Shown here one piece after another: positions 1-64,000 of a DNA stretch of 64,000 nucleotides. Source of the DNA: an uncultured virus (IMG/VR IMGVR_UViG_3300032087_004682) (taxonomy: Duplodnaviria; Heunggongvirae; Uroviricota; Caudoviricetes). The notes below the pieces were generated by a model. That model ran no database searches, was not told the origin of the DNA, and saw only the letters and a list, made by a program, of their open reading frames with translations. The translations under genes were made by a program, and so were the position numbers. How positions within the stretch are numbered: the stretch's first letter is position 1; each line of letters begins with the position of its first letter. The stretch lies in IMG/VR virus record IMGVR_UViG_3300032087_004682. One strand, written 5' to 3'.

Positions 1-2432
1 TTGTCTATAGCAGTCATCTTAGCGTTGGTATTAAGAACGCTCTCAATCTGAGGCTGGATATTGGCAATCAAAGACCCTGTATCTAGTGAAATCGGGTAAT
101 TCCCTTGCTCTGCATAAAGTACAGATGATCCATCCTTTCTGAATATTCTACCTCCCGAAATATTCACTGCCACACTTCCTACATTCTGGAATCTTATGTC
201 TGCAATAGTTTGGTCTATTTGGTAGTTACTGCCGTCGATCGCACGCACTGCATTAAACCATTTATCTACTCCATCTTCTGTAGTTTGTGCATACACAAGA
301 TAAGCATAGAGTTCCTGAACTGTAGCCACTCCATCTGTCTCACTTAGATCAATACCCATTGGTGTATTAGTGTAGTCAGCCGTGAATGTGGTTATCTGAC
401 TGGCGTCTACGCCATTGGAATTATAAATGGTATCCGCTTCCTGATCTACTTGGAATGTAATTCCTGAAGTTGTTGCAACGCCTGTTAGTACTACTGGCAA
501 TAAAGCCGTAGCCCCAACCACACATGTTACACGAAGCCTTACCACATCACCTACTGCGATCTCTGTAGAAGTATATGTTCCAGAGACATCAATAAATGGA
601 TCAGTAGAGGAATATTTTGTATTAACAACCTCCCCTTCTCTTGGTGAAGTTGTGTTGTATAATTGTATCCTAGAAGTGCCCTCAATATTTTTTACTTCCC
701 AGGGAAGAACCGTGGTGGATCCAAATGTACCAACTACTACCGCCCCATTACTAAGTGTGGTTGTTCCTGTGGTCGATATGTTACCCACAAAGGTTGTCGC
801 CTTAATGGTTAATGTGTTACCACTAATCGCAAATACTGAAGATGCACTTGCATCAACTACTACATCGTAAGAGCCCGCATCAATAGAGTTTCCTTCACGG
901 GCAACAATAGTTGATGTCTCGCCTGCGTAATTATCTACCAAGTATGCTTTTGCTTTATTGTAAAACTTCTGAGGTGTATCTATTTCAGTGTAGGCATCTG
1001 CGGTTGCCTTTGTGTCAGTAATAAGCTGGTCTTCAAATAGTACCCAACTTACCTCTAGCTCACCTATCCCTTTGAGGGTCTGTGTGGATTTGGACAATGA
1101 GTGGTCATACGAGCAGAACTTGAATGTAAAATCATCTGCGGTTGAATTTGAGTCAGACCGATAATCCGGCATAAAAAATCCACCAAATCTAGTAGTTCCA
1201 ATATCAGCAAAAGCTGGTATAGCATTATCAGTTTCCCTCCACTGCGAATTAAATGGATTGGGAGAGTACTGAGTGTAGGTAGAATCGGAAGGTAATGCTT
1301 CGTAAAATGTAACAGCAGTTAATACTTTAAATGTAGCTACATCTCCATTCGCATCCGTAGTTTTGTCATAAACTATTGGAGTTGTATAGTCATACGTCAT
1401 GTAGGTATTTGTAGCATCAGTAGAATAAACTCCTCTACTCAATGTGGCATCTGCTGAAATATTGTTATTACCAGCGCCAGTCTGATATTTAAATATTGCT
1501 TCCTTTTTATACTGAGATGGATTGTCTTCCAGATATACCTTACACCCTGAAATATTTGAACCCGCAGAATCTTTTAAATTAAATGACACCTGCTTATGCA
1601 CAAAATTTGACCCCATCCATGAAGATGTACCTAATCGCCACCCCATTCTCATGTCACTGCCACTTGCTGAATTCACAATATGCACATCCATGTGATTATG
1701 CTGGTATGAGCCAGTATGCCTAATGTCACTACCTCTTGTGTTTTCCGAGAAATCTACATCAAATAACTCAAACTCCCTGTATGTGCCGTATTTTCGGGCG
1801 ACAGCTCCCTCCTTGAAGTTATAAGATTGCTTATTATCAACCTTCCACGGATCAAGAGGATCTATTTTTATTAATTTTAAATTATCAATAGTACTACCAT
1901 TTCCAGAGGTAGCCACATCACGAATCTCCATGGTGTAATTGTCATCATTATTAAGAATTGTTAGGTCCTTAATATCTAACACCCCAGGCATGGTTAATGA
2001 GCGGGATGTATGAATTACCCCGCCTCGGGCAACAAAAGTTCCACTAACTACAAAACCATTGTCCCATGGCTCCCAAAATGTAAATCCATTTCCAGTTATA
2101 AAAAGTCCACAACCCGAAGATAGCCTCGTGCGACCATAAGCGGTTGTTTCCTTGCCGTAGTAATAAGTGCCACCAGAATTTACAATAAGTCCTCGCTGAT
2201 AACCGCCTCCAGAGTTTCCAGTAGTATGCTCATGGTGCATGATTAGGACTTCCTCATCTGGGTCATGATAAAGCGTCCCTTTGATTATCATCTGCAGAGT
2301 ACCAAGGTCGTAATAAATTGCACCCGTGTCCGTGGTGGTCGTGACTCCTGTAATAGAGGAAAGACCACTAAGGTCATTCTCGGTTGTGCCTGCGTCTAGG
2401 GTAATAACGTTTCCTGAAAGTGACCAACTCAT
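1..2432 (-). CDS. Tail fibre / virion structural protein, >810 aa, runs off the window start
   Basis: Absent from the ORF track because it has no stop in the window. ATG at 2432 overlaps the TGA of the upstream gene (ATGA). Reads MSWSLSGNVITLDAGTTENDLSGLSS...; Thr/Ser/Gly-rich and within the tail gene block. Confidence 0.7.
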   Translation of the reverse strand, partial: MSWSLSGNVITLDAGTTENDLSGLSSITGVTTTTDTGAIYYDLGTLQMIIKGTLYHDPDEEVLIMHHEHTTGNSGGGYQRGLIVNSGGTYYYGKETTAYGRTRLSSGCGLFITGNGFTFWEPWDNGFVVSGTFVARGGVIHTSRSLTMPGVLDIKDLTILNNDDNYTMEIRDVATSGNGSTIDNLKLIKIDPLDPWKVDNKQSYNFKEGAVARKYGTYREFELFDVDFSENTRGSDIRHTGSYQHNHMDVHIVNSASGSDMRMGWRLGTSSWMGSNFVHKQVSFNLKDSAGSNISGCKVYLEDNPSQYKKEAIFKYQTGAGNNNISADATLSRGVYSTDATNTYMTYDYTTPIVYDKTTDANGDVATFKVLTAVTFYEALPSDSTYTQYSPNPFNSQWRETDNAIPAFADIGTTRFGGFFMPDYRSDSNSTADDFTFKFCSYDHSLSKSTQTLKGIGELEVSWVLFEDQLITDTKATADAYTEIDTPQKFYNKAKAYLVDNYAGETSTIVAREGNSIDAGSYDVVVDASASSVFAISGNTLTIKATTFVGNISTTGTTTLSNGAVVVGTFGSTTVLPWEVKNIEGTSRIQLYNTTSPREGEVVNTKYSSTDPFIDVSGTYTSTEIAVGDVVRLRVTCVVGATALLPVVLTGVATTSGITFQVDQEADTIYNSNGVDASQITTFTADYTNTPMGIDLSETDGVATVQELYAYLVYAQTTEDGVDKWFNAVRAIDGSNYQIDQTIADIRFQNVGSVAVNISGGRIFRKDGSSVLYAEQGNYPISLDTGSLIANIQPQIESVLNTNAKMTAID

Positions 2433-2806
2433 GCGTAATCCTTTGTGATTGATGAGACATTACCATCCCCATCGTATGCTATAGTTTTAGTTAGGATAAC
2501 CGTATCGTCTCCATATTTAACTACGACCTGAGTGAGGTTTCCGTTCGTATAGGTGAATGTCTTTGTCTCAAGCAAATCTCCACCATCCTCATCGTACTTT
2601 GACTGACTGGTAAGCACACCATTTGTATATGTATTAGTAGTGTACGAATCGGCGTTCCCAGTAGCTAAGGTGACAATATTATTACTAGCACCACGGACAT
2701 ATAGCTTTGCGTCCGCAGTGTTTATTGCGATTTCACCCGCAACAAGGTCGGAAGTGTCGGGGACTGTACCCCGAACACTTGACCTCTTTGGAAGAATTTT
2801 AGCCAA
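2429..2806 (-). CDS. Tail-fibre-associated protein with Mtd-like N-terminal anchor
   Basis: N-terminus KILPKRSS..VP..L..GEIAINTADAKLY resembles the major-tropism-determinant N-terminal motif; C-terminus has YxNGxL beta repeats. Confidence 0.6.
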   Translation of the reverse strand: MAKILPKRSSVRGTVPDTSDLVAGEIAINTADAKLYVRGASNNIVTLATGNADSYTTNTYTNGVLTSQSKYDEDGGDLLETKTFTYTNGNLTQVVVKYGDDTVILTKTIAYDGDGNVSSITKDYA

Positions 2807-2808
2807 TC

Positions 2809-3363
2809 TTAGTAACTCCCGCCATCAATAACATGAGTTGATGAGCTATTAAGGAAGTTGGAGTCAATATCCACGGTGTATCCAGTCTCGGTAGAGCCGG
2901 AAACGGAAACAACATTAGCGGTTCCAGATACTGTAGAGTTTGTGTTATCAAGAACATCCCAAGTTTGACCACTTGATGCACTATTATGAACAACAGCATC
3001 ACCTACATTTACAAAGAACTCATTTGATCCGTCTGTAAAATATCCAGCAGCATCAACTTTATAGTAGTCACCAACCTCAGGGTTTGAAGGAAGTGCAGTA
3101 GCAGTGGTGGCGGCACCACTAGTGGCATATGCGTCTCCATTTGCAGAAAGTGTACCTTTGTACTCAAATGCAGAAGCAAGACCGCCGATTGCGCCGCTAA
3201 TTTCTTGAGTGACTGCAGTTGCGTCCTTGAAGGTAATTACCCCGCTTCCACCAGTACCAATATAAAATTGCTTATCGGCAAGGTTTGCTGAGATTTCCCC
3301 TTCGTTTGTGTCTGGTCCAGCTGCTCCCGCAGTTGAACTCCGTTTGATTTTAATAGTAGCCAT
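2809..3363 (-). CDS. Tail-fibre-associated protein with Mtd-like N-terminal anchor
   Basis: IKIKRSSTAG..P..GEISANLADKQFYIG N-terminus; ends IDGGSY. Confidence 0.6.
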   Translation of the reverse strand: MATIKIKRSSTAGAAGPDTNEGEISANLADKQFYIGTGGSGVITFKDATAVTQEISGAIGGLASAFEYKGTLSANGDAYATSGAATTATALPSNPEVGDYYKVDAAGYFTDGSNEFFVNVGDAVVHNSASSGQTWDVLDNTNSTVSGTANVVSVSGSTETGYTVDIDSNFLNSSSTHVIDGGSY

Positions 3364-3389
3364 TTTTAGTAGTAGTTATTGGTTATAAG

Positions 3390-3710
3390 TTAGGAGTATG
3401 TCCCTCCGTCTATTTCTGTTTCCAGAGCTGTGACACGCGTTTCCACGTTCCCGAGGGACACGGTTGTAGCTCTTAAATCAATTAAATCCTCTAATGCAGA
3501 CTTAGTGTTACTAAAGCTCACTTTAGAAACTCCTATTTCCTGAACATAAATACTTATGTCTTCTGGAACCACAAATGGGGCACGCCGGGCTCCTGCGGGA
3601 ACACCCAGCGATACACCACCAATTGTTTCTCTTAGATACGCACCAGCTTGCCATAGCAGTGAAGTTTTATCCACCTCTGCATCCTCATTGCTGGTAAATA
3701 GGTCCGCCAT
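3390..3710 (-). CDS. Small virion/fibre protein with coiled-coil C-terminus
   Basis: Ends RVTALETEIDGGTYS, the same IDGG-Y ending as its neighbour. Confidence 0.5.
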   Translation of the reverse strand: MADLFTSNEDAEVDKTSLLWQAGAYLRETIGGVSLGVPAGARRAPFVVPEDISIYVQEIGVSKVSFSNTKSALEDLIDLRATTVSLGNVETRVTALETEIDGGTYS

Positions 3711-3734
3711 GTCGTTATTATAATTTTCGTGTAA

Positions 3735-4127
3735 CTAGGTTTGCAATCTGAAAGTACCCTTAATGTACCTATTGTTGTACATATCTGTAGATGTCAGAGG
3801 AGCGGAAGGGTCACTTACTCCCACTCCCTCCCATTTATCAAATTCATAACCAGTATTAGGTGTAGCCTCTATAAATACTTGGGTGCCGTAATTAAATATA
3901 TTTGTAGTAGATTTTATTTTCACACTGCCACCTTTACCTGTGGTTAAGTTAAGGGCCATCGTTCTGCCATCAAAGTCATTAAATCCATTAGCAAAATCAT
4001 CTACCGCCGTTTGATCTTGTGCCTTAATCTTAGCAGCAGAGTAAACAATACCAGTAGAAAAATTATCATACTCTTTCGGTATTATTTCCCCCTGATTATT
4101 AAATATGGCTGTAGTTCTGTCTGGCAT
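3735..4127 (-). CDS. Protein with divergent InlB B-repeat-like domain; true start probably 4127
   Basis: TAATG coupling at 4127 gives MPDRTTAIF. The ATPNTGYEFDKWEG motif is paralogous to the C-terminus of the 4127-5275 protein. Confidence 0.6.
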   Translation of the reverse strand: MPDRTTAIFNNQGEIIPKEYDNFSTGIVYSAAKIKAQDQTAVDDFANGFNDFDGRTMALNLTTGKGGSVKIKSTTNIFNYGTQVFIEATPNTGYEFDKWEGVGVSDPSAPLTSTDMYNNRYIKGTFRLQT

Positions 4128-5275
4128 TATCCTGGTACAAATTCTGCCCGCACATAGCGGTTGTCGCTCATCTCTACAGTAGTTGATGCACTGGTTGGTG
4201 TTCTTACGCCCACCCCAATCCATCTATTAAACACAAATCCATCATCAGGGGTGGCGGTAATATCAACATTAACCCCAGCAGGAAATGTATTAGTGTTACC
4301 TTCGTAATTAGCGGTACCGCCACTGGTAGAAGATAGTATGAGGGTGTAAGCTGTAAGCTCTTGCTCCTGCAATCCAAGTATGAAGTTGGTTTGCGCGTTT
4401 TGCTCCTGTGCCTCCAACATCGCAGCGGTATTAACAATAGCGGTAGTAAATGTATTGTATTCATCTGGAACAATAGTGCCGTCATGATCAAATCCTGTGA
4501 GAAGCTCATCCTCTATAATGGATGTGGCATTCACTCTGCTGCTATTGTATTCTTTTTCATTCAGGAATATAAGAGCCCGCTCCTTGTTGTACATAGCCAT
4601 GAATGATTGGTATTCACCCATATCATTATCGACTTCTCTGGCTAAATGACCTTTCACATAGCTGGATACAGCCTTTGCCACCATGTCATCAAATATAACT
4701 ATGGTATCCTTCTCGTCATCTGTAGCTTTATAGATAGGAGTAAAATGAACTTCCCCACTGTAGTATATATATACAACCTCATCATCCCTTAGCTTTGGAG
4801 CTATCCAGAAAGCATTAGGACCGAAGGATACACGACCTGGTACATTTGTGGTTCTCTCAACCACGCCACCATCTATTAAGTCAAACCTAGTTTCCCATGG
4901 TATACTTCTTGGGTAGTAGTACCTGGATCTGTCTTGGCTATTTTCTTCGGTTACCACACGCCTGATTATGACATCCTTAATTCTTCTTTTACCAGATAAG
5001 AATAACCCTTGGTGAACATCTACATCTTCGTTTTGTATAGATTGTACTGAGTTTGGTATACCAGCATTTGTAAGACCCACTACTTGTGGCTCTGCTAATG
5101 TATCTGGAGAGTGCATTGTAAATTGATGCTCTCGCAGCTGGGGTACATACCTTTGTAAATCTATTACGGATGCAACGATCATGCGGTCGATGTACTCTTG
5201 TACACCACGACCTTTTCTCTCCCTGTCAACCAGTAGATAGGTACGAACGACTTCGTTAAAATCTGCCCAGTTCAT
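4127..5275 (-). CDS. Head-tail adaptor / tail tubular-like protein with C-terminal B-repeat-like domain
   Basis: Follows the capsid block; C-terminal ATPDDGFVFNRW motif. The adaptor role is inferred from context only. Confidence 0.45.
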   Translation of the reverse strand: MNWADFNEVVRTYLLVDRERKGRGVQEYIDRMIVASVIDLQRYVPQLREHQFTMHSPDTLAEPQVVGLTNAGIPNSVQSIQNEDVDVHQGLFLSGKRRIKDVIIRRVVTEENSQDRSRYYYPRSIPWETRFDLIDGGVVERTTNVPGRVSFGPNAFWIAPKLRDDEVVYIYYSGEVHFTPIYKATDDEKDTIVIFDDMVAKAVSSYVKGHLAREVDNDMGEYQSFMAMYNKERALIFLNEKEYNSSRVNATSIIEDELLTGFDHDGTIVPDEYNTFTTAIVNTAAMLEAQEQNAQTNFILGLQEQELTAYTLILSSTSGGTANYEGNTNTFPAGVNVDITATPDDGFVFNRWIGVGVRTPTSASTTVEMSDNRYVRAEFVPG

Positions 5276-5736
5276 CGCCTACCGCCGGGTGTGAAATAAA
5301 ACCCCAAAATCATGGGTGCCAGCAAAACAACGAAGTACAAACTTAAATGTCCTGTCGTGACCATAATGGCCGACTGTTTAGCAGGAAATGAAACGAGCCC
5401 GAAGAGGAACTCGGTTGCACCTTCTCCTGTTGGGTTGGTAAGGGTGATAATTTCTTGGCTCGGGAACAAGGTACACAAGATGACGACTGCACTGAGGGTT
5501 CCGCATAGTATGAGTGAGAGCAGCCTCCTAGTAACCCTAGTAAACATACCACCTTCACCACTGTTAAGCTGTTCTTGAAACTTAAGTGCAAACTCATTCC
5601 CTCTAGCCTCCCTTGCTAACTCTAATTCAAATTTCTGCTGACGGCTGTCACTAATCGTCCCGAATACCCCTTTCAGGACAGACCCCAATGCTGCAGACCC
5701 GCCAGCAGTAAAAAACATGGTAATTAACTCAAACAT
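5272..5736 (-). CDS. Holin-like membrane protein
   Basis: Amphipathic N-terminus, charged linker and two further hydrophobic segments, as in 3-TM holins. Confidence 0.55.
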   Translation of the reverse strand: MFELITMFFTAGGSAALGSVLKGVFGTISDSRQQKFELELAREARGNEFALKFQEQLNSGEGGMFTRVTRRLLSLILCGTLSAVVILCTLFPSQEIITLTNPTGEGATEFLFGLVSFPAKQSAIMVTTGHLSLYFVVLLAPMILGFYFTPGGRR

Positions 5737-8700
5737 TAAAGAAAATAGTTGCGATTCCCCTCAATGTCATAATGCGTAAACCAACCATTGGAGGGTGATA
5801 AAGTAGCTCCCCATATAGCTCCAGATATAGTCGTAAAGGTACCACGATCATTAATACCATTTGGAAATACCGTACTCAAATCCGCAAAGTCCTCAACATC
5901 ACCACTATCGTAATCAGCCCAAACTAATGCATAAGTAACGCTTAAGTATTGATCCCCCTCAAATGTATCCCATGTGTAGTTTTCGGTTGTGCCATCAGGA
6001 AATACGCCAGCAGTTCCGTAATAACCATCAGCCTTAACCCCAGCAGGAAAAACAGTTGGGGTAATTGTCCATGTTTCCCCGTGCAAAGTGCTACTCGGAG
6101 CTGCCCCAAAGCCTGGATCTGATTCTGTAAACAGTTTAAATTCTGGCCTATCCTGAATCCAGATATTTATCATCTCTCCGTCCGCAACAGGCGTATTGGT
6201 ATCAGGCCTCCACACTGGGAACGCTATTGTTTTTTGCTCGGTTCTGTTATGCAAATACATTAACAACTTCCAGTTTCCATTCCCTCCATAAGGATCAGAG
6301 AAACCAGATGGTGGCTCTGGAATTATCATAGTTACATAATCACCAGCGAGGCTTTTTACGGTTCCGTCAGTAAATCCCCTAGATGCAGATTTACTATATA
6401 ATCCATACATCGGATCAGTATCCCATCTATTCCATACACCATCTCCATCATAATCGGGAGCACCTGACCCATACCCTCCATCAAGAGGTCGGTCGCCTAG
6501 CTCTACTCCATAAAATTGCGGCTCTAAATTATCCGAACTTTCAATAGTTCCGGCTGTCGGAGTTATCATTTCCCCTGTAGCTTTATTAATAATTTTCAGC
6601 CTTAGGTGGATGTCTGTCCATGGCCTTGAGTCAGGTGCAGGCTGTACATCTCTTACCAGGTAATTAAGGGCATTCCCCTTGACTCCATCAAGAGAGTATT
6701 CATACCAATCTAAGTGAAGCCTAATTTGCTCCCCATTCTGGTAATCGTTGCGCTTTACGCCTGGGTCCTCCCCCGGAAACTCATGCCCCTTGCTATAGAA
6801 ATCCTCATCCGCAAGCCAAAGAATTTTGTTTGCTACAGAAAAGGTAGTACCATCACTTTGGTATACATTAGTGAAGTCAGCAACAACCCCCCAAACATAA
6901 CCAGGCTCCAATCCTGCTGCCTTATAGTTAAATTCCAGCCAGATTGTGTGATTGCCGTCCAGTTCACTGCCCCCATTATCTCCAACGACAGATCCATCTG
7001 GTAATTCAAAGCTTCTATTCCTAAAGTATATATCCTTATAGAAATTAGTCGCATCAGTTCCTGTTATTGGAGTTATATCTCCATAAGACCTACTTTGAGA
7101 TCCGTTATACCTTCCACCATGCAAGCCATGATCTAGGGTAAACTCTGGGGTTATCGTAATTGTATTCTTAGGGACACCGCCTGGATCAGGAAGTGTAAAC
7201 TTCCATCGTTTATATGACCCGTACCAAGAATAGGTGTCCTCTGCTGCAACAATGTCTCCTGGATAATTCCCAAACCAACTAGCCTTTATTCTCTCAAGAT
7301 TATAACTATCTGGATTCTTGATATATATATACACATCATCACCCACATTGTAACTTTGCTCAGTCACTCCACCAGAAGATGGATTAAAATCTGCATCACC
7401 TTCAGTCAAACTAGCGACTTTTACTAAAACATCAGTATCTGAGTTGTCTCCAACTCCATCACCATCAAGATCACCCCACTCCGTGTTATCTGCAGGAAAT
7501 GCATCCAGGGAGTCCCATACTCCATCGCCATCGGAGTCTGGTACATTAATATACGCAGGAAGCATAGTAGTACCATTAAGACCAGCATATCCATTTGGAT
7601 AAACCACACTACCAGAATGAGAGAAGTAAAATTTTAATTTTTTAGATCGGATGTAATAATCCCAATCATAGTTGTTTTCTAGGGTGGACCAATGAAAACT
7701 ATTATAGCCTCCGTTAGCTTCAATTACGGCTTCTGCTTCATCTGTATATCTAAGGTTGTACCATCTCTCATAATAATCATCAGATTCCTCATGCGGGAAT
7801 AAATCGTAACCAGTATTTTGAGTTCTTCTTGAGAGGCCAAAGAATTGAGGTCTATCCTCCACTACAAATGTAATTAACTCCCCAGTCTCTGGATAGTCAT
7901 ATACCTTATTGCCATCGGCATCAATTGTGTAGTCGGGTTGCCATATGTATTGATTAAGCTGCCAGTTGTTATCAGCACCAATAACGCCCATTCGCACAAA
8001 CCAATTCCCCTCCCCTGACCAACGAGATGGTCTATATGTGAAGCTAACCTCAATCTTGCCATCTGCATTAACTACTGCAGTTAACTCTTGAGGTGGTGGA
8101 GAGGCATCTGGGTACCCATCTCCATCGCTATCCACAAGGGTTAATGTTTTAGTAATGCTTGCAGCAAAAGTGTTTTCATCCGCTGGGATATTTGCAGTAA
8201 TATCAACACTTAGCGAGCTAGGTACAGACCATAAGGTTGATGGACGAAAAGTATTTCCATCCATAGATCCCAAAGTTGTGTCCGACAATTCATATGTAAT
8301 TGTACCCAGGTCTGACGATGCAGTTAATTCAATGGCATCTGTTACAGCACTTAAATCCTGATCCCATGCTAAATTAGAGTCCTGCTGATTTGGGAACTCA
8401 TCTATATAGTCTGGCGTACCATCTCCATCCGTGTCGGTTAATGTGTCTACAATATTTATTGATTTTGTAACTGAAGCAGGAAGAATGACTGGATCTGATG
8501 TAGGGTCACCCGCTTGTGATGCAGTAATCGTTGCAGATCCTTTTGCTAGTATAGTAAGGACATCGCCATTAATAGATACTACATCTCCAGTGTCCGGATT
8601 TTCCACAGAGTAAACAATCGGTAAACCTGTGTCAGCTGTTGCGTTAAGTGTAATTGTTGGCGTTGTTGTGATCTCAATGTCAGTAAAGCTTTGCGTCCAG

Positions 8701-9665
8701 GTTATTTCCTGCGCTTGATTTACTGAAACACTCTTCGTTACTGGACTCGCTGCAAGATATTGTTCATTACCAGTTTGTATGGCAGTGATATTGGACTGAC
8801 CACTCTTAAGGAACATTAAGGTGGATCCAGATACTATAGCTACATCAGTATTGGAGCTTGTGTATCTAACGATCAACCCAGAGTTTGTTGTAGCAGTTAA
8901 GGGTATTTGCTCGCCCGCATTTATTGATCCAAATGTTTGATCCCAGGTTATTACTTGAGGCTCCTGATTAGGAAATGGGTCAGCTATGTCAGGTATTCCG
9001 TCTCCGTCAGAATCGGTAACATCATCTGTAATATTTAATATTAAATCCTCAGGAAAGGCCGCTTCATATTCATCGTCTCCATCCTGATATGCAGTAATAA
9101 TTAATTGCCCGCCTTTGAGTAATGTTAAGACATCTGAGTCTAGTCTCGCCAGCGATTCATCATTTATTGCATACCTTACAGGCAACCCTGATGATGCGGT
9201 TGCTGCCAATATAAACTGAGAGCTAGAAAGATTAACGGTTTCAAGTTGCCCGAACTCAATTTGCTGAGATTCCTTCGCAACAACTAACTTCCTATCGTAA
9301 TTAGGCGCAGCCTCATAATTTGAATTACCACCTTGTGTTGCCCTAATAATAGCCACACCAGACTTTATAATTGTAACCATGCCAGCTGGCGTAACAATTG
9401 CCACTTCTGGGTGCAGGCTTTCAAAGGTAACTGGCAGCCCAGAAGATGATGTAGCCACAGCCTGAAAGCTGGGATCAGTAAGGCTCTTGGTTGGAATCTC
9501 TAAAAATGTAATACTTTGGCTCTGGAGTAGCCTTACATAATTTAACTCAGCTTTTTTTACAGCTGGGTTAGTATTTAGTGGGCCAACTAAGTTAGGGGCA
9601 TCCGCTCTATTTTTTATGCGGTAGACAAACTTTCTGTCGGGCTGCTCTGTTACATCTTCTGTCAT
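5736..9665 (-). CDS. 1309-aa adhesin-like protein with Ig-like repeats and DxDGDG Ca-binding repeats
   Basis: Repeated Q-x-I-T-F...ATxSSGLPV.Y.S...G..TITA.Q.G units; several TSP3-like D(S/T)DGDG.PD..D.FP motifs. Confidence 0.75.
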   Translation of the reverse strand: MTEDVTEQPDRKFVYRIKNRADAPNLVGPLNTNPAVKKAELNYVRLLQSQSITFLEIPTKSLTDPSFQAVATSSSGLPVTFESLHPEVAIVTPAGMVTIIKSGVAIIRATQGGNSNYEAAPNYDRKLVVAKESQQIEFGQLETVNLSSSQFILAATASSGLPVRYAINDESLARLDSDVLTLLKGGQLIITAYQDGDDEYEAAFPEDLILNITDDVTDSDGDGIPDIADPFPNQEPQVITWDQTFGSINAGEQIPLTATTNSGLIVRYTSSNTDVAIVSGSTLMFLKSGQSNITAIQTGNEQYLAASPVTKSVSVNQAQEITWTQSFTDIEITTTPTITLNATADTGLPIVYSVENPDTGDVVSINGDVLTILAKGSATITASQAGDPTSDPVILPASVTKSINIVDTLTDTDGDGTPDYIDEFPNQQDSNLAWDQDLSAVTDAIELTASSDLGTITYELSDTTLGSMDGNTFRPSTLWSVPSSLSVDITANIPADENTFAASITKTLTLVDSDGDGYPDASPPPQELTAVVNADGKIEVSFTYRPSRWSGEGNWFVRMGVIGADNNWQLNQYIWQPDYTIDADGNKVYDYPETGELITFVVEDRPQFFGLSRRTQNTGYDLFPHEESDDYYERWYNLRYTDEAEAVIEANGGYNSFHWSTLENNYDWDYYIRSKKLKFYFSHSGSVVYPNGYAGLNGTTMLPAYINVPDSDGDGVWDSLDAFPADNTEWGDLDGDGVGDNSDTDVLVKVASLTEGDADFNPSSGGVTEQSYNVGDDVYIYIKNPDSYNLERIKASWFGNYPGDIVAAEDTYSWYGSYKRWKFTLPDPGGVPKNTITITPEFTLDHGLHGGRYNGSQSRSYGDITPITGTDATNFYKDIYFRNRSFELPDGSVVGDNGGSELDGNHTIWLEFNYKAAGLEPGYVWGVVADFTNVYQSDGTTFSVANKILWLADEDFYSKGHEFPGEDPGVKRNDYQNGEQIRLHLDWYEYSLDGVKGNALNYLVRDVQPAPDSRPWTDIHLRLKIINKATGEMITPTAGTIESSDNLEPQFYGVELGDRPLDGGYGSGAPDYDGDGVWNRWDTDPMYGLYSKSASRGFTDGTVKSLAGDYVTMIIPEPPSGFSDPYGGNGNWKLLMYLHNRTEQKTIAFPVWRPDTNTPVADGEMINIWIQDRPEFKLFTESDPGFGAAPSSTLHGETWTITPTVFPAGVKADGYYGTAGVFPDGTTENYTWDTFEGDQYLSVTYALVWADYDSGDVEDFADLSTVFPNGINDRGTFTTISGAIWGATLSPSNGWFTHYDIEGNRNYFL

Positions 9666-9979
9666 ACAAGCTCGTACTTTAATTCTAATTCGTAAGCATC
9701 TATAACCTCTTGCTTCTGCTCATCTGTAGCATCAGGTTGCCAAGTGATTATAATCTCATCCTGCACGTAGGTTGAGGTACTGATACCAAACCTCTCAACA
9801 TCATCAATTACGCTATTTACAGCATACTTGATAATCTCAAAATTATTATCAATTTGTTGCCATGTAAGAGGATCTTCCCCCTGTTGTGGGGCTGATCTTA
9901 ACCTGACATACTTGTCGTCATCAGGGATGTCCTCGGCTGAGAACTCAGGATAGTTTGTTTGTATCTTGTCGGTGCTCAT
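9662..9979 (-). CDS. Hypothetical structural protein
   Basis: PLTWQQIDNNF motif seen at fibre N-termini; ATGA-coupled to the adhesin gene. Confidence 0.5.
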   Translation of the reverse strand: MSTDKIQTNYPEFSAEDIPDDDKYVRLRSAPQQGEDPLTWQQIDNNFEIIKYAVNSVIDDVERFGISTSTYVQDEIIITWQPDATDEQKQEVIDAYELELKYELV

Positions 9980-10124
9980 CTTTAGCTTTCAGCCTCGCAT
10001 AGATACTAACACCCATATGGACAGCCGTCAATATGGCGCAAACTGTGGCAGCAATTAAATGAACTGTATCCAGGGTAAAGCTGGCAAAAGTTCCAGCTAG
10101 ACCCACAAGTGACTGCTTGTCCAT
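9945..10124 (-). CDS. Small 59-aa membrane protein, holin-like
   Basis: Below the ORF-track cutoff. TAATG-coupled start; MDKQSLVGLAGTFASFTLDTVHLIAATVCAILTAVHMGVSIYARLKAKDEHRQDTNKLS, hydrophobic with a charged C-tail. Confidence 0.6.
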   Translation of the reverse strand: MDKQSLVGLAGTFASFTLDTVHLIAATVCAILTAVHMGVSIYARLKAKDEHRQDTNKLS

Positions 10125-10480
10125 TATTTGCTTTCCTCAAGTGGGTCCTCTACCTTGGCTTTCCCTACTTTAACTAAATCTTTAGCTTTCTTCTTAGACG
10201 CCGCCGCTGGTTTGCTTTCTTCTGCATACACTGCATTGGGGTCTTTGCTCGGATCTTGGTGTACCGTCCCTAAAACTCGCAGCGACACCGGACGAGTTTT
10301 TTTTACTGCGACATACTCTTCCTCATTGGTTTCGTCAATAAGGTCGCCATGAAGCTTCATGAGTAAATCAGCATCCTTGTCTTCGTAAGCACCGATACCG
10401 ACATTCATTACACCAATACGCACACGATCATATTCTGCACCGTACTCGTATGGGATTTTTTTAAAGATAAGATATTTCAT
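10124..10480 (-). CDS. Hypothetical protein downstream of capsid gene
   Basis: ATG at 10480 (MKYLIFKK) lies just past the terminator hairpin. Confidence 0.55.
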   Translation of the reverse strand: MKYLIFKKIPYEYGAEYDRVRIGVMNVGIGAYEDKDADLLMKLHGDLIDETNEEEYVAVKKTRPVSLRVLGTVHQDPSKDPNAVYAEESKPAAASKKKAKDLVKVGKAKVEDPLEESK

Positions 10481-10482
10481 AT

Positions 10483-10533
10483 AAGAAAACCCCACCCCCT
10501 CCCCCGCTGATCGGGGGAGGAGAATGAGGTCTT
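10483..10533 (-). terminator. Rho-independent terminator after major capsid gene
   Basis: Minus strand CTCCCCCCG-ATCAG-CGGGGGGAG stem with an extension, followed by TTTTCTT. Confidence 0.7.
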
Positions 10534-10542
10534 AATTAAGGA

Positions 10543-12468
10543 TTAAAGGTAGGAAGACCAGTTAGTAACCGCTGAGTTAGCATCAAAGTTCTCAACAATC
10601 AAGTGACGTGCAGGCACATCCATCATGGTTGTCCACTTTGTGGAACGCAGACTGTACTCGGTTTCCTTGTGAGCCATGCGACATTTGTACTCAGACATTA
10701 CTTCTGGTTTTGGCCATTTACGGGAAACTGCATTAGTTCCAGCAATACCAATTTTGACATCAGACCAGTCGATAAACCACATAGCACGCATAACCTTAGC
10801 ATACTCTGCGCTAAGTCCTGCTGTACCAAATACTTTAGATCCTGAACGACTTCCATCTTTAAGGATAGATTCATCTCCATCTGCTCCAGCAAATCCAGCA
10901 CCATTAAACAACATTGAGCCTTGGTTGATAAGGTCATCAAAGTATGGGTCATGGAATACTGCCAACTGACAACCGACTTCTGGAAGGTCGTACATGGAGT
11001 AGTTAAACAACAAGATACCGTTGTGGGTGATTTGTTGATTGATCTGAGCATTGCGATCTAATCCCCATCCGTAACGAGCTTGGTAGTATTTATTAAATAC
11101 TTCAAAAAGCTTGTTGTAGGTGAAGCGGTCAGTCATTACATCAACTACGCTGATGCTGGAGCCGTCTTGCTCACGATTGCGCTTCAGGTAGTAAATGTCA
11201 GACTGAAGATCCTCAAGGGTATACGGTGCGCCACCTTTAGATTTAACACGATTGGACTCAGCCAGAAGCGCCTTGATACCAAGAGCATTTGACTTGTACT
11301 CAAGTGTGCAGGAAGGATCTTCTGGGTCAGTAACCGCAGGAAGCTGCATGTAAGTTTCAGGAGTTTGCTTGTCATTGATTGGTTGATTGAACCAAGTAGA
11401 ACGCAACCACTGATCTTGAGAAGCCTGAGAAGCAATTTTGTTTTGCTCTGCCAAGGGTTGATAAACCATGGACTTAAGGTAGTGATTGACATCACCGTTC
11501 ATGATTTTCTGAAGAGTTTCCTTGTAGGCTTGGTCTACGGTTCTGGACTCACGGGTGGTTTGCAACCAGTTGACGATCAAGCGAACACTTAAATCGGTTG
11601 GTTGATTTTGGCACCATTCCTCAAAATCGTTAACATTGTTAGCGATCGTCTGAACAAGACCATACTCTGGGGTGTACTGGTTAAGTAAGGTTGTGCCAGG
11701 TGCCCATGTAGTTGTGCTACCATATCCAGCACCAGAAATTCCAGCACCAGTAGGACGAAGTGTTACCTTAGCTTTTGCAACTTGATTACTACCAGTAGCA
11801 GTGGAATCAACAGACCCAACAATTTTAAATTGTACTTCAATTGGCTCTTTGCTGGTTGCGTCCCAGTGATTAACGATGACATATCCACCAGGAAGGAAGT
11901 AACGGTCAATGCGATCAATTGGGGATGCCCAGTCAGATGCACCAAGGTTTACTTCTACCACCCAGTCAGACCCATCATAGCTATAACCATTTGCATAAGC
12001 AGAGGTGCCTTTTACTGAAGCTGCTCCACTCTCGATCGCAAAGTAACCACTATTGATTACAGAGCGTTGACGACGCTGAATGTAAGGAAGAATAATTGAT
12101 TGCTCAGCAACATTAACCTTATTGATAAGTGGTTTAATGTTGGTGATTGAACTATTGAGAAGATCAACGAGCCCGCGCTGTTTTACTCCGAGCATTTTTG
12201 CCTCAGCTGAAGAAGCAATAACCCGAGCAAGGTCAATTTCCTTATTGGAAAGAGCCTCAAATTCGGCTGGCGTTAAACCTTTAATAGAAGCATTAGTCAA
12301 GGTACAACCAGTTGAGTCGTCCACCTTGATAATACGAGTCAAACCTCCACCAGTAAAGGTAGCAGAGCTTTGAGATTTAATAAGATTGGACTGAGTTACG
12401 TTCGCAGTTGCCGTACTTGGGTCCGCTGTTACGCCGGGAGCCGGCATGTTTGGATCGTTAATAGCCAT
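10543..12468 (-). CDS. Probable major capsid protein (641 aa)
   Basis: Gene order TerL-portal-scaffold-this gene, followed by a terminator; C-terminal RHLIVENF is capsid-like. Inferred from synteny. Confidence 0.65.
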   Translation of the reverse strand: MAINDPNMPAPGVTADPSTATANVTQSNLIKSQSSATFTGGGLTRIIKVDDSTGCTLTNASIKGLTPAEFEALSNKEIDLARVIASSAEAKMLGVKQRGLVDLLNSSITNIKPLINKVNVAEQSIILPYIQRRQRSVINSGYFAIESGAASVKGTSAYANGYSYDGSDWVVEVNLGASDWASPIDRIDRYFLPGGYVIVNHWDATSKEPIEVQFKIVGSVDSTATGSNQVAKAKVTLRPTGAGISGAGYGSTTTWAPGTTLLNQYTPEYGLVQTIANNVNDFEEWCQNQPTDLSVRLIVNWLQTTRESRTVDQAYKETLQKIMNGDVNHYLKSMVYQPLAEQNKIASQASQDQWLRSTWFNQPINDKQTPETYMQLPAVTDPEDPSCTLEYKSNALGIKALLAESNRVKSKGGAPYTLEDLQSDIYYLKRNREQDGSSISVVDVMTDRFTYNKLFEVFNKYYQARYGWGLDRNAQINQQITHNGILLFNYSMYDLPEVGCQLAVFHDPYFDDLINQGSMLFNGAGFAGADGDESILKDGSRSGSKVFGTAGLSAEYAKVMRAMWFIDWSDVKIGIAGTNAVSRKWPKPEVMSEYKCRMAHKETEYSLRSTKWTTMMDVPARHLIVENFDANSAVTNWSSYL

Positions 12469-12619
12469 AATATTATTAGTTGGTTAGTGTTACAATAATT
12501 TGCTTGTAACACCATATTACCAAAAAATGGCTACCTCAGGTGAATCCGCTAAATTTTACTAAAAAAAAGTTGTTTTTTCAGAAAAGTGCCTTTGTTGGCA
12601 CAATGTTAAAATCAGATTT

Positions 12620-14023
12620 TTATAATCCCAAAACCGACTCAATAGCAGTTTTTTGTGGTGGATTTGGCTTACTGCCTGGCGTGTTGCCAGGACGAGGAGC
12701 AGAGCTAACTTGTGGGGGTGCCTGCCTTACAGGTGCTTGTTGCTGAACAGGTTGCGGCTGCTCTTGTACTTGTTGCTGTGCTTGCTCTACAGCTTGCTGC
12801 GCTTGTGCCCGTGTGTAACCAGATGCTTCCAGTAGTTGCCTCTGCTGATCTAATGACTGTTTAATCCTTTGTTTTGCACGAATGGTAAGAATCTTAATCA
12901 AATCCTCATCACTCCATGTAAAATACTTTGATCTTTGGTTTTCTGGTAACCTAAAGAATCTTTCACGGCGCATAAATGTTTTACCATCTACCATAGTTTC
13001 ACCAGTAGCAATATATTGATCCTGTTCGTTATTAACCCAGTTTAATAACTTTTGATGAACTTCATTATTTTGATCATAACTTACCATACCTTGAGTTATA
13101 TCAAGTAGAGTATCGCCCACATTATGTAAGTCTCTGGTTATGTTATCTACAATTTGGTACTCAAGTGGGTTTGTTTTAGCAAAATTCTGCACCGCTTCTT
13201 CTGATGCAACTTGCTCATGTAGCTCTTCAGGGATGGCAGTAACTGAATGCTCTCTAAACATTCTTTTGTATTGATGAACCTCAGGTGCCTTGCGGGCTCT
13301 CTCCTGTTCAAGTTTTGCACGCTCTCGCTCTGGAGCCTGCTTCTCCTCGATTCTGCGCATTGCTTCGTGAATATTTCTTTCACGCTCAATTTTACGAATA
13401 TCTGTTTGATTAAACCTTGGGCGATTCTTGCGAATAAACTCTTGGTAGTCTGAGTCGTCAGATAGATCTACATGTGGGTCATCGGAAATTCTTTTCTCTA
13501 TATACTTTTTTGTCTTCTCAAAGTATTGCTTAAATTCACGATCCTTACCTTCGTATCCCTCCAAATTATTTGAGGCAAACTTAGCCAAATCAAATATATC
13601 ACGCTCCTCAGGAAGCAAACTATCTACAAACTCTTTATCTGGATCAGTTTCGGGGAAAGCATTGTATTGCTCTTTGTATTGCCTTTCCTCTGGAGTTTCT
13701 AAATCTGGATCAACAATATTTTTTACCTTCTTCTTTTTGGGTTTTGTTTTTTCAGGCTCTGCCTTAACCGCTTCTTGATTATCACCCTCTGGCTCCTGAT
13801 CTTCGGCTTGTACTTCTGGCTCTTGCTCTGGCTCATCCTCTAATTGATCAACTGCATCTGATAATGAAATAGGAGAACCCAAGTCTTCTTCCTGCTCATC
13901 CACCTCTGGCTCATCGGCTGCCACAAATAAGGCATCATACAAGGAGTTTGTTTCAGGTACCTTAGGGGCCTCTGGCTCAGGTGTATCAGTTACTTCATTG
14001 GGGTTTTGTTCTTCTTCGCTCAT
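12620..14023 (-). CDS. Probable capsid scaffolding protein
   Basis: Acidic disordered N-terminus, helical core, Q/P-rich tail; lies between portal and capsid. Confidence 0.6.
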   Translation of the reverse strand: MSEEEQNPNEVTDTPEPEAPKVPETNSLYDALFVAADEPEVDEQEEDLGSPISLSDAVDQLEDEPEQEPEVQAEDQEPEGDNQEAVKAEPEKTKPKKKKVKNIVDPDLETPEERQYKEQYNAFPETDPDKEFVDSLLPEERDIFDLAKFASNNLEGYEGKDREFKQYFEKTKKYIEKRISDDPHVDLSDDSDYQEFIRKNRPRFNQTDIRKIERERNIHEAMRRIEEKQAPERERAKLEQERARKAPEVHQYKRMFREHSVTAIPEELHEQVASEEAVQNFAKTNPLEYQIVDNITRDLHNVGDTLLDITQGMVSYDQNNEVHQKLLNWVNNEQDQYIATGETMVDGKTFMRRERFFRLPENQRSKYFTWSDEDLIKILTIRAKQRIKQSLDQQRQLLEASGYTRAQAQQAVEQAQQQVQEQPQPVQQQAPVRQAPPQVSSAPRPGNTPGSKPNPPQKTAIESVLGL

Positions 14024-16308
14024 AACATTACTTGTTGATCTGGTGATGTTTTAGGTTGTTGATCTGGTTGTGGTGGTGCCTCACGAGGTGGCATTTCCCT
14101 TCCCGCTGGGGGTTGGGGTTGAGACTGGGGTTGTCCTCCACCCTGTGCCATATCTATAAGTTTTTCTACCGCTTGTAATACTTGGGGCCATTCCTGCTTT
14201 AATTTTGTAAGGAACTGCTCATTTTGCATACTTCCAATTTCTTGCTGCTGGTCAGCCTCGTCGGTTTGTAATTTGAGGTCATGGGCACCACTCATGCGAA
14301 ATACCTCATTCATTATTTCAAACATCCTATCCTTCCCGAGCATCTGCATCATGCCCTCTATTTGCAATAAGTTAGCTAATGCCTGACCTAGAACTTGCGC
14401 TGATTGCGTGTCTCTTGCTCTCTCGGCGCCATCTCTGCTACTAAACAAATATTCATGTATGAGGTTAGCAGGTGTACCAATTACATTTCTTGAAGCTGCT
14501 TCAAATTCTCCTTCAGTTTCTGACTCAAAGCCAGCATCACGAATTACTCTATCTGTGTACCTTTGTTTAATTGGTACAACAAACTTATCAGTTGAGCAGG
14601 ATACTAAATGTTCGTAGAAGAGTTTTTTTGCTGCAGCGCGCATATCATCAATCCCTTCTGATATAAAGGAGTATATGCTATTTGTAGTGTTTGCGATTTC
14701 AGCTACCTCGGTTGCGGAGATTTCCCTCGGAGCGGGCTGACCCAGCTCCTGTGGAGACAGGATCAGCAAGCGCTCTACGAGATTAAGCAACTGGAGGATT
14801 GCTTGTATTGACTGATTGATTCCAGCCGAAAGCTCTTTCTGTGCATCAACAATCTGTATGAAATTATTATTATTTATACCTAAATCCGCTGCCTTTTGAC
14901 CTGAGTAAAATAATGCTTTGGGTTTAGAGTAAAATGTATCTTCAGATAACCCATCCTTTATGTACTCTTTTACATCATCATCCAGGGCATCCTGGTCTAT
15001 ACAGAATATACGCATCATGCTCACCTTCATATCATGGAGCATTTTTGTCATGATATTAGATAATTGATCCTGGAATGGCATGATTTCATGAGCCACGGAT
15101 ATATTGGCCATGCGATCATCATTCTCATTTATACCACCATATATAGCAGGAAGTGATGGCATGTACTCTGCATGTATTACAGTTTCATCACTAGCCACAG
15201 TAAGCTTGAGCCATACTTCATGGGGGTAATCACCAAGGCCGTCACGCTTTGGATTTACACGCATATACATATTGGTAACAAACATCCCTTTGTCTGTATC
15301 CTCCGAGGAGTAAACACCAGTATTCTGCGTGCGCTCGTTGTGGAATGGGTACTGATCGTTTACCCGGGGGAAAGCCATGCTTTCCGTAAAGTAATAATTA
15401 AAGTAGTCTGCGTAATCAGAGTATAGTGCGTGCAAGGAATTGGTGTAACTTATCTTGTCGGAGTTCCATGTGGATGGATTGTCTTTTATGTCACCATATC
15501 TAATGATATCCCAATAACCAATCCACTCAGGACCCTGGTTGATATTAAGGTCATGTAGCGGTCTTGATTGATCCCAAACTACCCTAGTTGGGTGCGGGGT
15601 TTTAAGTTTTACTCCACCACGCTCTGTGTATGACTCCAGTTTCTCCTCGCCAGTTAATTCATCTACGGTCTTTCTCCATTGCACTTCTTCAGACCAAGAT
15701 GTCTCAGGAAACGCTACCGAGTGACCATACATAAACATTTGGCGAATAGCTTGCTCCCATAGATGCCTGTAACCAAATTGGTCAGTCATCATCTCAACAC
15801 GTTGTGACAAAACATCAGCCCGCAACTTATCCTCTAGGGATGTACTGCGTGACTCATACTTGAAGTATGGATAGAGGTTACTAAACCTATGTACCTGGGC
15901 AGCTACCCGTCTTGTTACATAGGATCGTATGAGGTTAACACTAACTTCATACAGCCTAAGTGTATTAATAGTTTTAAGCTTACCCTCATCATCATACTCA
16001 CAAAACTGATCCGCTACCTTCAGATCATCCAGGCTATCATGGCATTGATCCACAGTGATCTTACCTTGTGCATACTGTAATAACGGAATGGTTGCCTTAT
16101 TTATGGGTAGGCTGTCCCATGCAATGTCTACCGACATGTACAACTTGGAGTTTTTAACGGAGTTGCGTATCCCCTCTATGATGCGTGACTGTATTAAATC
16201 CTGGAAGTTCTCACGAACATCTCGGTCGGTACCCTTCTCAGCCGTGAATATTTCACGGAGTCTTGCCTGTGTGCATCCGTGCTTCTCAAGTATTTCTAAG
16301 TCTACCAT
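14020..16308 (-). CDS. Portal protein
   Basis: 762 aa downstream of TerL; SATEVA motif and Q/P-rich C-tail typical of P22/T7-type portals. Confidence 0.75.
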   Translation of the reverse strand: MVDLEILEKHGCTQARLREIFTAEKGTDRDVRENFQDLIQSRIIEGIRNSVKNSKLYMSVDIAWDSLPINKATIPLLQYAQGKITVDQCHDSLDDLKVADQFCEYDDEGKLKTINTLRLYEVSVNLIRSYVTRRVAAQVHRFSNLYPYFKYESRSTSLEDKLRADVLSQRVEMMTDQFGYRHLWEQAIRQMFMYGHSVAFPETSWSEEVQWRKTVDELTGEEKLESYTERGGVKLKTPHPTRVVWDQSRPLHDLNINQGPEWIGYWDIIRYGDIKDNPSTWNSDKISYTNSLHALYSDYADYFNYYFTESMAFPRVNDQYPFHNERTQNTGVYSSEDTDKGMFVTNMYMRVNPKRDGLGDYPHEVWLKLTVASDETVIHAEYMPSLPAIYGGINENDDRMANISVAHEIMPFQDQLSNIMTKMLHDMKVSMMRIFCIDQDALDDDVKEYIKDGLSEDTFYSKPKALFYSGQKAADLGINNNNFIQIVDAQKELSAGINQSIQAILQLLNLVERLLILSPQELGQPAPREISATEVAEIANTTNSIYSFISEGIDDMRAAAKKLFYEHLVSCSTDKFVVPIKQRYTDRVIRDAGFESETEGEFEAASRNVIGTPANLIHEYLFSSRDGAERARDTQSAQVLGQALANLLQIEGMMQMLGKDRMFEIMNEVFRMSGAHDLKLQTDEADQQQEIGSMQNEQFLTKLKQEWPQVLQAVEKLIDMAQGGGQPQSQPQPPAGREMPPREAPPQPDQQPKTSPDQQVML

Positions 16309-16629
16309 TTAATCCTCCGTAAATTTAAATAAGTTGTCTACCGCATCAGGGATAAAATCCCCTAGGTATTGCTTTTCTAGCATGGTAAGTAAGATGCACG
16401 CTGATAAAGGTAGCTTCCGTGTCTTTACAATTTTAGAATCTAATTCTTGTATTCCAATTAATGCGCCCATCTCTTCATATGTCATACGAAGAAACGAACA
16501 CATCCGCTCTACCCTCTGCTGATCCCAGATTTTGCGTATGCCAAGACTCTCGTAATGGCATTTAATAAGAAGCGACGCAGTCGTTTCAACATCACTCTTC
16601 TTCCTCCTCGACTTCCTCTTCTTCGTCAT
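16309..16629 (-). CDS. Small HTH-like protein
   Basis: MTYEEMGALIGI resembles an XRE-type helix pair. Confidence 0.45.
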   Translation of the reverse strand: MTKKRKSRRKKSDVETTASLLIKCHYESLGIRKIWDQQRVERMCSFLRMTYEEMGALIGIQELDSKIVKTRKLPLSACILLTMLEKQYLGDFIPDAVDNLFKFTED

Positions 16630-16813
16630 CAGAGCCTTCGCTAATTAAGGAAACCGAAACAACACTATCTAAAGGAAGTGCTGCACGATTTTCAGATAAT
16701 TCACTAATGGAACATTCAGCGGTGATCTTGATTTTGTCACCTACGGACATATCTTCAAAGTCATCAAGGATGTCAGGATTAGATTTAAGATCTATTGTAA
16801 TAATACTTTCCAT
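16592..16813 (-). CDS. Small acidic protein
   Basis: ATG at 16813 directly follows a GTWAC-N12-GTWAC box; poly-Glu tail. Confidence 0.5.
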   Translation of the reverse strand: MESIITIDLKSNPDILDDFEDMSVGDKIKITAECSISELSENRAALPLDSVVSVSLISEGSDDEEEEVEEEEE

Positions 16814-16845
16814 AAAGTGTAACTTAGGATTTATTGTAACTAAAA

Positions 16846-18384
16846 TCAAGCCCCTATTTCAATTATCTCAGAACCTCTTGTTTGCCCTATATTTACATAG
16901 TGTGTGGACTCATGATAAATGATTGGATAACTCATGGCATCAAAGGCGTGTACATACACACTACGCTTTGGTTTGAATGCTATGTTTGGGTCGTATGTCT
17001 TACCAGGCTTCTCGGATACCAGATTGCGAAACATCTTAATAACGCTGGTGCATTGTGCGGATACCATTATCTCCTCTGATTGCAACTTTGCCACCGTAAG
17101 CCTTACCCTAGCCTCTACGGATCCACTAAACTTTGGTGCTGCTCTCATGCGAATTGGTGGCAACTTAAATGTCTTTGCTTTGTCTCTGGATATTTCCTCT
17201 ATGTCCCTTACGTCATAAGAGCCTGTTTTTGCCCTGTATTGATTGAACGCAGAGTTGTCAGATATATGGATGAAGTTTAAATCTGCTCCAACGGTGCGGT
17301 TCCAGTATGACATCTTCCTCATCACTAGTGGAATTAGCGAGGTGTATGGAAGCTTCTTATTAATAACCACCATCTCATCAAAGATTGCCCACACGGTTTT
17401 ATCTACGCCCGGTAGTGCCTGCATGAAGATTATGGCATTATTAACAGAACCAGGGTCCCATCCCATGATTACTGGATATTCTGGGTTTGGTATTATACCA
17501 CTCTTGGCATCACCTACCACATGTAGTGTATTATTAAAGTAAGGGCCAAAGATTGCATCACCAGCTGGGCGGTCAATCCATTCACCACGAACCATCCGTG
17601 CCTCCTCAACTGGATCGGACTTAACAGCCTCCAGGATTCGGTCGTAATAACCAAGCGGGAGATTATCTACATTTTCCTTAATTGGCACATGGTATGTAGA
17701 GTAATCATCGTTCCAGTTGCCCTCATCATCATACGGCTCCTCAAAAAACCTCTTGTATACCCAGTGGCTCGGACCATCGGGGTTGCAGGCCGCTAAGTAT
17801 TGTTGTGGCCCATTAATTCCCTGCCTTCTACCTAGCTGCTGAACTACTGCATTGAAATAGTCCGATGTATCTAAGTTGGTAAGCTCGTCCACAAATACAA
17901 GGCTAGGCTCAAAACCCTTAATCCTGTCTTTAATAAAAGCACCATATGGAACAGATATAAGCACGACCCGAGAATGACCACCAAACCTATTCTCTATATC
18001 TATATATAAGTTCTTCTGAGTATCTTGCCTCTCATCGGTGTGGCTCAACCCAATGCCATCCTTCCACTCAGGTAGTATTTCAACCTGAAGTTTATGCCAG
18101 ACACCACCAAGAGTAGCCTGGGATCGCACACCAACTATGATTAATGCCAGGGCATTAAAGTTCTCATAGCAGTGTCGGACTAACTTGTGACCACCTAAAC
18201 TGAATGTTTTTCCAGAACCTCTCTCCCCATATGCAAGGATGTACTTGGCTGGATCATCAAAGATTTTCTGCTGAGTTGGACTAAGTGAGGGACTCCATTG
18301 ACTAGCCTCCTTGGGTTCATTCTCCTCACTTACGACAGCTTGAGCTAACCTCTCAGCAAGCTCATTGTGCTTCAGCTTTTTCAT
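16846..18384 (-). CDS. terL: Terminase large subunit
   Basis: Walker A GERGSGKT, Walker B VFVDE, ACNP coupling motif, nuclease GWDPG and C-terminal HAFDAMSY. Confidence 0.92.
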   Translation of the reverse strand: MKKLKHNELAERLAQAVVSEENEPKEASQWSPSLSPTQQKIFDDPAKYILAYGERGSGKTFSLGGHKLVRHCYENFNALALIIVGVRSQATLGGVWHKLQVEILPEWKDGIGLSHTDERQDTQKNLYIDIENRFGGHSRVVLISVPYGAFIKDRIKGFEPSLVFVDELTNLDTSDYFNAVVQQLGRRQGINGPQQYLAACNPDGPSHWVYKRFFEEPYDDEGNWNDDYSTYHVPIKENVDNLPLGYYDRILEAVKSDPVEEARMVRGEWIDRPAGDAIFGPYFNNTLHVVGDAKSGIIPNPEYPVIMGWDPGSVNNAIIFMQALPGVDKTVWAIFDEMVVINKKLPYTSLIPLVMRKMSYWNRTVGADLNFIHISDNSAFNQYRAKTGSYDVRDIEEISRDKAKTFKLPPIRMRAAPKFSGSVEARVRLTVAKLQSEEIMVSAQCTSVIKMFRNLVSEKPGKTYDPNIAFKPKRSVYVHAFDAMSYPIIYHESTHYVNIGQTRGSEIIEIGA

Positions 18385-19036
18385 TCATTTCCTTCAGTTC
18401 TTTAAGTGGTCGGAAGCCTGGCTTCTTCTTGGTCTCTGCTTTTTCCTTTTGATCGTATAATCTAAGCTGAAATTCTAATCCTTTCAAAAGTCTGTCGTGA
18501 AATTTACCCTGCTGTTCGCATGCCTGAATAAGAAGCCTGGTCTTTAATGCTTTCTCCTCTATATCCATCATGGGATCCTGTAGCTCATCCTTTAATTGCT
18601 CGGATAACTCAAACAAGGATAGGTTCTGCCTTATATTGATCTTCTGGGTTACGCTTAGTGCGTGTGCCATTAATTGACCTACGGAATCATCAAACTCTTT
18701 AAATACATCTAATTTCTTAATGTTGTCTGGGTTTGATAACATCGTATTGATGTCATTCTGAAAGACCTCCCGTCCGTTCTTTTTCAAAGCATCAAGCATC
18801 CTTTTCTGTTTATCTTCCGCAGACTCTTCACGAACCATAACCTCAATGGCATCTGGCAATGGATCGGCAGTGCCATTCTTAATCCACACAGCCCGTAGTT
18901 TAGGATCAGTGGATACACGTTTGCGTATATAGTAGTCCTTCACGCCAAAATGCTCAGCTGTCTTTTTATAATCACCATTGAATTTAGCCATAGCTTCACC
19001 CAATAGCTCGGTGCTTATCTTATGACTTTTTGGCAT
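18362..19036 (-). CDS. Possible terminase small subunit
   Basis: N-terminal HTH (DYKKTAEHFGV), helical body, overlaps the TerL start. Confidence 0.5.
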   Translation of the reverse strand: MPKSHKISTELLGEAMAKFNGDYKKTAEHFGVKDYYIRKRVSTDPKLRAVWIKNGTADPLPDAIEVMVREESAEDKQKRMLDALKKNGREVFQNDINTMLSNPDNIKKLDVFKEFDDSVGQLMAHALSVTQKINIRQNLSLFELSEQLKDELQDPMMDIEEKALKTRLLIQACEQQGKFHDRLLKGLEFQLRLYDQKEKAETKKKPGFRPLKELKEMNEKAEAQ

Positions 19037-19406
19037 CAGCTAATATTTTAATAAGTGGAAGGTATGTAGTCGACCAATTGCCTGACTGTTTCAGGTAGCT
19101 AAACTTTGCCGAACTTCTGGTGTACGCCCTCGCCCGATTCCTGTCATAGCAATCAAAGGGGTCAAAGTTACATCCAGTACAAAACGCCTGAATCTTTGGA
19201 ATAACCAATGTATCCCAACTTACCAGCTTACTTATACGCTGAATTTCAGACACAGGCATCTCGGCTGCAACTGCAACCTCCTGGTCTGACATCGCCCGAA
19301 CATGTTTAGGCGAGAACTGCTTTCTGGCTAATAATCTGACTAATGCCGGTGGGTAGTCATTTAGGATTTCCCACGGTGTCTTTCTTCCATTTTTGGACGT
19401 AATCAT
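19020..19406 (-). CDS. HTH-containing protein
   Basis: SDQEVAVAAEMPVSEIQRISK, an XRE-like HTH. Confidence 0.5.
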   Translation of the reverse strand: MITSKNGRKTPWEILNDYPPALVRLLARKQFSPKHVRAMSDQEVAVAAEMPVSEIQRISKLVSWDTLVIPKIQAFCTGCNFDPFDCYDRNRARAYTRSSAKFSYLKQSGNWSTTYLPLIKILADAKKS

Positions 19407-19587
19407 AAACTGGTTTCATGTCGCCCCACGCCTTATTCGTGGTACCGATGATTACCTTATTGTTATCATCGCAGCGATTTCCTACCAGAATCCAATCGTC
19501 ACAATACTCGCCTACAGTTGATTTGATCCGATCATACAGATCAAACGCTTCAACTCTTACCTTTGATGGTCTTTCCTTATCCTCCAT
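19357..19587 (-). CDS. Hypothetical protein
   Basis: ATG at 19587, downstream of a GTWAC-type box at 19620-19641. Confidence 0.45.
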   Translation of the reverse strand: MEDKERPSKVRVEAFDLYDRIKSTVGEYCDDWILVGNRCDDNNKVIIGTTNKAWGDMKPVYDYVQKWKKDTVGNPK

Positions 19588-19692
19588 AGATTTTAAAATT
19601 GGCGTATCCAAATCAAATTGCAACACGAAATTTTGAGTAACATTTGTCAAGGGTGTCTAAAAAGTAAATTTTAGACCAAGAAAAAAACCCTG

Positions 19693-20706
19693 TTATTTAC
19701 TGGGCTTTATTCCGAAATATTCGGACGCAAGGTCCGTATCCACCCGATTGTTTTTATAGTTTTTCAAGAAAGTCTCGGATGACATATGCCCCATGGTATC
19801 TAATGCCCACTCAAATGACTTCCAATATCCATAACTACCAAACGAATGCCTGGCACCATTGGGTGGGTATCTAAACCCTACCCTGCGAGATGCCCACCTT
19901 CTTGCTAAGTTAAGCGCATTATAAGATGGCATTACTAAACCCTTAGACCTTGGTACCCATGACCATAAATTCTCGGGTGGCTTCACCCATCGTTCTCTGC
20001 CTGTCTTAGTATGCTCTGCCTTCAACCCTATAGCCTTGCCCCAACGGATGTCTGAGTATCTCAAGGTAGCCATCTCCATCTCTGGGCGTATCCCGGTAAA
20101 TAGCATAATTGCCAAAGCGGGTTTATACTTTTCGTCTATTTCGTCTAAAAGTGCCCTAGCTTCCTCTACTTGTAGAATATCGGGTAATTTTAAAAAGACC
20201 TTTTTTGTGGTCATTTTTAGATCGGGATTAGTTTGCATATACCAATTGGTAACATTTGCTCCAAAGCCTTGCTTTGCACACCACGCCATGAAGATCCGTA
20301 CAGCCCGCCCGTACTCTTTCTTGGTTTTCTCAGACCACTTGCCTGAGTTCACATACTGCTTGTATAAATCTACCGTAACATGTGACACAGGTTTATCCTC
20401 ACCCATCCAGGCTAAAAACTTATTTACCCGCTCTTCTGTAGTAGCGTAACCCTTTTGTTTAGGTTTGGCGGGATTGTAATTATTATCGTGGTAGGAAATC
20501 AAGTAGGCATCTCTTGCTACTCTCAATAGAGTCTGATCCCCCATTGGCTCGTCTTTAGTTTTTTCAGTTAGCCAAGAAAGTGTATCAAACCTTTCTGCTT
20601 CCCACCTCTTATTAAAAAACTTTCGCCTCCTAACTCCTTGATAACTCACATCAAGAATCCAACAGTCTTTCCCGTTTGCCTTACCCGCCCTAATCTTACT
20701 TTTCAT
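19693..20706 (-). CDS. int: Tyrosine integrase
   Basis: LFTGIRPE, HTKTG, ARHSFG and MGH...NY catalytic motifs; arm-binding-like N-terminus; adjacent to the tRNA-derived attP. Confidence 0.9.
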   Translation of the reverse strand: MKSKIRAGKANGKDCWILDVSYQGVRRRKFFNKRWEAERFDTLSWLTEKTKDEPMGDQTLLRVARDAYLISYHDNNYNPAKPKQKGYATTEERVNKFLAWMGEDKPVSHVTVDLYKQYVNSGKWSEKTKKEYGRAVRIFMAWCAKQGFGANVTNWYMQTNPDLKMTTKKVFLKLPDILQVEEARALLDEIDEKYKPALAIMLFTGIRPEMEMATLRYSDIRWGKAIGLKAEHTKTGRERWVKPPENLWSWVPRSKGLVMPSYNALNLARRWASRRVGFRYPPNGARHSFGSYGYWKSFEWALDTMGHMSSETFLKNYKNNRVDTDLASEYFGIKPSK

Positions 20707-20771
20707 TTATTGCCAAAATTATTGCCAAAAAAACCATGAATTAGTGGTTATTTGTGAAACTTAGTGAAGTA

Positions 20772-20810
20772 AATAAAAAAACACCCCCCATTGCTGAGAG
20801 GTGCTTTATT
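20772..20810 (-). terminator. Terminator downstream of tRNA fragment
   Basis: Minus strand GCACCTCTCA-GCAA-TGGGGGGTGT followed by a T-run. Confidence 0.7.
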
Positions 20811-20834
20811 AGTGAGATTGTGGCTTAAAATAAG

Positions 20835-20886
20835 TGGCACACCCGGAGAGAGTCGAACTCCCAACCTCCTGATCCGTAGTCAGGGC
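20835..20886 (-). tRNA. 3' half of tRNA-Arg(ACG), att core; not a complete tRNA
   Basis: CCTGA-CTACGGA-TCAGG anticodon arm, GGGAG-TTCGACT-CTCTC T-arm, CGGGTGTG-CCA end. No D-arm or 5' acceptor strand upstream. Confidence 0.88.
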
Positions 20887-20895
20887 ATGATCCGC

Positions 20896-21297
20896 TTATT
20901 TACTGGGATTCACAGGGCTATTGCCAATTTGTTGCCAACCGCCGTCTTTCCATTCCCATCCAAGGGACTTTAATTTTTGTCCCATTAGTAGATTAGAGTA
21001 AGACAATCTATTGAGTTCCTCCTGAGAGGCATCTAGGGTTGTATTAATCTGATCATGATGTGCAACAATCCAAGATCCGATACCTGATACACCAGCAACT
21101 GCAACAATCGCTAAAAATGTAGCGGTAAGTGCAAGTGCTTTAATTACAGTAGTAATCTTATCTATCTTGGTGGCTAAATCATGGACATCATTTAGTCGTT
21201 TCCCATCGACTCTTATTTCGCCAATCTCACCCTCTATCTCAGTACTCCATTCTTGGGAATCGTGAAGAATTGTAAGATTTTGGGTAGAGGTCTTCAT
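20896..21297 (-). CDS. Single-pass membrane protein in the lysogeny module
   Basis: One long hydrophobic segment; lies between the RHH gene and attP. Confidence 0.6.
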   Translation of the reverse strand: MKTSTQNLTILHDSQEWSTEIEGEIGEIRVDGKRLNDVHDLATKIDKITTVIKALALTATFLAIVAVAGVSGIGSWIVAHHDQINTTLDASQEELNRLSYSNLLMGQKLKSLGWEWKDGGWQQIGNSPVNPSK

Positions 21298-21318
21298 TTG
21301 AATATCATTTCCTTTCTA

Positions 21319-21549
21319 TTAGTTAATATTTGCTGCAAATTTATCAATTTGGAGTGCCTTGCTTGGCTTGTACCCCTTTTGGAATACCTGGTTTAGGTAT
21401 TCAATGATGGCATCCTGAACGAAGGCTGCTGTCGACTTCTTAGTCATTGCTAGTAACTCATTCATTCGTTCTGCCACCTTTCTATCTATCCTAGTATTTA
21501 CTGCGTATAGTGTTTCTTTTTCTCTCATATCACCGCTTTTGTTTTGCAT
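21319..21549 (-). CDS. Ribbon-helix-helix regulator, candidate repressor
   Basis: AVNTRID beta strand followed by two helices (STAAFVQDAIIEYL). Confidence 0.65.
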   Translation of the reverse strand: MQNKSGDMREKETLYAVNTRIDRKVAERMNELLAMTKKSTAAFVQDAIIEYLNQVFQKGYKPSKALQIDKFAANIN

Positions 21550-21698
21550 AGGTAGCCATAATTACGAAATAAAATATTATGTCAACACATAATGACATAG
21601 AGTGAAGTAAAACGAAGTAAAGTGAAGTGTTGTAGGTAAAATAATAATTCCCTACATTTTGTCTTGCTTTGTTTTTTTAGCTACATATAACCCTTCTC
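21550..21698. promoter_or_regulatory. Divergent switch region
   Basis: AT-rich; TATGTCA-N8-TGACATA (21578-21599), 10-bp phased AGTGAAGTAA-like repeats (21601-21630), TGTAGG-N14-CCTACA (21631-21656). Confidence 0.7.
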
Positions 21699-21935
21699 AT
21701 GATGGAAAAAAATGGGAAGCAATCACGCATTATGAAAGGTGCTGAAGTTATCAGAGAGCTTGGTTTTGGTGCTACTGCAGGCTATCGGTATCTGAAATTT
21801 TTAGAAGAAAACGAACTTCTTCAACCAGTCTACCTTGATGGAATTAAAACACCTAGGTGGTTAAGATCTGAGTTTGAAGATTTTTTACAGAATCGTGAGC
21901 CAAAAGAGTGCCCACAATTTGTAGTTAACAAGTAA
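21699..21935 (+). CDS. Xis/AlpA-like winged-HTH protein
   Basis: MKGAEVIRELGFGATAGYRYL...PRWLRSEFEDFL matches the AlpA/Xis pattern. Confidence 0.7.
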   Translation: MMEKNGKQSRIMKGAEVIRELGFGATAGYRYLKFLEENELLQPVYLDGIKTPRWLRSEFEDFLQNREPKECPQFVVNK

Positions 21936-21948
21936 CCGTGGAGGATTA

Positions 21949-22584
21949 ATGAAGTTAAAAACACAAAAAATACGAGGCAATGACTATGTCGTTGTTAATG
22001 AAAGAGTGAGGGCTTTTAGAGCCCATGAGTCATTCAAGGATATGTCGATTGAGACAGAAATATTAAACATATCTGATGATCGTGTCGTTATGATCGCCAG
22101 AGTTAAGGATGCCAATGGAAACATAAAAGCCACTGGTCATGCCGAAGAAGTTCAAACCAAGAGCGGTGTTAACTCCACTTCTTTTATTGAGAACTGCGAA
22201 ACTTCTGCTGTCGGAAGATGCCTTGGGTTTCTCGGTATTGGAGTAGATGATTCCATTGCCACCTTTGAGGAAGTAGAAAGAGCAATTGAGAGACAGGAGG
22301 AAAAACCATCCCCTACCCCAACTGCCCTAAACCACAGAGCGATGGCTCCTGCTGCTCCTGAGGTTGAAGAATCAGACCCTCTTGACTGGAAGGAAGTTGT
22401 ATGCCCATTAAAAAAACATAAGGGCACCAAGACTGGTGTAATCGCTGAATCCGATCCCGACTACTTGGAGTATTTCTCCACCAAGTTAGATACTATGCAA
22501 GACCAGAAGTTTGCATGGGCAATCGGGCAATTTATGAAGACTCGTAACCAAGATGGTAATCAAGGTTTTGAGTTAGTTGCATAA
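21949..22584 (+). CDS. Single-strand annealing protein (Sak/Rad52-like)
   Basis: YVVVNERV...ATGHAEE...IENCETSAVGRCLGFLGIG. Confidence 0.7.
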   Translation: MKLKTQKIRGNDYVVVNERVRAFRAHESFKDMSIETEILNISDDRVVMIARVKDANGNIKATGHAEEVQTKSGVNSTSFIENCETSAVGRCLGFLGIGVDDSIATFEEVERAIERQEEKPSPTPTALNHRAMAPAAPEVEESDPLDWKEVVCPLKKHKGTKTGVIAESDPDYLEYFSTKLDTMQDQKFAWAIGQFMKTRNQDGNQGFELVA

Positions 22585-23315
22585 TGGAAGATCAAGATAG
22601 AGGAGACGCTCCGTCAGCTTCCAAGATCTCTGCGATTGTAAAATGCAGAGGGTATCATAAAGCGAATCAGATTTTCCCATGGTATGGTGATAAGGATGCT
22701 GCCGATGAAGGCACTATCCGTCACCAACATGAGGAAGACCAAACTCCACTTGAGGAGATCATGGATGAGGAGCAAAAGATATGTGCCCTTAAATGCAGAC
22801 AAGCATTAGATTGGTGCAGAGAAGACCTTTTGTTGACTGAGAATCAGACGACAATAGAGCGCGAAGTGCGGTTGTGGTGGGATGGGATGTGGTCAGGGCA
22901 GTTAGACTACCTTGAAACATGGTCAAAGCTAGGAAAGATGGACGAGGGTCTTCAAGAGTATGCTTTTGTGGCAGACTATAAGACCCTTAGGGGAGAACAT
23001 GATCCAGCGCCTGTGAATGTTCAGTTGTTGGCTCAAGCTGCCCTGGTTCGCAAAAATTATCCAAAAGTAACAGAGGTTTATGTGGCTTTGATTGAGCCAT
23101 TCAAGAACCCATCCTACTCTACTGCTTCTTATTCTGGAGCCCACCTAATGGAAAAGGGTGCTTGGATTACAGAGGTAGTACAGGAGGCAATGGATGATGA
23201 TGCTCCTAGAACGGCGGGACCATCGCAATGTAAATGGTGTGCAGCAGTTCCATTTTGCCCAGAGGCAAGGAACTTAATGAAATTAATGGAGGGAAAATAT
23301 GAAGTGGTTGGATGA
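22584..23315 (+). CDS. Cas4-like PD-(D/E)XK exonuclease (DUF2800-like, N-part)
   Basis: GT..H, GQLD, ADYKT, QL and C-terminal CKWC....C. Confidence 0.8.
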   Translation: MEDQDRGDAPSASKISAIVKCRGYHKANQIFPWYGDKDAADEGTIRHQHEEDQTPLEEIMDEEQKICALKCRQALDWCREDLLLTENQTTIEREVRLWWDGMWSGQLDYLETWSKLGKMDEGLQEYAFVADYKTLRGEHDPAPVNVQLLAQAALVRKNYPKVTEVYVALIEPFKNPSYSTASYSGAHLMEKGAWITEVVQEAMDDDAPRTAGPSQCKWCAAVPFCPEARNLMKLMEGKYEVVG

Positions 23316-23685
23316 CCCAAAAGATTTATCTGAAGCAATGGAGTTGGTTCCATTTGCTGATGCGTTTGTTAAAGCAGTAAAGGCAGCCGTTAAGGCTAAA
23401 CTTGAAGAAGACCCCGAATCAGTACCGGGATTTAAATTACGGGGAGGAGGTAACACAACAAGCTACAACGCACAGGAAGTAGCGAATATAATCATGGATT
23501 CCAATGTTCTTGGATGGGATGACCTTCTTCAGGCAATGAAATTCTCAATGACCCCCTTTATTGGGATCTGGTCTGAGCATACAGGGATGAGTAAGGCTGA
23601 AGCCAAAAAAGACCTTATGGAGCGCCTACAGAAGATCCAAAGGACAAAACCCAAAGCACCATCAATCGTCAAAAATGCAAAGTGA
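23299..23685 (+). CDS. DUF2800-like C-terminal part as a separate ORF
   Basis: VPGFKL motif and terminal KPKAPSIVK. Confidence 0.55.
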   Translation: MKWLDDPKDLSEAMELVPFADAFVKAVKAAVKAKLEEDPESVPGFKLRGGGNTTSYNAQEVANIIMDSNVLGWDDLLQAMKFSMTPFIGIWSEHTGMSKAEAKKDLMERLQKIQRTKPKAPSIVKNAK

Positions 23686-24013
23686 TGGAAAAGGGAGAAA
23701 AGATAACGCTCCGAGTGAAGAAGAAAACCCCTTCACTCAATCAATTACTGCGGTGGAATCAGTGGGAACGCAGGAAGGAAAAACAGGAGATGAACAAGGA
23801 GGTTTATTTCGCCATCGAGTGCGCATTCATTCAAGACGAGTCAGAATCTGTGACCCAGACAACCTCGTTGGGGGCGTCAAGCATCTCGTTGATTCGCTCA
23901 GGTATGCTCAAATTATTCCAGAAGATGACCCCCAAGCAATCACGCTCCAAGTCTCCCAAGAAAAGGTCAAAAGCTTCAAGCAGGAAGAGACTTGGGTGGA
24001 GGTAAGTGTATGA
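23675..24013 (+). CDS. rusA: RusA-like resolvase, catalytic (C-terminal) half
   Basis: DPDNL...KHLVDSL...IIPEDD acidic motif; stop overlaps the next ATG (ATGA). Confidence 0.75.
   Translation: MQSDGKGRKDNAPSEEENPFTQSITAVESVGTQEGKTGDEQGGLFRHRVRIHSRRVRICDPDNLVGGVKHLVDSLRYAQIIPEDDPQAITLQVSQEKVKSFKQEETWVEVSV
23685..24005 (+). CDS. RusA-like N-terminal half in an overlapping frame
   Basis: ITLRVKKKTPSLNQLLRW motif; ATG coupled to the upstream stop (TGATG). Confidence 0.65.
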   Translation: MEKGEKITLRVKKKTPSLNQLLRWNQWERRKEKQEMNKEVYFAIECAFIQDESESVTQTTSLGASSISLIRSGMLKLFQKMTPKQSRSKSPKKRSKASSRKRLGWR

Positions 24014-24519
24014 GCGATAGAATATCATTTAGACTACCTCCTGAGGCTCAAAAGAACCTTGAAAATTTCATGGCTGCAACAGGTAAAAAAGCGAGTGAAA
24101 TTGCTCGAGCAGGACTTGAAATTTACATGGCTCAATGTGGATGGAGATTGGCGCCATTTGTCGGACACGTGTCAGACAATCCTCACGTACGTGCGCAAAG
24201 TAATGACTCAGATTTATCTGAAGATAAATCGTCCTGTCGGACAAATGAGAAAGATGAAGTTCAAGATTGGTTTAAGAAATTTTGGATTGTTTGCGAAAAC
24301 AAGCAAATGCCCAAAAGGGTAGTCAAAACAATCAAAGATAACTGGAGTGAATTATCTGAATTGGATCCTAGTCAAGTATCGGAGGCTTACAACTCGTACT
24401 GCCAAAATGAAGCATCAAGAGGAAGGGAATACTGCCAGCCTAACTCATGGCTTGCGGGTGGAGGTTACGAGAGCGAAGAAGAGAAAGAAGTTGGAGGGAT
24501 AGCATATGACATTGAATGA
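24010..24519 (+). CDS. Replication initiator-like protein (RHH-like N-terminus)
   Basis: ISFRLP N-terminal strand; FKKFW...PNSWL C-terminal domain typical of phage initiators; directly upstream of DnaB; contains iteron-like repeats. Confidence 0.65.
   Translation: MSDRISFRLPPEAQKNLENFMAATGKKASEIARAGLEIYMAQCGWRLAPFVGHVSDNPHVRAQSNDSDLSEDKSSCRTNEKDEVQDWFKKFWIVCENKQMPKRVVKTIKDNWSELSELDPSQVSEAYNSYCQNEASRGREYCQPNSWLAGGGYESEEEKEVGGIAYDIE
24156..24245. repeat. Iteron-like repeats / putative replication origin
   Basis: TGTCRGACA at 24159, 24170 and 24235; palindrome CACGTACGTG at 24184; GATTTATCT-GA-AGATAAATC at 24211-24230. Confidence 0.6.
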
Positions 24520-25906
24520 TTACTCAGATTACGATGCAGAGAGGGGCTTTGCATCCTGCACTAGAGATGAGGATGAAATGTGTTTTGAGATCTGGGCGTA
24601 TGCAATGGAAAAAGGCATCACAGATGAGCATTTCAGAAATTTAGCAATTCGGGAATATTTCGTAGCTTTCAAACTTGCTGAAAGGGAAGACGACTACGGT
24701 ATGTTTGGGGCGATGAATCGCCTACCGAAAGACTGGAAAGAGCAAAACCCAAATTTTATCAAAGCAGTTCTATTTTGTTGTGACACCCCTGCCCGTGGGA
24801 AAGAGTGGGTAGATCGTTTGGTTAAAGCTCACAAATTCAGAAAACTACAAGAGTTGTCTCTGAAAATACAGGATGATGTTAACCAAGCAGGGAAACTTGA
24901 TGACCCGACCAAGATTGCAGTAAAACTTGAGGAGGAGCTTACAACCCTTATTGAGCCAGACAGCAAAACATTGGTTTCAGCAAAGGAATTAGCAGAGGCT
25001 ACAAACTTTGCGATCAAGCAAGAGCGTGACCTTGGTGGGGCAAGTATCCAAACACAAATTCCGTTTCTAAATTCAATTCTTGATGGTGGTTTTAGGGCTG
25101 GTCAAATGGTAGTAGTGGCAGCCCGACCATCCATCGGGAAAACAACCTTCTCAATGAATGTGGCTCACCATTCGGCATGCAAGGGCAAGAAGGTTTTGTT
25201 TTTCTCACTTGAGATGTCTAAGGATCAGCTAGGCAAGAAATTGGCAGCCATTGACCAAGGGGTAAACTTATCCAAGTTTGCAGAGCGAAGAGAGAATGAC
25301 GAAGATCGTAAACTACTCCAACGAGGACTTGAGAATATATCTGAGCTTCCGATCTGGGTAGATGATAATCCTGGTCAAACAATCTCAATGATTAGGGCAC
25401 AGGCTAAAACAATGAACAGGAGGCATGACCTAGATGCTATTTATATTGATTATCTGGGATTACTTGAGCCAGAGGATAAAAGAGATGTTAGAGAGCAACA
25501 AGTAGCTCAAATATCAAAAGCGTGTAAGCGATTGGCTAAGGAGTTAAACTTGGTAGTTTTCCTTATCTGTCAGTTAAATCGTGATTCAGCTAAAAGTGGA
25601 AGCGTTCCCCAACTTCATCACCTTCGTGAAAGTGGTCAGATCGAGCAAGATGCTGATATTGTTTTAATGCTCCATCGTGAGATGAAGGCTGGTGGAGATA
25701 CCGAGACAACTGATATTATTATTAATAAGAATCGCTTTGGTCCAATTGGTCACACTAAAGATCGTGTAACATTTGACAGGTTCACGCAGAGGTTTAGACA
25801 AAAGGCAGAACCGCCTAGGCTTCACGACCCTGAGCCTAAAAAGGCAAAGCCAGCATCTCAGTCTGATTTTAAATACGAACCCTTGGTTACGGATAGATTA
25901 GGATGA
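24506..25906 (+). CDS. dnaB: Replicative DNA helicase
   Basis: AARPSIGKT, FSLEM, IDYLGL, CQLNR and LRESGQIEQDAD motifs. Confidence 0.95.
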   Translation: MTLNDYSDYDAERGFASCTRDEDEMCFEIWAYAMEKGITDEHFRNLAIREYFVAFKLAEREDDYGMFGAMNRLPKDWKEQNPNFIKAVLFCCDTPARGKEWVDRLVKAHKFRKLQELSLKIQDDVNQAGKLDDPTKIAVKLEEELTTLIEPDSKTLVSAKELAEATNFAIKQERDLGGASIQTQIPFLNSILDGGFRAGQMVVVAARPSIGKTTFSMNVAHHSACKGKKVLFFSLEMSKDQLGKKLAAIDQGVNLSKFAERRENDEDRKLLQRGLENISELPIWVDDNPGQTISMIRAQAKTMNRRHDLDAIYIDYLGLLEPEDKRDVREQQVAQISKACKRLAKELNLVVFLICQLNRDSAKSGSVPQLHHLRESGQIEQDADIVLMLHREMKAGGDTETTDIIINKNRFGPIGHTKDRVTFDRFTQRFRQKAEPPRLHDPEPKKAKPASQSDFKYEPLVTDRLG

Positions 25907-26352
25907 AAAGGGATTTCATAGGGGCATTAAGGGAGTCGCAGAGCGTGGTGCTTCTGGCAGCTGAGTGGCTTAGAAAGCAGAAGTATCAAGTTACCCTTAT
26001 TCCCAATGAGGAGACTCCAAGCTTTAAGGATCGGATGAATTATGTGGATGACTGCGATCTATTCTTAAATATGCCAATAGAGATCAAGCAGACCAAGCTG
26101 GTTGATTTTCCAAACGGAGAAGCAGACTGGCCATTTCCGATGGTCAATGTGATGGCAAGTCACGCTTGGAAAAGCAAAAACCCTAAACCTTTGTTTGTGT
26201 TGGTTGTTTCAAAAACAATGAGAAATGCAGCACTAATCCATAAGGATACTGAAAAATACTGGAAAGAGTTTACTCAAACGGATCGCAGAGATGGCAGAAG
26301 CCAGAGCGTACTGCGATGCCCAAAAGATAAAGCAAAATGGATATGTTTGTAA
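25903..26352 (+). CDS. PD-(D/E)XK nuclease-like protein
   Basis: DDCDL....IEIKQ. Confidence 0.5.
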   Translation: MKRDFIGALRESQSVVLLAAEWLRKQKYQVTLIPNEETPSFKDRMNYVDDCDLFLNMPIEIKQTKLVDFPNGEADWPFPMVNVMASHAWKSKNPKPLFVLVVSKTMRNAALIHKDTEKYWKEFTQTDRRDGRSQSVLRCPKDKAKWICL

Positions 26353-26804
26353 TTAAAGACGGAATACTAGACGAGGAGTCTAGGATCAAAATAGTAGAAC
26401 ACCAATACTCTGACCTAAGTTGGTTCAAGAAAGGTGATAATCCAATTCATGAACAAATACTGGAAGAGGTGGGCAAATTTTTTGATTTGTCCGAAATGGT
26501 AGGCTACGAGATGTGGTGTAACGCAACTAATCCCGGTTGGCATTATGATAAGGATGAGGACCTATTTAATAAGAATGGATCACTTAGTTATCCCATATGT
26601 AGTATCGTTTACTACGCATACATAAATGCAGAAGGTGGTGACTTTGGGTCAGAGGATCTGAGGTTAGCCCCTCGTACAAATAGGTTGCTATGCTTTTCGC
26701 CAGGTATCTTTCATCATGTTTATCCATTCCAGGGTAAAAGGGTAGCTATAGCTATGAATCCTTGGGCGACAGTACCTATAAGCTATGAGGCGAAGCCTCA
26801 TTAA
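26337..26804 (+). CDS. 2OG-Fe(II) oxygenase
   Basis: WHYDKDE, EGG, NRL..F...FHHV and R motifs. Confidence 0.8.
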   Translation: MDMFVIKDGILDEESRIKIVEHQYSDLSWFKKGDNPIHEQILEEVGKFFDLSEMVGYEMWCNATNPGWHYDKDEDLFNKNGSLSYPICSIVYYAYINAEGGDFGSEDLRLAPRTNRLLCFSPGIFHHVYPFQGKRVAIAMNPWATVPISYEAKPH

Positions 26805-26831
26805 ATAATTTTTAATAACCCAATAACTAAA

Positions 26832-27152
26832 ATGCTAGGAGAAATATACACAAACATCATAGGAACGTCGGTTAGCCAACCAGAAGTAAAGAAGGCAGGA
26901 AATAAAGATCTGCTTGTTCTGAGGTTAGCCATAAATGAAAGAATCGGAGATGGGGAGAGAACTTCCTTCATCACTGTTAATTCTTGGAGGGAGAGACTGA
27001 ATGATAAACTCATGCAGTTAGATCTAAAAGGTAAGAACCTAAAAATCCGGGGACCACTTCATATTGAGGAGTGGGAGAAGGATGGGCACAAATTTCAAAA
27101 GCCCGTGGTTACCTTAGACAATCTTTCCTTTTTGGATAAGAGAGATGCTTAA
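26832..27152 (+). CDS. ssb: Single-stranded DNA-binding protein lacking the acidic tail
   Basis: OB-fold pattern: LAINER...FITVNSW...KG...GPLHIEEWEKDG. Confidence 0.8.
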   Translation: MLGEIYTNIIGTSVSQPEVKKAGNKDLLVLRLAINERIGDGERTSFITVNSWRERLNDKLMQLDLKGKNLKIRGPLHIEEWEKDGHKFQKPVVTLDNLSFLDKRDA

Positions 27153-27451
27153 AAGTGTCTTTAGATTCTTTTATTTTCTACCCAGACGGGTGCGTCCTTT
27201 GTGGCGCACTCTTCTGGTGTGGGGTCGCATGGCTCGGATATTCTCTCGGGCAGGGATGGAGGCACTGAGTCGTAAAAATAAGCTAAAGCCAAACAAACCT
27301 CAGTTTCCAAAGTATCCATATCGCAGTTGACTTCACACATAGTTACTTTTTAATTCGTGTAACAAATGGGAACAATCATATTTTTTGCGTGTTTATTAAT
27401 ATTTTGCGGGTGGCTTTATGTGGGATCTAGAGACGATAATTCGTATTAACA

Positions 27452-27730
27452 GTGAAGCGTACGCCACTAAAACGCAAAACACCGTTGCGCAAAGTAAGCA
27501 AGAAGAGGCAGAAAGAGATGCGGGAATATGGAATACTGAGGACAGAGTTTTTAAAGAAACTTCCTACTTGCGAAGTGTGTATGAAGGCGAAGACATCAGA
27601 TGTCCATCACAAGGCTGGACGGGGGAAACATTACCTTGATGTAGATACCTGGTTATCTGTGTGCAGAGCGTGTCATGACAAAATACATCGTGAACCTAAA
27701 TGGGCTAGAGAGAAAGGATACTTAATATGA
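27452..27730 (+). CDS. HNH/Zn-finger protein
   Basis: CEVC...DVHHKAGRG...VCRACHDKIH. Confidence 0.75.
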   Translation: MKRTPLKRKTPLRKVSKKRQKEMREYGILRTEFLKKLPTCEVCMKAKTSDVHHKAGRGKHYLDVDTWLSVCRACHDKIHREPKWAREKGYLI

Positions 27731-27972
27731 GCAGTTTTTCGGAAACTGGTGGTTACTATATAAATCCAAGTGCTGTTACGCATATATCATACACGGAGAA
27801 ACCTGGTGCAAAGATTCACTTTATAGGTGGAACAGCGTTATGGGTAACACCAGAAGAAGCTGATACATTGGTTGATGAAATGGATACACATGGAATATCT
27901 AGGTGCCTAAAGGACTTAATTGAAAAAATAGATGATGTGGCCACAGTTATAGCAAGACACGGGGACCAATGA
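27727..27972 (+). CDS. Small FlbD-like beta protein (paralog 1)
   Basis: YYINPSAVTHI...KIHFIGG..LWV. Confidence 0.5.
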   Translation: MSSFSETGGYYINPSAVTHISYTEKPGAKIHFIGGTALWVTPEEADTLVDEMDTHGISRCLKDLIEKIDDVATVIARHGDQ

Positions 27973-28172
27973 AACCAAACCCACCATTTGTGGCACTCAA
28001 GCATGGAGTGTATATAAATCATAGACAAATATCTCATATAATAGACGACCCTGATGATGATGAAGGGAAAATCGTTCATATGGTAAACGGGCACTTAATA
28101 CATGCCAGCAAAGAAGAAGCAGAAGACTTACTTTTAAATGTAGGTATAATTGAGGATATTTTTGGTGAGTAG
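27969..28172 (+). CDS. Small FlbD-like beta protein (paralog 2)
   Basis: VYINHRQISHI...IVHMVNG..IHA. Confidence 0.5.
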   Translation: MKPNPPFVALKHGVYINHRQISHIIDDPDDDEGKIVHMVNGHLIHASKEEAEDLLLNVGIIEDIFGE

Positions 28173-28878
28173 CTTGTATAACTTAGTTAGGAAGTCTGGC
28201 GGGTATAAAGTTAGTAATGAAAAATTACTGATACCCAGCCACTGGATGTATCAAAAAGCAACATCAAGTGCATTTACTAACGACAAGTATGGTGTCGAGA
28301 ATGATAAAATGATTGATGAGGATTATGACTTTGAGATGACTAAGTTACTCAAGCGGGTAGGCTCAGAAATATACACATTTCCTCTATTTAATGAAAAATT
28401 TGTATCATTAGTAAGAGAGGAAATAGAAATAATAGCTAAAAACAAACAATTTAAGGCGAACCTTAATGAGCCAGAAGAAGCCAGAATAGATGAGTTTGTT
28501 TTAAATGAAATGTGTCCAGAATGGTATATGGCATTACTGTACAATGTCATACATGACTTTAATGTACTATTTTATTACTTATTCGGCAGAAGGATAGGTA
28601 GTGGAATAATACAACTAGCAAACTATAATTACACAAAAATAAATAAGACCACCTGGCACCACGATAGGGATTCAGATATTACAGTTGTTGTGCCTCTCAA
28701 CACTGGAGAATACGAAGGTGGTGGAACTGACTTTTTCTATAGAGAAAGCGTGCCACCATTACCAAACGGAACCGGATTAATCTTTCCTGCTTTCGGGCAT
28801 GTACACAGAGGTGCCCCTGTTTTTTCAGGAGATAGGTTTTTGTTGGTGTTTTGGTTAAAGGCAGTTCCCCATGATTGA
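28150..28878 (+). CDS. 2OG-Fe(II) oxygenase, lysyl/prolyl-hydroxylase-like
   Basis: HHD.DSDIT..V.LN..YEGGGT.F...H.HRG..V.SG.R. Confidence 0.85.
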   Translation: MRIFLVSSLYNLVRKSGGYKVSNEKLLIPSHWMYQKATSSAFTNDKYGVENDKMIDEDYDFEMTKLLKRVGSEIYTFPLFNEKFVSLVREEIEIIAKNKQFKANLNEPEEARIDEFVLNEMCPEWYMALLYNVIHDFNVLFYYLFGRRIGSGIIQLANYNYTKINKTTWHHDRDSDITVVVPLNTGEYEGGGTDFFYRESVPPLPNGTGLIFPAFGHVHRGAPVFSGDRFLLVFWLKAVPHD

Positions 28879-28934
28879 AATACTTTTTGTAGCAATAATG
28901 CTAATCACTGGATTAATCCTGTTAACTAGAAATT

Positions 28935-29207
28935 ATGACTGAAGAAAACAATAAATCGTCGTCCGATGTTTTATCATTAGGACTCTGTGAACTATTAATC
29001 GGCACTGGTTTAAACTACTGCCGTGAAAACGAACTATCCACCTGGGAGGTAGTGGGCGCATATGAACACGCTAAGCTGTCCGTACATAAATTTCATTGCG
29101 ACCTTGCTGAGAAAGCCGCTCGCGATGCCGCGCAGTCCGAAGGTGCCGACAAGGAGAACAAAGAGGCTTCTTCCCAAGACGAAGGCGAGGATAAAGACGG
29201 AAAGTAA
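28935..29207 (+). CDS. Hypothetical protein
   Basis: Last plus-strand ORF of the replication block. Confidence 0.45.
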   Translation: MTEENNKSSSDVLSLGLCELLIGTGLNYCRENELSTWEVVGAYEHAKLSVHKFHCDLAEKAARDAAQSEGADKENKEASSQDEGEDKDGK

Positions 29208-29328
29208 AGTGTTCACAGGAACACTCTCCGTACCCGTCATTTTCGTCTAAGTCGACTAAATGAATGTTGTCTGGATTGGTCAAGCTCGTCAGTAAATATC
29301 TGCGGGCTTCCATCCATTCAACTTTCAT
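29071..29328 (-). CDS. SWIM-type Zn-finger protein
   Basis: ECSCEHF...PCRHL (CxC-Xn-CxH). Confidence 0.6.
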   Translation of the reverse strand: MKVEWMEARRYLLTSLTNPDNIHLVDLDENDGYGECSCEHFTFRLYPRLRLGKKPLCSPCRHLRTARHRERLSQQGRNEIYVRTA

Positions 29329-29427
29329 TTCTTCAGCTTATTTTTATAGGCTTTCCTTGCAAGTTCCAAGTCCACGGTTGTGGCTTTTTTAGGCTTAGAT
29401 TTTTTAGCGCAAGCAGCACAGCAACTT

Positions 29428-30015
29428 TTAGATTTCATAGTCATAATAAATTGTAAAAGACGAATTACTGATACCCAGCCAGTTTAACCTGGCACCAATC
29501 TCATTCTTCAGCCAATACTTAAAGTCATTTATGTATTGGGGTGCATACTTCATGCAGAGGTTTATAAGTATATCAATATTGTTCTTTATTGGTTTAAATA
29601 GGGCAAACGATACGGTATTTAACCTGGTTGGGTTATCATGGCTACCGATGCACTCCCAGGATATGTGCATCCGTGGATTATCCTGCTCTGCGTAAATTTT
29701 GTATTTTCTCTCATCACCCTTAGCCTCTATTGACTTTATAAGTTTACCCTTTTCAAGGTATATTTTCTTAACGCCTGCCTTACCATCAACACCAAGTATT
29801 ACATCCTCATAGTATTGATTTTTCGTATTGTAGAAGTCTACTAGATCCTTTGGGTAATTCTTTGAGATGTAATCACTAATTTCATCTGGGTAATCATGTA
29901 TTTGGTACGCCTTAATTACCCTGTATGGATTAAGTCCTTCCGGGCTTATTTTAATTGAATACTCAACTCCGTAAGGCTTCACTTCCTCATGGATTTTTTG
30001 CCACGACACTTCCAT
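29428..30015 (-). CDS. Hypothetical protein (start uncertain)
   Basis: 195-aa AT-rich ORF. Confidence 0.5.
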   Translation of the reverse strand: MEVSWQKIHEEVKPYGVEYSIKISPEGLNPYRVIKAYQIHDYPDEISDYISKNYPKDLVDFYNTKNQYYEDVILGVDGKAGVKKIYLEKGKLIKSIEAKGDERKYKIYAEQDNPRMHISWECIGSHDNPTRLNTVSFALFKPIKNNIDILINLCMKYAPQYINDFKYWLKNEIGARLNWLGISNSSFTIYYDYEI

Positions 30016-30233
30016 TTCTTACGGGAAAGATCGTTTGCGCATGGTGGTTTCTTGCACTTCTTGATGCCAGCAGATCGGGCGCAGTAAGCATCACCTTTTT
30101 TAGTGCCTGGACGGATGCGGTCTCCCCCACCCTTGGCTTTACCAGCTTGTCCGTAAGATACCTTACGCTTTCTTCCTGTTTTTGGATTTCGTACTACTTT
30201 TGCGAACCGTTTTCCTTTTGCGGGAGTTGCCAT
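29979..30233 (-). CDS. Small basic Cys-containing protein
   Basis: VSYGQ.G...PGT.KGDAYCARS...RKKWKC. Confidence 0.7.
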   Translation of the reverse strand: MATPAKGKRFAKVVRNPKTGRKRKVSYGQAGKAKGGGDRIRPGTKKGDAYCARSAGIKKCKKPPCANDLSRKKWKCRGKKSMRK

Positions 30234-30278
30234 AACTATTTCCTCGGTTTGTGCGCTTAGGCATTATTTTACAATTAC

Positions 30279-30635
30279 TCATTTTGTTAAATGGTTTTCC
30301 ATTTTGTCACGCAATCTATCTAATTCTTTTTCAAGATACTTCAGGCGCTCAAATTGTTGGTGGTCTGATGTGATGGGCATATCTTGCATTTCCACTAAAT
30401 GGTCTAAGTCACTCTTGGCTTGCTCTGCGAATTTCTCGATGTGCATCATGCGAGCAGACAGATCACCCAGCAAAGTTCCTTCGTGTTGTACCCTATCCAG
30501 TCCGTTGTCGAGCGTAGTAAGTTTATTCCAGATGACACTGTAGCCCCATACTGCGGTCCCGACAATAGCGATAACCTTTGCCATGAAAGCAAGGTTTGCT
30601 TTGACCTGGACATTTTCCCCTACCTCGGTAGCCAT
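30279..30635 (-). CDS. Membrane-anchored coiled-coil protein
   Basis: N-terminal TM segment followed by heptads. Confidence 0.6.
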   Translation of the reverse strand: MATEVGENVQVKANLAFMAKVIAIVGTAVWGYSVIWNKLTTLDNGLDRVQHEGTLLGDLSARMMHIEKFAEQAKSDLDHLVEMQDMPITSDHQQFERLKYLEKELDRLRDKMENHLTK

Positions 30636-30637
30636 GA

Positions 30638-30766
30638 TTAATGTTTATGAAGTAGGCATTTGCCTGCCCGCTTACATTTAGCTGGGTAAGGACATTTGCT
30701 ACATGGCTTAAAAGCCTTCTTTGTAGCAGTTTTCTTCTTTGTGGTTTTCTTTTTTGCGTGTGCCAT
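30638..30766 (-). CDS. 42-aa Lys-rich Cys4 peptide
   Basis: MAHAKKKTTKKKTATKKAFKPCSKCPYPAKCKRAGKCLLHKH, read directly from the sequence. Confidence 0.65.
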   Translation of the reverse strand: MAHAKKKTTKKKTATKKAFKPCSKCPYPAKCKRAGKCLLHKH

Positions 30767-30769
30767 AAC

Positions 30770-31009
30770 TTATGCTTTCTTTGTTCTGCGCCCCATGCCT
30801 ACTTTCCTTTTTTCAGCGACAAGAGCTTTTTTCTTTTTGCCAACCTGTTTCCATGTCTTTGGCGTTGATTTTGAAACTTTCTTACTGGGGCGACACTTCT
30901 TGACGCCCTTAGTTTTTTTATTTCCGCAAGGACGTCCGTTCTGATCCGTCCACTTTTCCTTAAACCAGCGTTTAAGATTAGCTCCAGCTTTGCCCTTACG
31001 CACTGCCAT
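30770..31009 (-). CDS. Small basic protein
   Basis: LKRWFKEKW...CG...CRPSKKVS..TPKT. Confidence 0.7.
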   Translation of the reverse strand: MAVRKGKAGANLKRWFKEKWTDQNGRPCGNKKTKGVKKCRPSKKVSKSTPKTWKQVGKKKKALVAEKRKVGMGRRTKKA

Positions 31010-31010
31010 A

Positions 31011-31145
31011 TCACTTTTTCTTCCCTGCCCTTTTCTTCCGACACTTGGCTATAGCTCCACTGGCATACGCACTCGGGAATACCTTATAGCTACGCTTTAC
31101 TTTGTGGTAACAAGCGTCTTTTTTAGATTTAGTTTTTTTCTTCAT
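31011..31145 (-). CDS. 44-aa basic peptide
   Basis: MKKKTKSKKDACYHKVKRSYKVFPSAYASGAIAKCRKKRAGKKK, read directly from the sequence. Confidence 0.65.
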   Translation of the reverse strand: MKKKTKSKKDACYHKVKRSYKVFPSAYASGAIAKCRKKRAGKKK

Positions 31146-31288
31146 AAAAGTGTAAATACAATTTCTAGTAGTGCGAACATCGTATCCATAATCAGGTCAC
31201 GCTCTAAAAAGAAAAATGTTAATGCTATTATCCATCTTAACTCATTTTGTAAATGCCCCACAGATACATTTTAATTCGTGTAACATAC

Positions 31289-31534
31289 CTACGCAATATA
31301 CTTTAATGTTTTCTGTTTCTTCTTTAAGTATGGTTGACCATGGTACCAGTCTCTCCACTTTTGACAGACCAGATCGGCTTCAGATTTAGTATCAAATTTA
31401 AGTCCAAACTCAATAGGGAGATTAGTTCCTTTTGCGAGACGTGGGCCGACAGCTCCCTCCCCCAGTAGGCTCTGGGATCTTATCACCCACCCCTCATCGC
31501 CCTTACGGACGACAAAAGTTAGGTCACTACTCAT
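31289..31534 (-). CDS. Hypothetical protein
   Basis: ORF in a tightly packed minus-strand operon. Confidence 0.5.
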   Translation of the reverse strand: MSSDLTFVVRKGDEGWVIRSQSLLGEGAVGPRLAKGTNLPIEFGLKFDTKSEADLVCQKWRDWYHGQPYLKKKQKTLKYIA

Positions 31535-31653
31535 CCTGCTCTTTAAGAGCGAGTAGTTGTTCTCTTTGTGCGATTAGTTTTATAATCAATGCAGCCCGGT
31601 CATTATCAAGGCGCTCTTTCTTTGCCTCGATCATTTCCAGGTCTTGCTGAATA

Positions 31654-31905
31654 TTACGCATGCGCACTTTCAGAACTTGCTCCTGTGATTCCTTCTTCAT
31701 GTTTACTTATTTGGTCAACACACCACTTATAAGCCTGCTCCAGCTTACCCTCTTCAAATCCCTTGGATGTTTGATGGCAGTTTTCTGCCGTCAGGTAATT
31801 AAAGTGAGCCATCCAGAATGGTTCGGGTAGATCCATCATCTCTATGGTGGCACTACAACCAAGGCGTTTAATCTCACCCCTAAACTTATCCCATTTCATT
31901 ACCAT
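31654..31905 (-). CDS. Hypothetical protein
   Basis: ORF overlapping the upstream gene. Confidence 0.5.
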   Translation of the reverse strand: MVMKWDKFRGEIKRLGCSATIEMMDLPEPFWMAHFNYLTAENCHQTSKGFEEGKLEQAYKWCVDQISKHEEGITGASSESAHA

Positions 31906-32201
31906 CCGAAATTATCTCCAAATCTATCCCTGCCCCAGCAGTGGTCTTTCACTAATGCTTTATAAGGCGTATAACACCCACATCCCATAGCTGACTCAGG
32001 GAATGGACGACATGTCTTACGCTCCTTATCAAATATTGGGCATTTATAACAAATTAGTATCCTTGCCCGCCACATTTCCTGAGAGTACGGTGACCTTGCA
32101 ATTTGGAAGGCTGCCTTCAGGATTTCAAGGTAATCACGCCAAGAAACCTTCGGGCCAAATGCCACCCGAAGAAATTCTTTAAAGCGTTTAAAAGAAATCA
32201 T
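31899..32201 (-). CDS. Cys-rich Zn-binding protein
   Basis: R..ICYKCP...C...GCGC...K....C motif. Confidence 0.6.
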   Translation of the reverse strand: MISFKRFKEFLRVAFGPKVSWRDYLEILKAAFQIARSPYSQEMWRARILICYKCPIFDKERKTCRPFPESAMGCGCYTPYKALVKDHCWGRDRFGDNFGW

Positions 32202-32776
32202 CTTTTTCTGCGACCTCTTGGTGGGGGTGGCATTTCGGGGTTAGGTTCACGCTCAGGCATTCTTCTTGCGAATTTCAAATTCTCCCTGCCGGCTGGAGCT
32301 TCCTCGCCCCTCCTACCAAATTTACCACGTGGCCTTGATTGCATTTCCCCGATAGCACCCAGTCCAGCTGGTTGCCCTCCATATATATCCCCTCTCATAC
32401 CAAACTTACCACCGCTTCTCATTGGCACTCTTGGGTCATTCATCTCTGACACCTGAACCTCTGGTGCTGGCATAGGCGGGGGCATAGGTGCCACAGGCTC
32501 TGGCTGGGGTTGTACAGGTTGTTGTACAGGTGCTGGTAATTGAGCAGCCTCTGGTCTGGACATGTCAATGCTCCCAAACATTGGATTATCTGGGGTCGAT
32601 TGTTTGACTAATCCAGCAATTACATCAGATCTGGAATCAGCTATGGAGCCATCTGCATTATTTTTTATCTCAGGCTCAAAATTTTTAAGCAGTGCGGGAT
32701 CAATTGCAAATTGAGGCTTTGCGTAAGATTGATTTTGAGTTGGCTGAAGCCTATTACTGGGGCGAAGTCCAAACAT
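32198..32776 (-). CDS. Pro-rich low-complexity protein, possible internal virion protein
   Basis: Composition and operon context. Confidence 0.5.
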   Translation of the reverse strand: MFGLRPSNRLQPTQNQSYAKPQFAIDPALLKNFEPEIKNNADGSIADSRSDVIAGLVKQSTPDNPMFGSIDMSRPEAAQLPAPVQQPVQPQPEPVAPMPPPMPAPEVQVSEMNDPRVPMRSGGKFGMRGDIYGGQPAGLGAIGEMQSRPRGKFGRRGEEAPAGRENLKFARRMPEREPNPEMPPPPRGRRKR

Positions 32777-32778
32777 AA

Positions 32779-33237
32779 TTAAAGGTAGTTAGTGTATGAT
32801 GGAGCCTGCATTGGAGCTTGGTTATACATATCATAACCATAAGTAGCTGGCTCCCTGGGAACTGATTTTTGTTTACTTGGTGAAAATAAACCCGCTTGAG
32901 GCATAGGTGTTTCAGTTTTTGCTCCTAAGCCAGAAGGCAACGCCTCCTGCTCGGGTTCGCCTGTTACAGGATTAACTGGAGTATAAATATAAGGATTGGG
33001 GGCATCTTTACCTAATGCCTTATTTACTATTTTGGGAATTATGGCACCTCTCAGGAATCCCATTATTCCACTCCCCTTTTTAATTGCGGGAGCATAATTC
33101 TCGTACTCCGGGTTGGCGGCTCGGGTGTAGTACTGGCCATCCTTTTCGTACATCAAGTTGTATCCATCTGTTCCACCTTGAGGTTGATACATTTGCCCCA
33201 CTCTGGGGACGGCGGGCATTACTGATACAAAAGCCAT
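32779..33237 (-). CDS. Hypothetical protein, possible internal virion protein
   Basis: TAATG-coupled start MAFVSVMPAV, similar to the MAFVAVIPAV start of the 33578-34516 protein. Confidence 0.5.
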   Translation of the reverse strand: MAFVSVMPAVPRVGQMYQPQGGTDGYNLMYEKDGQYYTRAANPEYENYAPAIKKGSGIMGFLRGAIIPKIVNKALGKDAPNPYIYTPVNPVTGEPEQEALPSGLGAKTETPMPQAGLFSPSKQKSVPREPATYGYDMYNQAPMQAPSYTNYL

Positions 33238-33581
33238 TACACACCCACCTTCCTGCAAAATTTTTTCATGTCGTATATTTTATTTGGCATATCCTTACCT
33301 TTCTTATTCCTAAAAAAAATTAACTTAGGTAGCTCTGGTACAAGCATTCGGAGCATGTACTTTATACACCCATCCCCCGCAGCCCATCTTACATACCAGG
33401 CATCTGGATCTTTTACCCCCCATTGATTCGTTGGGTCTTCAGATGAGTTAACAGCCTTATACATCAGAAACATCCCGTGCCCCGAGTAGACAATTCCCCA
33501 GGTAAGATAGTCTTGTAGCTCATCCCAGAAATCCTCATTTCTCTCTCCATACTGCTCAATTACTCTATTAATTGCATTCAC
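33237..33581 (-). CDS. Degenerate GNAT-like / virion assembly protein
   Basis: AWYVRWAAG segment; lies among putative internal virion genes. Confidence 0.4.
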   Translation of the reverse strand: MNAINRVIEQYGERNEDFWDELQDYLTWGIVYSGHGMFLMYKAVNSSEDPTNQWGVKDPDAWYVRWAAGDGCIKYMLRMLVPELPKLIFFRNKKGKDMPNKIYDMKKFCRKVGV

Positions 33582-34516
33582 CGCATTGATGTAACCCTAG
33601 AGCCATATACATTCTGGAGTGAATTTCCTGCTCCCATTGCTGCTGCTTGTCTCCTTTGTATTTCTTCTTCCTCTGGAGTCATTGCACCTCTTTGGTATGG
33701 ATTGTAATTCTTGACTGAAGGATTAACCCCGCCTGTTAATTGATTATTGTACTGCACTGCAGCTTGTTGGTTTTGGGCGTATCCAGATGGTTGCCCTGCA
33801 AGATTCAATTGACTGCGTTGACCACCTATTGGCTGACCGCCACGAATAATGGTTGTTTGTGGTGCAGTAATAGGTCGAGTCTGTACTCCTGTCTGGCTAA
33901 CTCCACCAGATGATCTTCGTTTGTCCGAGTTACCCAAACCAAGTGCCTGACCAGTTTTGCCAATTTTTCCAATGGTATTAGCTATTCCTTTAAGGCCATC
34001 AAATGCTCCTCCACCACCACTTCCAGTTGGCATACCAGCCACTTCACCAAGTGGGGGTCCACCTGATCCGGGTAAACTCATTTGGGGAAGACCGCTTGCA
34101 TCAGTCATCGGTACTGACCCTGCGGGCGCAGCCGGATTAACCCAACTCGGGGTAACACCAGCTGATCCTATATTTGGCAATGCTCCACCAACCATCTTAT
34201 CAACCCCAGTGTACATTCCACCAAGTCCACCAATTAAATTACTACCAGCACCTAGTAACCCACTACCCAGTGAAGATACTGCTCCACCAATGTTACCAGC
34301 AGCTAATCCACCAATACCACCGGCTAAACCACTACCGATTGAGCCTACCATACCACCTAATCCACTAACTGCTGGCCCCAAAACACCACCAATTACAGGG
34401 ATTGAAGATGCCAACCCCCCAATTGCTCCCAATCCTGAAGCCAATCCAGCCCCAATTGCACCAACTCCTGTTGCGATTGCTCCACCTACTGCGGGTATTA
34501 CTGCTACAAATGCCAT
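33578..34516 (-). CDS. Gly-rich internal virion / DNA-ejection-like protein
   Basis: Long hydrophobic Gly-zipper N-terminus and Q-rich C-terminus. Confidence 0.6.
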   Translation of the reverse strand: MAFVAVIPAVGGAIATGVGAIGAGLASGLGAIGGLASSIPVIGGVLGPAVSGLGGMVGSIGSGLAGGIGGLAAGNIGGAVSSLGSGLLGAGSNLIGGLGGMYTGVDKMVGGALPNIGSAGVTPSWVNPAAPAGSVPMTDASGLPQMSLPGSGGPPLGEVAGMPTGSGGGGAFDGLKGIANTIGKIGKTGQALGLGNSDKRRSSGGVSQTGVQTRPITAPQTTIIRGGQPIGGQRSQLNLAGQPSGYAQNQQAAVQYNNQLTGGVNPSVKNYNPYQRGAMTPEEEEIQRRQAAAMGAGNSLQNVYGSRVTSMR

Positions 34517-34520
34517 GATC

Positions 34521-34991
34521 TTATGTGTTTTTGTGTTCTAGTTCTAATTCACTGAAGTCATCTGCCACTACTTCACGCTCAACTCCCTCAACTGTATCCT
34601 CCTGAGTGGCATGTACTGTATACCATTCAATATCCTCAAGTATCTCCATGAGTCGCTTAGTACCAGCTTGGGTAAAACCAAAATGGGGTGCTTCCAGTAT
34701 TTCCACCCCGTCCTCTGTCAAAATTTTTGCCTTACCCTTTAAAATAAAAAATGGATGGGTAACTTTGTGGATTTTTGTAGTAAATAACATCCCTTTAGGG
34801 GCTGATGCCCTACGAATGTACATACCAGATACAAAATGGTGATCCATTTCCCCACCAATCTTCTCCACCCAGTCGTTTCCTGTGATATGACCAGGGTTTT
34901 TCTTCCACATTGTTTCTAATTTAAGCATACCATCCTTAACATCCACGCCTTGCGTGATGCTTGAGTCTGAATTTTTCACTAATTCACCCAT
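34521..34991 (-). CDS. Cupin-fold protein
   Basis: HHF..GMYIR...KIHK..H....KG....APH...AGTKR......W.TVH. Confidence 0.7.
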   Translation of the reverse strand: MGELVKNSDSSITQGVDVKDGMLKLETMWKKNPGHITGNDWVEKIGGEMDHHFVSGMYIRRASAPKGMLFTTKIHKVTHPFFILKGKAKILTEDGVEILEAPHFGFTQAGTKRLMEILEDIEWYTVHATQEDTVEGVEREVVADDFSELELEHKNT

Positions 34992-35313
34992 GCTTACATT
35001 GTTACTATATTATTATTGTAACCTTATTTAGGTCAAGAGGCAATATAGATGTCTCACCCGTCATAAAAACCCCGTACAGGGGTGTATATGGGCTTTGTAG
35101 AGGGTATTGGAATTGTTTGTAGGCTCTGGAAACTTGAGAAAAGGGTTATATAACTACAAAACAAACTGAAGCAAAACCCCCCAAGCCCCCCCCTGTTACA
35201 CTATATTAATATTGTAACTTGTGTTTTATAAGTCGTTGTTTGGCAAAGGATTCTAAGGTTGTAAGTAGATTGCACAACGCAACTACACAAACAAAACCCA
35301 AAGTTATAAAATT

Positions 35314-35793
35314 ATGACAACTACAAAATCAAAACCTCGCAGAGCGAAAGCATCCACCAAGAAAGCAACAACCACAGAACCAAAGGTTGAAACTATCATT
35401 GAAACTATCACCACAAGTGACAAGTTGACGGATGCACAACGCATTGAAACAGCAAGACAATTACTCGCCCCTATTACTGAAGTAATGTTGCTTGCAGTTG
35501 TAGAGGATGAAGACGGCAACCCTGTTCTTGAACTACCAAGCAAGACAATGAGTTTTGCAACGGACTTAGCAGGAATAGCAAAAAGCCACTCCGAAAAAAT
35601 CAGACGCGACCAAGCGGGCAAACTGCTTGATTGCTTAATGGGTAGAACCACCATTGACGCTAACGGCAACGAGAAAGCCACAGGTTTAGGTTGCTACTCA
35701 GTCAAACAGGTTGATTTCCTACGCCAAGCACGAGGAAACAACAAACTCAGAGGAGCATCCAAAACCGGTTCTCAATACTCCTTTGGAGAGTAA
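35314..35793 (+). CDS. First early-region protein, unknown function
   Basis: 159-aa ORF with a K/T-rich N-terminus, following a divergent intergenic region. Confidence 0.6.
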   Translation: MTTTKSKPRRAKASTKKATTTEPKVETIIETITTSDKLTDAQRIETARQLLAPITEVMLLAVVEDEDGNPVLELPSKTMSFATDLAGIAKSHSEKIRRDQAGKLLDCLMGRTTIDANGNEKATGLGCYSVKQVDFLRQARGNNKLRGASKTGSQYSFGE

Positions 35794-36064
35794 TTAAATC
35801 AATAGTTTTTCCTTAGTTTCTATTCAAAAAACTAAGAATCTTTTTTCCCTTTTTTGACATAGTGTAAAGGCTCGCCAATGGGATAAGTAAGGAATGATTT
35901 GCGAATCATTGCCCGAAAAAGACATAGCGAAAGGTTGCACGACCAAAGATAAATTTTGCGAATCAATCCAATGGATTGGTTTGCCTTAGATGAATTGTGC
36001 CTAAAATAATTCACTTTTTTTTGAACTTTTTTTTGTTCACTTTTTTTTAAGCATATCGCTATCA

Positions 36065-37280
36065 CCGAGCAAGTTGTGCGTGGTGTACATGGTACACTCG
36101 GCAGCTTGGCTCGTACGCCACGCCTTGTGCGTGGTGTGGATCAGCAGATGTGTGTTGGATCAATATACCTTTGATTTATCTCTCACGACATTTGATATAT
36201 TTTTGGTAAGCTATCACTACGCCTATGCCATGCAATATGCACATGTTTAATGGTGGTCGCTTGTGTCCTATGCCTGCCTGTGGGTGGGGTAGTCCGCACG
36301 CATCCATACACCATGTAATGCGGTGGGTATGCTGTAAATATGCCCCGCTATCATTGCGACATGTACGTGCCGAGTCGGGTGGATCCGCTTGATGCCCAGA
36401 CCATATGGATGGTCGCAGGGTACAGGAATGACCTGTTCAGTCTCTTGAGTACATGTTGGTAGATCATTGGTAGTCGCCTAGACCATGACATGTCTGGTTC
36501 TACTCCAGATGCACCTCTATGTTGGTGTATGTGCCGAAGGGTATTGTGTATGTGTCCTACTTAGTAGGGGGTAATGATTTCCCCAGAGGATGTATCCCGT
36601 TGTGAGTCCGAAAGGAGCGGTTGGTCAGGGTTTACCGAAGTACGTAGCACGTCGACATGGGCGTGTGAAATCCCTGCAATGGGAGCCAATCGCTATACAA
36701 AACACATTGACGAGCCCGCACAAGATGTACCCACACCTTGGTGTCAGGTATACGCGCGTTGTCATGTGAAGTGTACACCTCCCGCATCGGGGAGGAGTAT
36801 CCAAATGCCATATGTATTCCAGGTGGAGTGGCGTCCGCACAGTCTATAGTTGCAAGCCTGGGCAGATATGTACCGCAAGAGGATATTAGTCAGTACCTTA
36901 CCCACTTAGTTGAGGGTGAACGCCTAACGCATATAAACAAAGCGTGTGCCTCTAGTCAGAGGTATGAGCAGATGTAGGGTCAGCTACCATGTGGTGTCGC
37001 CTGTGCGCCATGTGGTATGCACCCACGTATTACTACTCCCAGAGATATGACGAGATCTCTACACATGCCAGAGATTAAGTAGTAGTGCGTGCCAATCTAA
37101 CAACAGGCAGTGCCTCATCCCCAAACAGCTACGGCTGAGGTCGTAGTGGGATGCACCACTCGTACACCAAGCTCGGTGTGCGGGTGGTAATATTTCACAT
37201 CCAATAACCTCAACAAGGAGGAGTCATGTAAACAAAAAGCACAGTCAGGGGGTTTGGGTGCCCCCGCTTTTATTTTAACG
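36065..37280 (+). ncRNA. Candidate large structured non-coding RNA (~1.2 kb)
   Basis: No credible ORF; many stems containing G-U pairs, a GAAA tetraloop (36607-36616), multibranch helices; ends at a terminator. Confidence 0.6.
37248..37276 (+). terminator. Rho-independent terminator
   Basis: GGGGG-TTTGGGTG-CCCCC then GCTTTTATTTT. Confidence 0.65.
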
Positions 37281-37347
37281 TGCTATCACGCACACACATA
37301 TACATACAACCGAGGGGTGCCACCTCGTTAAACACGGCAGCAGTAAC

Positions 37348-37716
37348 ATGGATAATCCAACATACTTCGTAGTTCTTCTTAATGAAGGCTTTGATGAGCA
37401 AGGCAGATATGAACAAGTTGCCAAACTATCTACATCTATATGGAGTAACTCTTTGCGGGGTGACCGAGATCTCGTAGGAGATTTGCGGTACGATCATGTA
37501 GTTGTGGTGCAATGTGTATCTGACTGCGACCTTAAGACAGCCCTGGCAGAATGCAACATGGATAATCTGCCGGTTGACTATAATACTCACACCAATCTAA
37601 CAACAGGCAAAAGCCTCCGCAGTATATGCTCATTGGCATTTCTTGTGGATAAAGAGAGATGGGATGAGTACTGGAAAAATTCAGTATCGTGCATGGGGTA
37701 TGGAGCATTTGAATGA
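37348..37716 (+). CDS. Hypothetical early protein
   Basis: First ORF after the ncRNA tract; contains an 18-nt copy of an ncRNA segment. Confidence 0.55.
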   Translation: MDNPTYFVVLLNEGFDEQGRYEQVAKLSTSIWSNSLRGDRDLVGDLRYDHVVVVQCVSDCDLKTALAECNMDNLPVDYNTHTNLTTGKSLRSICSLAFLVDKERWDEYWKNSVSCMGYGAFE

Positions 37717-38105
37717 GCCCGCGCGACAAATGGAAACAAGGGCACAGGCAACAATACCACAAGCCAGTGCGTAACTGTCTCAGTCCAGCACGCTATGCCA
37801 CACCAAAGAGGCAAGCTCCACACGGACTGACTAACTCTTTCCCTCTACTCACAGAGGAGGAAGCTAAACGCCTCACTGAGGCACTAGATAAGAAAGGTAT
37901 AAGTAAATGAAGAATCGTATAACTTCGGCTACACCAGCCGACATCATCAATGGACCACTGCCTCCACACAGGCGAGTGGTAATAGTACCTAATGGTAAGC
38001 ATAGTCCTACCATTCAGGTATTATACTCACACAACCCTCCATCAAAGGAGGATGTTAAGTTTAAGAGTGCTCATAACCGTCAAGGTATGCCCACGGGGTG
38101 TTGAC

Positions 38106-38303
38106 ATGAGTAGCATGAAATACTTGGTCACTTATGTAATGTATGAGTGTCCTGATGTATTCACGGATCACTATGAAGCCTTTGATACCTTGGAGGATGC
38201 AATGGAAAGGTATGAGGAGCTATTAGAGTTATTCAAAGACGGCATATCCAAAGTATGGTCTGCCAATGTATCCAAAGTGTTAAGGAGCACTGATTACTTA
38301 TGA
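38106..38303 (+). CDS. Small hypothetical early protein
   Basis: MSSMKYLVTY...FDTLEDA; ATGA-coupled to the next gene. Confidence 0.5.
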   Translation: MSSMKYLVTYVMYECPDVFTDHYEAFDTLEDAMERYEELLELFKDGISKVWSANVSKVLRSTDYL

Positions 38304-39040
38304 CAACAACACACACAACATATGTAAATGGTAAGGCACATTACCCTTACTTCGTTAATCGCCCAAAGGGTGATGTACAAGCTGATGACTTCAAGCCATC
38401 CGATGTATTGTACTGCCGTGGCTTTAGGGTAGAACCTAAGGTTGGGTGCTGTGACAATGGACACAGGACTAAAGAGGAACGGGTAGTAGTATTGTATGAT
38501 GCAGCTACTGATCATGGGTTCTTACCTACTGTTATCAATAGACATGGGTATGAGTATGGAAGATCTATCCCTGCTGAGACACTAGATCAATTGAAGCCTC
38601 TAGTTAAGAAAGGGTATAGGATGTTTGATTGTGGCTATTTCCCACAGGGTGAACGGGCTGGTGACATGGTCTTGTATGGTCTGCCCAGACATCCTGACGG
38701 TTATAGAGGTGACATGCCACACACTTACCTTGAGATGCGGGAGGTCATGGAGGCACACTACCCTGCACTATTGGATGTTCGCCTTGTTGGTAAATTCTTA
38801 GCACTCGGTGGTGACATAAATGACACGGAGCATACCCAACTTGGACTGCCATGCTCACCATTGGTCTACATCCTACCATCATGGAAAACCGGTCCACACA
38901 TTGACATCATGTGGGAGGCAATGAAGTTACTACCCGAGACTACATACGAGGGCATGGTAATCAAACAGGAGCATCGTCCACAAGTGTACACCAATACACA
39001 GAAGGATAACTCATCATGGATCAAGATCAGATGGAGGTAG
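38300..39040 (+). CDS. Minimal ATP-dependent ligase-like nucleotidyltransferase domain
   Basis: VEPK (motif I), NRHG, YEGMVIK (motif IV), WIKIR (motif V); no OB domain; motifs III/IIIa degenerate. Confidence 0.6.
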   Translation: MTTTHTTYVNGKAHYPYFVNRPKGDVQADDFKPSDVLYCRGFRVEPKVGCCDNGHRTKEERVVVLYDAATDHGFLPTVINRHGYEYGRSIPAETLDQLKPLVKKGYRMFDCGYFPQGERAGDMVLYGLPRHPDGYRGDMPHTYLEMREVMEAHYPALLDVRLVGKFLALGGDINDTEHTQLGLPCSPLVYILPSWKTGPHIDIMWEAMKLLPETTYEGMVIKQEHRPQVYTNTQKDNSSWIKIRWR

Positions 39041-39052
39041 TTACACTTTATT

Positions 39053-39334
39053 ATGAGTAACAACACATACATAGAAGAGAAAACACCACCAAAAGGCAGC
39101 ACAGTAGTGCTGGAGTTTGAGTGGAATAACACTAGCGGGGTCGCATACATGCTGAAGTGGCTCAGTCATCAGGTACACAAGGGTACGCTACCAAGTAAGG
39201 TAGATCTGCCTGCTATCTATGACACACCACTAACGCACATCAATGTGTACCCCATTCAAGAACCACCCCTGATTGGCTATGACGAATATGGTCAACCAGA
39301 ACTAATAGAAAGGATTAAGCATGAGCTTAACTAA
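39053..39334 (+). CDS. Hypothetical protein
   Basis: Start codon lies inside a GTTAC-N12-GTAAC box. Confidence 0.5.
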   Translation: MSNNTYIEEKTPPKGSTVVLEFEWNNTSGVAYMLKWLSHQVHKGTLPSKVDLPAIYDTPLTHINVYPIQEPPLIGYDEYGQPELIERIKHELN

Positions 39335-39980
39335 ATTAAAACAAGCCACAACTAAGGTGGAGAAGAGTACGGATACAAAAGTAAATATCCACGAGGTAAA
39401 ACTCGATGACATGCTATCATTGGCACTACACCAGTTCAAGGAGGGCAAAGCCAAAGAGCAACAACTCAAGCCTATTATGGCTATGGGTAGCAGTGGCATG
39501 GGTGAACTCAAGGAGTTCGCTAAGAAGTACATTGAGGATAACTTCCATGGGTCTACCCCACCCGATCGCATCAAGCTGGTAACCAGCGATGGTGCGCAGA
39601 ATGTGGTGCTGTCTATATCTGACAAGCAGTATGGTAAGACCAAAATGGATCGCTACCAAACCCTGGAGAACGCAGAGGAGATCCGTGAGATTGTGGGTGA
39701 CGAGTGGTTCAACTCGCATGTCAACGACAACACACGCGTGACTATCCATATTGCTATGGTCAAAGACCCACAAGCTCGGAGTGAGCTAGAAGATGCACTG
39801 GTCAATATTGTACAGGAGTTTGAGAGTACAGGTAAAATACCAGCTGGCACTCTTCAAGTAGAGGAACGCTATGCCGTTAAACCATCATTCCATCATGACC
39901 GGTTTGAATTGGATCTCGCCCGTCACAATGAACTGTCCAAGGCAATTGGTGGCTGTGGACTAACCGCACCAAGACAATGA
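39321..39980 (+). CDS. Hypothetical protein
   Basis: 219-aa ORF in a coupled operon. Confidence 0.6.
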   Translation: MSLTKLKQATTKVEKSTDTKVNIHEVKLDDMLSLALHQFKEGKAKEQQLKPIMAMGSSGMGELKEFAKKYIEDNFHGSTPPDRIKLVTSDGAQNVVLSISDKQYGKTKMDRYQTLENAEEIREIVGDEWFNSHVNDNTRVTIHIAMVKDPQARSELEDALVNIVQEFESTGKIPAGTLQVEERYAVKPSFHHDRFELDLARHNELSKAIGGCGLTAPRQ

Positions 39981-40315
39981 GTCATATAGATTACGGAGAA
40001 GGTTTATCTGTTGCGTACTATGGTAAAGGTAGCTTCACCATAGATGCAAAGGGTCTAGCCAAAGGTTTGTATGCCATGATTAAGGAGCATCCCGACTCAG
40101 CTTGTATGATGCTGGGTATGTTTCCCGCCAACATCATGGAGGCATTTGATGAAGGCTTGAAGAAAGCCATACCAGATGACTTCTGCACTGGTCGTGGCAC
40201 TGGCCACTATGAAGAGTTCATCGGCGCAGGCAAGGAGCTACGTAGTAAAATACATAGAGATGTATCTGCTGAGATCCTACGCCTAGCCACTGCAGATGGA
40301 GTGTGCGAGGTATGA
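39977..40315 (+). CDS. Hypothetical protein
   Basis: ATGA-coupled ORF. Confidence 0.55.
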   Translation: MSHIDYGEGLSVAYYGKGSFTIDAKGLAKGLYAMIKEHPDSACMMLGMFPANIMEAFDEGLKKAIPDDFCTGRGTGHYEEFIGAGKELRSKIHRDVSAEILRLATADGVCEV

Positions 40316-40501
40316 GCTGGGACGATGAAGATATATGTCCCGAAGTACGGGATGTAGAGTCAGGCGTGTGGGATCAGGCATTCAGCCTAAGCGGATCCAT
40401 GCACGATAAGTATGACGTTTACTGTGCTAACACAGATGAACCCATGTCATTTGATGAATGGCATGAATGGATAACTAACAAAGAATGAAAGGAGTAATAA
40501 C

Positions 40502-40771
40502 ATGATGGTACAAATTGGTAACAATGGTCAATGGGTAAACCCTAAGTATGTTACATCAATCACCCGCTGTGAGTTCAACTCAATGCCTGATGTTAAGTCA
40601 AAAGTATGGGTGGTAGGTAATGCAGGATACGGCACCTATGAGATCTACTCAAGCCTGAGTCCCACTGATGCAGCAGCTAGAATCAATGGTCAAGATTGCA
40701 TGGAGTCATGTTCCCTCAATGAGGGTGTTTGTCCAAACGGAATGGTCTGCGAAGGCTACCACGAAGAATGA
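40502..40771 (+). CDS. Small FlbD-like beta protein (paralog 3)
   Basis: QWVNPKYVTSI...AAARIN; AAGGAG SD upstream. Confidence 0.5.
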   Translation: MMVQIGNNGQWVNPKYVTSITRCEFNSMPDVKSKVWVVGNAGYGTYEIYSSLSPTDAAARINGQDCMESCSLNEGVCPNGMVCEGYHEE

Positions 40772-41457
40772 ACGCTTGGGGATCTTGGGAGCCCACTGGG
40801 CCTCACGAACTCATCGGTAATTCTGCACGGCAGATATATGATGAGGTACAGGCTACACTGGAGTCCATACGGGACAAGGAAGGACGCGCTGGTACGGCGC
40901 GTTTTTTGTTTTGTGGGATGCCAGGTGTAGGTAAGACCACTCTTGCTAATCTACTAGCTGACTGGTGGACGAACAATAAGTGGAATGTCACAACGTACGA
41001 TGGTGTATCGGTATCAATTGATACCGTTGTCCAAATTGAGCGTGACGCTCTAGGTGGATCACTATTCGGGCGCAACCGGGCATTGATAATCAACGAGTGT
41101 GACCTGGTAACACAGGGCGCACAGAACAAGCTTCTTGGTGTACTGGAACGCTTCCCTGCTGGGTATGTGGTATTCGGTACATCCAACCTCAAGCCAGTGT
41201 CACAAGGTGTACTGGATCTGAAGGATGCATCCAAGAAGAAGAAGAGTGAGGAGTGGTTAGTGCCACGCTATGCCTCACGCTTCACACAGAAAGCAGTCAA
41301 ATCTCCTACGATACAAGAGGCTGCTGAACATGTATCACAACTAACAGGAGTACCAGTTGAGGTCTGCAAAAATGCGGCGCAGAAATCAGCTGGAGACATA
41401 AGACAAACGCTCACCCTGATTGGTGAGTATGAGTCCGCATTGGAGACAATAAAATGA
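40768..41457 (+). CDS. AAA+ ATPase, clamp-loader/RFC-like
   Basis: GMPGVGKTT, IINECD Walker B, AQNKLL..LE, ASRF and GDIRQ; ATGA-coupled start at 40768. Confidence 0.8.
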   Translation: MNAWGSWEPTGPHELIGNSARQIYDEVQATLESIRDKEGRAGTARFLFCGMPGVGKTTLANLLADWWTNNKWNVTTYDGVSVSIDTVVQIERDALGGSLFGRNRALIINECDLVTQGAQNKLLGVLERFPAGYVVFGTSNLKPVSQGVLDLKDASKKKKSEEWLVPRYASRFTQKAVKSPTIQEAAEHVSQLTGVPVEVCKNAAQKSAGDIRQTLTLIGEYESALETIK

Positions 41458-42203
41458 GTACAGCAACACAGAAAGGTATGGAACTCCTCAAGGAGTTACA
41501 AAACAAGAACGAAACAGTACGAGTGAACTTCGTAGCTGATCTCAAGCAGATCAACTCAAACTTCCATTCGCCTGTTACATTCATCCAGCACAATGACTGG
41601 TTCTACCCATCTGACGGTGGTACACCTATCGTGCCATTACCACAAGCTGGTGACTGGGATGGTGAGTCTGATGAACGTGGCTTGCCGAAGGACGCACAGC
41701 TATCACAACAACTACTGGATGAAGCCAAGAGCAAGGCAATTGACCACTGGTTACAGAAGATACGCAACGGTGACTATGATGAGGTGGACGAGCCTGCAAA
41801 TGCTAACGAGCCTGAGCCTGAAGCTATTGATATGGCAGCACTGGCACGCAAAGCTAAGGAGCAGAAGGAAGCTAAGGAAGCTGGTGAAATCATTGAAGAG
41901 AAGACACCCGAGCCGACGCCCGAGCCTGAACCTGAGCCAATCAAGCCAGCACCAGCACCAAAGCCATCTCTGGGCACACCATCCGAGTGGAGAGGTAGTA
42001 CATCAAGAGTTGAGGTCACTCTGCTGAATGCATTGTCAGACTTCATCGCCAGTACTGACTCACCTCAGGATGACACGCCAAGTGGTGACCTGGGTGACAC
42101 AATCACAAAAGTACATGACCGCCTGGACAAGATGGAAGCCAAGCAGGACATGCTAATTACATTCATGAGGAAGGCACAAGAGAACTTCCCATTCTTAAAG
42201 TAA
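41454..42203 (+). CDS. Hypothetical protein with Pro/Glu linker
   Basis: 249-aa coupled ORF. Confidence 0.55.
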   Translation: MSTATQKGMELLKELQNKNETVRVNFVADLKQINSNFHSPVTFIQHNDWFYPSDGGTPIVPLPQAGDWDGESDERGLPKDAQLSQQLLDEAKSKAIDHWLQKIRNGDYDEVDEPANANEPEPEAIDMAALARKAKEQKEAKEAGEIIEEKTPEPTPEPEPEPIKPAPAPKPSLGTPSEWRGSTSRVEVTLLNALSDFIASTDSPQDDTPSGDLGDTITKVHDRLDKMEAKQDMLITFMRKAQENFPFLK

Positions 42204-42212
42204 GGAGGATAT

Positions 42213-42632
42213 ATGATAAAACTAATAGAAGCCATCGAGGGGTTACGCACACTGCGTGACTCTGCATACATACCTGAAGTGCAAGAAGGATTGATGGAGG
42301 GCGAAGAGGACTGGGATCTGGATCGCCACCCATTTGAGTTCCTTGAGGATACTATCGACATCCTTGAGGACACTATGGGTACCCTACTCCAGTTGTACAA
42401 TGCAGTACAGCTACAGGAGATACGCAACACAGCTAAGCCTAAACCAAAAGGAAAGGTTGGTCGCCCACCCAAGAAGGAGCTACACAAGTCAGAGGCTCAA
42501 CGGGTGGCTGAGTTAAGGGAGGCACAACGCAAGGCAGCCAAAACTGAAGTGCGTGAGGAAGTAACGGATCGTCTAGGTCAGGAGACTGAGGACGATATAT
42601 TCAAGCAAGCGGAGGAACTATTCGGAGCATGA
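42213..42632 (+). CDS. Hypothetical protein with AT-hook-like KVGRPPKK
   Basis: AGGAGG SD; GRP motif. Confidence 0.55.
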   Translation: MIKLIEAIEGLRTLRDSAYIPEVQEGLMEGEEDWDLDRHPFEFLEDTIDILEDTMGTLLQLYNAVQLQEIRNTAKPKPKGKVGRPPKKELHKSEAQRVAELREAQRKAAKTEVREEVTDRLGQETEDDIFKQAEELFGA

Positions 42633-45202
42633 TTAATCAACACCAAGATGTCTGGTTGACTGCCAATGGCAATCTAGCAACCAGCGTAAAGTACATTCCC
42701 GACGGACACACCTCAGAGGAGAGAGCCATGTATGGTAAACTTCGTGAGGTACTGCGCCGTATAGCGGGTTTCACGCCAATGCAGTTGGCAACTATGAAAG
42801 ATGACTATGATCGACTGGAGTTCGTGTACCATGAGCCAGCGGTTATCATGTCAGATGACACACGCAAAGCAATCAAGCAGGCATTAGTGGAGGGGAAGGT
42901 TGTTCCCCCACCATTGATGCCACCAACAGACTATGAGCTTATCGCATACATTGATGATGTGAAAAAGCTCAAGGCTGTTGAGACTGTGACCAATCAATAC
43001 CTATCCATCACCAAGGGTCAGGTGTATGAGTTCTGGCATGATGATCCCAAGTTTGTGGAAAAGTTCGCTAGACGATACAGGGATGGTGACCTACACGACT
43101 GTGAACTCAAGGGCAAGGACAGTGCGTTCAAGTTCCTTGATGACATGGGCACTGAGGTTACATTCCGGCAGCACTACTCAGAAGACGCAAGTGACCATGA
43201 GCTGGATGAGGCATTGATCTGGGATTACTTTGAGAAGCCTCATGTAAAGTGTATAGCTGAGAAGTATCCCGATCAGTATGAGTCCAACATGGAGACACTA
43301 ACCATGATGGAAATGCTGTATGGATCCAACCCTGACAATCCATGGACATTCTATGAGGCTCAGAAAAAGTATATTGCTTCAATGGCTATACCTAAATCTG
43401 CACTCATATCAGCAGAGACTGGATGCGGTAAGTCGCTCATGGCTATTGCTATTACAATGTGCAAGGGTCCTGTCCGCACACTACTGGTTGCACCCAAGGG
43501 TACTGTTAAGGGTGAAGAGGATCAGGAGGCAGCACAATGGCTCAAGGAGTATCAGGTCTTTGATCCAGATGCTAAAGTGTACAAGATATTCAGCCGTAAG
43601 GATTACAAGGCTATCCTTAAGGCGAACAATGGTACATTACCACCCGGTACTTATGTCACCTATGACCATGCGTTCTTCAAGACCAATGCAATTGAGGACA
43701 TACCCAGGTCATGGAAGGACAATCGTCGTGGCATGACGGCTGAGGAGTGCTTCCGTACCGCCATGGAGATACCCAAAGATCAGTATGCCCCACCCATTGG
43801 TTCCTACATCAGTGACGGAGTAAGCTGGGAATGTGACGGTTATGTCGAGGGTCTGGGTCAGACACGCAATGGTATCAAGTGTATTGCACGACCATGCTTG
43901 GCGCAGGAGATCGGACAGCAGTGGCAGATGATGATCTTGGATGAGGCACACCTGATGTCCAATCCTTCATCTATCATCACGCAACGCATACTAAGGATGC
44001 AACCAGAGTACAGGTTTGCGCTTACAGCTACGCCTATACCAAACAAAGTGGAGAACATCTTCCCGCTTATGGGTTGGTTGTGCGTTCCTGGCTGGTACAA
44101 GGGTGATGTACAAAACCCACGCTGGCCATTCAACAACAGCCCGAAGGGTCGATCTGACTTCAATCAGTTGTTTGTGGCTTATGAGTATGACCTGGTTGCG
44201 CGGATGAAGAACAAGTCCTATGCACCCAAGATGTCACCAATCATTGGTCAGACTGGTAGGTTGCTCAAGTTGATGAACCCCACCAAGGGTCACATCTCCA
44301 AGGAGCAATGTAATCCTGACATGGTACCATGTGAGATCATTGAGACACGGGTGCCAATGGGTGAAGAGCAAGCTAGGATGTACAGCTTCTTCATGAACAT
44401 TGACAATGTCATGGTGACTAACAATCACATGATGAAGGCTGGTGTGCAACTCAACTACCTACGAGGTGCTTGTGCTGCTCCAACATCTGGCCAGCATGCT
44501 GAGTGGTTGCGTAAGGCAACTGAGGTGACTGACTCTATGGGTAATATCTTACAGGAAGGCTGGGTACCTAAGTCTCAGTTCACTCCTAAGATTGTTGCTA
44601 CACTAGAGACAGCACTGGATTGCATACAGCGTGGCGAGCAAGTCCTTATTGTGTACTGCCGTACTGAGATGGGTAGCGAGTTGGCCAGTAGGTTCCACAA
44701 AGCTGGTATCAGCTACAGTCGTATTGACTCAACGGTCAAGCACCATGCAACTGAGGCATCGCTGTTCAAGCAAGGCAGGACGAATGTTATGCTCATGGGT
44801 ATCAAATGTGCCCAAGCGTACTCATTCAGCAATTGTCGTAACCTGATTATTGCCAGCCTTGAGTGGAGCTATGGTGTATTCAACCAGGCATTGGGTAGAG
44901 TGTATCGACTCAACAGTCCCAAGCCGGTCAAGGTTTATGTCATCCTCATGCAGAACTCCATTGAGGAGGCTATGTATGACAAGCTAGGTAGTAAGGAGGA
45001 CACAGCTAAGATCTGCCTGCATGGTGAGCGTGTACCAAGAAACACAATACCAATGGATGCGAATGAGATATTCGCTGACCATCTGGGTATATTCAACAAT
45101 GGCTCACACAATACGGTGAGCGAGTATCTGTGCGAAGAGATGTGGCCCGACCTTCGTACAAAGTTTGAAGAGGCTATTATGAACAAGGAGGTATTAGTAT
45201 GA
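42629..45202 (+). CDS. SNF2-family (SF2) helicase
   Basis: ETGCGKS, ILDEAH, LTATPIPN and QALGRVYR motifs. Confidence 0.88.
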   Translation: MINQHQDVWLTANGNLATSVKYIPDGHTSEERAMYGKLREVLRRIAGFTPMQLATMKDDYDRLEFVYHEPAVIMSDDTRKAIKQALVEGKVVPPPLMPPTDYELIAYIDDVKKLKAVETVTNQYLSITKGQVYEFWHDDPKFVEKFARRYRDGDLHDCELKGKDSAFKFLDDMGTEVTFRQHYSEDASDHELDEALIWDYFEKPHVKCIAEKYPDQYESNMETLTMMEMLYGSNPDNPWTFYEAQKKYIASMAIPKSALISAETGCGKSLMAIAITMCKGPVRTLLVAPKGTVKGEEDQEAAQWLKEYQVFDPDAKVYKIFSRKDYKAILKANNGTLPPGTYVTYDHAFFKTNAIEDIPRSWKDNRRGMTAEECFRTAMEIPKDQYAPPIGSYISDGVSWECDGYVEGLGQTRNGIKCIARPCLAQEIGQQWQMMILDEAHLMSNPSSIITQRILRMQPEYRFALTATPIPNKVENIFPLMGWLCVPGWYKGDVQNPRWPFNNSPKGRSDFNQLFVAYEYDLVARMKNKSYAPKMSPIIGQTGRLLKLMNPTKGHISKEQCNPDMVPCEIIETRVPMGEEQARMYSFFMNIDNVMVTNNHMMKAGVQLNYLRGACAAPTSGQHAEWLRKATEVTDSMGNILQEGWVPKSQFTPKIVATLETALDCIQRGEQVLIVYCRTEMGSELASRFHKAGISYSRIDSTVKHHATEASLFKQGRTNVMLMGIKCAQAYSFSNCRNLIIASLEWSYGVFNQALGRVYRLNSPKPVKVYVILMQNSIEEAMYDKLGSKEDTAKICLHGERVPRNTIPMDANEIFADHLGIFNNGSHNTVSEYLCEEMWPDLRTKFEEAIMNKEVLV

Positions 45203-45915
45203 GTGACGAAAAAATAATTGAACGGATCAAGAAATTGCTCCGTCTATCTGAGGATCCAACCAACGAGCATGTTGCTGAGGCTGCTGCACAAAAAGCACAG
45301 GAGCTGATTGAGGAACACAACATCAGGAGTGAGATGTTCGCTGACAAGGACAAGCCCACTAGGGAGGACCCAAAGTGGCAAGGGTGCATCGTGCGTAACC
45401 GAAGGATACAAACCTGGATGGTTACATTGTGTGACGGACTATGTGCAGCTAACTACGGCAGACTTGGTATATCATCCGGCAAGGGCATTGAGTTCCTCGG
45501 TGCGGAGAGTGACTACGAGATTGTAGTGGAGTTGTACAACTGGATCGTTAAGCAGTTGCACGCTATGGCTACCAACAAGGGACTGAAGGGCGTGCGTGAG
45601 TACAACAGCTACAAGCTGGGTGCATCAACCACGATCAAACAGCGACTAATCAAAGCCAAAAAGGAAGCTAAAGACAAGCTGGAGCTTGAGGCTATGTGCG
45701 AGGAGTATGAGGCTGGTGGCAAGAAGAACGAGCTTGTCTTGTTCCGTCAAGCTATCATCGCACTAGAAGACTATACCAAGAAAGTTAACGACCGAGCAAA
45801 GCGTGACCTCGGTGGTGCATGGCGTGGTGGCAGTGTATCTAGCGATGCTTCTGCATACGCTAAAGGTGTGGCAGATGGTCAACATGTATCACTAAACGCA
45901 GGAGGGTATAACTAA
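45199..45915 (+). CDS. DUF2786-like protein
   Basis: IERIKKLLRLS..TNEH.AEAAAQKAQELIEEHNI. Confidence 0.75.
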   Translation: MSDEKIIERIKKLLRLSEDPTNEHVAEAAAQKAQELIEEHNIRSEMFADKDKPTREDPKWQGCIVRNRRIQTWMVTLCDGLCAANYGRLGISSGKGIEFLGAESDYEIVVELYNWIVKQLHAMATNKGLKGVREYNSYKLGASTTIKQRLIKAKKEAKDKLELEAMCEEYEAGGKKNELVLFRQAIIALEDYTKKVNDRAKRDLGGAWRGGSVSSDASAYAKGVADGQHVSLNAGGYN

Positions 45916-46265
45916 TGGGCTACTATCTACACAGTGCAATCAACACACGTGAACTCAACGACCGTTTGCGTATCCATGGAAGTGATCCAGAGATTGGTAG
46001 GGTAACTCTGTCCGCAATGGTTATGTCTCTTCAACCAGATAAGTTTTTTGAGCTACTGGACAAAGTTCGTGAGTACGATGACTTCAGTAAGGATGATCCA
46101 TACAATGAACATGACTTCGGCAGCATTGATATAGATGGAGAAACCTATGTCTGGAAAATAGATTACTACGACACCATGTATGACGGTGGCGTGGATCACA
46201 CACAAGTAAACAACTCACATAAGTGCAAGAGACTGATGACAATCATGCACATCGGTGAGTATTAA
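45915..46265 (+). CDS. DUF3768-like protein
   Basis: ELNDRLR...DF..DDPYNEHDFG......WKIDYYD...R.MTIM...EY. Confidence 0.8.
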   Translation: MGYYLHSAINTRELNDRLRIHGSDPEIGRVTLSAMVMSLQPDKFFELLDKVREYDDFSKDDPYNEHDFGSIDIDGETYVWKIDYYDTMYDGGVDHTQVNNSHKCKRLMTIMHIGEY

Positions 46266-46288
46266 GTAACAATAAATAAAAGGTAACA

Positions 46289-46723
46289 ATGATTATATAT
46301 GAAGCAAAAACATCTTACAGGAAGGTCGGAGAGACATTGGGTGACCCTGCCATGGGCGTACCTCAGTGCCTAGAGTACATGAGGGGTGCGTTCCGTGACC
46401 ACCCGCATCAAGAGCAAGTCTGGATTCTTACACTGACTGCAATGAATCACATCATGTCCCGTGAGCGTGTAGCTATCGGCACAGTGAATCGGTGTAATAT
46501 TGATCCAGCAATATGCTTTCGCCCGGTAATTGTACAGGGCGGTGAGGGGTGTGTCGTGGTACACAACCACCCCAACGGACACAACTCCGAGCCAAGCGAG
46601 GCAGATCTTAAAGCAGCCAAGATGCTAAACAAGGCAGCTAAAGCACTAAACATACATCTGTGGGACTTCCTAATCATAGGGGGAAGTGACCACTATTCAT
46701 TCAACGAGAAAGGACTACTATGA
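46289..46723 (+). CDS. RadC-like JAB-domain protein
   Basis: E...HNHPNG...PSEAD...WDFLIIG...YSF.E.GLL. Confidence 0.85.
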   Translation: MIIYEAKTSYRKVGETLGDPAMGVPQCLEYMRGAFRDHPHQEQVWILTLTAMNHIMSRERVAIGTVNRCNIDPAICFRPVIVQGGEGCVVVHNHPNGHNSEPSEADLKAAKMLNKAAKALNIHLWDFLIIGGSDHYSFNEKGLL

Positions 46724-47088
46724 GCATACACTACTACCATGAACTAGAAATTGCACTGGACGGAGAGGTCTACCAGTGCAGTGGTGAACTAGAATACGAA
46801 TACAATCCAGGTGATCGAGGCGATTGGGGCTCTGCTCCTATCTCTGCTCACGCATCTGACATTAAGGTGTTAACACTAGATGAAGTAACAATGGATGCAG
46901 ATAACGAGGATGGGTACATATGGGTCGAGCCATCAAGTGAGCTAGCCGAGAAGCTATGTAAATACATTGTGGATACATACGAAGAGGATGACTCCGAACT
47001 TGTAGATGAGTGGGAGACTGACGCAATGGAACTAGCAGCCTCCAATAGATATGACGAATATGTAGAAAGGATGCACGATGAGTACTGA
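46720..47088 (+). CDS. Highly acidic protein, DNA-mimic candidate
   Basis: Very Asp/Glu-rich with many aromatics; early region. Confidence 0.5.
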   Translation: MSIHYYHELEIALDGEVYQCSGELEYEYNPGDRGDWGSAPISAHASDIKVLTLDEVTMDADNEDGYIWVEPSSELAEKLCKYIVDTYEEDDSELVDEWETDAMELAASNRYDEYVERMHDEY

Positions 47089-47440
47089 CAGGGATAAAAG
47101 CGAACTAGAGGTTCTTGTCCGTGAGTACATTGCTCATTGTACGGATGAGGAGTTAAAGGAACTGGAAGATCATACATTGCGCCAGTGCATTCTGGTATTA
47201 AGGATTCCGGGAGACTACAAGGACGCTGAGCAGCGAGGCATTGAATGGGATACCATGAATGACGAGGCAGACGCTAAAGATCTGCGCAGATATGTGGCTG
47301 ACTACTGGATCAATAAAGTAGGCGTAGTAACCACCTCTCGCATTCTGTTTCGTCAATGCTGGGACAGGTTGTTCAGCACACTTGAATCACAGGGTTATCG
47401 CCCAACACCACATGGACTCACTCATGAGTCTGAACTGTAA
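47078..47440 (+). CDS. Hypothetical protein
   Basis: Overlapping ORF in the operon. Confidence 0.5.
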   Translation: MSTDRDKSELEVLVREYIAHCTDEELKELEDHTLRQCILVLRIPGDYKDAEQRGIEWDTMNDEADAKDLRRYVADYWINKVGVVTTSRILFRQCWDRLFSTLESQGYRPTPHGLTHESEL

Positions 47441-47458
47441 CACGAAAGGAGAAGTAAC

Positions 47459-47737
47459 ATGAAACTAATACAATTCCACATAGATGGGGAGGAGTACTTC
47501 ATTAACCCCGACAAAATCAAGCATATGCGAACCAAGTGTACTGGGTTTCATAATCAGATAAAATGTACGCTAATCACATTCATAGACTCAGAGGAAATCA
47601 TCGTCGATGAATCTCTCAAGACAACGTTAGCTCGCATCGGTAACCAAGAACTCAATGTAGGCTATGACTGCTTGGCTGAGATCGAGAAGCTCAAAAGAAG
47701 AATCAGAAACCTTGAGTATCACCCTGCGGTACAATGA
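47459..47737 (+). CDS. Small FlbD-like beta protein (paralog 4)
   Basis: EEYFINPDKIKHM...TLITF....IIVDESL. Confidence 0.55.
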   Translation: MKLIQFHIDGEEYFINPDKIKHMRTKCTGFHNQIKCTLITFIDSEEIIVDESLKTTLARIGNQELNVGYDCLAEIEKLKRRIRNLEYHPAVQ

Positions 47738-47994
47738 AAGACATTAATGAAGTAAAGAAGCGGTGGTGTGCAACGGCTCGTAAGTGGCTGGTTGGCTACA
47801 CCGTAACAAAAGTAGGATACAGCAATGAAGATGACTGGTCTGCCCAGTCACTCTGTCTACAGCTGGAACGAAACGGAAACAAAATACTACTCATCCCCCA
47901 AGCAGATGACGAGGGCAACGAGGGTGGTGCTTTGTATGTAATTAATAAATCAACAGGTAAGGACGAGATCCTGCCTGTCATATGGACAAACTAA
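47734..47994 (+). CDS. Hypothetical protein
   Basis: P..DDEGNEGGAL motif; ATGA-coupled. Confidence 0.55.
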   Translation: MKDINEVKKRWCATARKWLVGYTVTKVGYSNEDDWSAQSLCLQLERNGNKILLIPQADDEGNEGGALYVINKSTGKDEILPVIWTN

Positions 47995-48014
47995 AATAGA
48001 AAGGGAGGTGCATC

Positions 48015-48542
48015 ATGCCTAATTGGTGCCACAATAGCGGAGAAATAGTAACCCCAAGCTGGAGGGTAGTTACTGATATATTAGAACACACTCACGCAGG
48101 AACATTACTTAACTGGATGGTTCCCATGCCTGACAAGATATTCAAGGGCAACCTTGGAGAAGCAGAGCGTAAGAAGTACGGACACGATAACTGGTATGAC
48201 TGGGCAATCGCCAACTGGAGTACCAAGTGGGATGTATGCGATGGCATTGCGTATGCCCACAAAGAAGGTGATGAGTATTCAGTTGAGTTGTCGTTCAGCA
48301 CAGCGTGGTGTCCACCTGAGCGTGCCTACGAGACCCTGTGGGAACGAGACAACATCACCAGGATAAACATGTACTATGAGGAGCCCGGTATGGAGTTCAA
48401 AGGATACTGGGTAGACGGGTACGATAAGCCTGAAGAATGGAGGTACGGTTATTGTGACGGCTGTGAAACGGAAGTAGCAATAGAGAATGAATCAGACTGC
48501 TCAGTCTGCGGTCAAACAACAAGGGAGTTAACTGAGTCATGA
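48015..48542 (+). CDS. DUF1281/YubB-like (MPNWC) protein
   Basis: MPNWC.N...WYDW...NW.TKWD...F.TAW.PP...Y.EPG..F.G. Confidence 0.75.
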   Translation: MPNWCHNSGEIVTPSWRVVTDILEHTHAGTLLNWMVPMPDKIFKGNLGEAERKKYGHDNWYDWAIANWSTKWDVCDGIAYAHKEGDEYSVELSFSTAWCPPERAYETLWERDNITRINMYYEEPGMEFKGYWVDGYDKPEEWRYGYCDGCETEVAIENESDCSVCGQTTRELTES

Positions 48543-49399
48543 AGGAATACTTCACCGGCACTGACCGCTTCAACAGGGCACACAAGCTGTCAGGTGCAAT
48601 GTTATCCGCTTATGCGCTGAGGGGGAGGAAAGACCCTCTCAGTGTGAGGCGGTGGATGCTGGATAGTGGAGCGTTCACTCAAGTCACAAAGTTTGGTGAT
48701 TTCATACAAACCCCTGAAGAGTATGTACGCTTAGCCGTACGCTTCCAAGACCAGGGCGACCTAGCTTGTATTGCCACTCAGGATTATATGTGTGAGCCAA
48801 GTGTCATTGCAGAACTGCAGTCACAAGGAAGGCAAGCATCCGTCAGGATCCATCAACGCAAGACCGTGGAGAGGTACATACAGATAATGGATGAGGCTGA
48901 GAAGCAAGGACTCAAGGTTCCTGTTATGCCTGTCTTGCAAGGGTGGGAGGTTGATGACTACCAAGATCACTTGATTATGTATAGCCGTATGCTTTCTGAC
49001 CTGAAGTATCAAAGGTGCAGAAACTTATGGAAGACTCCATTCCTTGATAAACCGCACTACTATGGAGGTGAACTGCTAAATGCAGATCAATGGATAGGGA
49101 TAGGATCTACATGCAAGCGTAATAACAATCCAGAAGTAGTATCTCAAATACTGGATCAGCTTAGTGAGTGCATGGGTGAGCTTGCGTTCACTAATTCAAG
49201 AATACACTTGTTTGGATTCAAGAAGACGGGACTAAGGCAAGCTAACATCAAGGACAGAATCTACTCTGCTGACTCATTTGCCTATGACTTTGCTGATCGT
49301 ATGGCAGGGAAGAAACGCACTACCAAAATGCGTATCAAATCAGCCCAGCGATTCAGTAGGTCAATCATCCACAACAATGTTCAGACAAGTTTTTTCTGA
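48539..49399 (+). CDS. TGT/DpdA-like transglycosylase
   Basis: LDSGAF, QDYMCEP, PVLQGW, GIGS.CKR, IHLFG.K and SADS motifs. Confidence 0.75.
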   Translation: MKEYFTGTDRFNRAHKLSGAMLSAYALRGRKDPLSVRRWMLDSGAFTQVTKFGDFIQTPEEYVRLAVRFQDQGDLACIATQDYMCEPSVIAELQSQGRQASVRIHQRKTVERYIQIMDEAEKQGLKVPVMPVLQGWEVDDYQDHLIMYSRMLSDLKYQRCRNLWKTPFLDKPHYYGGELLNADQWIGIGSTCKRNNNPEVVSQILDQLSECMGELAFTNSRIHLFGFKKTGLRQANIKDRIYSADSFAYDFADRMAGKKRTTKMRIKSAQRFSRSIIHNNVQTSFF

Positions 49400-49476
49400 G
49401 CCATGTTGCATTTCACGCAGTGAGATTCGTACTATATAATGAAGACATACTCTTCGTTTTGTTATTATTCATTGTT

Positions 49477-49514
49477 CAAGAGGGGCGAGGCTCAGTACTC
49501 GTCCCTCTTTTTTT
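49477..49514 (+). terminator. Terminator ending the early operon
   Basis: AAGAGGGGCGAG...CTCGTCCCTCTT followed by a T-run. Confidence 0.75.
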
Positions 49515-49622
49515 AGTCAATTGGTTGCGCATAGGGCAACTTGATGACCTATATATAATGTGATACAATATATTTATAATAACTTTTCCCCAGCATATGG
49601 GGTTTCTGTAATATATCATGCG

Positions 49623-49803
49623 CTAGGTAGGGTTCTTAATGACTTCTCTTATAACCTCCTTTTGTTTCAAGCTAATCAGTCCTTCTTGTGTTTCATGGGA
49701 TTGATTGGTGGAGTGCCTTCGGGCGAGGGAAGAAGGGATAATGCGAGCAAGGGCAGCAAATCCATGTGATGACCAAAAACCTGCCCTACCTAGTTTTCTT
49801 TTT
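49623..49803 (+). ncRNA. Candidate ~180-nt structured RNA upstream of the second recombinase
   Basis: Closing stem CTAGGTAGGG/CCCTACCTAG, internal stem CTAATCAGTCC/GGATTGATTGG, GCC-TTCG-GGC tetraloop, 3' T-run. Confidence 0.5.
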
Positions 49804-49853
49804 GCAAAGTGAAGCGTATTGACATAAAGTGTTACATATTATAACAAGTAACA

Positions 49854-50885
49854 ATGCGCATAACCAAGAACCGATCAGGTAATTACGAGGTAAGATTCAA
49901 AACAGCTACGGGCTACTCCTCTATGAGCCTAAAGACAAAATCTATGGCTGAAGCTAAGGAGTTGGTAAAACGTGCCAATATTGAGGAGCTTGAGATGGCT
50001 GCCAAGGTTAACGCCTTACAAAGAGATGCTATCACCAGCATCGTGGCAGGGAAAAATCCTCACATTCAGGACATCATTTCCGAATGGAAGAAGTACAAGG
50101 AGAATATGTCTCAGTCAGCTAATACTATATTTACGCAGACTACTCTCCTTCAGTCTTTTGCTTCACGATACAAAATCACGAAGCTCAACCAAATCACGGA
50201 AACCCACATATCTCAGTACATAAATGAACCAGGGGATATAAAAGCCGGGGCGAGAGAGCAAAGGTTGAGTGCAATAAAATCACTATTTCAGTATTGTGTT
50301 GCAAACTGCTACACACTCCGTGACCCAAGTAAATTGGTTGCTATTGATCTGAGTAAATTGCCCCACAAGGCAAAGGAAAGGAAGAAAAGAGTACCAATTA
50401 CAGAGTTTGAATATAATCATATAATCAGAAATTCAGACTACTTCTTCAAGGAAGCAACTGCTCTTGCTTGGTGGACTGGTATGAGATTGTCAGATATAGC
50501 ACGCCTTGAGTGGGACTCTATTGACTTTGAGGGTAAGACTTTAATTGTGCATACCAAGAAGACTGACGCTCGGATCTGCCTACCCTTGATGGATCCACTA
50601 CTCGGGAAAGGTCAGCTACTAAAGATACTGACAAAGCTTGAGGTGACGGATGGTAAATATTGTTTTCCAGAACAGAGGAAGCTAGATCTTGATCCGTCAA
50701 GACGCTCTACCCTTTCGGTGTACTATGGACGAATGCTGAGTCGTCTGAATATTCAAGGAAAGTCTTTTCACTGCTTGAGGCACGCTTTCGTTTCCCGTTG
50801 CCAAAAACAAGGGAAAACTCTTGAAGATATTGCTCTATGGGTAGGTCATTCGTCTCAGGAGACAACGAAGATGTATAGTCACTAG
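49854..50885 (+). CDS. Second tyrosine recombinase
   Basis: WTGMRLSDI, HTKKT, FHCLRH and VGH...MY: a full catalytic set. Confidence 0.9.
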   Translation: MRITKNRSGNYEVRFKTATGYSSMSLKTKSMAEAKELVKRANIEELEMAAKVNALQRDAITSIVAGKNPHIQDIISEWKKYKENMSQSANTIFTQTTLLQSFASRYKITKLNQITETHISQYINEPGDIKAGAREQRLSAIKSLFQYCVANCYTLRDPSKLVAIDLSKLPHKAKERKKRVPITEFEYNHIIRNSDYFFKEATALAWWTGMRLSDIARLEWDSIDFEGKTLIVHTKKTDARICLPLMDPLLGKGQLLKILTKLEVTDGKYCFPEQRKLDLDPSRRSTLSVYYGRMLSRLNIQGKSFHCLRHAFVSRCQKQGKTLEDIALWVGHSSQETTKMYSH

Positions 50886-50989
50886 GTAGGCAGAAAAAGC
50901 CCAGTGCGTATGTGCAGACAGGCATAGCTGGGTATCCCCTCTTATGCCAGAAGTTGGCGTGTGCTACATCTACCTCCTTCTTCAAATCA

Positions 50990-51190
50990 TCATTCGTCAT
51001 TGTCGTCCTCAAGTTCAAAATCGCACTCAAACTCAATAACATCTTCTCCGTAATATTCATCTAACGCTGTATTTAGGGCACTGAGGATCTCATCCTGCTC
51101 AAGGTCTGACTCCTCCTCCCATCTGTGTAGTAAAGTCTTTAATTCATGCGTGCATTGACGCTGTGCGGGTGACTCGTATGGGTCGCTCAT
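50990..51190 (-). CDS. Small acidic protein
   Basis: ATGA-coupled ORF. Confidence 0.5.
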   Translation of the reverse strand: MSDPYESPAQRQCTHELKTLLHRWEEESDLEQDEILSALNTALDEYYGEDVIEFECDFELEDDNDE

Positions 51191-51432
51191 CTTGTTTTAT
51201 GACGGTTCTTACTTCTGTTCTTTCTTACAGATGAGCATACCAGGTTGGACTTCTTGTTATTCCTTGGGTTCCCGTCCTTGTGATGTACATCTTTCCCCGC
51301 AGGGCACTTCTTCAATCTCCGTGCCTTATTACGATTGGCTCGGTTCTTCAGCTGCTCGGGCTTGCTGTTGTATTTACGCTGGTAAACACTACGAGCTTTA
51401 GCACCTGGTTTACGATACCCCTTCTGTGGCAT
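51187..51432 (-). CDS. Small HNH endonuclease
   Basis: DVHHKDGNPRNNKKSNL...NRS. Confidence 0.75.
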   Translation of the reverse strand: MPQKGYRKPGAKARSVYQRKYNSKPEQLKNRANRNKARRLKKCPAGKDVHHKDGNPRNNKKSNLVCSSVRKNRSKNRHKTR

Positions 51433-51587
51433 GACAAAGCTGGTTAAGGATTAAATCATCAACTGCCTGAACCAGGTCAATCTCCTCCTCATCTGACAGA
51501 ATTACTAAATGAAGATTGAGGTCGTGATTGATGATTATGTGCTTATGCATACTTGTAACATATTTCTTATTGTAACACCTTGGCAAA

Positions 51588-52496
51588 CTATTTAGCTCTG
51601 ATTGCCTCGATAACTGGATCACATATATCCACTTTGTTTTTTGAGGACTTTCTGAGGTTCATTTTTAGCCATACAGCGCCAGTTGGCTTAGGCGGTCCAC
51701 CCCTCTCAATGTGCCACCCACCGTACCCGTCTACATACTCTTCCTTGTATGATGGAACCTTTAAGTGAAGCTGCTCGTCATGGTATATTTTTCCTTTATT
51801 AGTTAATCTAATACGAGGAATAGGGAACTGCCATTCGTTGTGCGTATGACCCGTAGCTACAATGTGAGCATCAGGAAGATATACAGCCTGCCTGCTTGTT
51901 TGGATCGTACCCTTAGTAACAGGAGCATCCCCGCCGTATCCATGGTGGTACCATAAGTTAATGGTTCTAGCTTCCCCAAATAGCAGTAGCTGAAACTTAA
52001 CCCATCCACTGAAACCGCCGACATGAATCTTTGAGCCATGCCTGTCGTTGAGCATGGTGACTAATCGCTCTGTTAAGTTTGTCTCATGCCTCTTGGATAT
52101 GGCAGTTTCATGATTACCTGGTGCCATGATTGCAAACAGATCAGCGTATGGGCCGTAGAAATCAGCTGCAGTTGTGACAAGTTTGTCCAGGTAGTCCCCC
52201 TCTTTATGTTCAGGTTTTAAATCACCCTTGTAAGACCTTGGGTCATACTTTCCTTGCATGGCACAGAACAAGTCCCCGCCATCTATGATTACAGCATTGC
52301 GCTCCCTAGCCTGTCGGAGATGTCTAAGCTCCATAACATTGTCAGACTTAGGATTGTCATGGTGCCTGTCAAAACTCAGTAGCACCCAGAAAGAATCCTC
52401 ATCTTTTGTGGACTTTAACTGATGTTTTATGAAGTGAACATTTCTACTCTTCTCTATTATCTCAGTAGTACCGGGGGGTAGTTTTTTGATTGGCAT
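51588..52496 (-). CDS. Calcineurin-like metallophosphoesterase
   Basis: DRH, GDL, GNHE, HHG and GHTH motifs. Confidence 0.88.
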   Translation of the reverse strand: MPIKKLPPGTTEIIEKSRNVHFIKHQLKSTKDEDSFWVLLSFDRHHDNPKSDNVMELRHLRQARERNAVIIDGGDLFCAMQGKYDPRSYKGDLKPEHKEGDYLDKLVTTAADFYGPYADLFAIMAPGNHETAISKRHETNLTERLVTMLNDRHGSKIHVGGFSGWVKFQLLLFGEARTINLWYHHGYGGDAPVTKGTIQTSRQAVYLPDAHIVATGHTHNEWQFPIPRIRLTNKGKIYHDEQLHLKVPSYKEEYVDGYGGWHIERGGPPKPTGAVWLKMNLRKSSKNKVDICDPVIEAIRAK

Positions 52497-52497
52497 T

Positions 52498-55400
52498 TTA
52501 ATATAAGTCTAGCGCCATTAACCTTGGGTCCTTTCTGACGGAAGGCATCCTTTTTGGTTCTATGCCATACTTATAGTACAGCATAGCTTCTGTTTGTCGC
52601 TTAGTGGGGGTTGATACTTCAATCATACTGGAGTATTGGTCGTGTGCCTGTAGGTATCTCATTACCTTAGCAGCCTCATCTTCGTCCATTAATCCAATTA
52701 GCTCCTGAAGCGTTTGTTCAGTCATGGCACCATCAGTAATGTTTTTGGTAACCATTCTTCTCTTAAATGCGTTTCGTATCTCTCGCTCTGGGTTAGCTTT
52801 CCCTTCTTCTCTCAGAACATCAAGTGCGTCTTGGTATGCATCCTGAAATGCTTTCGTGTCATAATTGTACGCAGCCCGCTCCATCTGTCTAAGATTGATC
52901 GAGAAAGGTGTTGGTCTGTACCCTCCTTTGGATGGAGCCTTTAGTGGCAGGCCCATACCCCATGCGTATTTCTTGATTATGTTTCTTACTCCAATGTAAT
53001 CAGCTACTCGCCTCTCTGCTATGTCTATGTCAAACATTGCAGTTGTGGCATCTATGAATTGGATCGCAGAATTACCCCCGACACCATACAGGATCGGTCT
53101 CATTACATTGTGGTAATCCATTTCACCCTGATGCATCCAGTTGCCCATAGCATCATAAACATTTTTAATCATAGACCATGCGAATATTCTGCTATCTAGT
53201 GAAAATTCTTTAGCCGCTCCGTATGGATCTGCCTTACTAAATACACTATTGGCTACATCCATACCCATACCATAGGGCACACCAGCCTTAGCTAGCCTAG
53301 ATGTTATTGCATATATGGAAAAGTTTGGATCCGCTTCAGCTGCCATGAAGGGACCGACCACCGGAAGTAATGCCCATGGAGTGATTGGTGGTAAGTTGTT
53401 TGGTTTCTCTAGTACCTCATCGTCATACCAGTCTACAAGCATAGCAAAGGCTAAACCAGCAGGAGTGTATACGGCAGATACTAAGCCAAGATACTTCAGA
53501 AAAGCCATCCATGTGGCACGATCCGTTCTGGCATCTTTACCAAAAACATAGTTTGAGTTGCCTTGTAGCACACGATTGTCCCGTGCCATTTTCCAGAGAG
53601 GCCAACCAAGGAATATACCAGCGTACTTCCATAGGTCATTTGTATAAAGTGCTGCGGGTTTTGCATTAAATCCCTCACCAGATACTTCATTCATCGCCAT
53701 CTGGTTAATCAGCTTACCAATGCTTGCCTCTATGACTGGCGTATTGGGGTCATTCTTTTTTCTTTGCACAAAGTCAAAGGCAAGCCTGGAGAGATTGGGA
53801 GCGCCTACGCTTTCAAGAAGGTTATTCATTTGATTGAATCCATCCTTCTGTCCTACAAAAAATTCAAATACCCCTGCACCCAGACCAAGTTCTTCGGCAG
53901 TAAAATTATGAAAGTTCTGCAGCCCCTGATTCTCTATAACTTTTGCAATCTTCAATACCTCAGATTCAACAGAGAAGATCGCACCCACCCCAACAGCATG
54001 GTTGATGTTTGCATTGATGTACGGAAACATACCTACCAGCGGAGTCTTCCAATCAACGGGCGATCTGAGTCCTTTCTTCTTGGACTTCCTGTTGTGCATA
54101 GCCATCTTCTTCATGAAGCGTATGCCCTTCTTTGCGGTGGCTGAGTCCATGCCAAAGCCAGTAAGCTCACCACCAGAACCAACTTGAGATATATACTCTT
54201 TCCATGTCAGATCAGACTCAGAGTTTTGAAAGTGTGTATTGGCTAGGTACTCGGCATAGATATGGGATCTGCCTATATTGATTCCCATTGCCTCAAGGAT
54301 ACCACCGAATGTTTGGTCAATGAATGTAGTAAACGCCTTGGTTGTTGCTTTGAGCGACATACCATTTAATCCATGGTACGCCATCGGGAACTCAGTCATG
54401 GATAGACCCTGCCAGAATGATGACTTAGGATTGTTTAGTACAGCTAGTGATTGCAACCCAAGTAACTCAAGTGGCACATTAGCATCCTTGAATGGGCCAG
54501 CTACATTTCCGCTTCCATAGTATTTATTAAGGTGGTCAAAAATGATTTCCATTTCACCAATGGCAGCCGAGTTTGCAAATAAGTCTTCAAAGGTTGCCTC
54601 GGGAGTTCTGCCTTTTGTGATCTCTGGGCGATTACGAAGCAAGTCATACACTCTTTTACGCACAGCCTTACTGTAGTCACTAAGGACACCATCTGCTTTG
54701 GCTCCTGTTGCTTCTGCAATTAGGCCAAGAAATACAGCTTTATCATTACTCCATCTTTCATCAGCTTTAGCCCTAACAGCATTAGCATTTGATCCACCAC
54801 GACCAAATACTGAGGATGCAATCATCATCTGCAATCTTACCGCACTGGTTATCTCGTCATAGCTATCGTAGTAGAAGTACTCCTTAGGTAGTGTGGCTGC
54901 ATGGTTTCTGGCATCTAATGACCTTGGGCTATTCATTAGCATGTTCTGCGTTTTGTGTGCATCATGCTGGGTTTGAATATCCATGAAAGCAGAGTGGAAT
55001 CTATCGTACTTTCTTTGGAACTGTTTAATCATACTGAAGTACCAGTCAGCACGATCCTGATCCGTTGATTCATCAGTGGCGAAATCCTGGAATACAGTAT
55101 CCAGGAATGACACAAAAGCATCCGTGCCAGATTGATTGCGAGTTGTGTTACGCCATACAGCATTTACATATGCATTGCCCATCTCCTCGCCATTCGGTCC
55201 GTAGAACACAGACCTTCTGTTGTCGCTCTTTAGGTAGTTTCCTGCCCAACGTGTTACAACCTCCTCAGAGAACAATTCCTTGACTGCATTGGTTACAACC
55301 TCCAGGTCGTACCTACCATCCAACTGCATGAGTCTTTTATATATACCATCCTCATTAGATTTGGATGGTACCCACTTACCTGAGAACTCTTTATTTTCTG

Positions 55401-58400
55401 GTGTCGGTGCTTTCAGTATTGAAATAGCATTGGCAATCGCCCCTTCGTTGAGTACGCGAGGGATCGTAGCGTAGCCTAAATCTACCGGGCGTCTATAGAA
55501 GTCTACGGTCTCTCCGTCAATGAGGGATTGAACCTTAAAGTCATCCTTGATTCTGTTGCCAAGAACATTGAGGTTGTAATTAGCCTCAAAGTCTCTGGCA
55601 TCTATGGTTCTGCGGATTAATGTAACTAAGGCTTTCTTAGTTTCTGCATTGAGTTTGGACTTGTCAGGGACATTCCCATTCTCCTTGAGATGTTTCCATA
55701 GTCCATTGACTGCCTCTGTCTCATTGCCATCATGCTCGGGGTGATTATCAAAGTACCACCATACATCTTGGTAAAATGTAGTGAACATCTCTTTACCATT
55801 CATGCCCATCTTCTCGAGCAAATTGATGTAAGCTACATTCCACTTCTTAGCATAGTATTGTACATCGGAATTTACATCCCTGAACAGCGCAGCGGTCCGT
55901 GCCAGCATACCACCAAGTTTCTTACCTTCATAACCCATGCGGTTTAACCTGGCATTGAGTGACTCTATTCCTGCCATCCATGCTTGCTTTCGTACAGTGA
56001 AGTATTGATCTCCTACTGGTTCATACAATGCACGATTGGCTTGTTCCTTCATGGCATCATACCATGGCTCTTGTTGGAATGAGTTCTTGGCTTTGTCGTC
56101 CTTCAGGAACTCTAATGTGGATGCGTTTAAGCGTACAAACTTATCTCGGTCTACCATCTTTCCGTTCTGGTATCTGATGGTAAATCTTCCTAACTTCCAT
56201 TGGTTACGTACTGGGCCAGAGGTTACATACTTTCCGTTCTCTCCCTTTCTTCTCTCCATGACAAGCATGGTTGCTCCCTGTCTTATGTCCACAGGCTCAA
56301 GCTCACCAAGTGCTGTACGAAGTCTTGCTTCTCTGGCTAACAACAGCCCATCAATAGCTTCGTGAAGTTTCTCATATTGTAGATCACGACCACGCTCATT
56401 CTTAACCTTGATGGATTGTATCTTTGTTTCGGATAACTTCTTTAGTAGACTACCTACCCTGCCCTTTGATCCTGACTCTTTGTATGCGTTCTCTGCTTGT
56501 TCTTTTGTTTCTGCTGATGCTATAGCTTCAACATCCTCAAAGAATGTATTCTTTTCGCCCAGGTCTTTTAGTGTGGCAATCCTGTACAATGTATAAAGAT
56601 CACGGCTATATACTGTACGATCCGCAAACACGTGCATAGCGTACTCACTGCCCTCTTTCTTGAGCCAATCAAACCTCTTGTCCGTGGATGTTTTGATACG
56701 CTCTACAATTTCTTTCTTCCCGAGTGTTTCCACAATATCGCTCATCTCAATGATTGCTTCCATTGTGTCCTTCACTTTGTTCTTGAGGTCAGGCATCTCA
56801 CGCAATGCTTTAACATCTGCAACCTCCACATTCATGCCCTCCAGCTTCATTGACTCCAGAAGCTTTTCAATCCTTGGGACATTCATGGAGTTCACCATCT
56901 TCTCTGCCATTGCTTCCGCTAGCTCTACGGGGGGTGTCAGCTTACGGGATCTGGCTGCTGCCAGCAGTCTCTCAAACTCTGCCACAACTGCTTTAGCGTG
57001 TACAAGCTGATCGGAAATATCTGCCTTCTTTATCCTGGCATTATTTCTTGCACGACTGAGGAATCCAACAGCATCAATCATGGCACGATCCCTTCCTCTA
57101 CGGTTCATGCCTTGGTCATCAATGCTTATCTTGGATAACTCATTGACCTCTTTACCCAGACGCTTGGAGTAGTCCCGAAGATTCTTCTCTATATTCATAC
57201 CCGATTGCTCGTTTATAAACTTCTTCAGTCCGTCCTTACCTTTATATGTATCTGGTAAATTATTGTTCTGTGCTAGGTTGGTAAATACCTTAGTTAACTG
57301 ACGCACTACCTCATTGTTTGCAGCGACTGATGCGGTGTGACCAACCATGGCAGCTTCATCAGGTTTAGGCGATGGCTTGGGTGGCATCTTAACCTGAGAG
57401 TACCTAGCTTCAGTTAAGTAATTAACATACCTTGAAATACTGGCCTTAAAGTCTGGTGTTACTTCAAGGTTCAAAAGGAACTCATCCTCATCCATTATGG
57501 CAACAAGCACCTCGGCGGGTGTATCAAATCCAAAAAAGTCCTCCCTGCCTAATGCTCTAAGAAAGTTCTTCATACCCGGATCCATGTCGGTACTCTCAAG
57601 CATTTCATATACTTCACTAGATGGGGTATCCTCATCAAAGACCTCAAGGTAATCATCATATAGTCTGTGCCTGTATGACTTAAGTATATCTAGTGACACC
57701 TCTGTATTACTTGGACCGTAGTCTCTCATCTTATGAGGGACATACTTATCCTTGTTATCAAATCGGTCAGGTAGATCTATCTGTGAGTATCTACGATTCT
57801 TCGCCCAGTACCTACGGTGGGCTTTCTCCATCTCTGTTCTGAGTCTGGCTACATTGAGTCCGAGTCGATTACCATAGTCATACGCAATCTGTCCGTCCAT
57901 CTCCTCACTACCTGTGACAATCAGCACATCTGCTACCTTCTGGTATACCTTGGGGTCGGACTTCTTGATCCTAAACATTTGCCAGAATGTAGGAAGATCA
58001 CTCGGTGCTTCCTCCACCTTCTGGTCAAAGTCAAATAACATCTGCTGGGCACGGATGGTTGCGTCAAATGGTAAGTTGCCCATGTACTTACCTAGCGGAT
58101 AAGCAGTCTTGGTTATTACCTTCAGGTAGTTGTCTGCTTGGTCAAGTAGGTTGGGTTGTACGCCCACCATCCTGGCAATCAATCTCCTGATCCATTGCCA
58201 TACAGTTTTAAATACACCTTGCTTCAGTCCCAGACTCTTTGACATCTCGGGTGTCATCCGAGTCTTTTTAAGTAAGTGCCTTAATTCATAGTTACTGGAC
58301 AGCTCTGCAAAAAATTCTTCTACGGATGACAATGAGTATTCACGGACATTTACACCAAAGTCGTTATTGGATTCACGAAGTGCGGGAATAATTACATCTC

Positions 58401-61400
58401 GTACATTCCTGTACACCTGAGCCATGAGTTCGCCATCCTTTGTGTACTTGGAAAGCTCTTTGATTAACTCCTTATCCTTAGCGTCAAATGCGTACCCTAC
58501 CTCCATTCCTAACCTTACAGGGACATGGGTTATTTCGTGTACTATTAGGTTAGCTAATGTTTCGTCTGCATTAACAGTTTGCTTCGTGTCATTGTAAAAT
58601 GTGTCGGATATTGCGATTTCATTTTTACCGGGCATATACACAGCAGCAGTCATGTTACCCTCACTTACCCTTGCATACCTACGAAACTCTTCCCATGGCA
58701 TGAACCTAACTCTTACATTCTCCAGGGATGGGTGTCCTCGCATTAAGGATGCCCACATAGTTAAAGCGCTACCGTTCTTATATTTGTCTGTTACTTTGGA
58801 TATAATGTTACCCAATGTATAATTAGCATCAAATGTACCTAATGGGTCACCACTACCTATGAAGTCTTTAATAGCTTGCTTGGCTATCTGCCTAAGCTCT
58901 GGGTATTTCTCCAGAGGATGTTCCTCTCTCGCCATTACATCCACCTCAGTTGCCATACTGCGTTGATGGTCAGCCTCAATTAGTTCTGGTGTAACTGGTG
59001 CCTCTCGGATCTCAATTGGTTTACCCGTGGCAAGATCGGTAAGCTCATCCACCATTGGAATCATTGAGTGTCTGGCATCCTGCTCAGTTGGGCGCGCCAT
59101 CCATGTGGTCTGCAACTTCTCTGGAACTATAGCCTTACCAAAGAATCCTTGAAGGAGATTGGCGTAGTTTGGTATCTCCTTCTCTAGTTTCTTAAATGCC
59201 TTATCAATCTGCTTGTTACGAGCTTCTACATTAGCAGTTTTATTGATTGGGGTTTGGTCTTTAAATATCTGTACTGGGTCCGTGTTATCTAGGAACTCTT
59301 TGTCCTTTGCGTCCTTGCCCTTGCTCCGCATCTTGCCAGCTGTGTCACGACCTACGGTAGCGGTATTCATTACATCCTGAAGAAGCTTGCCAGCCTCCTG
59401 GGAATCCATGCCCTCATTGACCAAGAGACGTTTAATGAAAGCTGCTAGTCTAAATGGATCCCTACGTGCATTATCTACAGTCTTGTCGTTAACTTCTGCT
59501 GGTATAGCACCGCTGAATATTGCATGATCCTGTGCGATCTCAGCGATCTTGGCATACCTTGTCTGCCTATTAACTCTAGTTAAGTCAGCTACACTTAAAG
59601 ACTTATCGGTGATTATGTCACCCAGTGCATCATGTAGTTCACTAATTGGGTTTGCAGCGTCTGAAAAGAAATCTTCTAAGGCTTCATTAAGCCTTATTAC
59701 AGAAGTGTTCTTGGTCAACTGATCTGTCCCGAGGAGTTTCATGCTCAAGTCGGTCAGTCTTTTCTTTTCTGCCCGAGACATGTTCTTGACGCTTGCTAGA
59801 TCTATTGGCTGCTCACCATCCTTGATGATATTACCACCCATCTGGGTACCCTTAGATCTATCCAGTAAGATATTAAACTCAGCTATATCATTAACAAGAT
59901 TAAGTAATTGATTAAACTTGGCGTATCCTTGACCAGCAACCCCTGACATCTTTTTATACAATGTATACGGACTGGTTTTATCAAAGGTCTCCCTCTTAAT
60001 ACCCTCTTCAATTTTGTTACCTTGCTTAACCTTAGTTAAATACCTTGCCTTCTTCTGCTTCGCTAGGATTTCATTATACAGGCGAGTAAGTTCCTCATGT
60101 TTTACAAACTGATTATCCTCATCAATAAAACCATGCACTTCGGTGCCTTTAGACTTTTCTGTATCCTCTTTTATCTTGGTATTTATTGCCTCAAACACAG
60201 CCTCGATTGGCGCATCTACAATAAATAATTCTTTGGCTTTCTCCATAGCCTTGGAGCCCGCCTTATACTTACCCTGCTCCTCTGACTTAAATACATTAGT
60301 ATATGTTTCAAATATACCTAGATTATTCTTTTGATCGTACTTTCTTGCCGGTACGAGCATCTGCTTGTAGGAGTCACCACGCTCCCGCATAGCAAGAAGT
60401 TCAGATGCGTCTTTGCTTATGACATCAGGCTTCTCAATCTGGGTATCTCTCGTTAACCCCTTCTTCTCAAACTCTCTTTGAATCTGTCTTAACTTCCTTA
60501 ATTCAGGCTCATAGTTAACACTCTCCTCCATGCCAGAATCAAAGGTGGTGCGATCCACTGGAGCAGGGAGTCCATCCACTAATGTCTCACCTACATATCC
60601 ACCATATGCTAATTCTTTTCTTAATGATTCTGCGTCATCAAAGTATATGTCATTTGGTTTCTTATTGACCTTATCTTGCATGACAAAACCAACGATTGAA
60701 TGAGTCCCGCCCTTGTCTTGGTTGACCCATTCTGACATCGGCTTGAACTTATCAGAATTAGCATCATATGCGGTAATATTACTTCCGTTCTTTTTTACAG
60801 ATACTACACGAAAGCTGCCAGCTTGCTCGCTTGATTGGTCGTCATTCCTAAAGATCGCAAGTGCCTTGCCCCCACCTTTATCTCCAAACTCAATTTCTCC
60901 AACCCCAATCCCAGACCTAAAGAAATCCCCATCTACATTCTGGTCTAGCTTCTCATCAAAATATACTCGGTCCAATACAACACTATCGGGAATGTTGTTA
61001 TAATCCGTGTAGTCGTCTCGGGTAAATTTTGGTGTAAGATCTATCTCCAGATCACCAATCCTTATGCCATCAAGAGCTTGTGGGGATCCATATTTCTCTA
61101 GCTTCAGATCCTGCACGACATCCCCAGACTCTAAGTGTACATATCCATCCTTCTTGAGTATGGCATTCTTGAGCCTAGTATCTGATCTGATCTCTGCCTC
61201 AAGGTCTTCTTTACTTTCAAACTTTACCTTCTTGAAGCCCTTGCGAGAATTACCTAAGCGAAAAGCTAAGGTGGTTTGTGCCATATCCACATCGGGAAAT
61301 ACATCAGCTAAATCCGTAACCTCATCAACTGGGGCACTCTTACGCTTGGGTGATTTCTCAGTAGGTTTACGCTTCTGCTTGGGTTGTGGTTTGGTAAAGA

Positions 61401-63447
61401 GCTTTGGATCTTCCTCTATGTTTTCGTTTAACTGCTCGGTAAGTTCTGCATCCGCATACTCATCCACAACAATCTTGCCATCACGCTCTGGGTCTTTGGG
61501 GTCGTCAATGATCTCCCGTAATACAAAGTAACTACCGCTACCCTTTCTTCTTAAAATACCTGGTACTTGTTTCTCTTCGTCACGTACCTCAAACAACCTG
61601 TCACTCATGTACTTCTTGCGTGACATGGCAGTCTTCTGGTTCTTGCGGAATGTGACCTCTTCCGCTTCTTTTAAGTCTTTGCTGGTTGGGCGTTGCCAGT
61701 TGAAGTTATCACCAAGTATGCCTGCTTCTTTGAGTATTCTTAGTGCTGCCTTGTTATTTGAGAGTGCTATCTCTTTAAGCTCTGGGTCAAGTGTACCTAA
61801 GAAGTTAGCCATACTTCCATATGTCTGGTTCTGCTTAAAGCCTTCAGAGTTTTGTGCGGATGACAGGAGTGTGTTGTATATGCGTTTGGCGTTCTCAACA
61901 TCTATGTCACTCTTGTTTGTTACATTTTGAGTCTGTAGCTCAGATGTGTAATCATCCTCCAGGGGTTTGAATGTCGCTGTGCCAAGTTCCGCTTCTGGAA
62001 CTTTTGCTTCCTTCTCATCTGGTGACTCAACCTCATCCTCAATTATGTCAGGTGCTTTCTCGGTCTTAACTATTACAGGAGCTGCGACAACCGGGGCTAA
62101 TTCATTGAGTGGTACTTTGACATCATTCGTTACCTCAACCCCATCCTGGTCAATGTCACTTGTACGCACCACCGCTTCATTATTTTTGATGCTTTGTATT
62201 ACACCCGTAACACCAAATGGTTGTGCCACCTCTTGACCTACTTCAAATTCAGCGACCTGTGTTTGTTCTTCTGCGCCCAGTATCTGATCCACATCAGGCT
62301 GTTGCCCGACATCCAGTGTTGGATCCTCAGCCTCGTCATTAATTTTAGTTATGTCTTTCTTGGGTCCACGCACGGCACTAATAGCAGAGAACTGACTACC
62401 GCCCACTGCACCCATAATACCAGCATTGATCATTTCCTCTATCTCTGCATCCGAGAAATCAAACTCTTGGCGTACATATTTTTCTGAGGATTTGATGACA
62501 AACTCTTGGAGTGCCTCTGTTGTGCCCTCAAGCAATACACCTTCAGGAAGATTGGCTAACAACCTTTGAAGGTAATCAGAGGACTTTTTGTCACCAATAT
62601 TGATTAGCTTATTCAGCATCTTTCCTGCTGATGCAAAGTCCAAGCCCGCTACAATACCACCACCTACAAATGAAACATTACGAGCGGTATCTGGATCTAT
62701 GTAATCTTCGTGGCTCGGGTCTAGTTGTGTGTATGGATACAATGTAGAGTAAACCTCTCCTGTGCCCATAACTCCAGAGCTTGTACCAACTCCAGCCAAT
62801 GCTCCTGTTTGAAATGCTTTCTTGGTTGCCAGCTTCTCTATCTGGTCATCCGTGGCATCTTTGATTAAAGATTTGAGCTTCTTCTTTATGACACCCTTGG
62901 CTGCTAAACCAGCCACACCACCAGCACCAAATGTAGCCAATGACTCCACGGTGGACGGCAATGCCCCACCAATCAAGTTAGCTGCGTATCTGGCAATTTC
63001 ACCTGGGCGATCCCACCTGACATCTGCATAGCTGTCTATCGTTGGTTGCGCACCAGATGCAGCATCGGCAGATAACTCAGATGCTTTCCTCATGGCTGCG
63101 TCACGAACAGAATCAAATCCAACTGTGTCGGCGAGCAAACCAACACCACTATATCCCATCTGACCTAAGCCGATTGCCTGCCTCCTAAAGCTGGCTAGTG
63201 CGTCATCAACTACACCTCTACCCTCTTCTGGTTTATTCTTTTCGTCTAGGTATTTATTTAAAAAGTCACTACCGTGGGCTCTTGCAATATCATCATTCGT
63301 GCCACCAGACTGTATATAGGAATCACCTAATCTTTTGATTAACTCGTGATTACTTACAAGGTCTAGGTCTTCACCCAACTCCTCCAGTCTTGCCCGATAC
63401 TGCTCAGCAACTGGATCATCTATGTCATCTGGAAATAAACTTGGCAT
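52498..63447 (-). CDS. Giant (~3650 aa) virion-associated polyvalent-type protein with zincin motif
   Basis: TAATG-coupled start at 63447; Gly/Ala-rich N-terminus with EG.TE..QE; HEITH...EEFFAE motif; hydrophobic C-terminal helices. Confidence 0.7.
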   Translation of the reverse strand: MPSLFPDDIDDPVAEQYRARLEELGEDLDLVSNHELIKRLGDSYIQSGGTNDDIARAHGSDFLNKYLDEKNKPEEGRGVVDDALASFRRQAIGLGQMGYSGVGLLADTVGFDSVRDAAMRKASELSADAASGAQPTIDSYADVRWDRPGEIARYAANLIGGALPSTVESLATFGAGGVAGLAAKGVIKKKLKSLIKDATDDQIEKLATKKAFQTGALAGVGTSSGVMGTGEVYSTLYPYTQLDPSHEDYIDPDTARNVSFVGGGIVAGLDFASAGKMLNKLINIGDKKSSDYLQRLLANLPEGVLLEGTTEALQEFVIKSSEKYVRQEFDFSDAEIEEMINAGIMGAVGGSQFSAISAVRGPKKDITKINDEAEDPTLDVGQQPDVDQILGAEEQTQVAEFEVGQEVAQPFGVTGVIQSIKNNEAVVRTSDIDQDGVEVTNDVKVPLNELAPVVAAPVIVKTEKAPDIIEDEVESPDEKEAKVPEAELGTATFKPLEDDYTSELQTQNVTNKSDIDVENAKRIYNTLLSSAQNSEGFKQNQTYGSMANFLGTLDPELKEIALSNNKAALRILKEAGILGDNFNWQRPTSKDLKEAEEVTFRKNQKTAMSRKKYMSDRLFEVRDEEKQVPGILRRKGSGSYFVLREIIDDPKDPERDGKIVVDEYADAELTEQLNENIEEDPKLFTKPQPKQKRKPTEKSPKRKSAPVDEVTDLADVFPDVDMAQTTLAFRLGNSRKGFKKVKFESKEDLEAEIRSDTRLKNAILKKDGYVHLESGDVVQDLKLEKYGSPQALDGIRIGDLEIDLTPKFTRDDYTDYNNIPDSVVLDRVYFDEKLDQNVDGDFFRSGIGVGEIEFGDKGGGKALAIFRNDDQSSEQAGSFRVVSVKKNGSNITAYDANSDKFKPMSEWVNQDKGGTHSIVGFVMQDKVNKKPNDIYFDDAESLRKELAYGGYVGETLVDGLPAPVDRTTFDSGMEESVNYEPELRKLRQIQREFEKKGLTRDTQIEKPDVISKDASELLAMRERGDSYKQMLVPARKYDQKNNLGIFETYTNVFKSEEQGKYKAGSKAMEKAKELFIVDAPIEAVFEAINTKIKEDTEKSKGTEVHGFIDEDNQFVKHEELTRLYNEILAKQKKARYLTKVKQGNKIEEGIKRETFDKTSPYTLYKKMSGVAGQGYAKFNQLLNLVNDIAEFNILLDRSKGTQMGGNIIKDGEQPIDLASVKNMSRAEKKRLTDLSMKLLGTDQLTKNTSVIRLNEALEDFFSDAANPISELHDALGDIITDKSLSVADLTRVNRQTRYAKIAEIAQDHAIFSGAIPAEVNDKTVDNARRDPFRLAAFIKRLLVNEGMDSQEAGKLLQDVMNTATVGRDTAGKMRSKGKDAKDKEFLDNTDPVQIFKDQTPINKTANVEARNKQIDKAFKKLEKEIPNYANLLQGFFGKAIVPEKLQTTWMARPTEQDARHSMIPMVDELTDLATGKPIEIREAPVTPELIEADHQRSMATEVDVMAREEHPLEKYPELRQIAKQAIKDFIGSGDPLGTFDANYTLGNIISKVTDKYKNGSALTMWASLMRGHPSLENVRVRFMPWEEFRRYARVSEGNMTAAVYMPGKNEIAISDTFYNDTKQTVNADETLANLIVHEITHVPVRLGMEVGYAFDAKDKELIKELSKYTKDGELMAQVYRNVRDVIIPALRESNNDFGVNVREYSLSSVEEFFAELSSNYELRHLLKKTRMTPEMSKSLGLKQGVFKTVWQWIRRLIARMVGVQPNLLDQADNYLKVITKTAYPLGKYMGNLPFDATIRAQQMLFDFDQKVEEAPSDLPTFWQMFRIKKSDPKVYQKVADVLIVTGSEEMDGQIAYDYGNRLGLNVARLRTEMEKAHRRYWAKNRRYSQIDLPDRFDNKDKYVPHKMRDYGPSNTEVSLDILKSYRHRLYDDYLEVFDEDTPSSEVYEMLESTDMDPGMKNFLRALGREDFFGFDTPAEVLVAIMDEDEFLLNLEVTPDFKASISRYVNYLTEARYSQVKMPPKPSPKPDEAAMVGHTASVAANNEVVRQLTKVFTNLAQNNNLPDTYKGKDGLKKFINEQSGMNIEKNLRDYSKRLGKEVNELSKISIDDQGMNRRGRDRAMIDAVGFLSRARNNARIKKADISDQLVHAKAVVAEFERLLAAARSRKLTPPVELAEAMAEKMVNSMNVPRIEKLLESMKLEGMNVEVADVKALREMPDLKNKVKDTMEAIIEMSDIVETLGKKEIVERIKTSTDKRFDWLKKEGSEYAMHVFADRTVYSRDLYTLYRIATLKDLGEKNTFFEDVEAIASAETKEQAENAYKESGSKGRVGSLLKKLSETKIQSIKVKNERGRDLQYEKLHEAIDGLLLAREARLRTALGELEPVDIRQGATMLVMERRKGENGKYVTSGPVRNQWKLGRFTIRYQNGKMVDRDKFVRLNASTLEFLKDDKAKNSFQQEPWYDAMKEQANRALYEPVGDQYFTVRKQAWMAGIESLNARLNRMGYEGKKLGGMLARTAALFRDVNSDVQYYAKKWNVAYINLLEKMGMNGKEMFTTFYQDVWWYFDNHPEHDGNETEAVNGLWKHLKENGNVPDKSKLNAETKKALVTLIRRTIDARDFEANYNLNVLGNRIKDDFKVQSLIDGETVDFYRRPVDLGYATIPRVLNEGAIANAISILKAPTPENKEFSGKWVPSKSNEDGIYKRLMQLDGRYDLEVVTNAVKELFSEEVVTRWAGNYLKSDNRRSVFYGPNGEEMGNAYVNAVWRNTTRNQSGTDAFVSFLDTVFQDFATDESTDQDRADWYFSMIKQFQRKYDRFHSAFMDIQTQHDAHKTQNMLMNSPRSLDARNHAATLPKEYFYYDSYDEITSAVRLQMMIASSVFGRGGSNANAVRAKADERWSNDKAVFLGLIAEATGAKADGVLSDYSKAVRKRVYDLLRNRPEITKGRTPEATFEDLFANSAAIGEMEIIFDHLNKYYGSGNVAGPFKDANVPLELLGLQSLAVLNNPKSSFWQGLSMTEFPMAYHGLNGMSLKATTKAFTTFIDQTFGGILEAMGINIGRSHIYAEYLANTHFQNSESDLTWKEYISQVGSGGELTGFGMDSATAKKGIRFMKKMAMHNRKSKKKGLRSPVDWKTPLVGMFPYINANINHAVGVGAIFSVESEVLKIAKVIENQGLQNFHNFTAEELGLGAGVFEFFVGQKDGFNQMNNLLESVGAPNLSRLAFDFVQRKKNDPNTPVIEASIGKLINQMAMNEVSGEGFNAKPAALYTNDLWKYAGIFLGWPLWKMARDNRVLQGNSNYVFGKDARTDRATWMAFLKYLGLVSAVYTPAGLAFAMLVDWYDDEVLEKPNNLPPITPWALLPVVGPFMAAEADPNFSIYAITSRLAKAGVPYGMGMDVANSVFSKADPYGAAKEFSLDSRIFAWSMIKNVYDAMGNWMHQGEMDYHNVMRPILYGVGGNSAIQFIDATTAMFDIDIAERRVADYIGVRNIIKKYAWGMGLPLKAPSKGGYRPTPFSINLRQMERAAYNYDTKAFQDAYQDALDVLREEGKANPEREIRNAFKRRMVTKNITDGAMTEQTLQELIGLMDEDEAAKVMRYLQAHDQYSSMIEVSTPTKRQTEAMLYYKYGIEPKRMPSVRKDPRLMALDLY

Positions 63448-63854
63448 TATCTTTTCCTTCCGAAGTGCCACCTTTCCTCAGGGGGTGAGGTTAAGGCATT
63501 GATTGCGCCTTTTGTTACATCCTTAAGAAAAGCTTCAGTTGCTTCACCGCCAACTATTGAGCCTGCGATCCCAGCTCCCACTTTCCCTATGCCTGTGACT
63601 AGAGGATTCGGTGTTGCTGGGAACGCTTTAAAACCCAGCATGAATCCACCTATGTTGCCTGGTGTTTGAGATATAGCTTCTGCAGCTACATCGGTTTTTG
63701 TGCGTATGTCTTCTTCAGGCACTATTTCTGCACGCTGATCCTTGGCGAAGAACTGATACAACTTGCCCAGTTCTTCTTGTGTTGGTTGCTCGCCAGCAAA
63801 CTCAACTTCTACCACTTCTTTTGTAAACGGATTCTCTACTTTTGATATAGGCAC
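63447..63854 (-). CDS. Hypothetical virion-associated protein
   Basis: Gly-rich hydrophobic segment; coupled to the giant gene. Confidence 0.5.
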   Translation of the reverse strand: MPISKVENPFTKEVVEVEFAGEQPTQEELGKLYQFFAKDQRAEIVPEEDIRTKTDVAAEAISQTPGNIGGFMLGFKAFPATPNPLVTGIGKVGAGIAGSIVGGEATEAFLKDVTKGAINALTSPPEERWHFGRKR

Positions 63855-64000
63855 TAGAGCCTCCCTGTCTACTAATTGAAGCGTATAACTCCGTCATCCC
63901 CTTTGCTTACACCAGCGGATCCACCAGCATCTATACCCTCATTAATAACTTCCGCTACCTTATTTCCTGCGATCATTGCTCGAGCATCTTCATCCGTCAT
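63854..64000 (-). CDS. C-terminus of an ORF running in from beyond the window
   Basis: Open frame ending ...ELYASISRQGGL*, with TAG overlapping the next GTG. Confidence 0.5.

Follow-up and report, generated by a model that had tools for sequence, protein, structure and literature searches.

The DNA analysed, referred to below as the window, is the complete 64,000-nucleotide stretch of an uncultured marine phage of the Caudoviricetes (IMG/VR record IMGVR_UViG_3300032087_004682). Two reading frames of its plus strand, designated ORF A and ORF B, are open over the same DNA and tightly packed between their neighbors:

23683..23687, plus strand: TGATG, in which the stop codon TGA (23683-85) of the upstream gene (23299..23685) overlaps the ATG of ORF A
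23675..24013, plus strand: ORF B, 112 aa from ATG 23675, stop TGA 24011-24013
23685..24005, plus strand: ORF A, 106 aa from ATG 23685, stop TAA 24003-24005
24003..24013, plus strand: stop TAA of ORF A (24003-05), then GTATGA (ATGA: overlap of the B stop TGA and the next ATG at 24010)
24010..24519, plus strand: downstream gene of 169 aa (ATG 24010); its matches, CopG-like and replication-initiation-like, are weak
24506..25906: DnaB-like helicase, 3' of the 169-aa gene

ORF B lies in the −1 frame relative to ORF A and the two overlap by 321 nt; the third frame contains six stops across the A/B span. The original prediction of two plus-strand frames that stay open over the same ~320 nt thus agreed with the ORF listing, and the proposed coupling of the A start codon by TGATG and of the B stop codon by ATGA was evident from the sequence itself. 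The ATG of ORF B is located 10 nt upstream of that of ORF A, within the last codons of the upstream gene; ORF A might alternatively start at GTG 23682 (107 aa), and an ATG or GTG is kept in the relatives. At the other end, the stop of ORF A precedes the ATG of the next gene by 5 nt. ORF A consists of a structured head followed by a tail rich in S, T, K and R that represents the +1-frame shadow of ORF B. A PD-(D/E)XK exonuclease also adjoins the locus, and its surroundings constitute a replication/recombination module.

A protein-pattern scan of IMG/VR retrieved 45 viral loci matching ORF B over its full length with 61-100% identity and 31 loci matching ORF A, the latter on the same contigs as the B matches; the alignment of 37 distinct sequences revealed no internal indel within the gene. 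A search with ten remote proteins added 223 viral relatives, of which 80 were kept. All 40 remote loci that were translated possessed an A-type head in the +1 frame of the B ORF, composed of a hydrophobic strand, (T/V/P)PS(L/Q)N, a helix with (H/N)W..R..EKK, and A[LF]xSAL, and followed by an open S/T/K/R-rich tail. The dual-frame layout, which the original prediction had proposed to look for in relatives, was present in 93 of 93 true loci down to ~40% identity (distinct loci with enough flank): each had the head, a start codon (at least five codons before the motif) and a B frame that is open from a point upstream of the A start onwards. One more motif match, the 94th (L041 at 297), lies in unrelated sequence and was left out of this count. 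In 88 of the 93 loci, the stop of ORF A was positioned within −30 to +40 nt of the B stop.

Beyond these loci, a phmmer search with the B tail (67 aa) against 1.84 billion cluster representatives resulted in 828 matches at E≤1e-3; those examined, both close and remote, were ORFs of 60-180 aa in the B frame with low-complexity heads. The remote B-type proteins carried no Pfam domain (one of 29 matched PF05866 at E=0.031, below the cut-off). The search with the head for longer proteins gave 84 matches, and most of the 24 retrieved were calls of the A frame comprising head and tail. Altogether, 264 of the 353 fetched proteins were B-type and 81 A-type, and one had both halves in a single frame. 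No similar region was detected among deposited phages (50,697 genomes) by blastn, and none by tblastn with the tail; in the genome collection, the A2 alignment gave 39 pattern matches with no relative among them.

A sequencing or assembly indel, or a pseudogene derived from a recent frameshift in an ordinary RusA gene, has to be considered for any such arrangement: a single indel in a one-frame gene would put the N-terminal and C-terminal halves in different frames, and two of the database proteins (P0165 and P0144) indeed resemble indel mosaics. At this locus, such an origin is exceedingly improbable. The stretch is present in sequencing runs of 10 studies, one of them possibly the source, and contigs from four runs of four studies contained no inserted or deleted letters. 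As to the read support that had been suggested as a check, contigs from two other studies (X4 record 11, X8 record 19) cross the frame switch, each with 0 gaps. An RNA-library contig of 229 nt (X20 record 9), which may be DNA, also crosses it without gaps and differs by seven substitutions, five within the gene and two (23652, 23670) upstream of both starts; of the former, four are synonymous in frame A within the head, and the fifth, at 23836, is so in frame B. The contigs of X10 break at 23797 and 23837, without bridging the junction. In view of the indel-free alignment, the layout in all 93 loci, the gap-free contigs, and the purifying selection on both halves with both alternate frames kept open, artefact and decay are refuted at the level testable here; the original expectation that the layout would not come from a sequencing indel was correct.

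Pairwise codon comparisons over 36 distinct sequences divided the overlap into three zones (given are the counts of synonymous:nonsynonymous differences in each frame):

23688..23809, plus strand: A-only zone; A 5519:3365, B 868:7861; nucleotide diversity 0.158
23810..23833, plus strand: dual zone of 8 codons; A 255:439, B 727:300; nucleotide diversity 0.091
23834..24010, plus strand: B-only zone; B 6507:3757, A 1967:8870; nucleotide diversity 0.127 (counted over 23834-24001)

The A-only zone encodes a strand (ITLRV), the PSLN motif (23730-23741), a tryptophan (23763-23765) and the first part of a helix. The B-only zone contains DPDN (23852-23863), a lysine (23879-81), an aspartate (23891-93), EDD (23921-23929) and two C-terminal strands. 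Switches between the codon groups of six-fold degenerate amino acids agree with this division (Arg CGA/AGA in the A head, Ser TCG/AGC at 23831-33 in frame B). Selection changes frame from A to B within about 15 nt; the switch zone originally placed at 23775-23812 was roughly right, in that the per-codon counts locate the switch at 23805-23819.

Within the dual zone, both frames are nearly invariant: frame A reads AIECAFI, the end of helix 1 (A[LF]xSAL in relatives), and frame B reads RHRVRIHS, the first strand of the C-terminal half. When the B codons of 25 clade representatives were resampled under background usage, the conservation of frame A over the 8 shared codons exceeded the expectation imposed by frame B at every position (z = 7.5, 7.5, 3.1, 4.7, 5.4, 9.2, 3.5 and 5.8). 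The Ile/Val/Phe codon of frame B in this zone is always xTT, resulting in Leu in frame A, in 25 of 25 clades. In turn, the B-frame arginine alternates between CGC, CGG, CGA and AGA; this codon switching indicates that frame B is also selected in the dual zone. As would be expected of an overprinted pair, selection on both frames was thus found in the A-only, B-only and dual zones and, for frame B, additionally in an N-terminal motif of the remote clades (see below).

The openness of the two frames was compared with chance expectations at several levels. Among the window's 23 other long ORFs, the −1 frame was open for at least 112 codons in 0 of 10,250 test windows, and the +1 frame was open over 106 codons in 110 of 10,388. 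Given the amino acids of ORF B and the codon usage of the window, the probability that ORF A of the window stays open for 64 codons past the switch was P=0.00175; for ORF B across the A head, the codon-usage null gave P=0.062. Of 25 clade representatives, 22 had no stop in frame A over 63 or more codons downstream of the switch (P per locus 0.000-0.37 with the local codon usage), ORF A ending earlier in the other three (L114, L076, L074); ORF B was open across the A head in all 25 (P per locus 0.003-0.46). Moreover, the leucine preceding isoleucine in the L-I-P-(D/E)-D stretch of ORF B is encoded by those codons only that avoid TAA or TGA in frame A. Start codons and openness beyond chance, both expected of an overprinted pair, were accordingly found across the relatives.

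ORF B has its own start codon. In the window's clade, an ATG or GTG is located 10-16 nt upstream of the A start in several upstream-gene contexts, and a B-frame ATG or GTG lies 59-61 codons before DxDN in most members; an evident Shine-Dalgarno sequence at the B ATG was not found in this clade, and the N-terminal motif of the remote clades is likewise absent from it. In those remote clades, frame B encodes a motif of 20 residues at the N-terminus (MNWTxEQLxxKGY..DG.Y) upstream of the A ATG that is under purifying selection in the B frame (synonymous/nonsynonymous 278/648; the other frames 98/861 and 55/898, with stops). Three B-type clusters (P0105, P0126, P0245) start directly at strand 2.

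With respect to the identity of the encoded protein, the B tail of the window matched the RusA-like family phrog_34 of PHROGs (E=3.1e-4), as did 25 of 26 relatives used as clade representatives (best 6.6e-11), 21 of 26 also matching phrog_1682. Neither ORF of the window matched Pfam PF05866 at E≤1 or any other Pfam family, none of the 26 A heads matched any RusA model of PHROGs, and searches of the PDB sequences with head and tail profiles found no RusA match. The columns D, D, N, K, D and D are invariant or nearly so in 26-44 sequences. The acidic catalytic residues expected of a RusA protein are present in DPDN (23852-63) and EDD (23921-29); those of E. coli RusA are D70, D72 and D91 at the start of helix 2 and in the following strand.

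The connection of the A head to this family is provided by P0350, a metagenomic protein of 138 aa and the single-frame form among the 353 fetched proteins. Its N-terminal half shares 57% identity with the heads of ORF A in L126 and L141, its C-terminal half 31-44% with B tails, and the motifs GYLTPSLN, HW..R, D.DN, K...D and DD are common to P0350 and the split forms; between its halves, it possesses ~26 extra residues (end of helix 1 and loop). A viral locus for P0350 was not found, the word search returning P0350 itself alone. Its AF2 model (alignment A6; pLDDT 81.8, pTM 0.74) consists of a strand (14-20), helices (27-32, 35-55), a strand (70-78), a helical region (84-100) and two strands (112-120, 128-135); helix 1 comprises 21 residues (W35-A55), and ~13 loop residues separate it from strand 2. 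The top seven PDB matches of this model were all E. coli RusA (E 2.3e-4 to 6.7e-3, TMt 0.64-0.71, probability 1.00, 126-134 alignment columns). The B tail and the single-frame relative are therefore RusA-like. Since the heads have no HMM match, their RusA identity rests on P0350 and its model; the original assignment to RusA stood for the C-terminal half in ORF B by way of PHROGs and not of Pfam, and for the A head by homology to P0350.

The AF2 model of the window's ORF B had no secondary structure in residues 1-43 (pLDDT <50, predicted disordered), followed by a strand (47-55), a helical region (61-77) and two strands (89-97, 105-111) with pLDDT ~84-89. The order strand-helix-strand-helix-strand-strand of the RusA fold, a four-stranded sheet with two helices, was seen in the P0350 model, and ORF B of the window models only its last four elements: taken alone, it is a strand-helix-strand-strand protein without strand 1 and helix 1. 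As the A[LF]xSAL motif of ORF A aligns to the hydrophobic end of helix 1 in P0350, frame A must be read through the overlap for the full helix to be formed. Apart from P0350, a single polypeptide with both halves was not encountered among the 353 fetched proteins; the halves are in different frames in all 93 loci.

The structure prediction of the A+B complex, another of the checks initially proposed, was weakly in favor of an assembly: the A head (49 aa) together with the B tail (67 aa) scored 0.49, compared with 0.20 for the best of three controls. The mark applied is passed by 116 of 157 solved complexes and by 2 of 215 mismatched pairs, passes at a score of 0.60 or under comprising just 18 of the 157 and both passing mismatches. 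Between runs, at least 97% of the contacts agreed and the partner pLDDT was at least 74, on the basis of author-built alignments. The prediction hints that the A head and the B tail may assemble into one fold; the pass may reflect likeness to solved RusA.

From the observed layout, its conservation, the frame-specific selection with dual constraint, the start codons and the avoidance of stops, we infer with a probability of roughly 0.6 that a RusA-like resolvase is reconstituted from two overprinted chains, each translated separately. A RusA-type Holliday-junction resolvase would then be encoded as two polypeptides from overlapping frames of one mRNA. The first strand, the PSLN loop and a complete helix 1 would come from ORF A, whose remainder would be a basic and probably disordered tail. 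Downstream of a disordered head, ORF B would provide strand 2, the catalytic helix with DPDN...K...D, the strand carrying EDD and the final strand. Each protein would thereby have its structured half encoded opposite the unconstrained half of the other, with ~8 codons truly dual-coded. Both ORFs would be translated, the chains would bind each other, and the complex, presumably a dimer of heterodimers, would cut junctions and resolve branched phage DNA. The two starts flank the upstream stop, and terminating ribosomes could re-initiate in either frame. The position of the A stop near the ATG of the next gene suggests that translation of either frame brings ribosomes to this site for coupled re-initiation. 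The two-chain model does not by itself explain why the A tail is free of stops. In the portions of the literature covered by full-text searches, no two-chain RusA was described and no precedent was found for the fold tolerating this split; the same searches returned no split or frameshifted RusA of this kind.

The original prediction had offered two mechanisms, and of these the overprinted two-chain enzyme fits the evidence and the −1 frameshift is disfavored, neither being proven. According to the frameshift reading, a programmed −1 shift or another recoding event at about 23805-23812, with a slip after the Phe codon (T TTC), would yield a single-chain RusA of ~109 aa, possibly beside unshifted A. 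In favor of it, the A head and the B tail taken together correspond in order and approximate size to a RusA monomer, and selection passes from A to B over a short distance. A few lineages carry slippery sequences right at the switch, T TTC in the window and, in frame A of L028, L035 and L036, the canonical heptamer G GGA AAC; furthermore, an AAGGAGG stretch occurs 7 nt upstream in many members, and 23810-23830 is highly conserved in nucleotides, as a stimulatory signal would be. The site itself is, however, not conserved: the nucleotides before the first conserved arginine of ORF B include TAT TTC, ATG ATC, GGA AAC, GGT TTA and others, the majority of the window's clade having ATG ATC GCC and remote clades CAG GTC, CAA GCC or CAG AAC. 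A canonical slippery heptamer is absent from the window, where no X XXY YYZ occurs at the frame switch, in line with the original observation, and from most clades; it is limited to G GGA AAC in L028, L035 and L036, immediately before the B arginine codon. No conserved or unusually stable downstream RNA structure was detected at the junction (RNAalifold empty over 23810-23850; MFE z of the window +0.03 to +1.55). Frame A is itself selected through 8 codons past the putative slip, and the fusion would have a helix 1 of ~15 residues (~11 in remote clades) and no loop, compared with 21 residues in P0350. A frameshift would also leave unexplained the B head that is open in 93 of 93 loci, the selected N-terminus of ORF B and the avoidance of stops in the A tail. 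The RNA-library contig without inserted base is a further, weak point against it, as contigs drop rare variants. A frameshift is consequently considered unlikely. Other forms of recoding were rejected: transcriptional slippage as the general explanation (relatives do not share the A-runs near 23780, and no contig had an inserted base), ribosome hopping between Ile codons (the RHRVR that would be skipped is conserved in frame B with synonymous changes), and a double shift from the B start to A (+1) and back to B (−1), given that ORF A is provided with a start codon in all 93 loci and that the openness of both shadow regions would again be left unexplained.

Alternatively, one product alone might matter. 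ORF B would then encode a truncated derivative of RusA that stands by itself, possibly with a different partner or function, and ORF A, whether an independent overprinted gene or a remnant, would not assemble with it. The preference of gene callers for the B frame (264 versus 81 proteins), the A heads that match no RusA HMM and the modest complex score are in accordance with this proposal. Yet the A head is under strong purifying selection and paired with B in all 93 loci, it is homologous to the N-terminal half of a single-frame protein of RusA fold, and ORF B on its own would lack strand 1 and helix 1 behind a disordered head; the strict co-occurrence of two complementary halves is otherwise hard to explain. 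A role for one product alone thus appears quite improbable.

Under the two-chain model, the arrangement likely originated when an ancestor resembling P0350 lost its helix-strand loop in a way that broke the frame. A more detailed scenario, which may as well be wrong as right, is that of a self-overlapping split enzyme: a P0350-like gene would have lost the loop between helix 1 and strand 2 by a frame-breaking deletion and persisted as two nested genes, each with a start of its own; the terminal part of helix 1 would later have been overprinted on the codons of strand 2, with 8 codons dual-selected, and the stop-free shadows would run the ribosomes of both frames to the start of the next gene. 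If the two-chain model holds, both overlapping genes descend from one gene and re-assemble its fold; such a same-gene overlapping pair was not described in those parts of the overprinting and split-protein literature reached by full-text searches. The locus would then offer a testable system for the sharing of sequence between frames, with 8 codons carrying real dual constraint, and would suggest how phages keep interacting partners linked in mosaic genomes; the two starts around one stop could set the subunit ratios. As a self-overlapping split enzyme, it would be the first of its kind, common among uncultured aquatic phages and overlooked by standard annotation. The blind spot in annotation concerns a family of 828 representatives that are annotated as hypothetical half-proteins, called in either of the two frames, with no Pfam match. 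If a frameshift without slippery site operated instead, this would itself be an unusual recoding mechanism.

Among known systems, the RusA family (PF05866; phrog_34, phrog_1682; PDB 1q8r, 2h8c, 2h8e) is the closest in terms of the protein: the B tail contains DxDN...K...D...(E/D)D in the expected order, the fold of P0350 matches RusA, and the locus is part of a replication/recombination module. Known RusA proteins are single chains that form homodimers; in contrast, the N-terminal and C-terminal halves lie here in different frames of the same DNA.

Split ORFs joined by −1 programmed frameshifting are known from dnaX and from the phage tail chaperone G/GT. In the available part of its source, the archaeal fucA1 is described as another split gene joined in this way (PMC1616953). 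All three resemble the RusA pair in having the N-terminal part in frame 0 and the C-terminal part in frame −1. Their slippery site is defined and usually accompanied by a stimulatory element, their overlap is short, and the alternate frame is closed elsewhere; in the RusA pair, no such feature is conserved and both frames are open over their full length. The paper on PRFect, in the part available, lists 'RusA/RuvC' among the predicted joins that were counted as false positives, citing a 1991 ruvC paper, and this part contains no description of the present dual-frame layout (PMC10885494). Frameshift predictors would be tempted to join the A and B halves.

With regard to the use of the DNA, the arrangement is comparable to the spanin genes Rz/Rz1 of phage lambda: one of the two lies within the other in its +1 frame, and their products interact physically and serve one process. 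In both cases, two frames of the same DNA are used, and in mosaic phage genomes the partners stay genetically linked through the overlap. Rz and Rz1 are, however, two different proteins, whereas the two ORFs described here are of near-equal length and correspond to the halves of one ancestral single-domain enzyme.

In one clade of the related viral loci (L131, L133, L135, L136, L139, L142, L146 and L151), a 7-codon insertion is located in the junction region of the RusA-type pair, at the dual-coded zone in which the helix 1 end of the N-terminal half (ORF A) is superimposed on the first strand of the catalytic half (ORF B). Frame A of these loci reads ALLSAIRS, then TLSQLQDS, and frame B reads DCTAKCNPQ, then YTLSITRFS; judged from the sequences, the inserted segment looks like a duplication of the dual-coded zone. 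As a result of the insertion, the helix end of A and the strand of B are positioned partly side by side and are not superimposed in this clade.

The clades also differ in the opening of the B frame: In the remote clades (B-frame starts of L090, L099, L122, L127, L131, L133, L135, L139, L142, L146, L151 and L113), the B ORF begins 52-70 nt 5' of the ATG of A with the conserved motif MNWTxEQLxxKGYxLxxDG.Y, which is under purifying selection in the B frame, and still other clades possess the B-frame motif M(P)xWTxxEYxxYxxR. Both motifs are absent from the window's clade.

Further ORFs of the window are the following:
22584..23315, plus strand: ORF of 243 aa, match to phrog_69 'exonuclease' (profile 91-329, E=1.1e-10)
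23299..23685, plus strand: ORF of 128 aa, match to phrog_69 'exonuclease' (profile 346-409, E=5.2e-4)
24010..24519: gene coupled to the stop of B, weak CopG-like match to phrog_7325 (residues 4-47, E=2.6e-4)
52498..63471, minus strand: single ORF of 3657 aa

The two exonuclease-like ORFs are consecutive, lie in different frames with a 17-nt overlap and match consecutive parts of the profile; the former also matches PD-(D/E)XK PF12705. Based on this arrangement, they may represent a second split gene of the module, or just a two-gene form. The gene downstream of B additionally gave a weak replication-initiation-like match (phrog_270, E=4.7e-3), and the first nucleotides of the DnaB-like helicase gene (24506..25906) lie within it.

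Among the related database proteins, P0165 and P0144 are composed of A-frame and B-frame sequence with the switch points located elsewhere, and P0165 has lost the DPDN motif; by their sequences, both resemble indel variants or errors in the sequencing of single short contigs. In P0272 (249 aa), a C5 DNA methylase domain (PF00145) is followed, without a change of frame, by a head and tail of the A type, and its contig contains no stop between the upstream gene and the A frame.

Follow-up and report, generated by a model that had tools for sequence, protein, structure and literature searches.

A probable non-coding RNA gene of an uncultivated aquatic phage: very large, structured, and apparently of a new class

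Phages are known to carry genes for structural RNAs, as exemplified by the pRNA of phi29, a multimeric structural RNA of ~170 nt that is encoded at the edge of the early region. Few classes of large and ornate phage RNAs are known; one of these, ROOL, has a length of approximately half the size of the tract reported here. GOLLD and ROOL are both phage-borne and form RNA-only cages (PMC12286853), a capacity that was shown only recently and whose purpose is a puzzle. According to the account given in that source, GOLLD is just over 800 nt long, its 3' region is universally conserved, and it often, though not obligatorily, occurs near tRNA islands (PMC12286853). For the Vibrio phage ICP1, the most abundant transcript is described as an RNA of ~800 nt located in an ORF-less gap of ~1 kb (PMC7567579), and the lncRNAs of phage K have been likened to the GOLLD, ROOL, and ICP1 RNAs (PMC9241854). 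Here, a tract of ~1.2 kb with no protein gene (~36066-37275, plus strand) in the genome of an uncultivated aquatic phage is described and compared with these systems. The tract is very probably a gene in its own right whose product is a structured non-coding RNA of very large size; the class of this RNA is apparently new, and is uncatalogued as judged from searches with the Rfam models. The evidence for this is solid for structure and strand and thin for expression, and it is drawn from two lineages.

The tract lies in a window of 64,000 nt, a term used here for the whole stretch of DNA that was analysed. The window is a phage-like genome, as indicated by its terminase, portal, and tail-fibre genes. 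It encodes a large terminase (with no cultured relative above 30% identity), a portal protein, a tail-fibre adhesin, a DnaB-type helicase, two integrases, an SNF2 helicase, RadC, DpdA, and an ORF of 3657 aa; no tRNA or tmRNA gene was detected in its 64 kb with ARAGORN. Structural genes run leftward and end at position 34991, and the first rightward gene is a 159-aa ORF (35314-35793, plus strand). An earlier, sequence-only reading had placed the tract at the head of the early region; since the 159-aa ORF precedes it, the tract is not at the very head of the rightward block, and the word early is itself drawn from gene content. The long gap devoid of credible ORFs described in the same reading is borne out, in that no ORF of at least 100 aa is present between 35793 and 37348 (i.e., within 35794-37347), no frame was opened across the tract when TGA, TAG, or TAA was read as a residue, and plus-strand ORFs within the tract do not exceed 91 aa (36574-36849). 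The next plus-strand ORF after the tract starts at 37348 and encodes a 122-aa protein that is PTH2-like according to a protein atlas only. A sequence search of this protein against the PDB returned no match and its AlphaFold model (pLDDT 43) was too poor for a structure search, and thus the PTH2-like assignment is an atlas lead. Only one relative of the protein (P0004, 88% identical) was present in a set of 5.8 billion proteins.

The only homologous sequence obtained is a 1039-nt metagenome record (L047), recovered in a single metagenome scan; the search pattern combined the window sequence with that of a diverged variant present in sequencing runs. The record has no coding flank, and its first base corresponds to window position 36068, which is 2 nt into the first helix. 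It is 94.5% identical to the window over 36068-36718, beyond which identity is roughly 60-70% with islands of identity. When L047 was folded independently, its positions 700-709, homologous to part of the helix that closes the 3' domain of the window, paired with its last bases (1029-1039). Given this start at the first helix and this pairing of the 3' end with the counterpart of 36764-36774, the record spans the folded core. Searches for further relatives were negative. Five neighbour proteins (the 122-aa protein, a 246-aa protein, a 219-aa protein, P0001, and an 857-aa helicase) had no relatives in the viral contig collection. A search with the tail-fibre adhesin yielded 46 loci, none of which contained the RNA tract as assessed by nhmmer or by covariance model R1 (see below); the two closely related loci among these (L001 and L002) end ~250-330 nt past the tail-fibre gene, before the tract. 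Likewise, DNA patterns returned nothing from viral contigs other than one chance match inside an ORF (L048) and nothing from genome contigs other than three chance matches (L049-L051), and the tract had no match among 50,697 phage records in a distant-mode blastn search. Because L047 is the sole homolog, every covariation count given below rests on two lineages.

The elements of the tract, in window coordinates, are as follows:

36010-36048, plus strand: three T-rich 13-mers (TTCACTTTTTTTT, TGAACTTTTTTTT, TTCACTTTTTTTT) at a spacing of 12-14 nt, just 5' of the first helix.
36066-36113, plus strand: 5' terminal hairpin (-23.8 kcal/mol, z -3.9, with 0 of 200 shuffles as good).
36066-36720, plus strand: 5' domain of ~650 nt, conserved in sequence (94.5% identity to the homolog).
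~36607-36616, plus strand: CC/GG pair around a GAAA loop, present in the plus-strand MFE structure.
36616-36694, plus strand: multibranch closed by AGCGGUUGGU/GCCAAUCGCU, present in the plus-strand MFE structure.
36758-36774, plus strand: closing helix of the 3' domain, 5' strand, with its partner at 37190-37205.
36778-36795, plus strand: hairpin CCUCCC/GGGAGG (CCUCU/AGAGG in the homolog), with one C-G to U-A double change.
36796-36887, plus strand: long irregular arm of four helices, including an invariant CCAGGU/GCCUGG helix.
36898-36919, plus strand: hairpin with the conserved loop CUUAGUUG and one A-U to G-C double change.
36927-36965, plus strand: two hairpins with one double change each, the first with a conserved 11-nt loop, AUAUAAACAAA.
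36977-37024, plus strand: hairpin whose inner stem (13 bp) consists of two CCAUGUGG-type arms, which pair only via G-U and hence on this strand only.
37025-37090, plus strand: 13-bp helix (37025-37037/37078-37090) enclosing a hairpin (37041-37060) and the single strand ACAUGCCAGAGAU (37063-37075).
37105-37188, plus strand: three hairpins, including a 14-bp stem at 37155-37188 (z -5.0).
37190-37205, plus strand: closing helix of the 3' domain, 3' strand, present in the MFE structure.
37208-37231, plus strand: CCUC/GAGG hairpin with a strong Shine-Dalgarno-like AAGGAGG, followed by AUG (at 37226) and UAA.
37235-37275, plus strand: intrinsic terminator with a GGGGGU/GCCCCC stem (37248-37265) and a T-run (-19 kcal/mol).

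The folded core of this element measures ~1.14 kb (about 1.15 kb), and the unit reaches ~1.2 kb when the terminator tail is included. Its two domains are conserved in opposite modes, the 5' domain in sequence and the 3' domain in structure. On the plus strand, the whole tract folds at -447.5 kcal/mol compared with -413.9 +/- 9.2 kcal/mol for 40 dinucleotide shuffles (z -3.6), whereas the minus strand of the whole tract was not better than its shuffles (z +0.07). The expectation that the fold would surpass dinucleotide shuffles thus held for the whole tract and for its 3' half (36721-37280; z -4.97, none of 100 shuffles folding as well) but not for the 5' half alone (36065-36720; z only -1.34, with 3 of 20 shuffles as good). 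As controls, twenty 400-nt sense-strand segments from elsewhere in the window were folded; their z averaged -0.43 (sd 1.27), with a minimum of -3.25, and their MFEs ranged from -76 to -130. The three segments of the tract had z of -1.75, -1.12, and -4.79 and MFEs of -136 to -142, these MFEs being lower than those of all 20 controls.

The low score of the 5' half would suit decayed or spacer DNA that has no function and folds well by chance owing to a G+T-rich composition. Indeed, the shuffled plus strand already reaches -414 kcal/mol, well below the minus strand, indicating that composition explains part of the stability. Such an origin is nonetheless highly improbable: the first 650 nt are 94.5% identical between the two lineages, against a difference of ~9% (79/846) in nearby coding DNA in a related population, and, as detailed below, substitutions avoid breaking pairs, 26 double changes keep the helices of the 3' domain, and loops are invariant.

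Frequent G-U pairs had been taken in the sequence-only reading to favour a plus-strand RNA, and the counts agree, with G-U pairs constituting 66 of 410 pairs (16%) in the plus-strand fold versus 29 of 358 (8%) in the minus-strand fold. Several long stems are formed by direct-repeat-like CCAUGUGG-type arms; these arms pair only via G-U, and the stems are therefore possible only on the plus strand. All but one of the helices named in that reading are present in the plus-strand MFE structure, the exception being CAGGG/CCCTG, which is absent, other inner hairpins being preferred. The tetranucleotide CATG is enriched in the tract (14 occurrences versus ~5 expected; 18 in the homolog). Its interpretation as a protein-binding motif was rejected, and it is read as a by-product of self-complementary helix arms.

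Constraint on pairing in the 5' domain was assessed with a fold of the window sequence only, onto which the same types of substitution as those seen in L047 were placed randomly 5000 times. Among the 37 substitutions of L047 in this domain, 11 fall at unpaired positions; 16 pairs are kept (3 by double change) and 6 pairs are broken. The null yielded 12.2 +/- 2.3 broken pairs and 0.38 doubles, giving P of 0.0056 and 0.0034, respectively, for the observed values; with the 5' domain folded alone, the same test gave P of 0.007 (broken) and 0.0002 (doubles). For minus-strand folds the corresponding values were 0.80 and 0.28 (full tract) and 0.08 and 0.07 (5' domain alone). Because the test is significant on the plus strand and not on the minus strand, the constraint lies on the plus strand. 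The changes include a single substitution in the 5' terminal hairpin (36101 G>A), which turns a U-G pair into U-A, and two compensatory pairs in the inner hairpin of the multibranch (~36648-36665), namely 36649 A>G matched by 36664 U>C, and 36651 G>A matched by 36662 C>U.

For the 3' domain, the window and L047 were folded independently, and the two structures agree in the closing helix and in the order of the hairpins. In the window the closing helix comprises 36764-36774/37190-37200 (11 bp) and 36758-36761/37202-37205. Inside it, both sequences have the CCUCCC/GGGAGG hairpin, the long arm with an invariant CCAGG/CCUGG helix, the CUUAGUUG hairpin, the AUAUAAACAAA hairpin, a hairpin whose stem is wholly different, a long hairpin, and lastly a long helix that encloses a small hairpin together with ACAUGCCAGAGAU, an invariant single strand. 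It should be noted that the 3' part of L047 alone did not fold better than its shuffles (z -1.11). The individual elements have diverged to varying degrees. Double changes affect 7 of the 24 pairs of the long arm (36796-36887), 4 of the 24 being unpaired in L047, while the loop CUUAGUUG is identical in the two sequences. The second hairpin of 36927-36965 is the one with a wholly different stem in L047. Among the 13 pairs of the hairpin at 36977-37024 there are 2 double changes, 4 single changes, and 2 pairs that are unpaired in L047. The helix 37025-37037/37078-37090 is double-changed at 8 of 13 pairs and broken at 1 of 13, and the hairpin that it encloses (37041-37060) is double-changed at 3 of 6 pairs and broken at none of the 6. 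L047 lacks the three hairpins at 37105-37188, which therefore look like a lineage-specific expansion.

Since MAFFT misaligns the stems of the 3' domain, covariance models were built from the window sequence alone. Model R1 (36921-37095), the structure of which was partly chosen after comparison with the L047 fold, matched L047 at 85 bits (E 3e-21); of its 48 pairs, 15 are double-changed, and 93.5% of cells are paired, compared with 24-50% paired and 0-5 doubles in a control with partners slid by 1-3 columns. Model R2 (36775-36922), the structure of which is the MFE of the window only, matched at 40 bits (E 4.5e-8), with 92% of cells paired and double changes at 11 of 44 pairs, compared with 35-47% and 0-3 doubles in the slid control. 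In total, 26 of the 92 modelled pairs are double-changed yet paired and another 7 do not pair in L047, in alignments that were fitted to structure by the covariance models and are hence biased towards pairing. The covariation looked for among homologs is thus present, in the form of these 26 changes and the 3 doubles of the 5' domain, in the one homolog obtained. Together, these results show that the base-pairing of a ~1.15-kb plus-strand element is under selection, and no reading frame is conserved along with it.

The absence of a conserved frame bears on the possibility that the tract acts through one or more small proteins, e.g., from its 91-aa, 79-aa, or 58-aa ORFs. Sixteen ORFs of at least 40 aa overlap the tract, and the Shine-Dalgarno-like AAGGAGG precedes the AUG at 37226. 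This AUG is, however, followed at once by UAA. Moreover, in L047 the 91-aa ORF is only 58 aa long and its tail differs, a 1-nt insertion there shifts the frame of the 58-aa ORF and splits it, and the two longest ORFs of the tract had no match in PHROG. Conserved peptide coding, the outcome that would have spoken against a non-coding RNA, was therefore looked for and not found, the short ORFs not being kept in the one homolog. As coding also does not explain paired compensatory changes, small proteins are the least credible of the explanations weighed here.

Parts of the stretch were present in 20 sequencing runs from 14 studies of seawater, estuary, freshwater, and salt marsh, 6 of which are metatranscriptomes. 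Three of the RNA runs (from two studies) and one DNA run were mapped as contigs on 5.5 kb around the tract (34000-39500). The contigs of the RNA runs fall at 36015-37123, except that one run (X17) also has a weak match of 172 nt and a fragment of 18 nt at 39035-39341. The DNA run also covers the flanks of the tract. The RNA-run contigs carry no information on strand, ends, or level, the runs were selected with this same stretch, and DNA carry-over is possible; the gaps that they leave in the 5.5 kb are not evidence of silence. The metatranscriptome contigs accordingly provide a hint of transcription of the tract.

A terminator closes the unit. The terminator that the sequence-only reading had seen at the end of the tract was recovered as the 37248-37265 stem and its T-run, the end of which is ~72 nt upstream of the ORF at 37348. 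At the 5' boundary, a sigma-70 scan found no convincing promoter for the tract, the upstream region containing only a weak 9-of-12 site (35981-36010). The T-rich 13-mers, two exact copies and one with 2 mismatches that occur nowhere else in the window, are possibly a promoter-upstream element. Ahead of the terminator lies the Shine-Dalgarno-like motif of the RNA tail; a Shine-Dalgarno-like motif is present upstream of 24 of the 56 genes in the window, and ACAAGGAGG of the tail recurs at the gene at 45199. This ribosome-binding-site-like motif, with its AUG and then UAA, and the PTH2-like next gene (an atlas assignment only) are weak leads towards translation.

The short distance between the terminator and the next plus-strand ORF, and its orientation, which is the same as that of the downstream genes, raise the possibility that the tract is a cis-acting element, that is, a structured 5' leader of the block that starts with the PTH2-like gene at 37348, with the terminator serving as an attenuator of read-through. 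It is compatible with such a role that no strong promoter lies between the terminator and 37348, where the scan gave only a 9-of-12 site (37329-37356). Yet 1.2 kb far exceeds the length of known leaders and attenuators, the 1039-nt L047 begins and ends with the folded core and has no coding flank, and the contigs from RNA libraries stop short of the downstream genes, a point that carries little weight. A leader is thus distinctly unlikely compared with a stand-alone RNA gene.

The position of the tract could also suggest an element that functions as DNA: an origin of replication, a site for packaging, or a signal in single-stranded DNA where two gene modules meet. The hairpins would then form in DNA, with transcription being for priming or incidental. 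Leftward and rightward genes diverge within ~1 kb of the tract, which coincides with a local minimum of the cumulative GC skew; T-rich 13-mers are repeated just upstream, the contigs L001 and L002 end near this junction, and G-T pairs also form in single-stranded DNA. However, the GC skew merely tracks gene orientation across the window, and a multibranch of ~1.1 kb with a long-range closing helix and compensatory change on one strand is unlike origins. Moreover, a terminator closes the unit, the stretch is present in RNA libraries without its flanks, and there is no iteron array inside it, making a DNA-level element very unlikely.

The reading of the tract as a gene for a structured RNA leads to the question of its class. 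The sequence-only reading had proposed either a member of one of the known large classes (GOLLD, ROOL, or MISL) or a new class. A search of the 64-kb window with the 4227 models of Rfam 15 yielded no family that reached its gathering score. At E values up to 10 over 35500-37600, no match fell in the tract, two weak matches being located upstream of it (35937-36050), and L047 had no Rfam match. Given the lack of a match even at E up to 10, the RNA is not GOLLD, ROOL, or another catalogued class. Membership in GOLLD or ROOL was rejected, as neither covariance model matched the window, the tract, or L047, and MISL, OLE, HEARO, and raiA were likewise unmatched, within the scope of the families modelled among those 4227. 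Thus, the first proposal fails, whereas the second gains support from the plus-only folding, the structure-keeping substitutions, the absence of a conserved ORF, the terminator, and the presence in RNA libraries. Two other kinds of RNA are also disfavoured. Complementarity of the tract to the rest of the window is not above chance, which argues against an antisense regulator of phage genes, and the tract contains no internal tandem array, which argues against a repeat RNA of the CsrB or ToxI type.

The tract nevertheless has several traits in common with described systems, its nearest analogues in mode of life being GOLLD, ROOL, and the ICP1 RNA. It shares with GOLLD that it is phage-borne, very large, multi-domain, and non-coding, that its two regions are unequally conserved, and that it derives from aquatic metagenomes. 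It differs from GOLLD, besides the lack of an Rfam match, in its length (~1.15-1.2 kb versus just over 800 nt), in that its 5' part rather than the 3' region is conserved in sequence, and in the lack of any tRNA gene in its 64-kb window, tRNA genes being frequent neighbours of GOLLD. The phi29 pRNA, at ~170 nt, is far smaller than the ~1,150 nt of the tract, and the packaging role of that RNA is without support here. ROOL is likewise a phage-associated, ornate RNA, described as abundant where it was measured and as having no known protein partner (PMC12286853); it has no Rfam match to the tract, which also lacks neighbouring tRNAs. The ICP1 RNA is comparable in being a long transcript from an ORF-less gap between gene modules, in what is described as a lytic phage that has no tRNAs (PMC7567579), but no sequence relation to the tract was detected (blastn against 50,697 phage records), the comparison being one of sequence and gene context.

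If the tract is such a gene, a model for the RNA can be outlined. The sequence-conserved 5' domain of ~650 nt would form its first part, followed by a 3' domain of ~450 nt that would be closed by 36758-36774/37190-37205 and whose stems would evolve fast and stay paired, and the intrinsic terminator would end the RNA. The RNA would be made during infection as a discrete and probably abundant transcript. The 3' domain would display invariant loops and single strands (CUUAGUUG, AUAUAAACAAA, ACAUGCCAGAGAU, and an ACGAG loop), and such fixed loops on a drifting helical frame may serve as contacts. These would be made between RNAs, as tertiary or quaternary interactions of the GOLLD and ROOL kind, or else with a partner from the host or the phage. 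The RNA would act neither via a peptide nor via antisense pairing with other phage genes. As to what the RNA does, a trans-acting scaffold or decoy is put forward tentatively, as a role that it may have but that falls somewhat short of being probable. A self-assembling multimer is rather unlikely. Equally doubtful is a broader proposal, namely that the RNA founds a class of giant phage RNAs, its core (~1.15 kb) exceeding GOLLD in size, and that the invariant loops of its fast-evolving but helix-keeping 3' domain build a higher-order RNA-only assembly or capture a component of host translation.

With so few large and ornate phage RNAs described, and with the purpose of those that build cages unexplained, an unrelated and still larger example would widen the set available for comparison. 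The lineage was seen in seawater, estuary, and freshwater samples among the 14 studies, and environmental RNA libraries also contain the tract. The layout of the element, with a sequence-conserved 5' domain and fixed loops on changing 3' stems, points to the nucleotides at which tests of function could be directed.

An exact 18-nt direct repeat, CCAATCTAACAACAGGCA, is common to the putative structured RNA and the first gene 3' of it. One copy (window 37092-37109) lies inside the 3' domain of the RNA, and the other (37592-37609), at a spacing of 500 nt, lies inside the adjacent 122-aa gene, where it codes for HTNLTTGK. The only relative of the 122-aa protein (P0004, 88% identical) has HRNM-AGR in its place, a difference that falls exactly at the repeat. 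Recombination or gene conversion between RNA and gene may have left this repeat behind; it is also possible that it is a binding site common to the two. The features considered here are as follows.

35194-35218, minus strand: conserved palindromic box of about 25 nt, GTTACA...TGTAACA
37214-37231, plus strand: Shine-Dalgarno-like start-stop element, between the closing helix of the RNA 3' domain and the terminator
37348-37716, plus strand: 122-aa gene, first gene 3' of the RNA
48539-49399, plus strand: DpdA-like gene (Pfam PF23859, 1.2e-26)
52498-63471, minus strand: 3657-aa ORF

Sequence searches of Pfam, PHROG and PDB gave no match for the 122-aa protein. It resembles phage PTH2-type peptidyl-tRNA hydrolases in language-model features (0.91) and in an Atlas structure model (TM 0.70-0.76); its AlphaFold model (pLDDT 43) is too poor for this likeness to be checked. 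In the RNA tail, the start-stop element consists of AAGGAGG, a strong Shine-Dalgarno-like motif, and, after a spacer of 4 nt, an AUG with UAA directly behind it; the element is partly hidden in a CCUC/GAGG hairpin. The ACAAGGAGG of this element is also found upstream of gene 45199.

Three plus-strand copies of GCTATCAC fall in a 1.3-kb stretch: one immediately ahead of the RNA start (36058), one inside the RNA (36210) and one immediately past its terminator (37282). This motif may be promoter-like, although its copy number alone is not significant (5 copies in the whole window versus 2.05 expected, with at least 5 in 5 of 100 shuffles). The tract at 36065-37280 also holds 14 CATG (about 5 expected) and 9 CATGT (1.2 expected), and 18 CATG were counted in the 1039 nt of L047, the metagenome homolog of the RNA.

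A second box of similar GTTACA...TGTAACA type lies a short way upstream of the start of the tail-fibre adhesin gene (34991); a G-run follows one of the two copies. The related viral contigs L001 and L002 share both copies with the window, although the flanking DNA differs, and the box probably serves the leftward late genes as an operator or promoter. Elsewhere in the window, the 3657-aa ORF matched neither PHROG nor Pfam at E up to 0.001, and the DpdA-like gene suggests 7-deazaguanine modification of the phage DNA.
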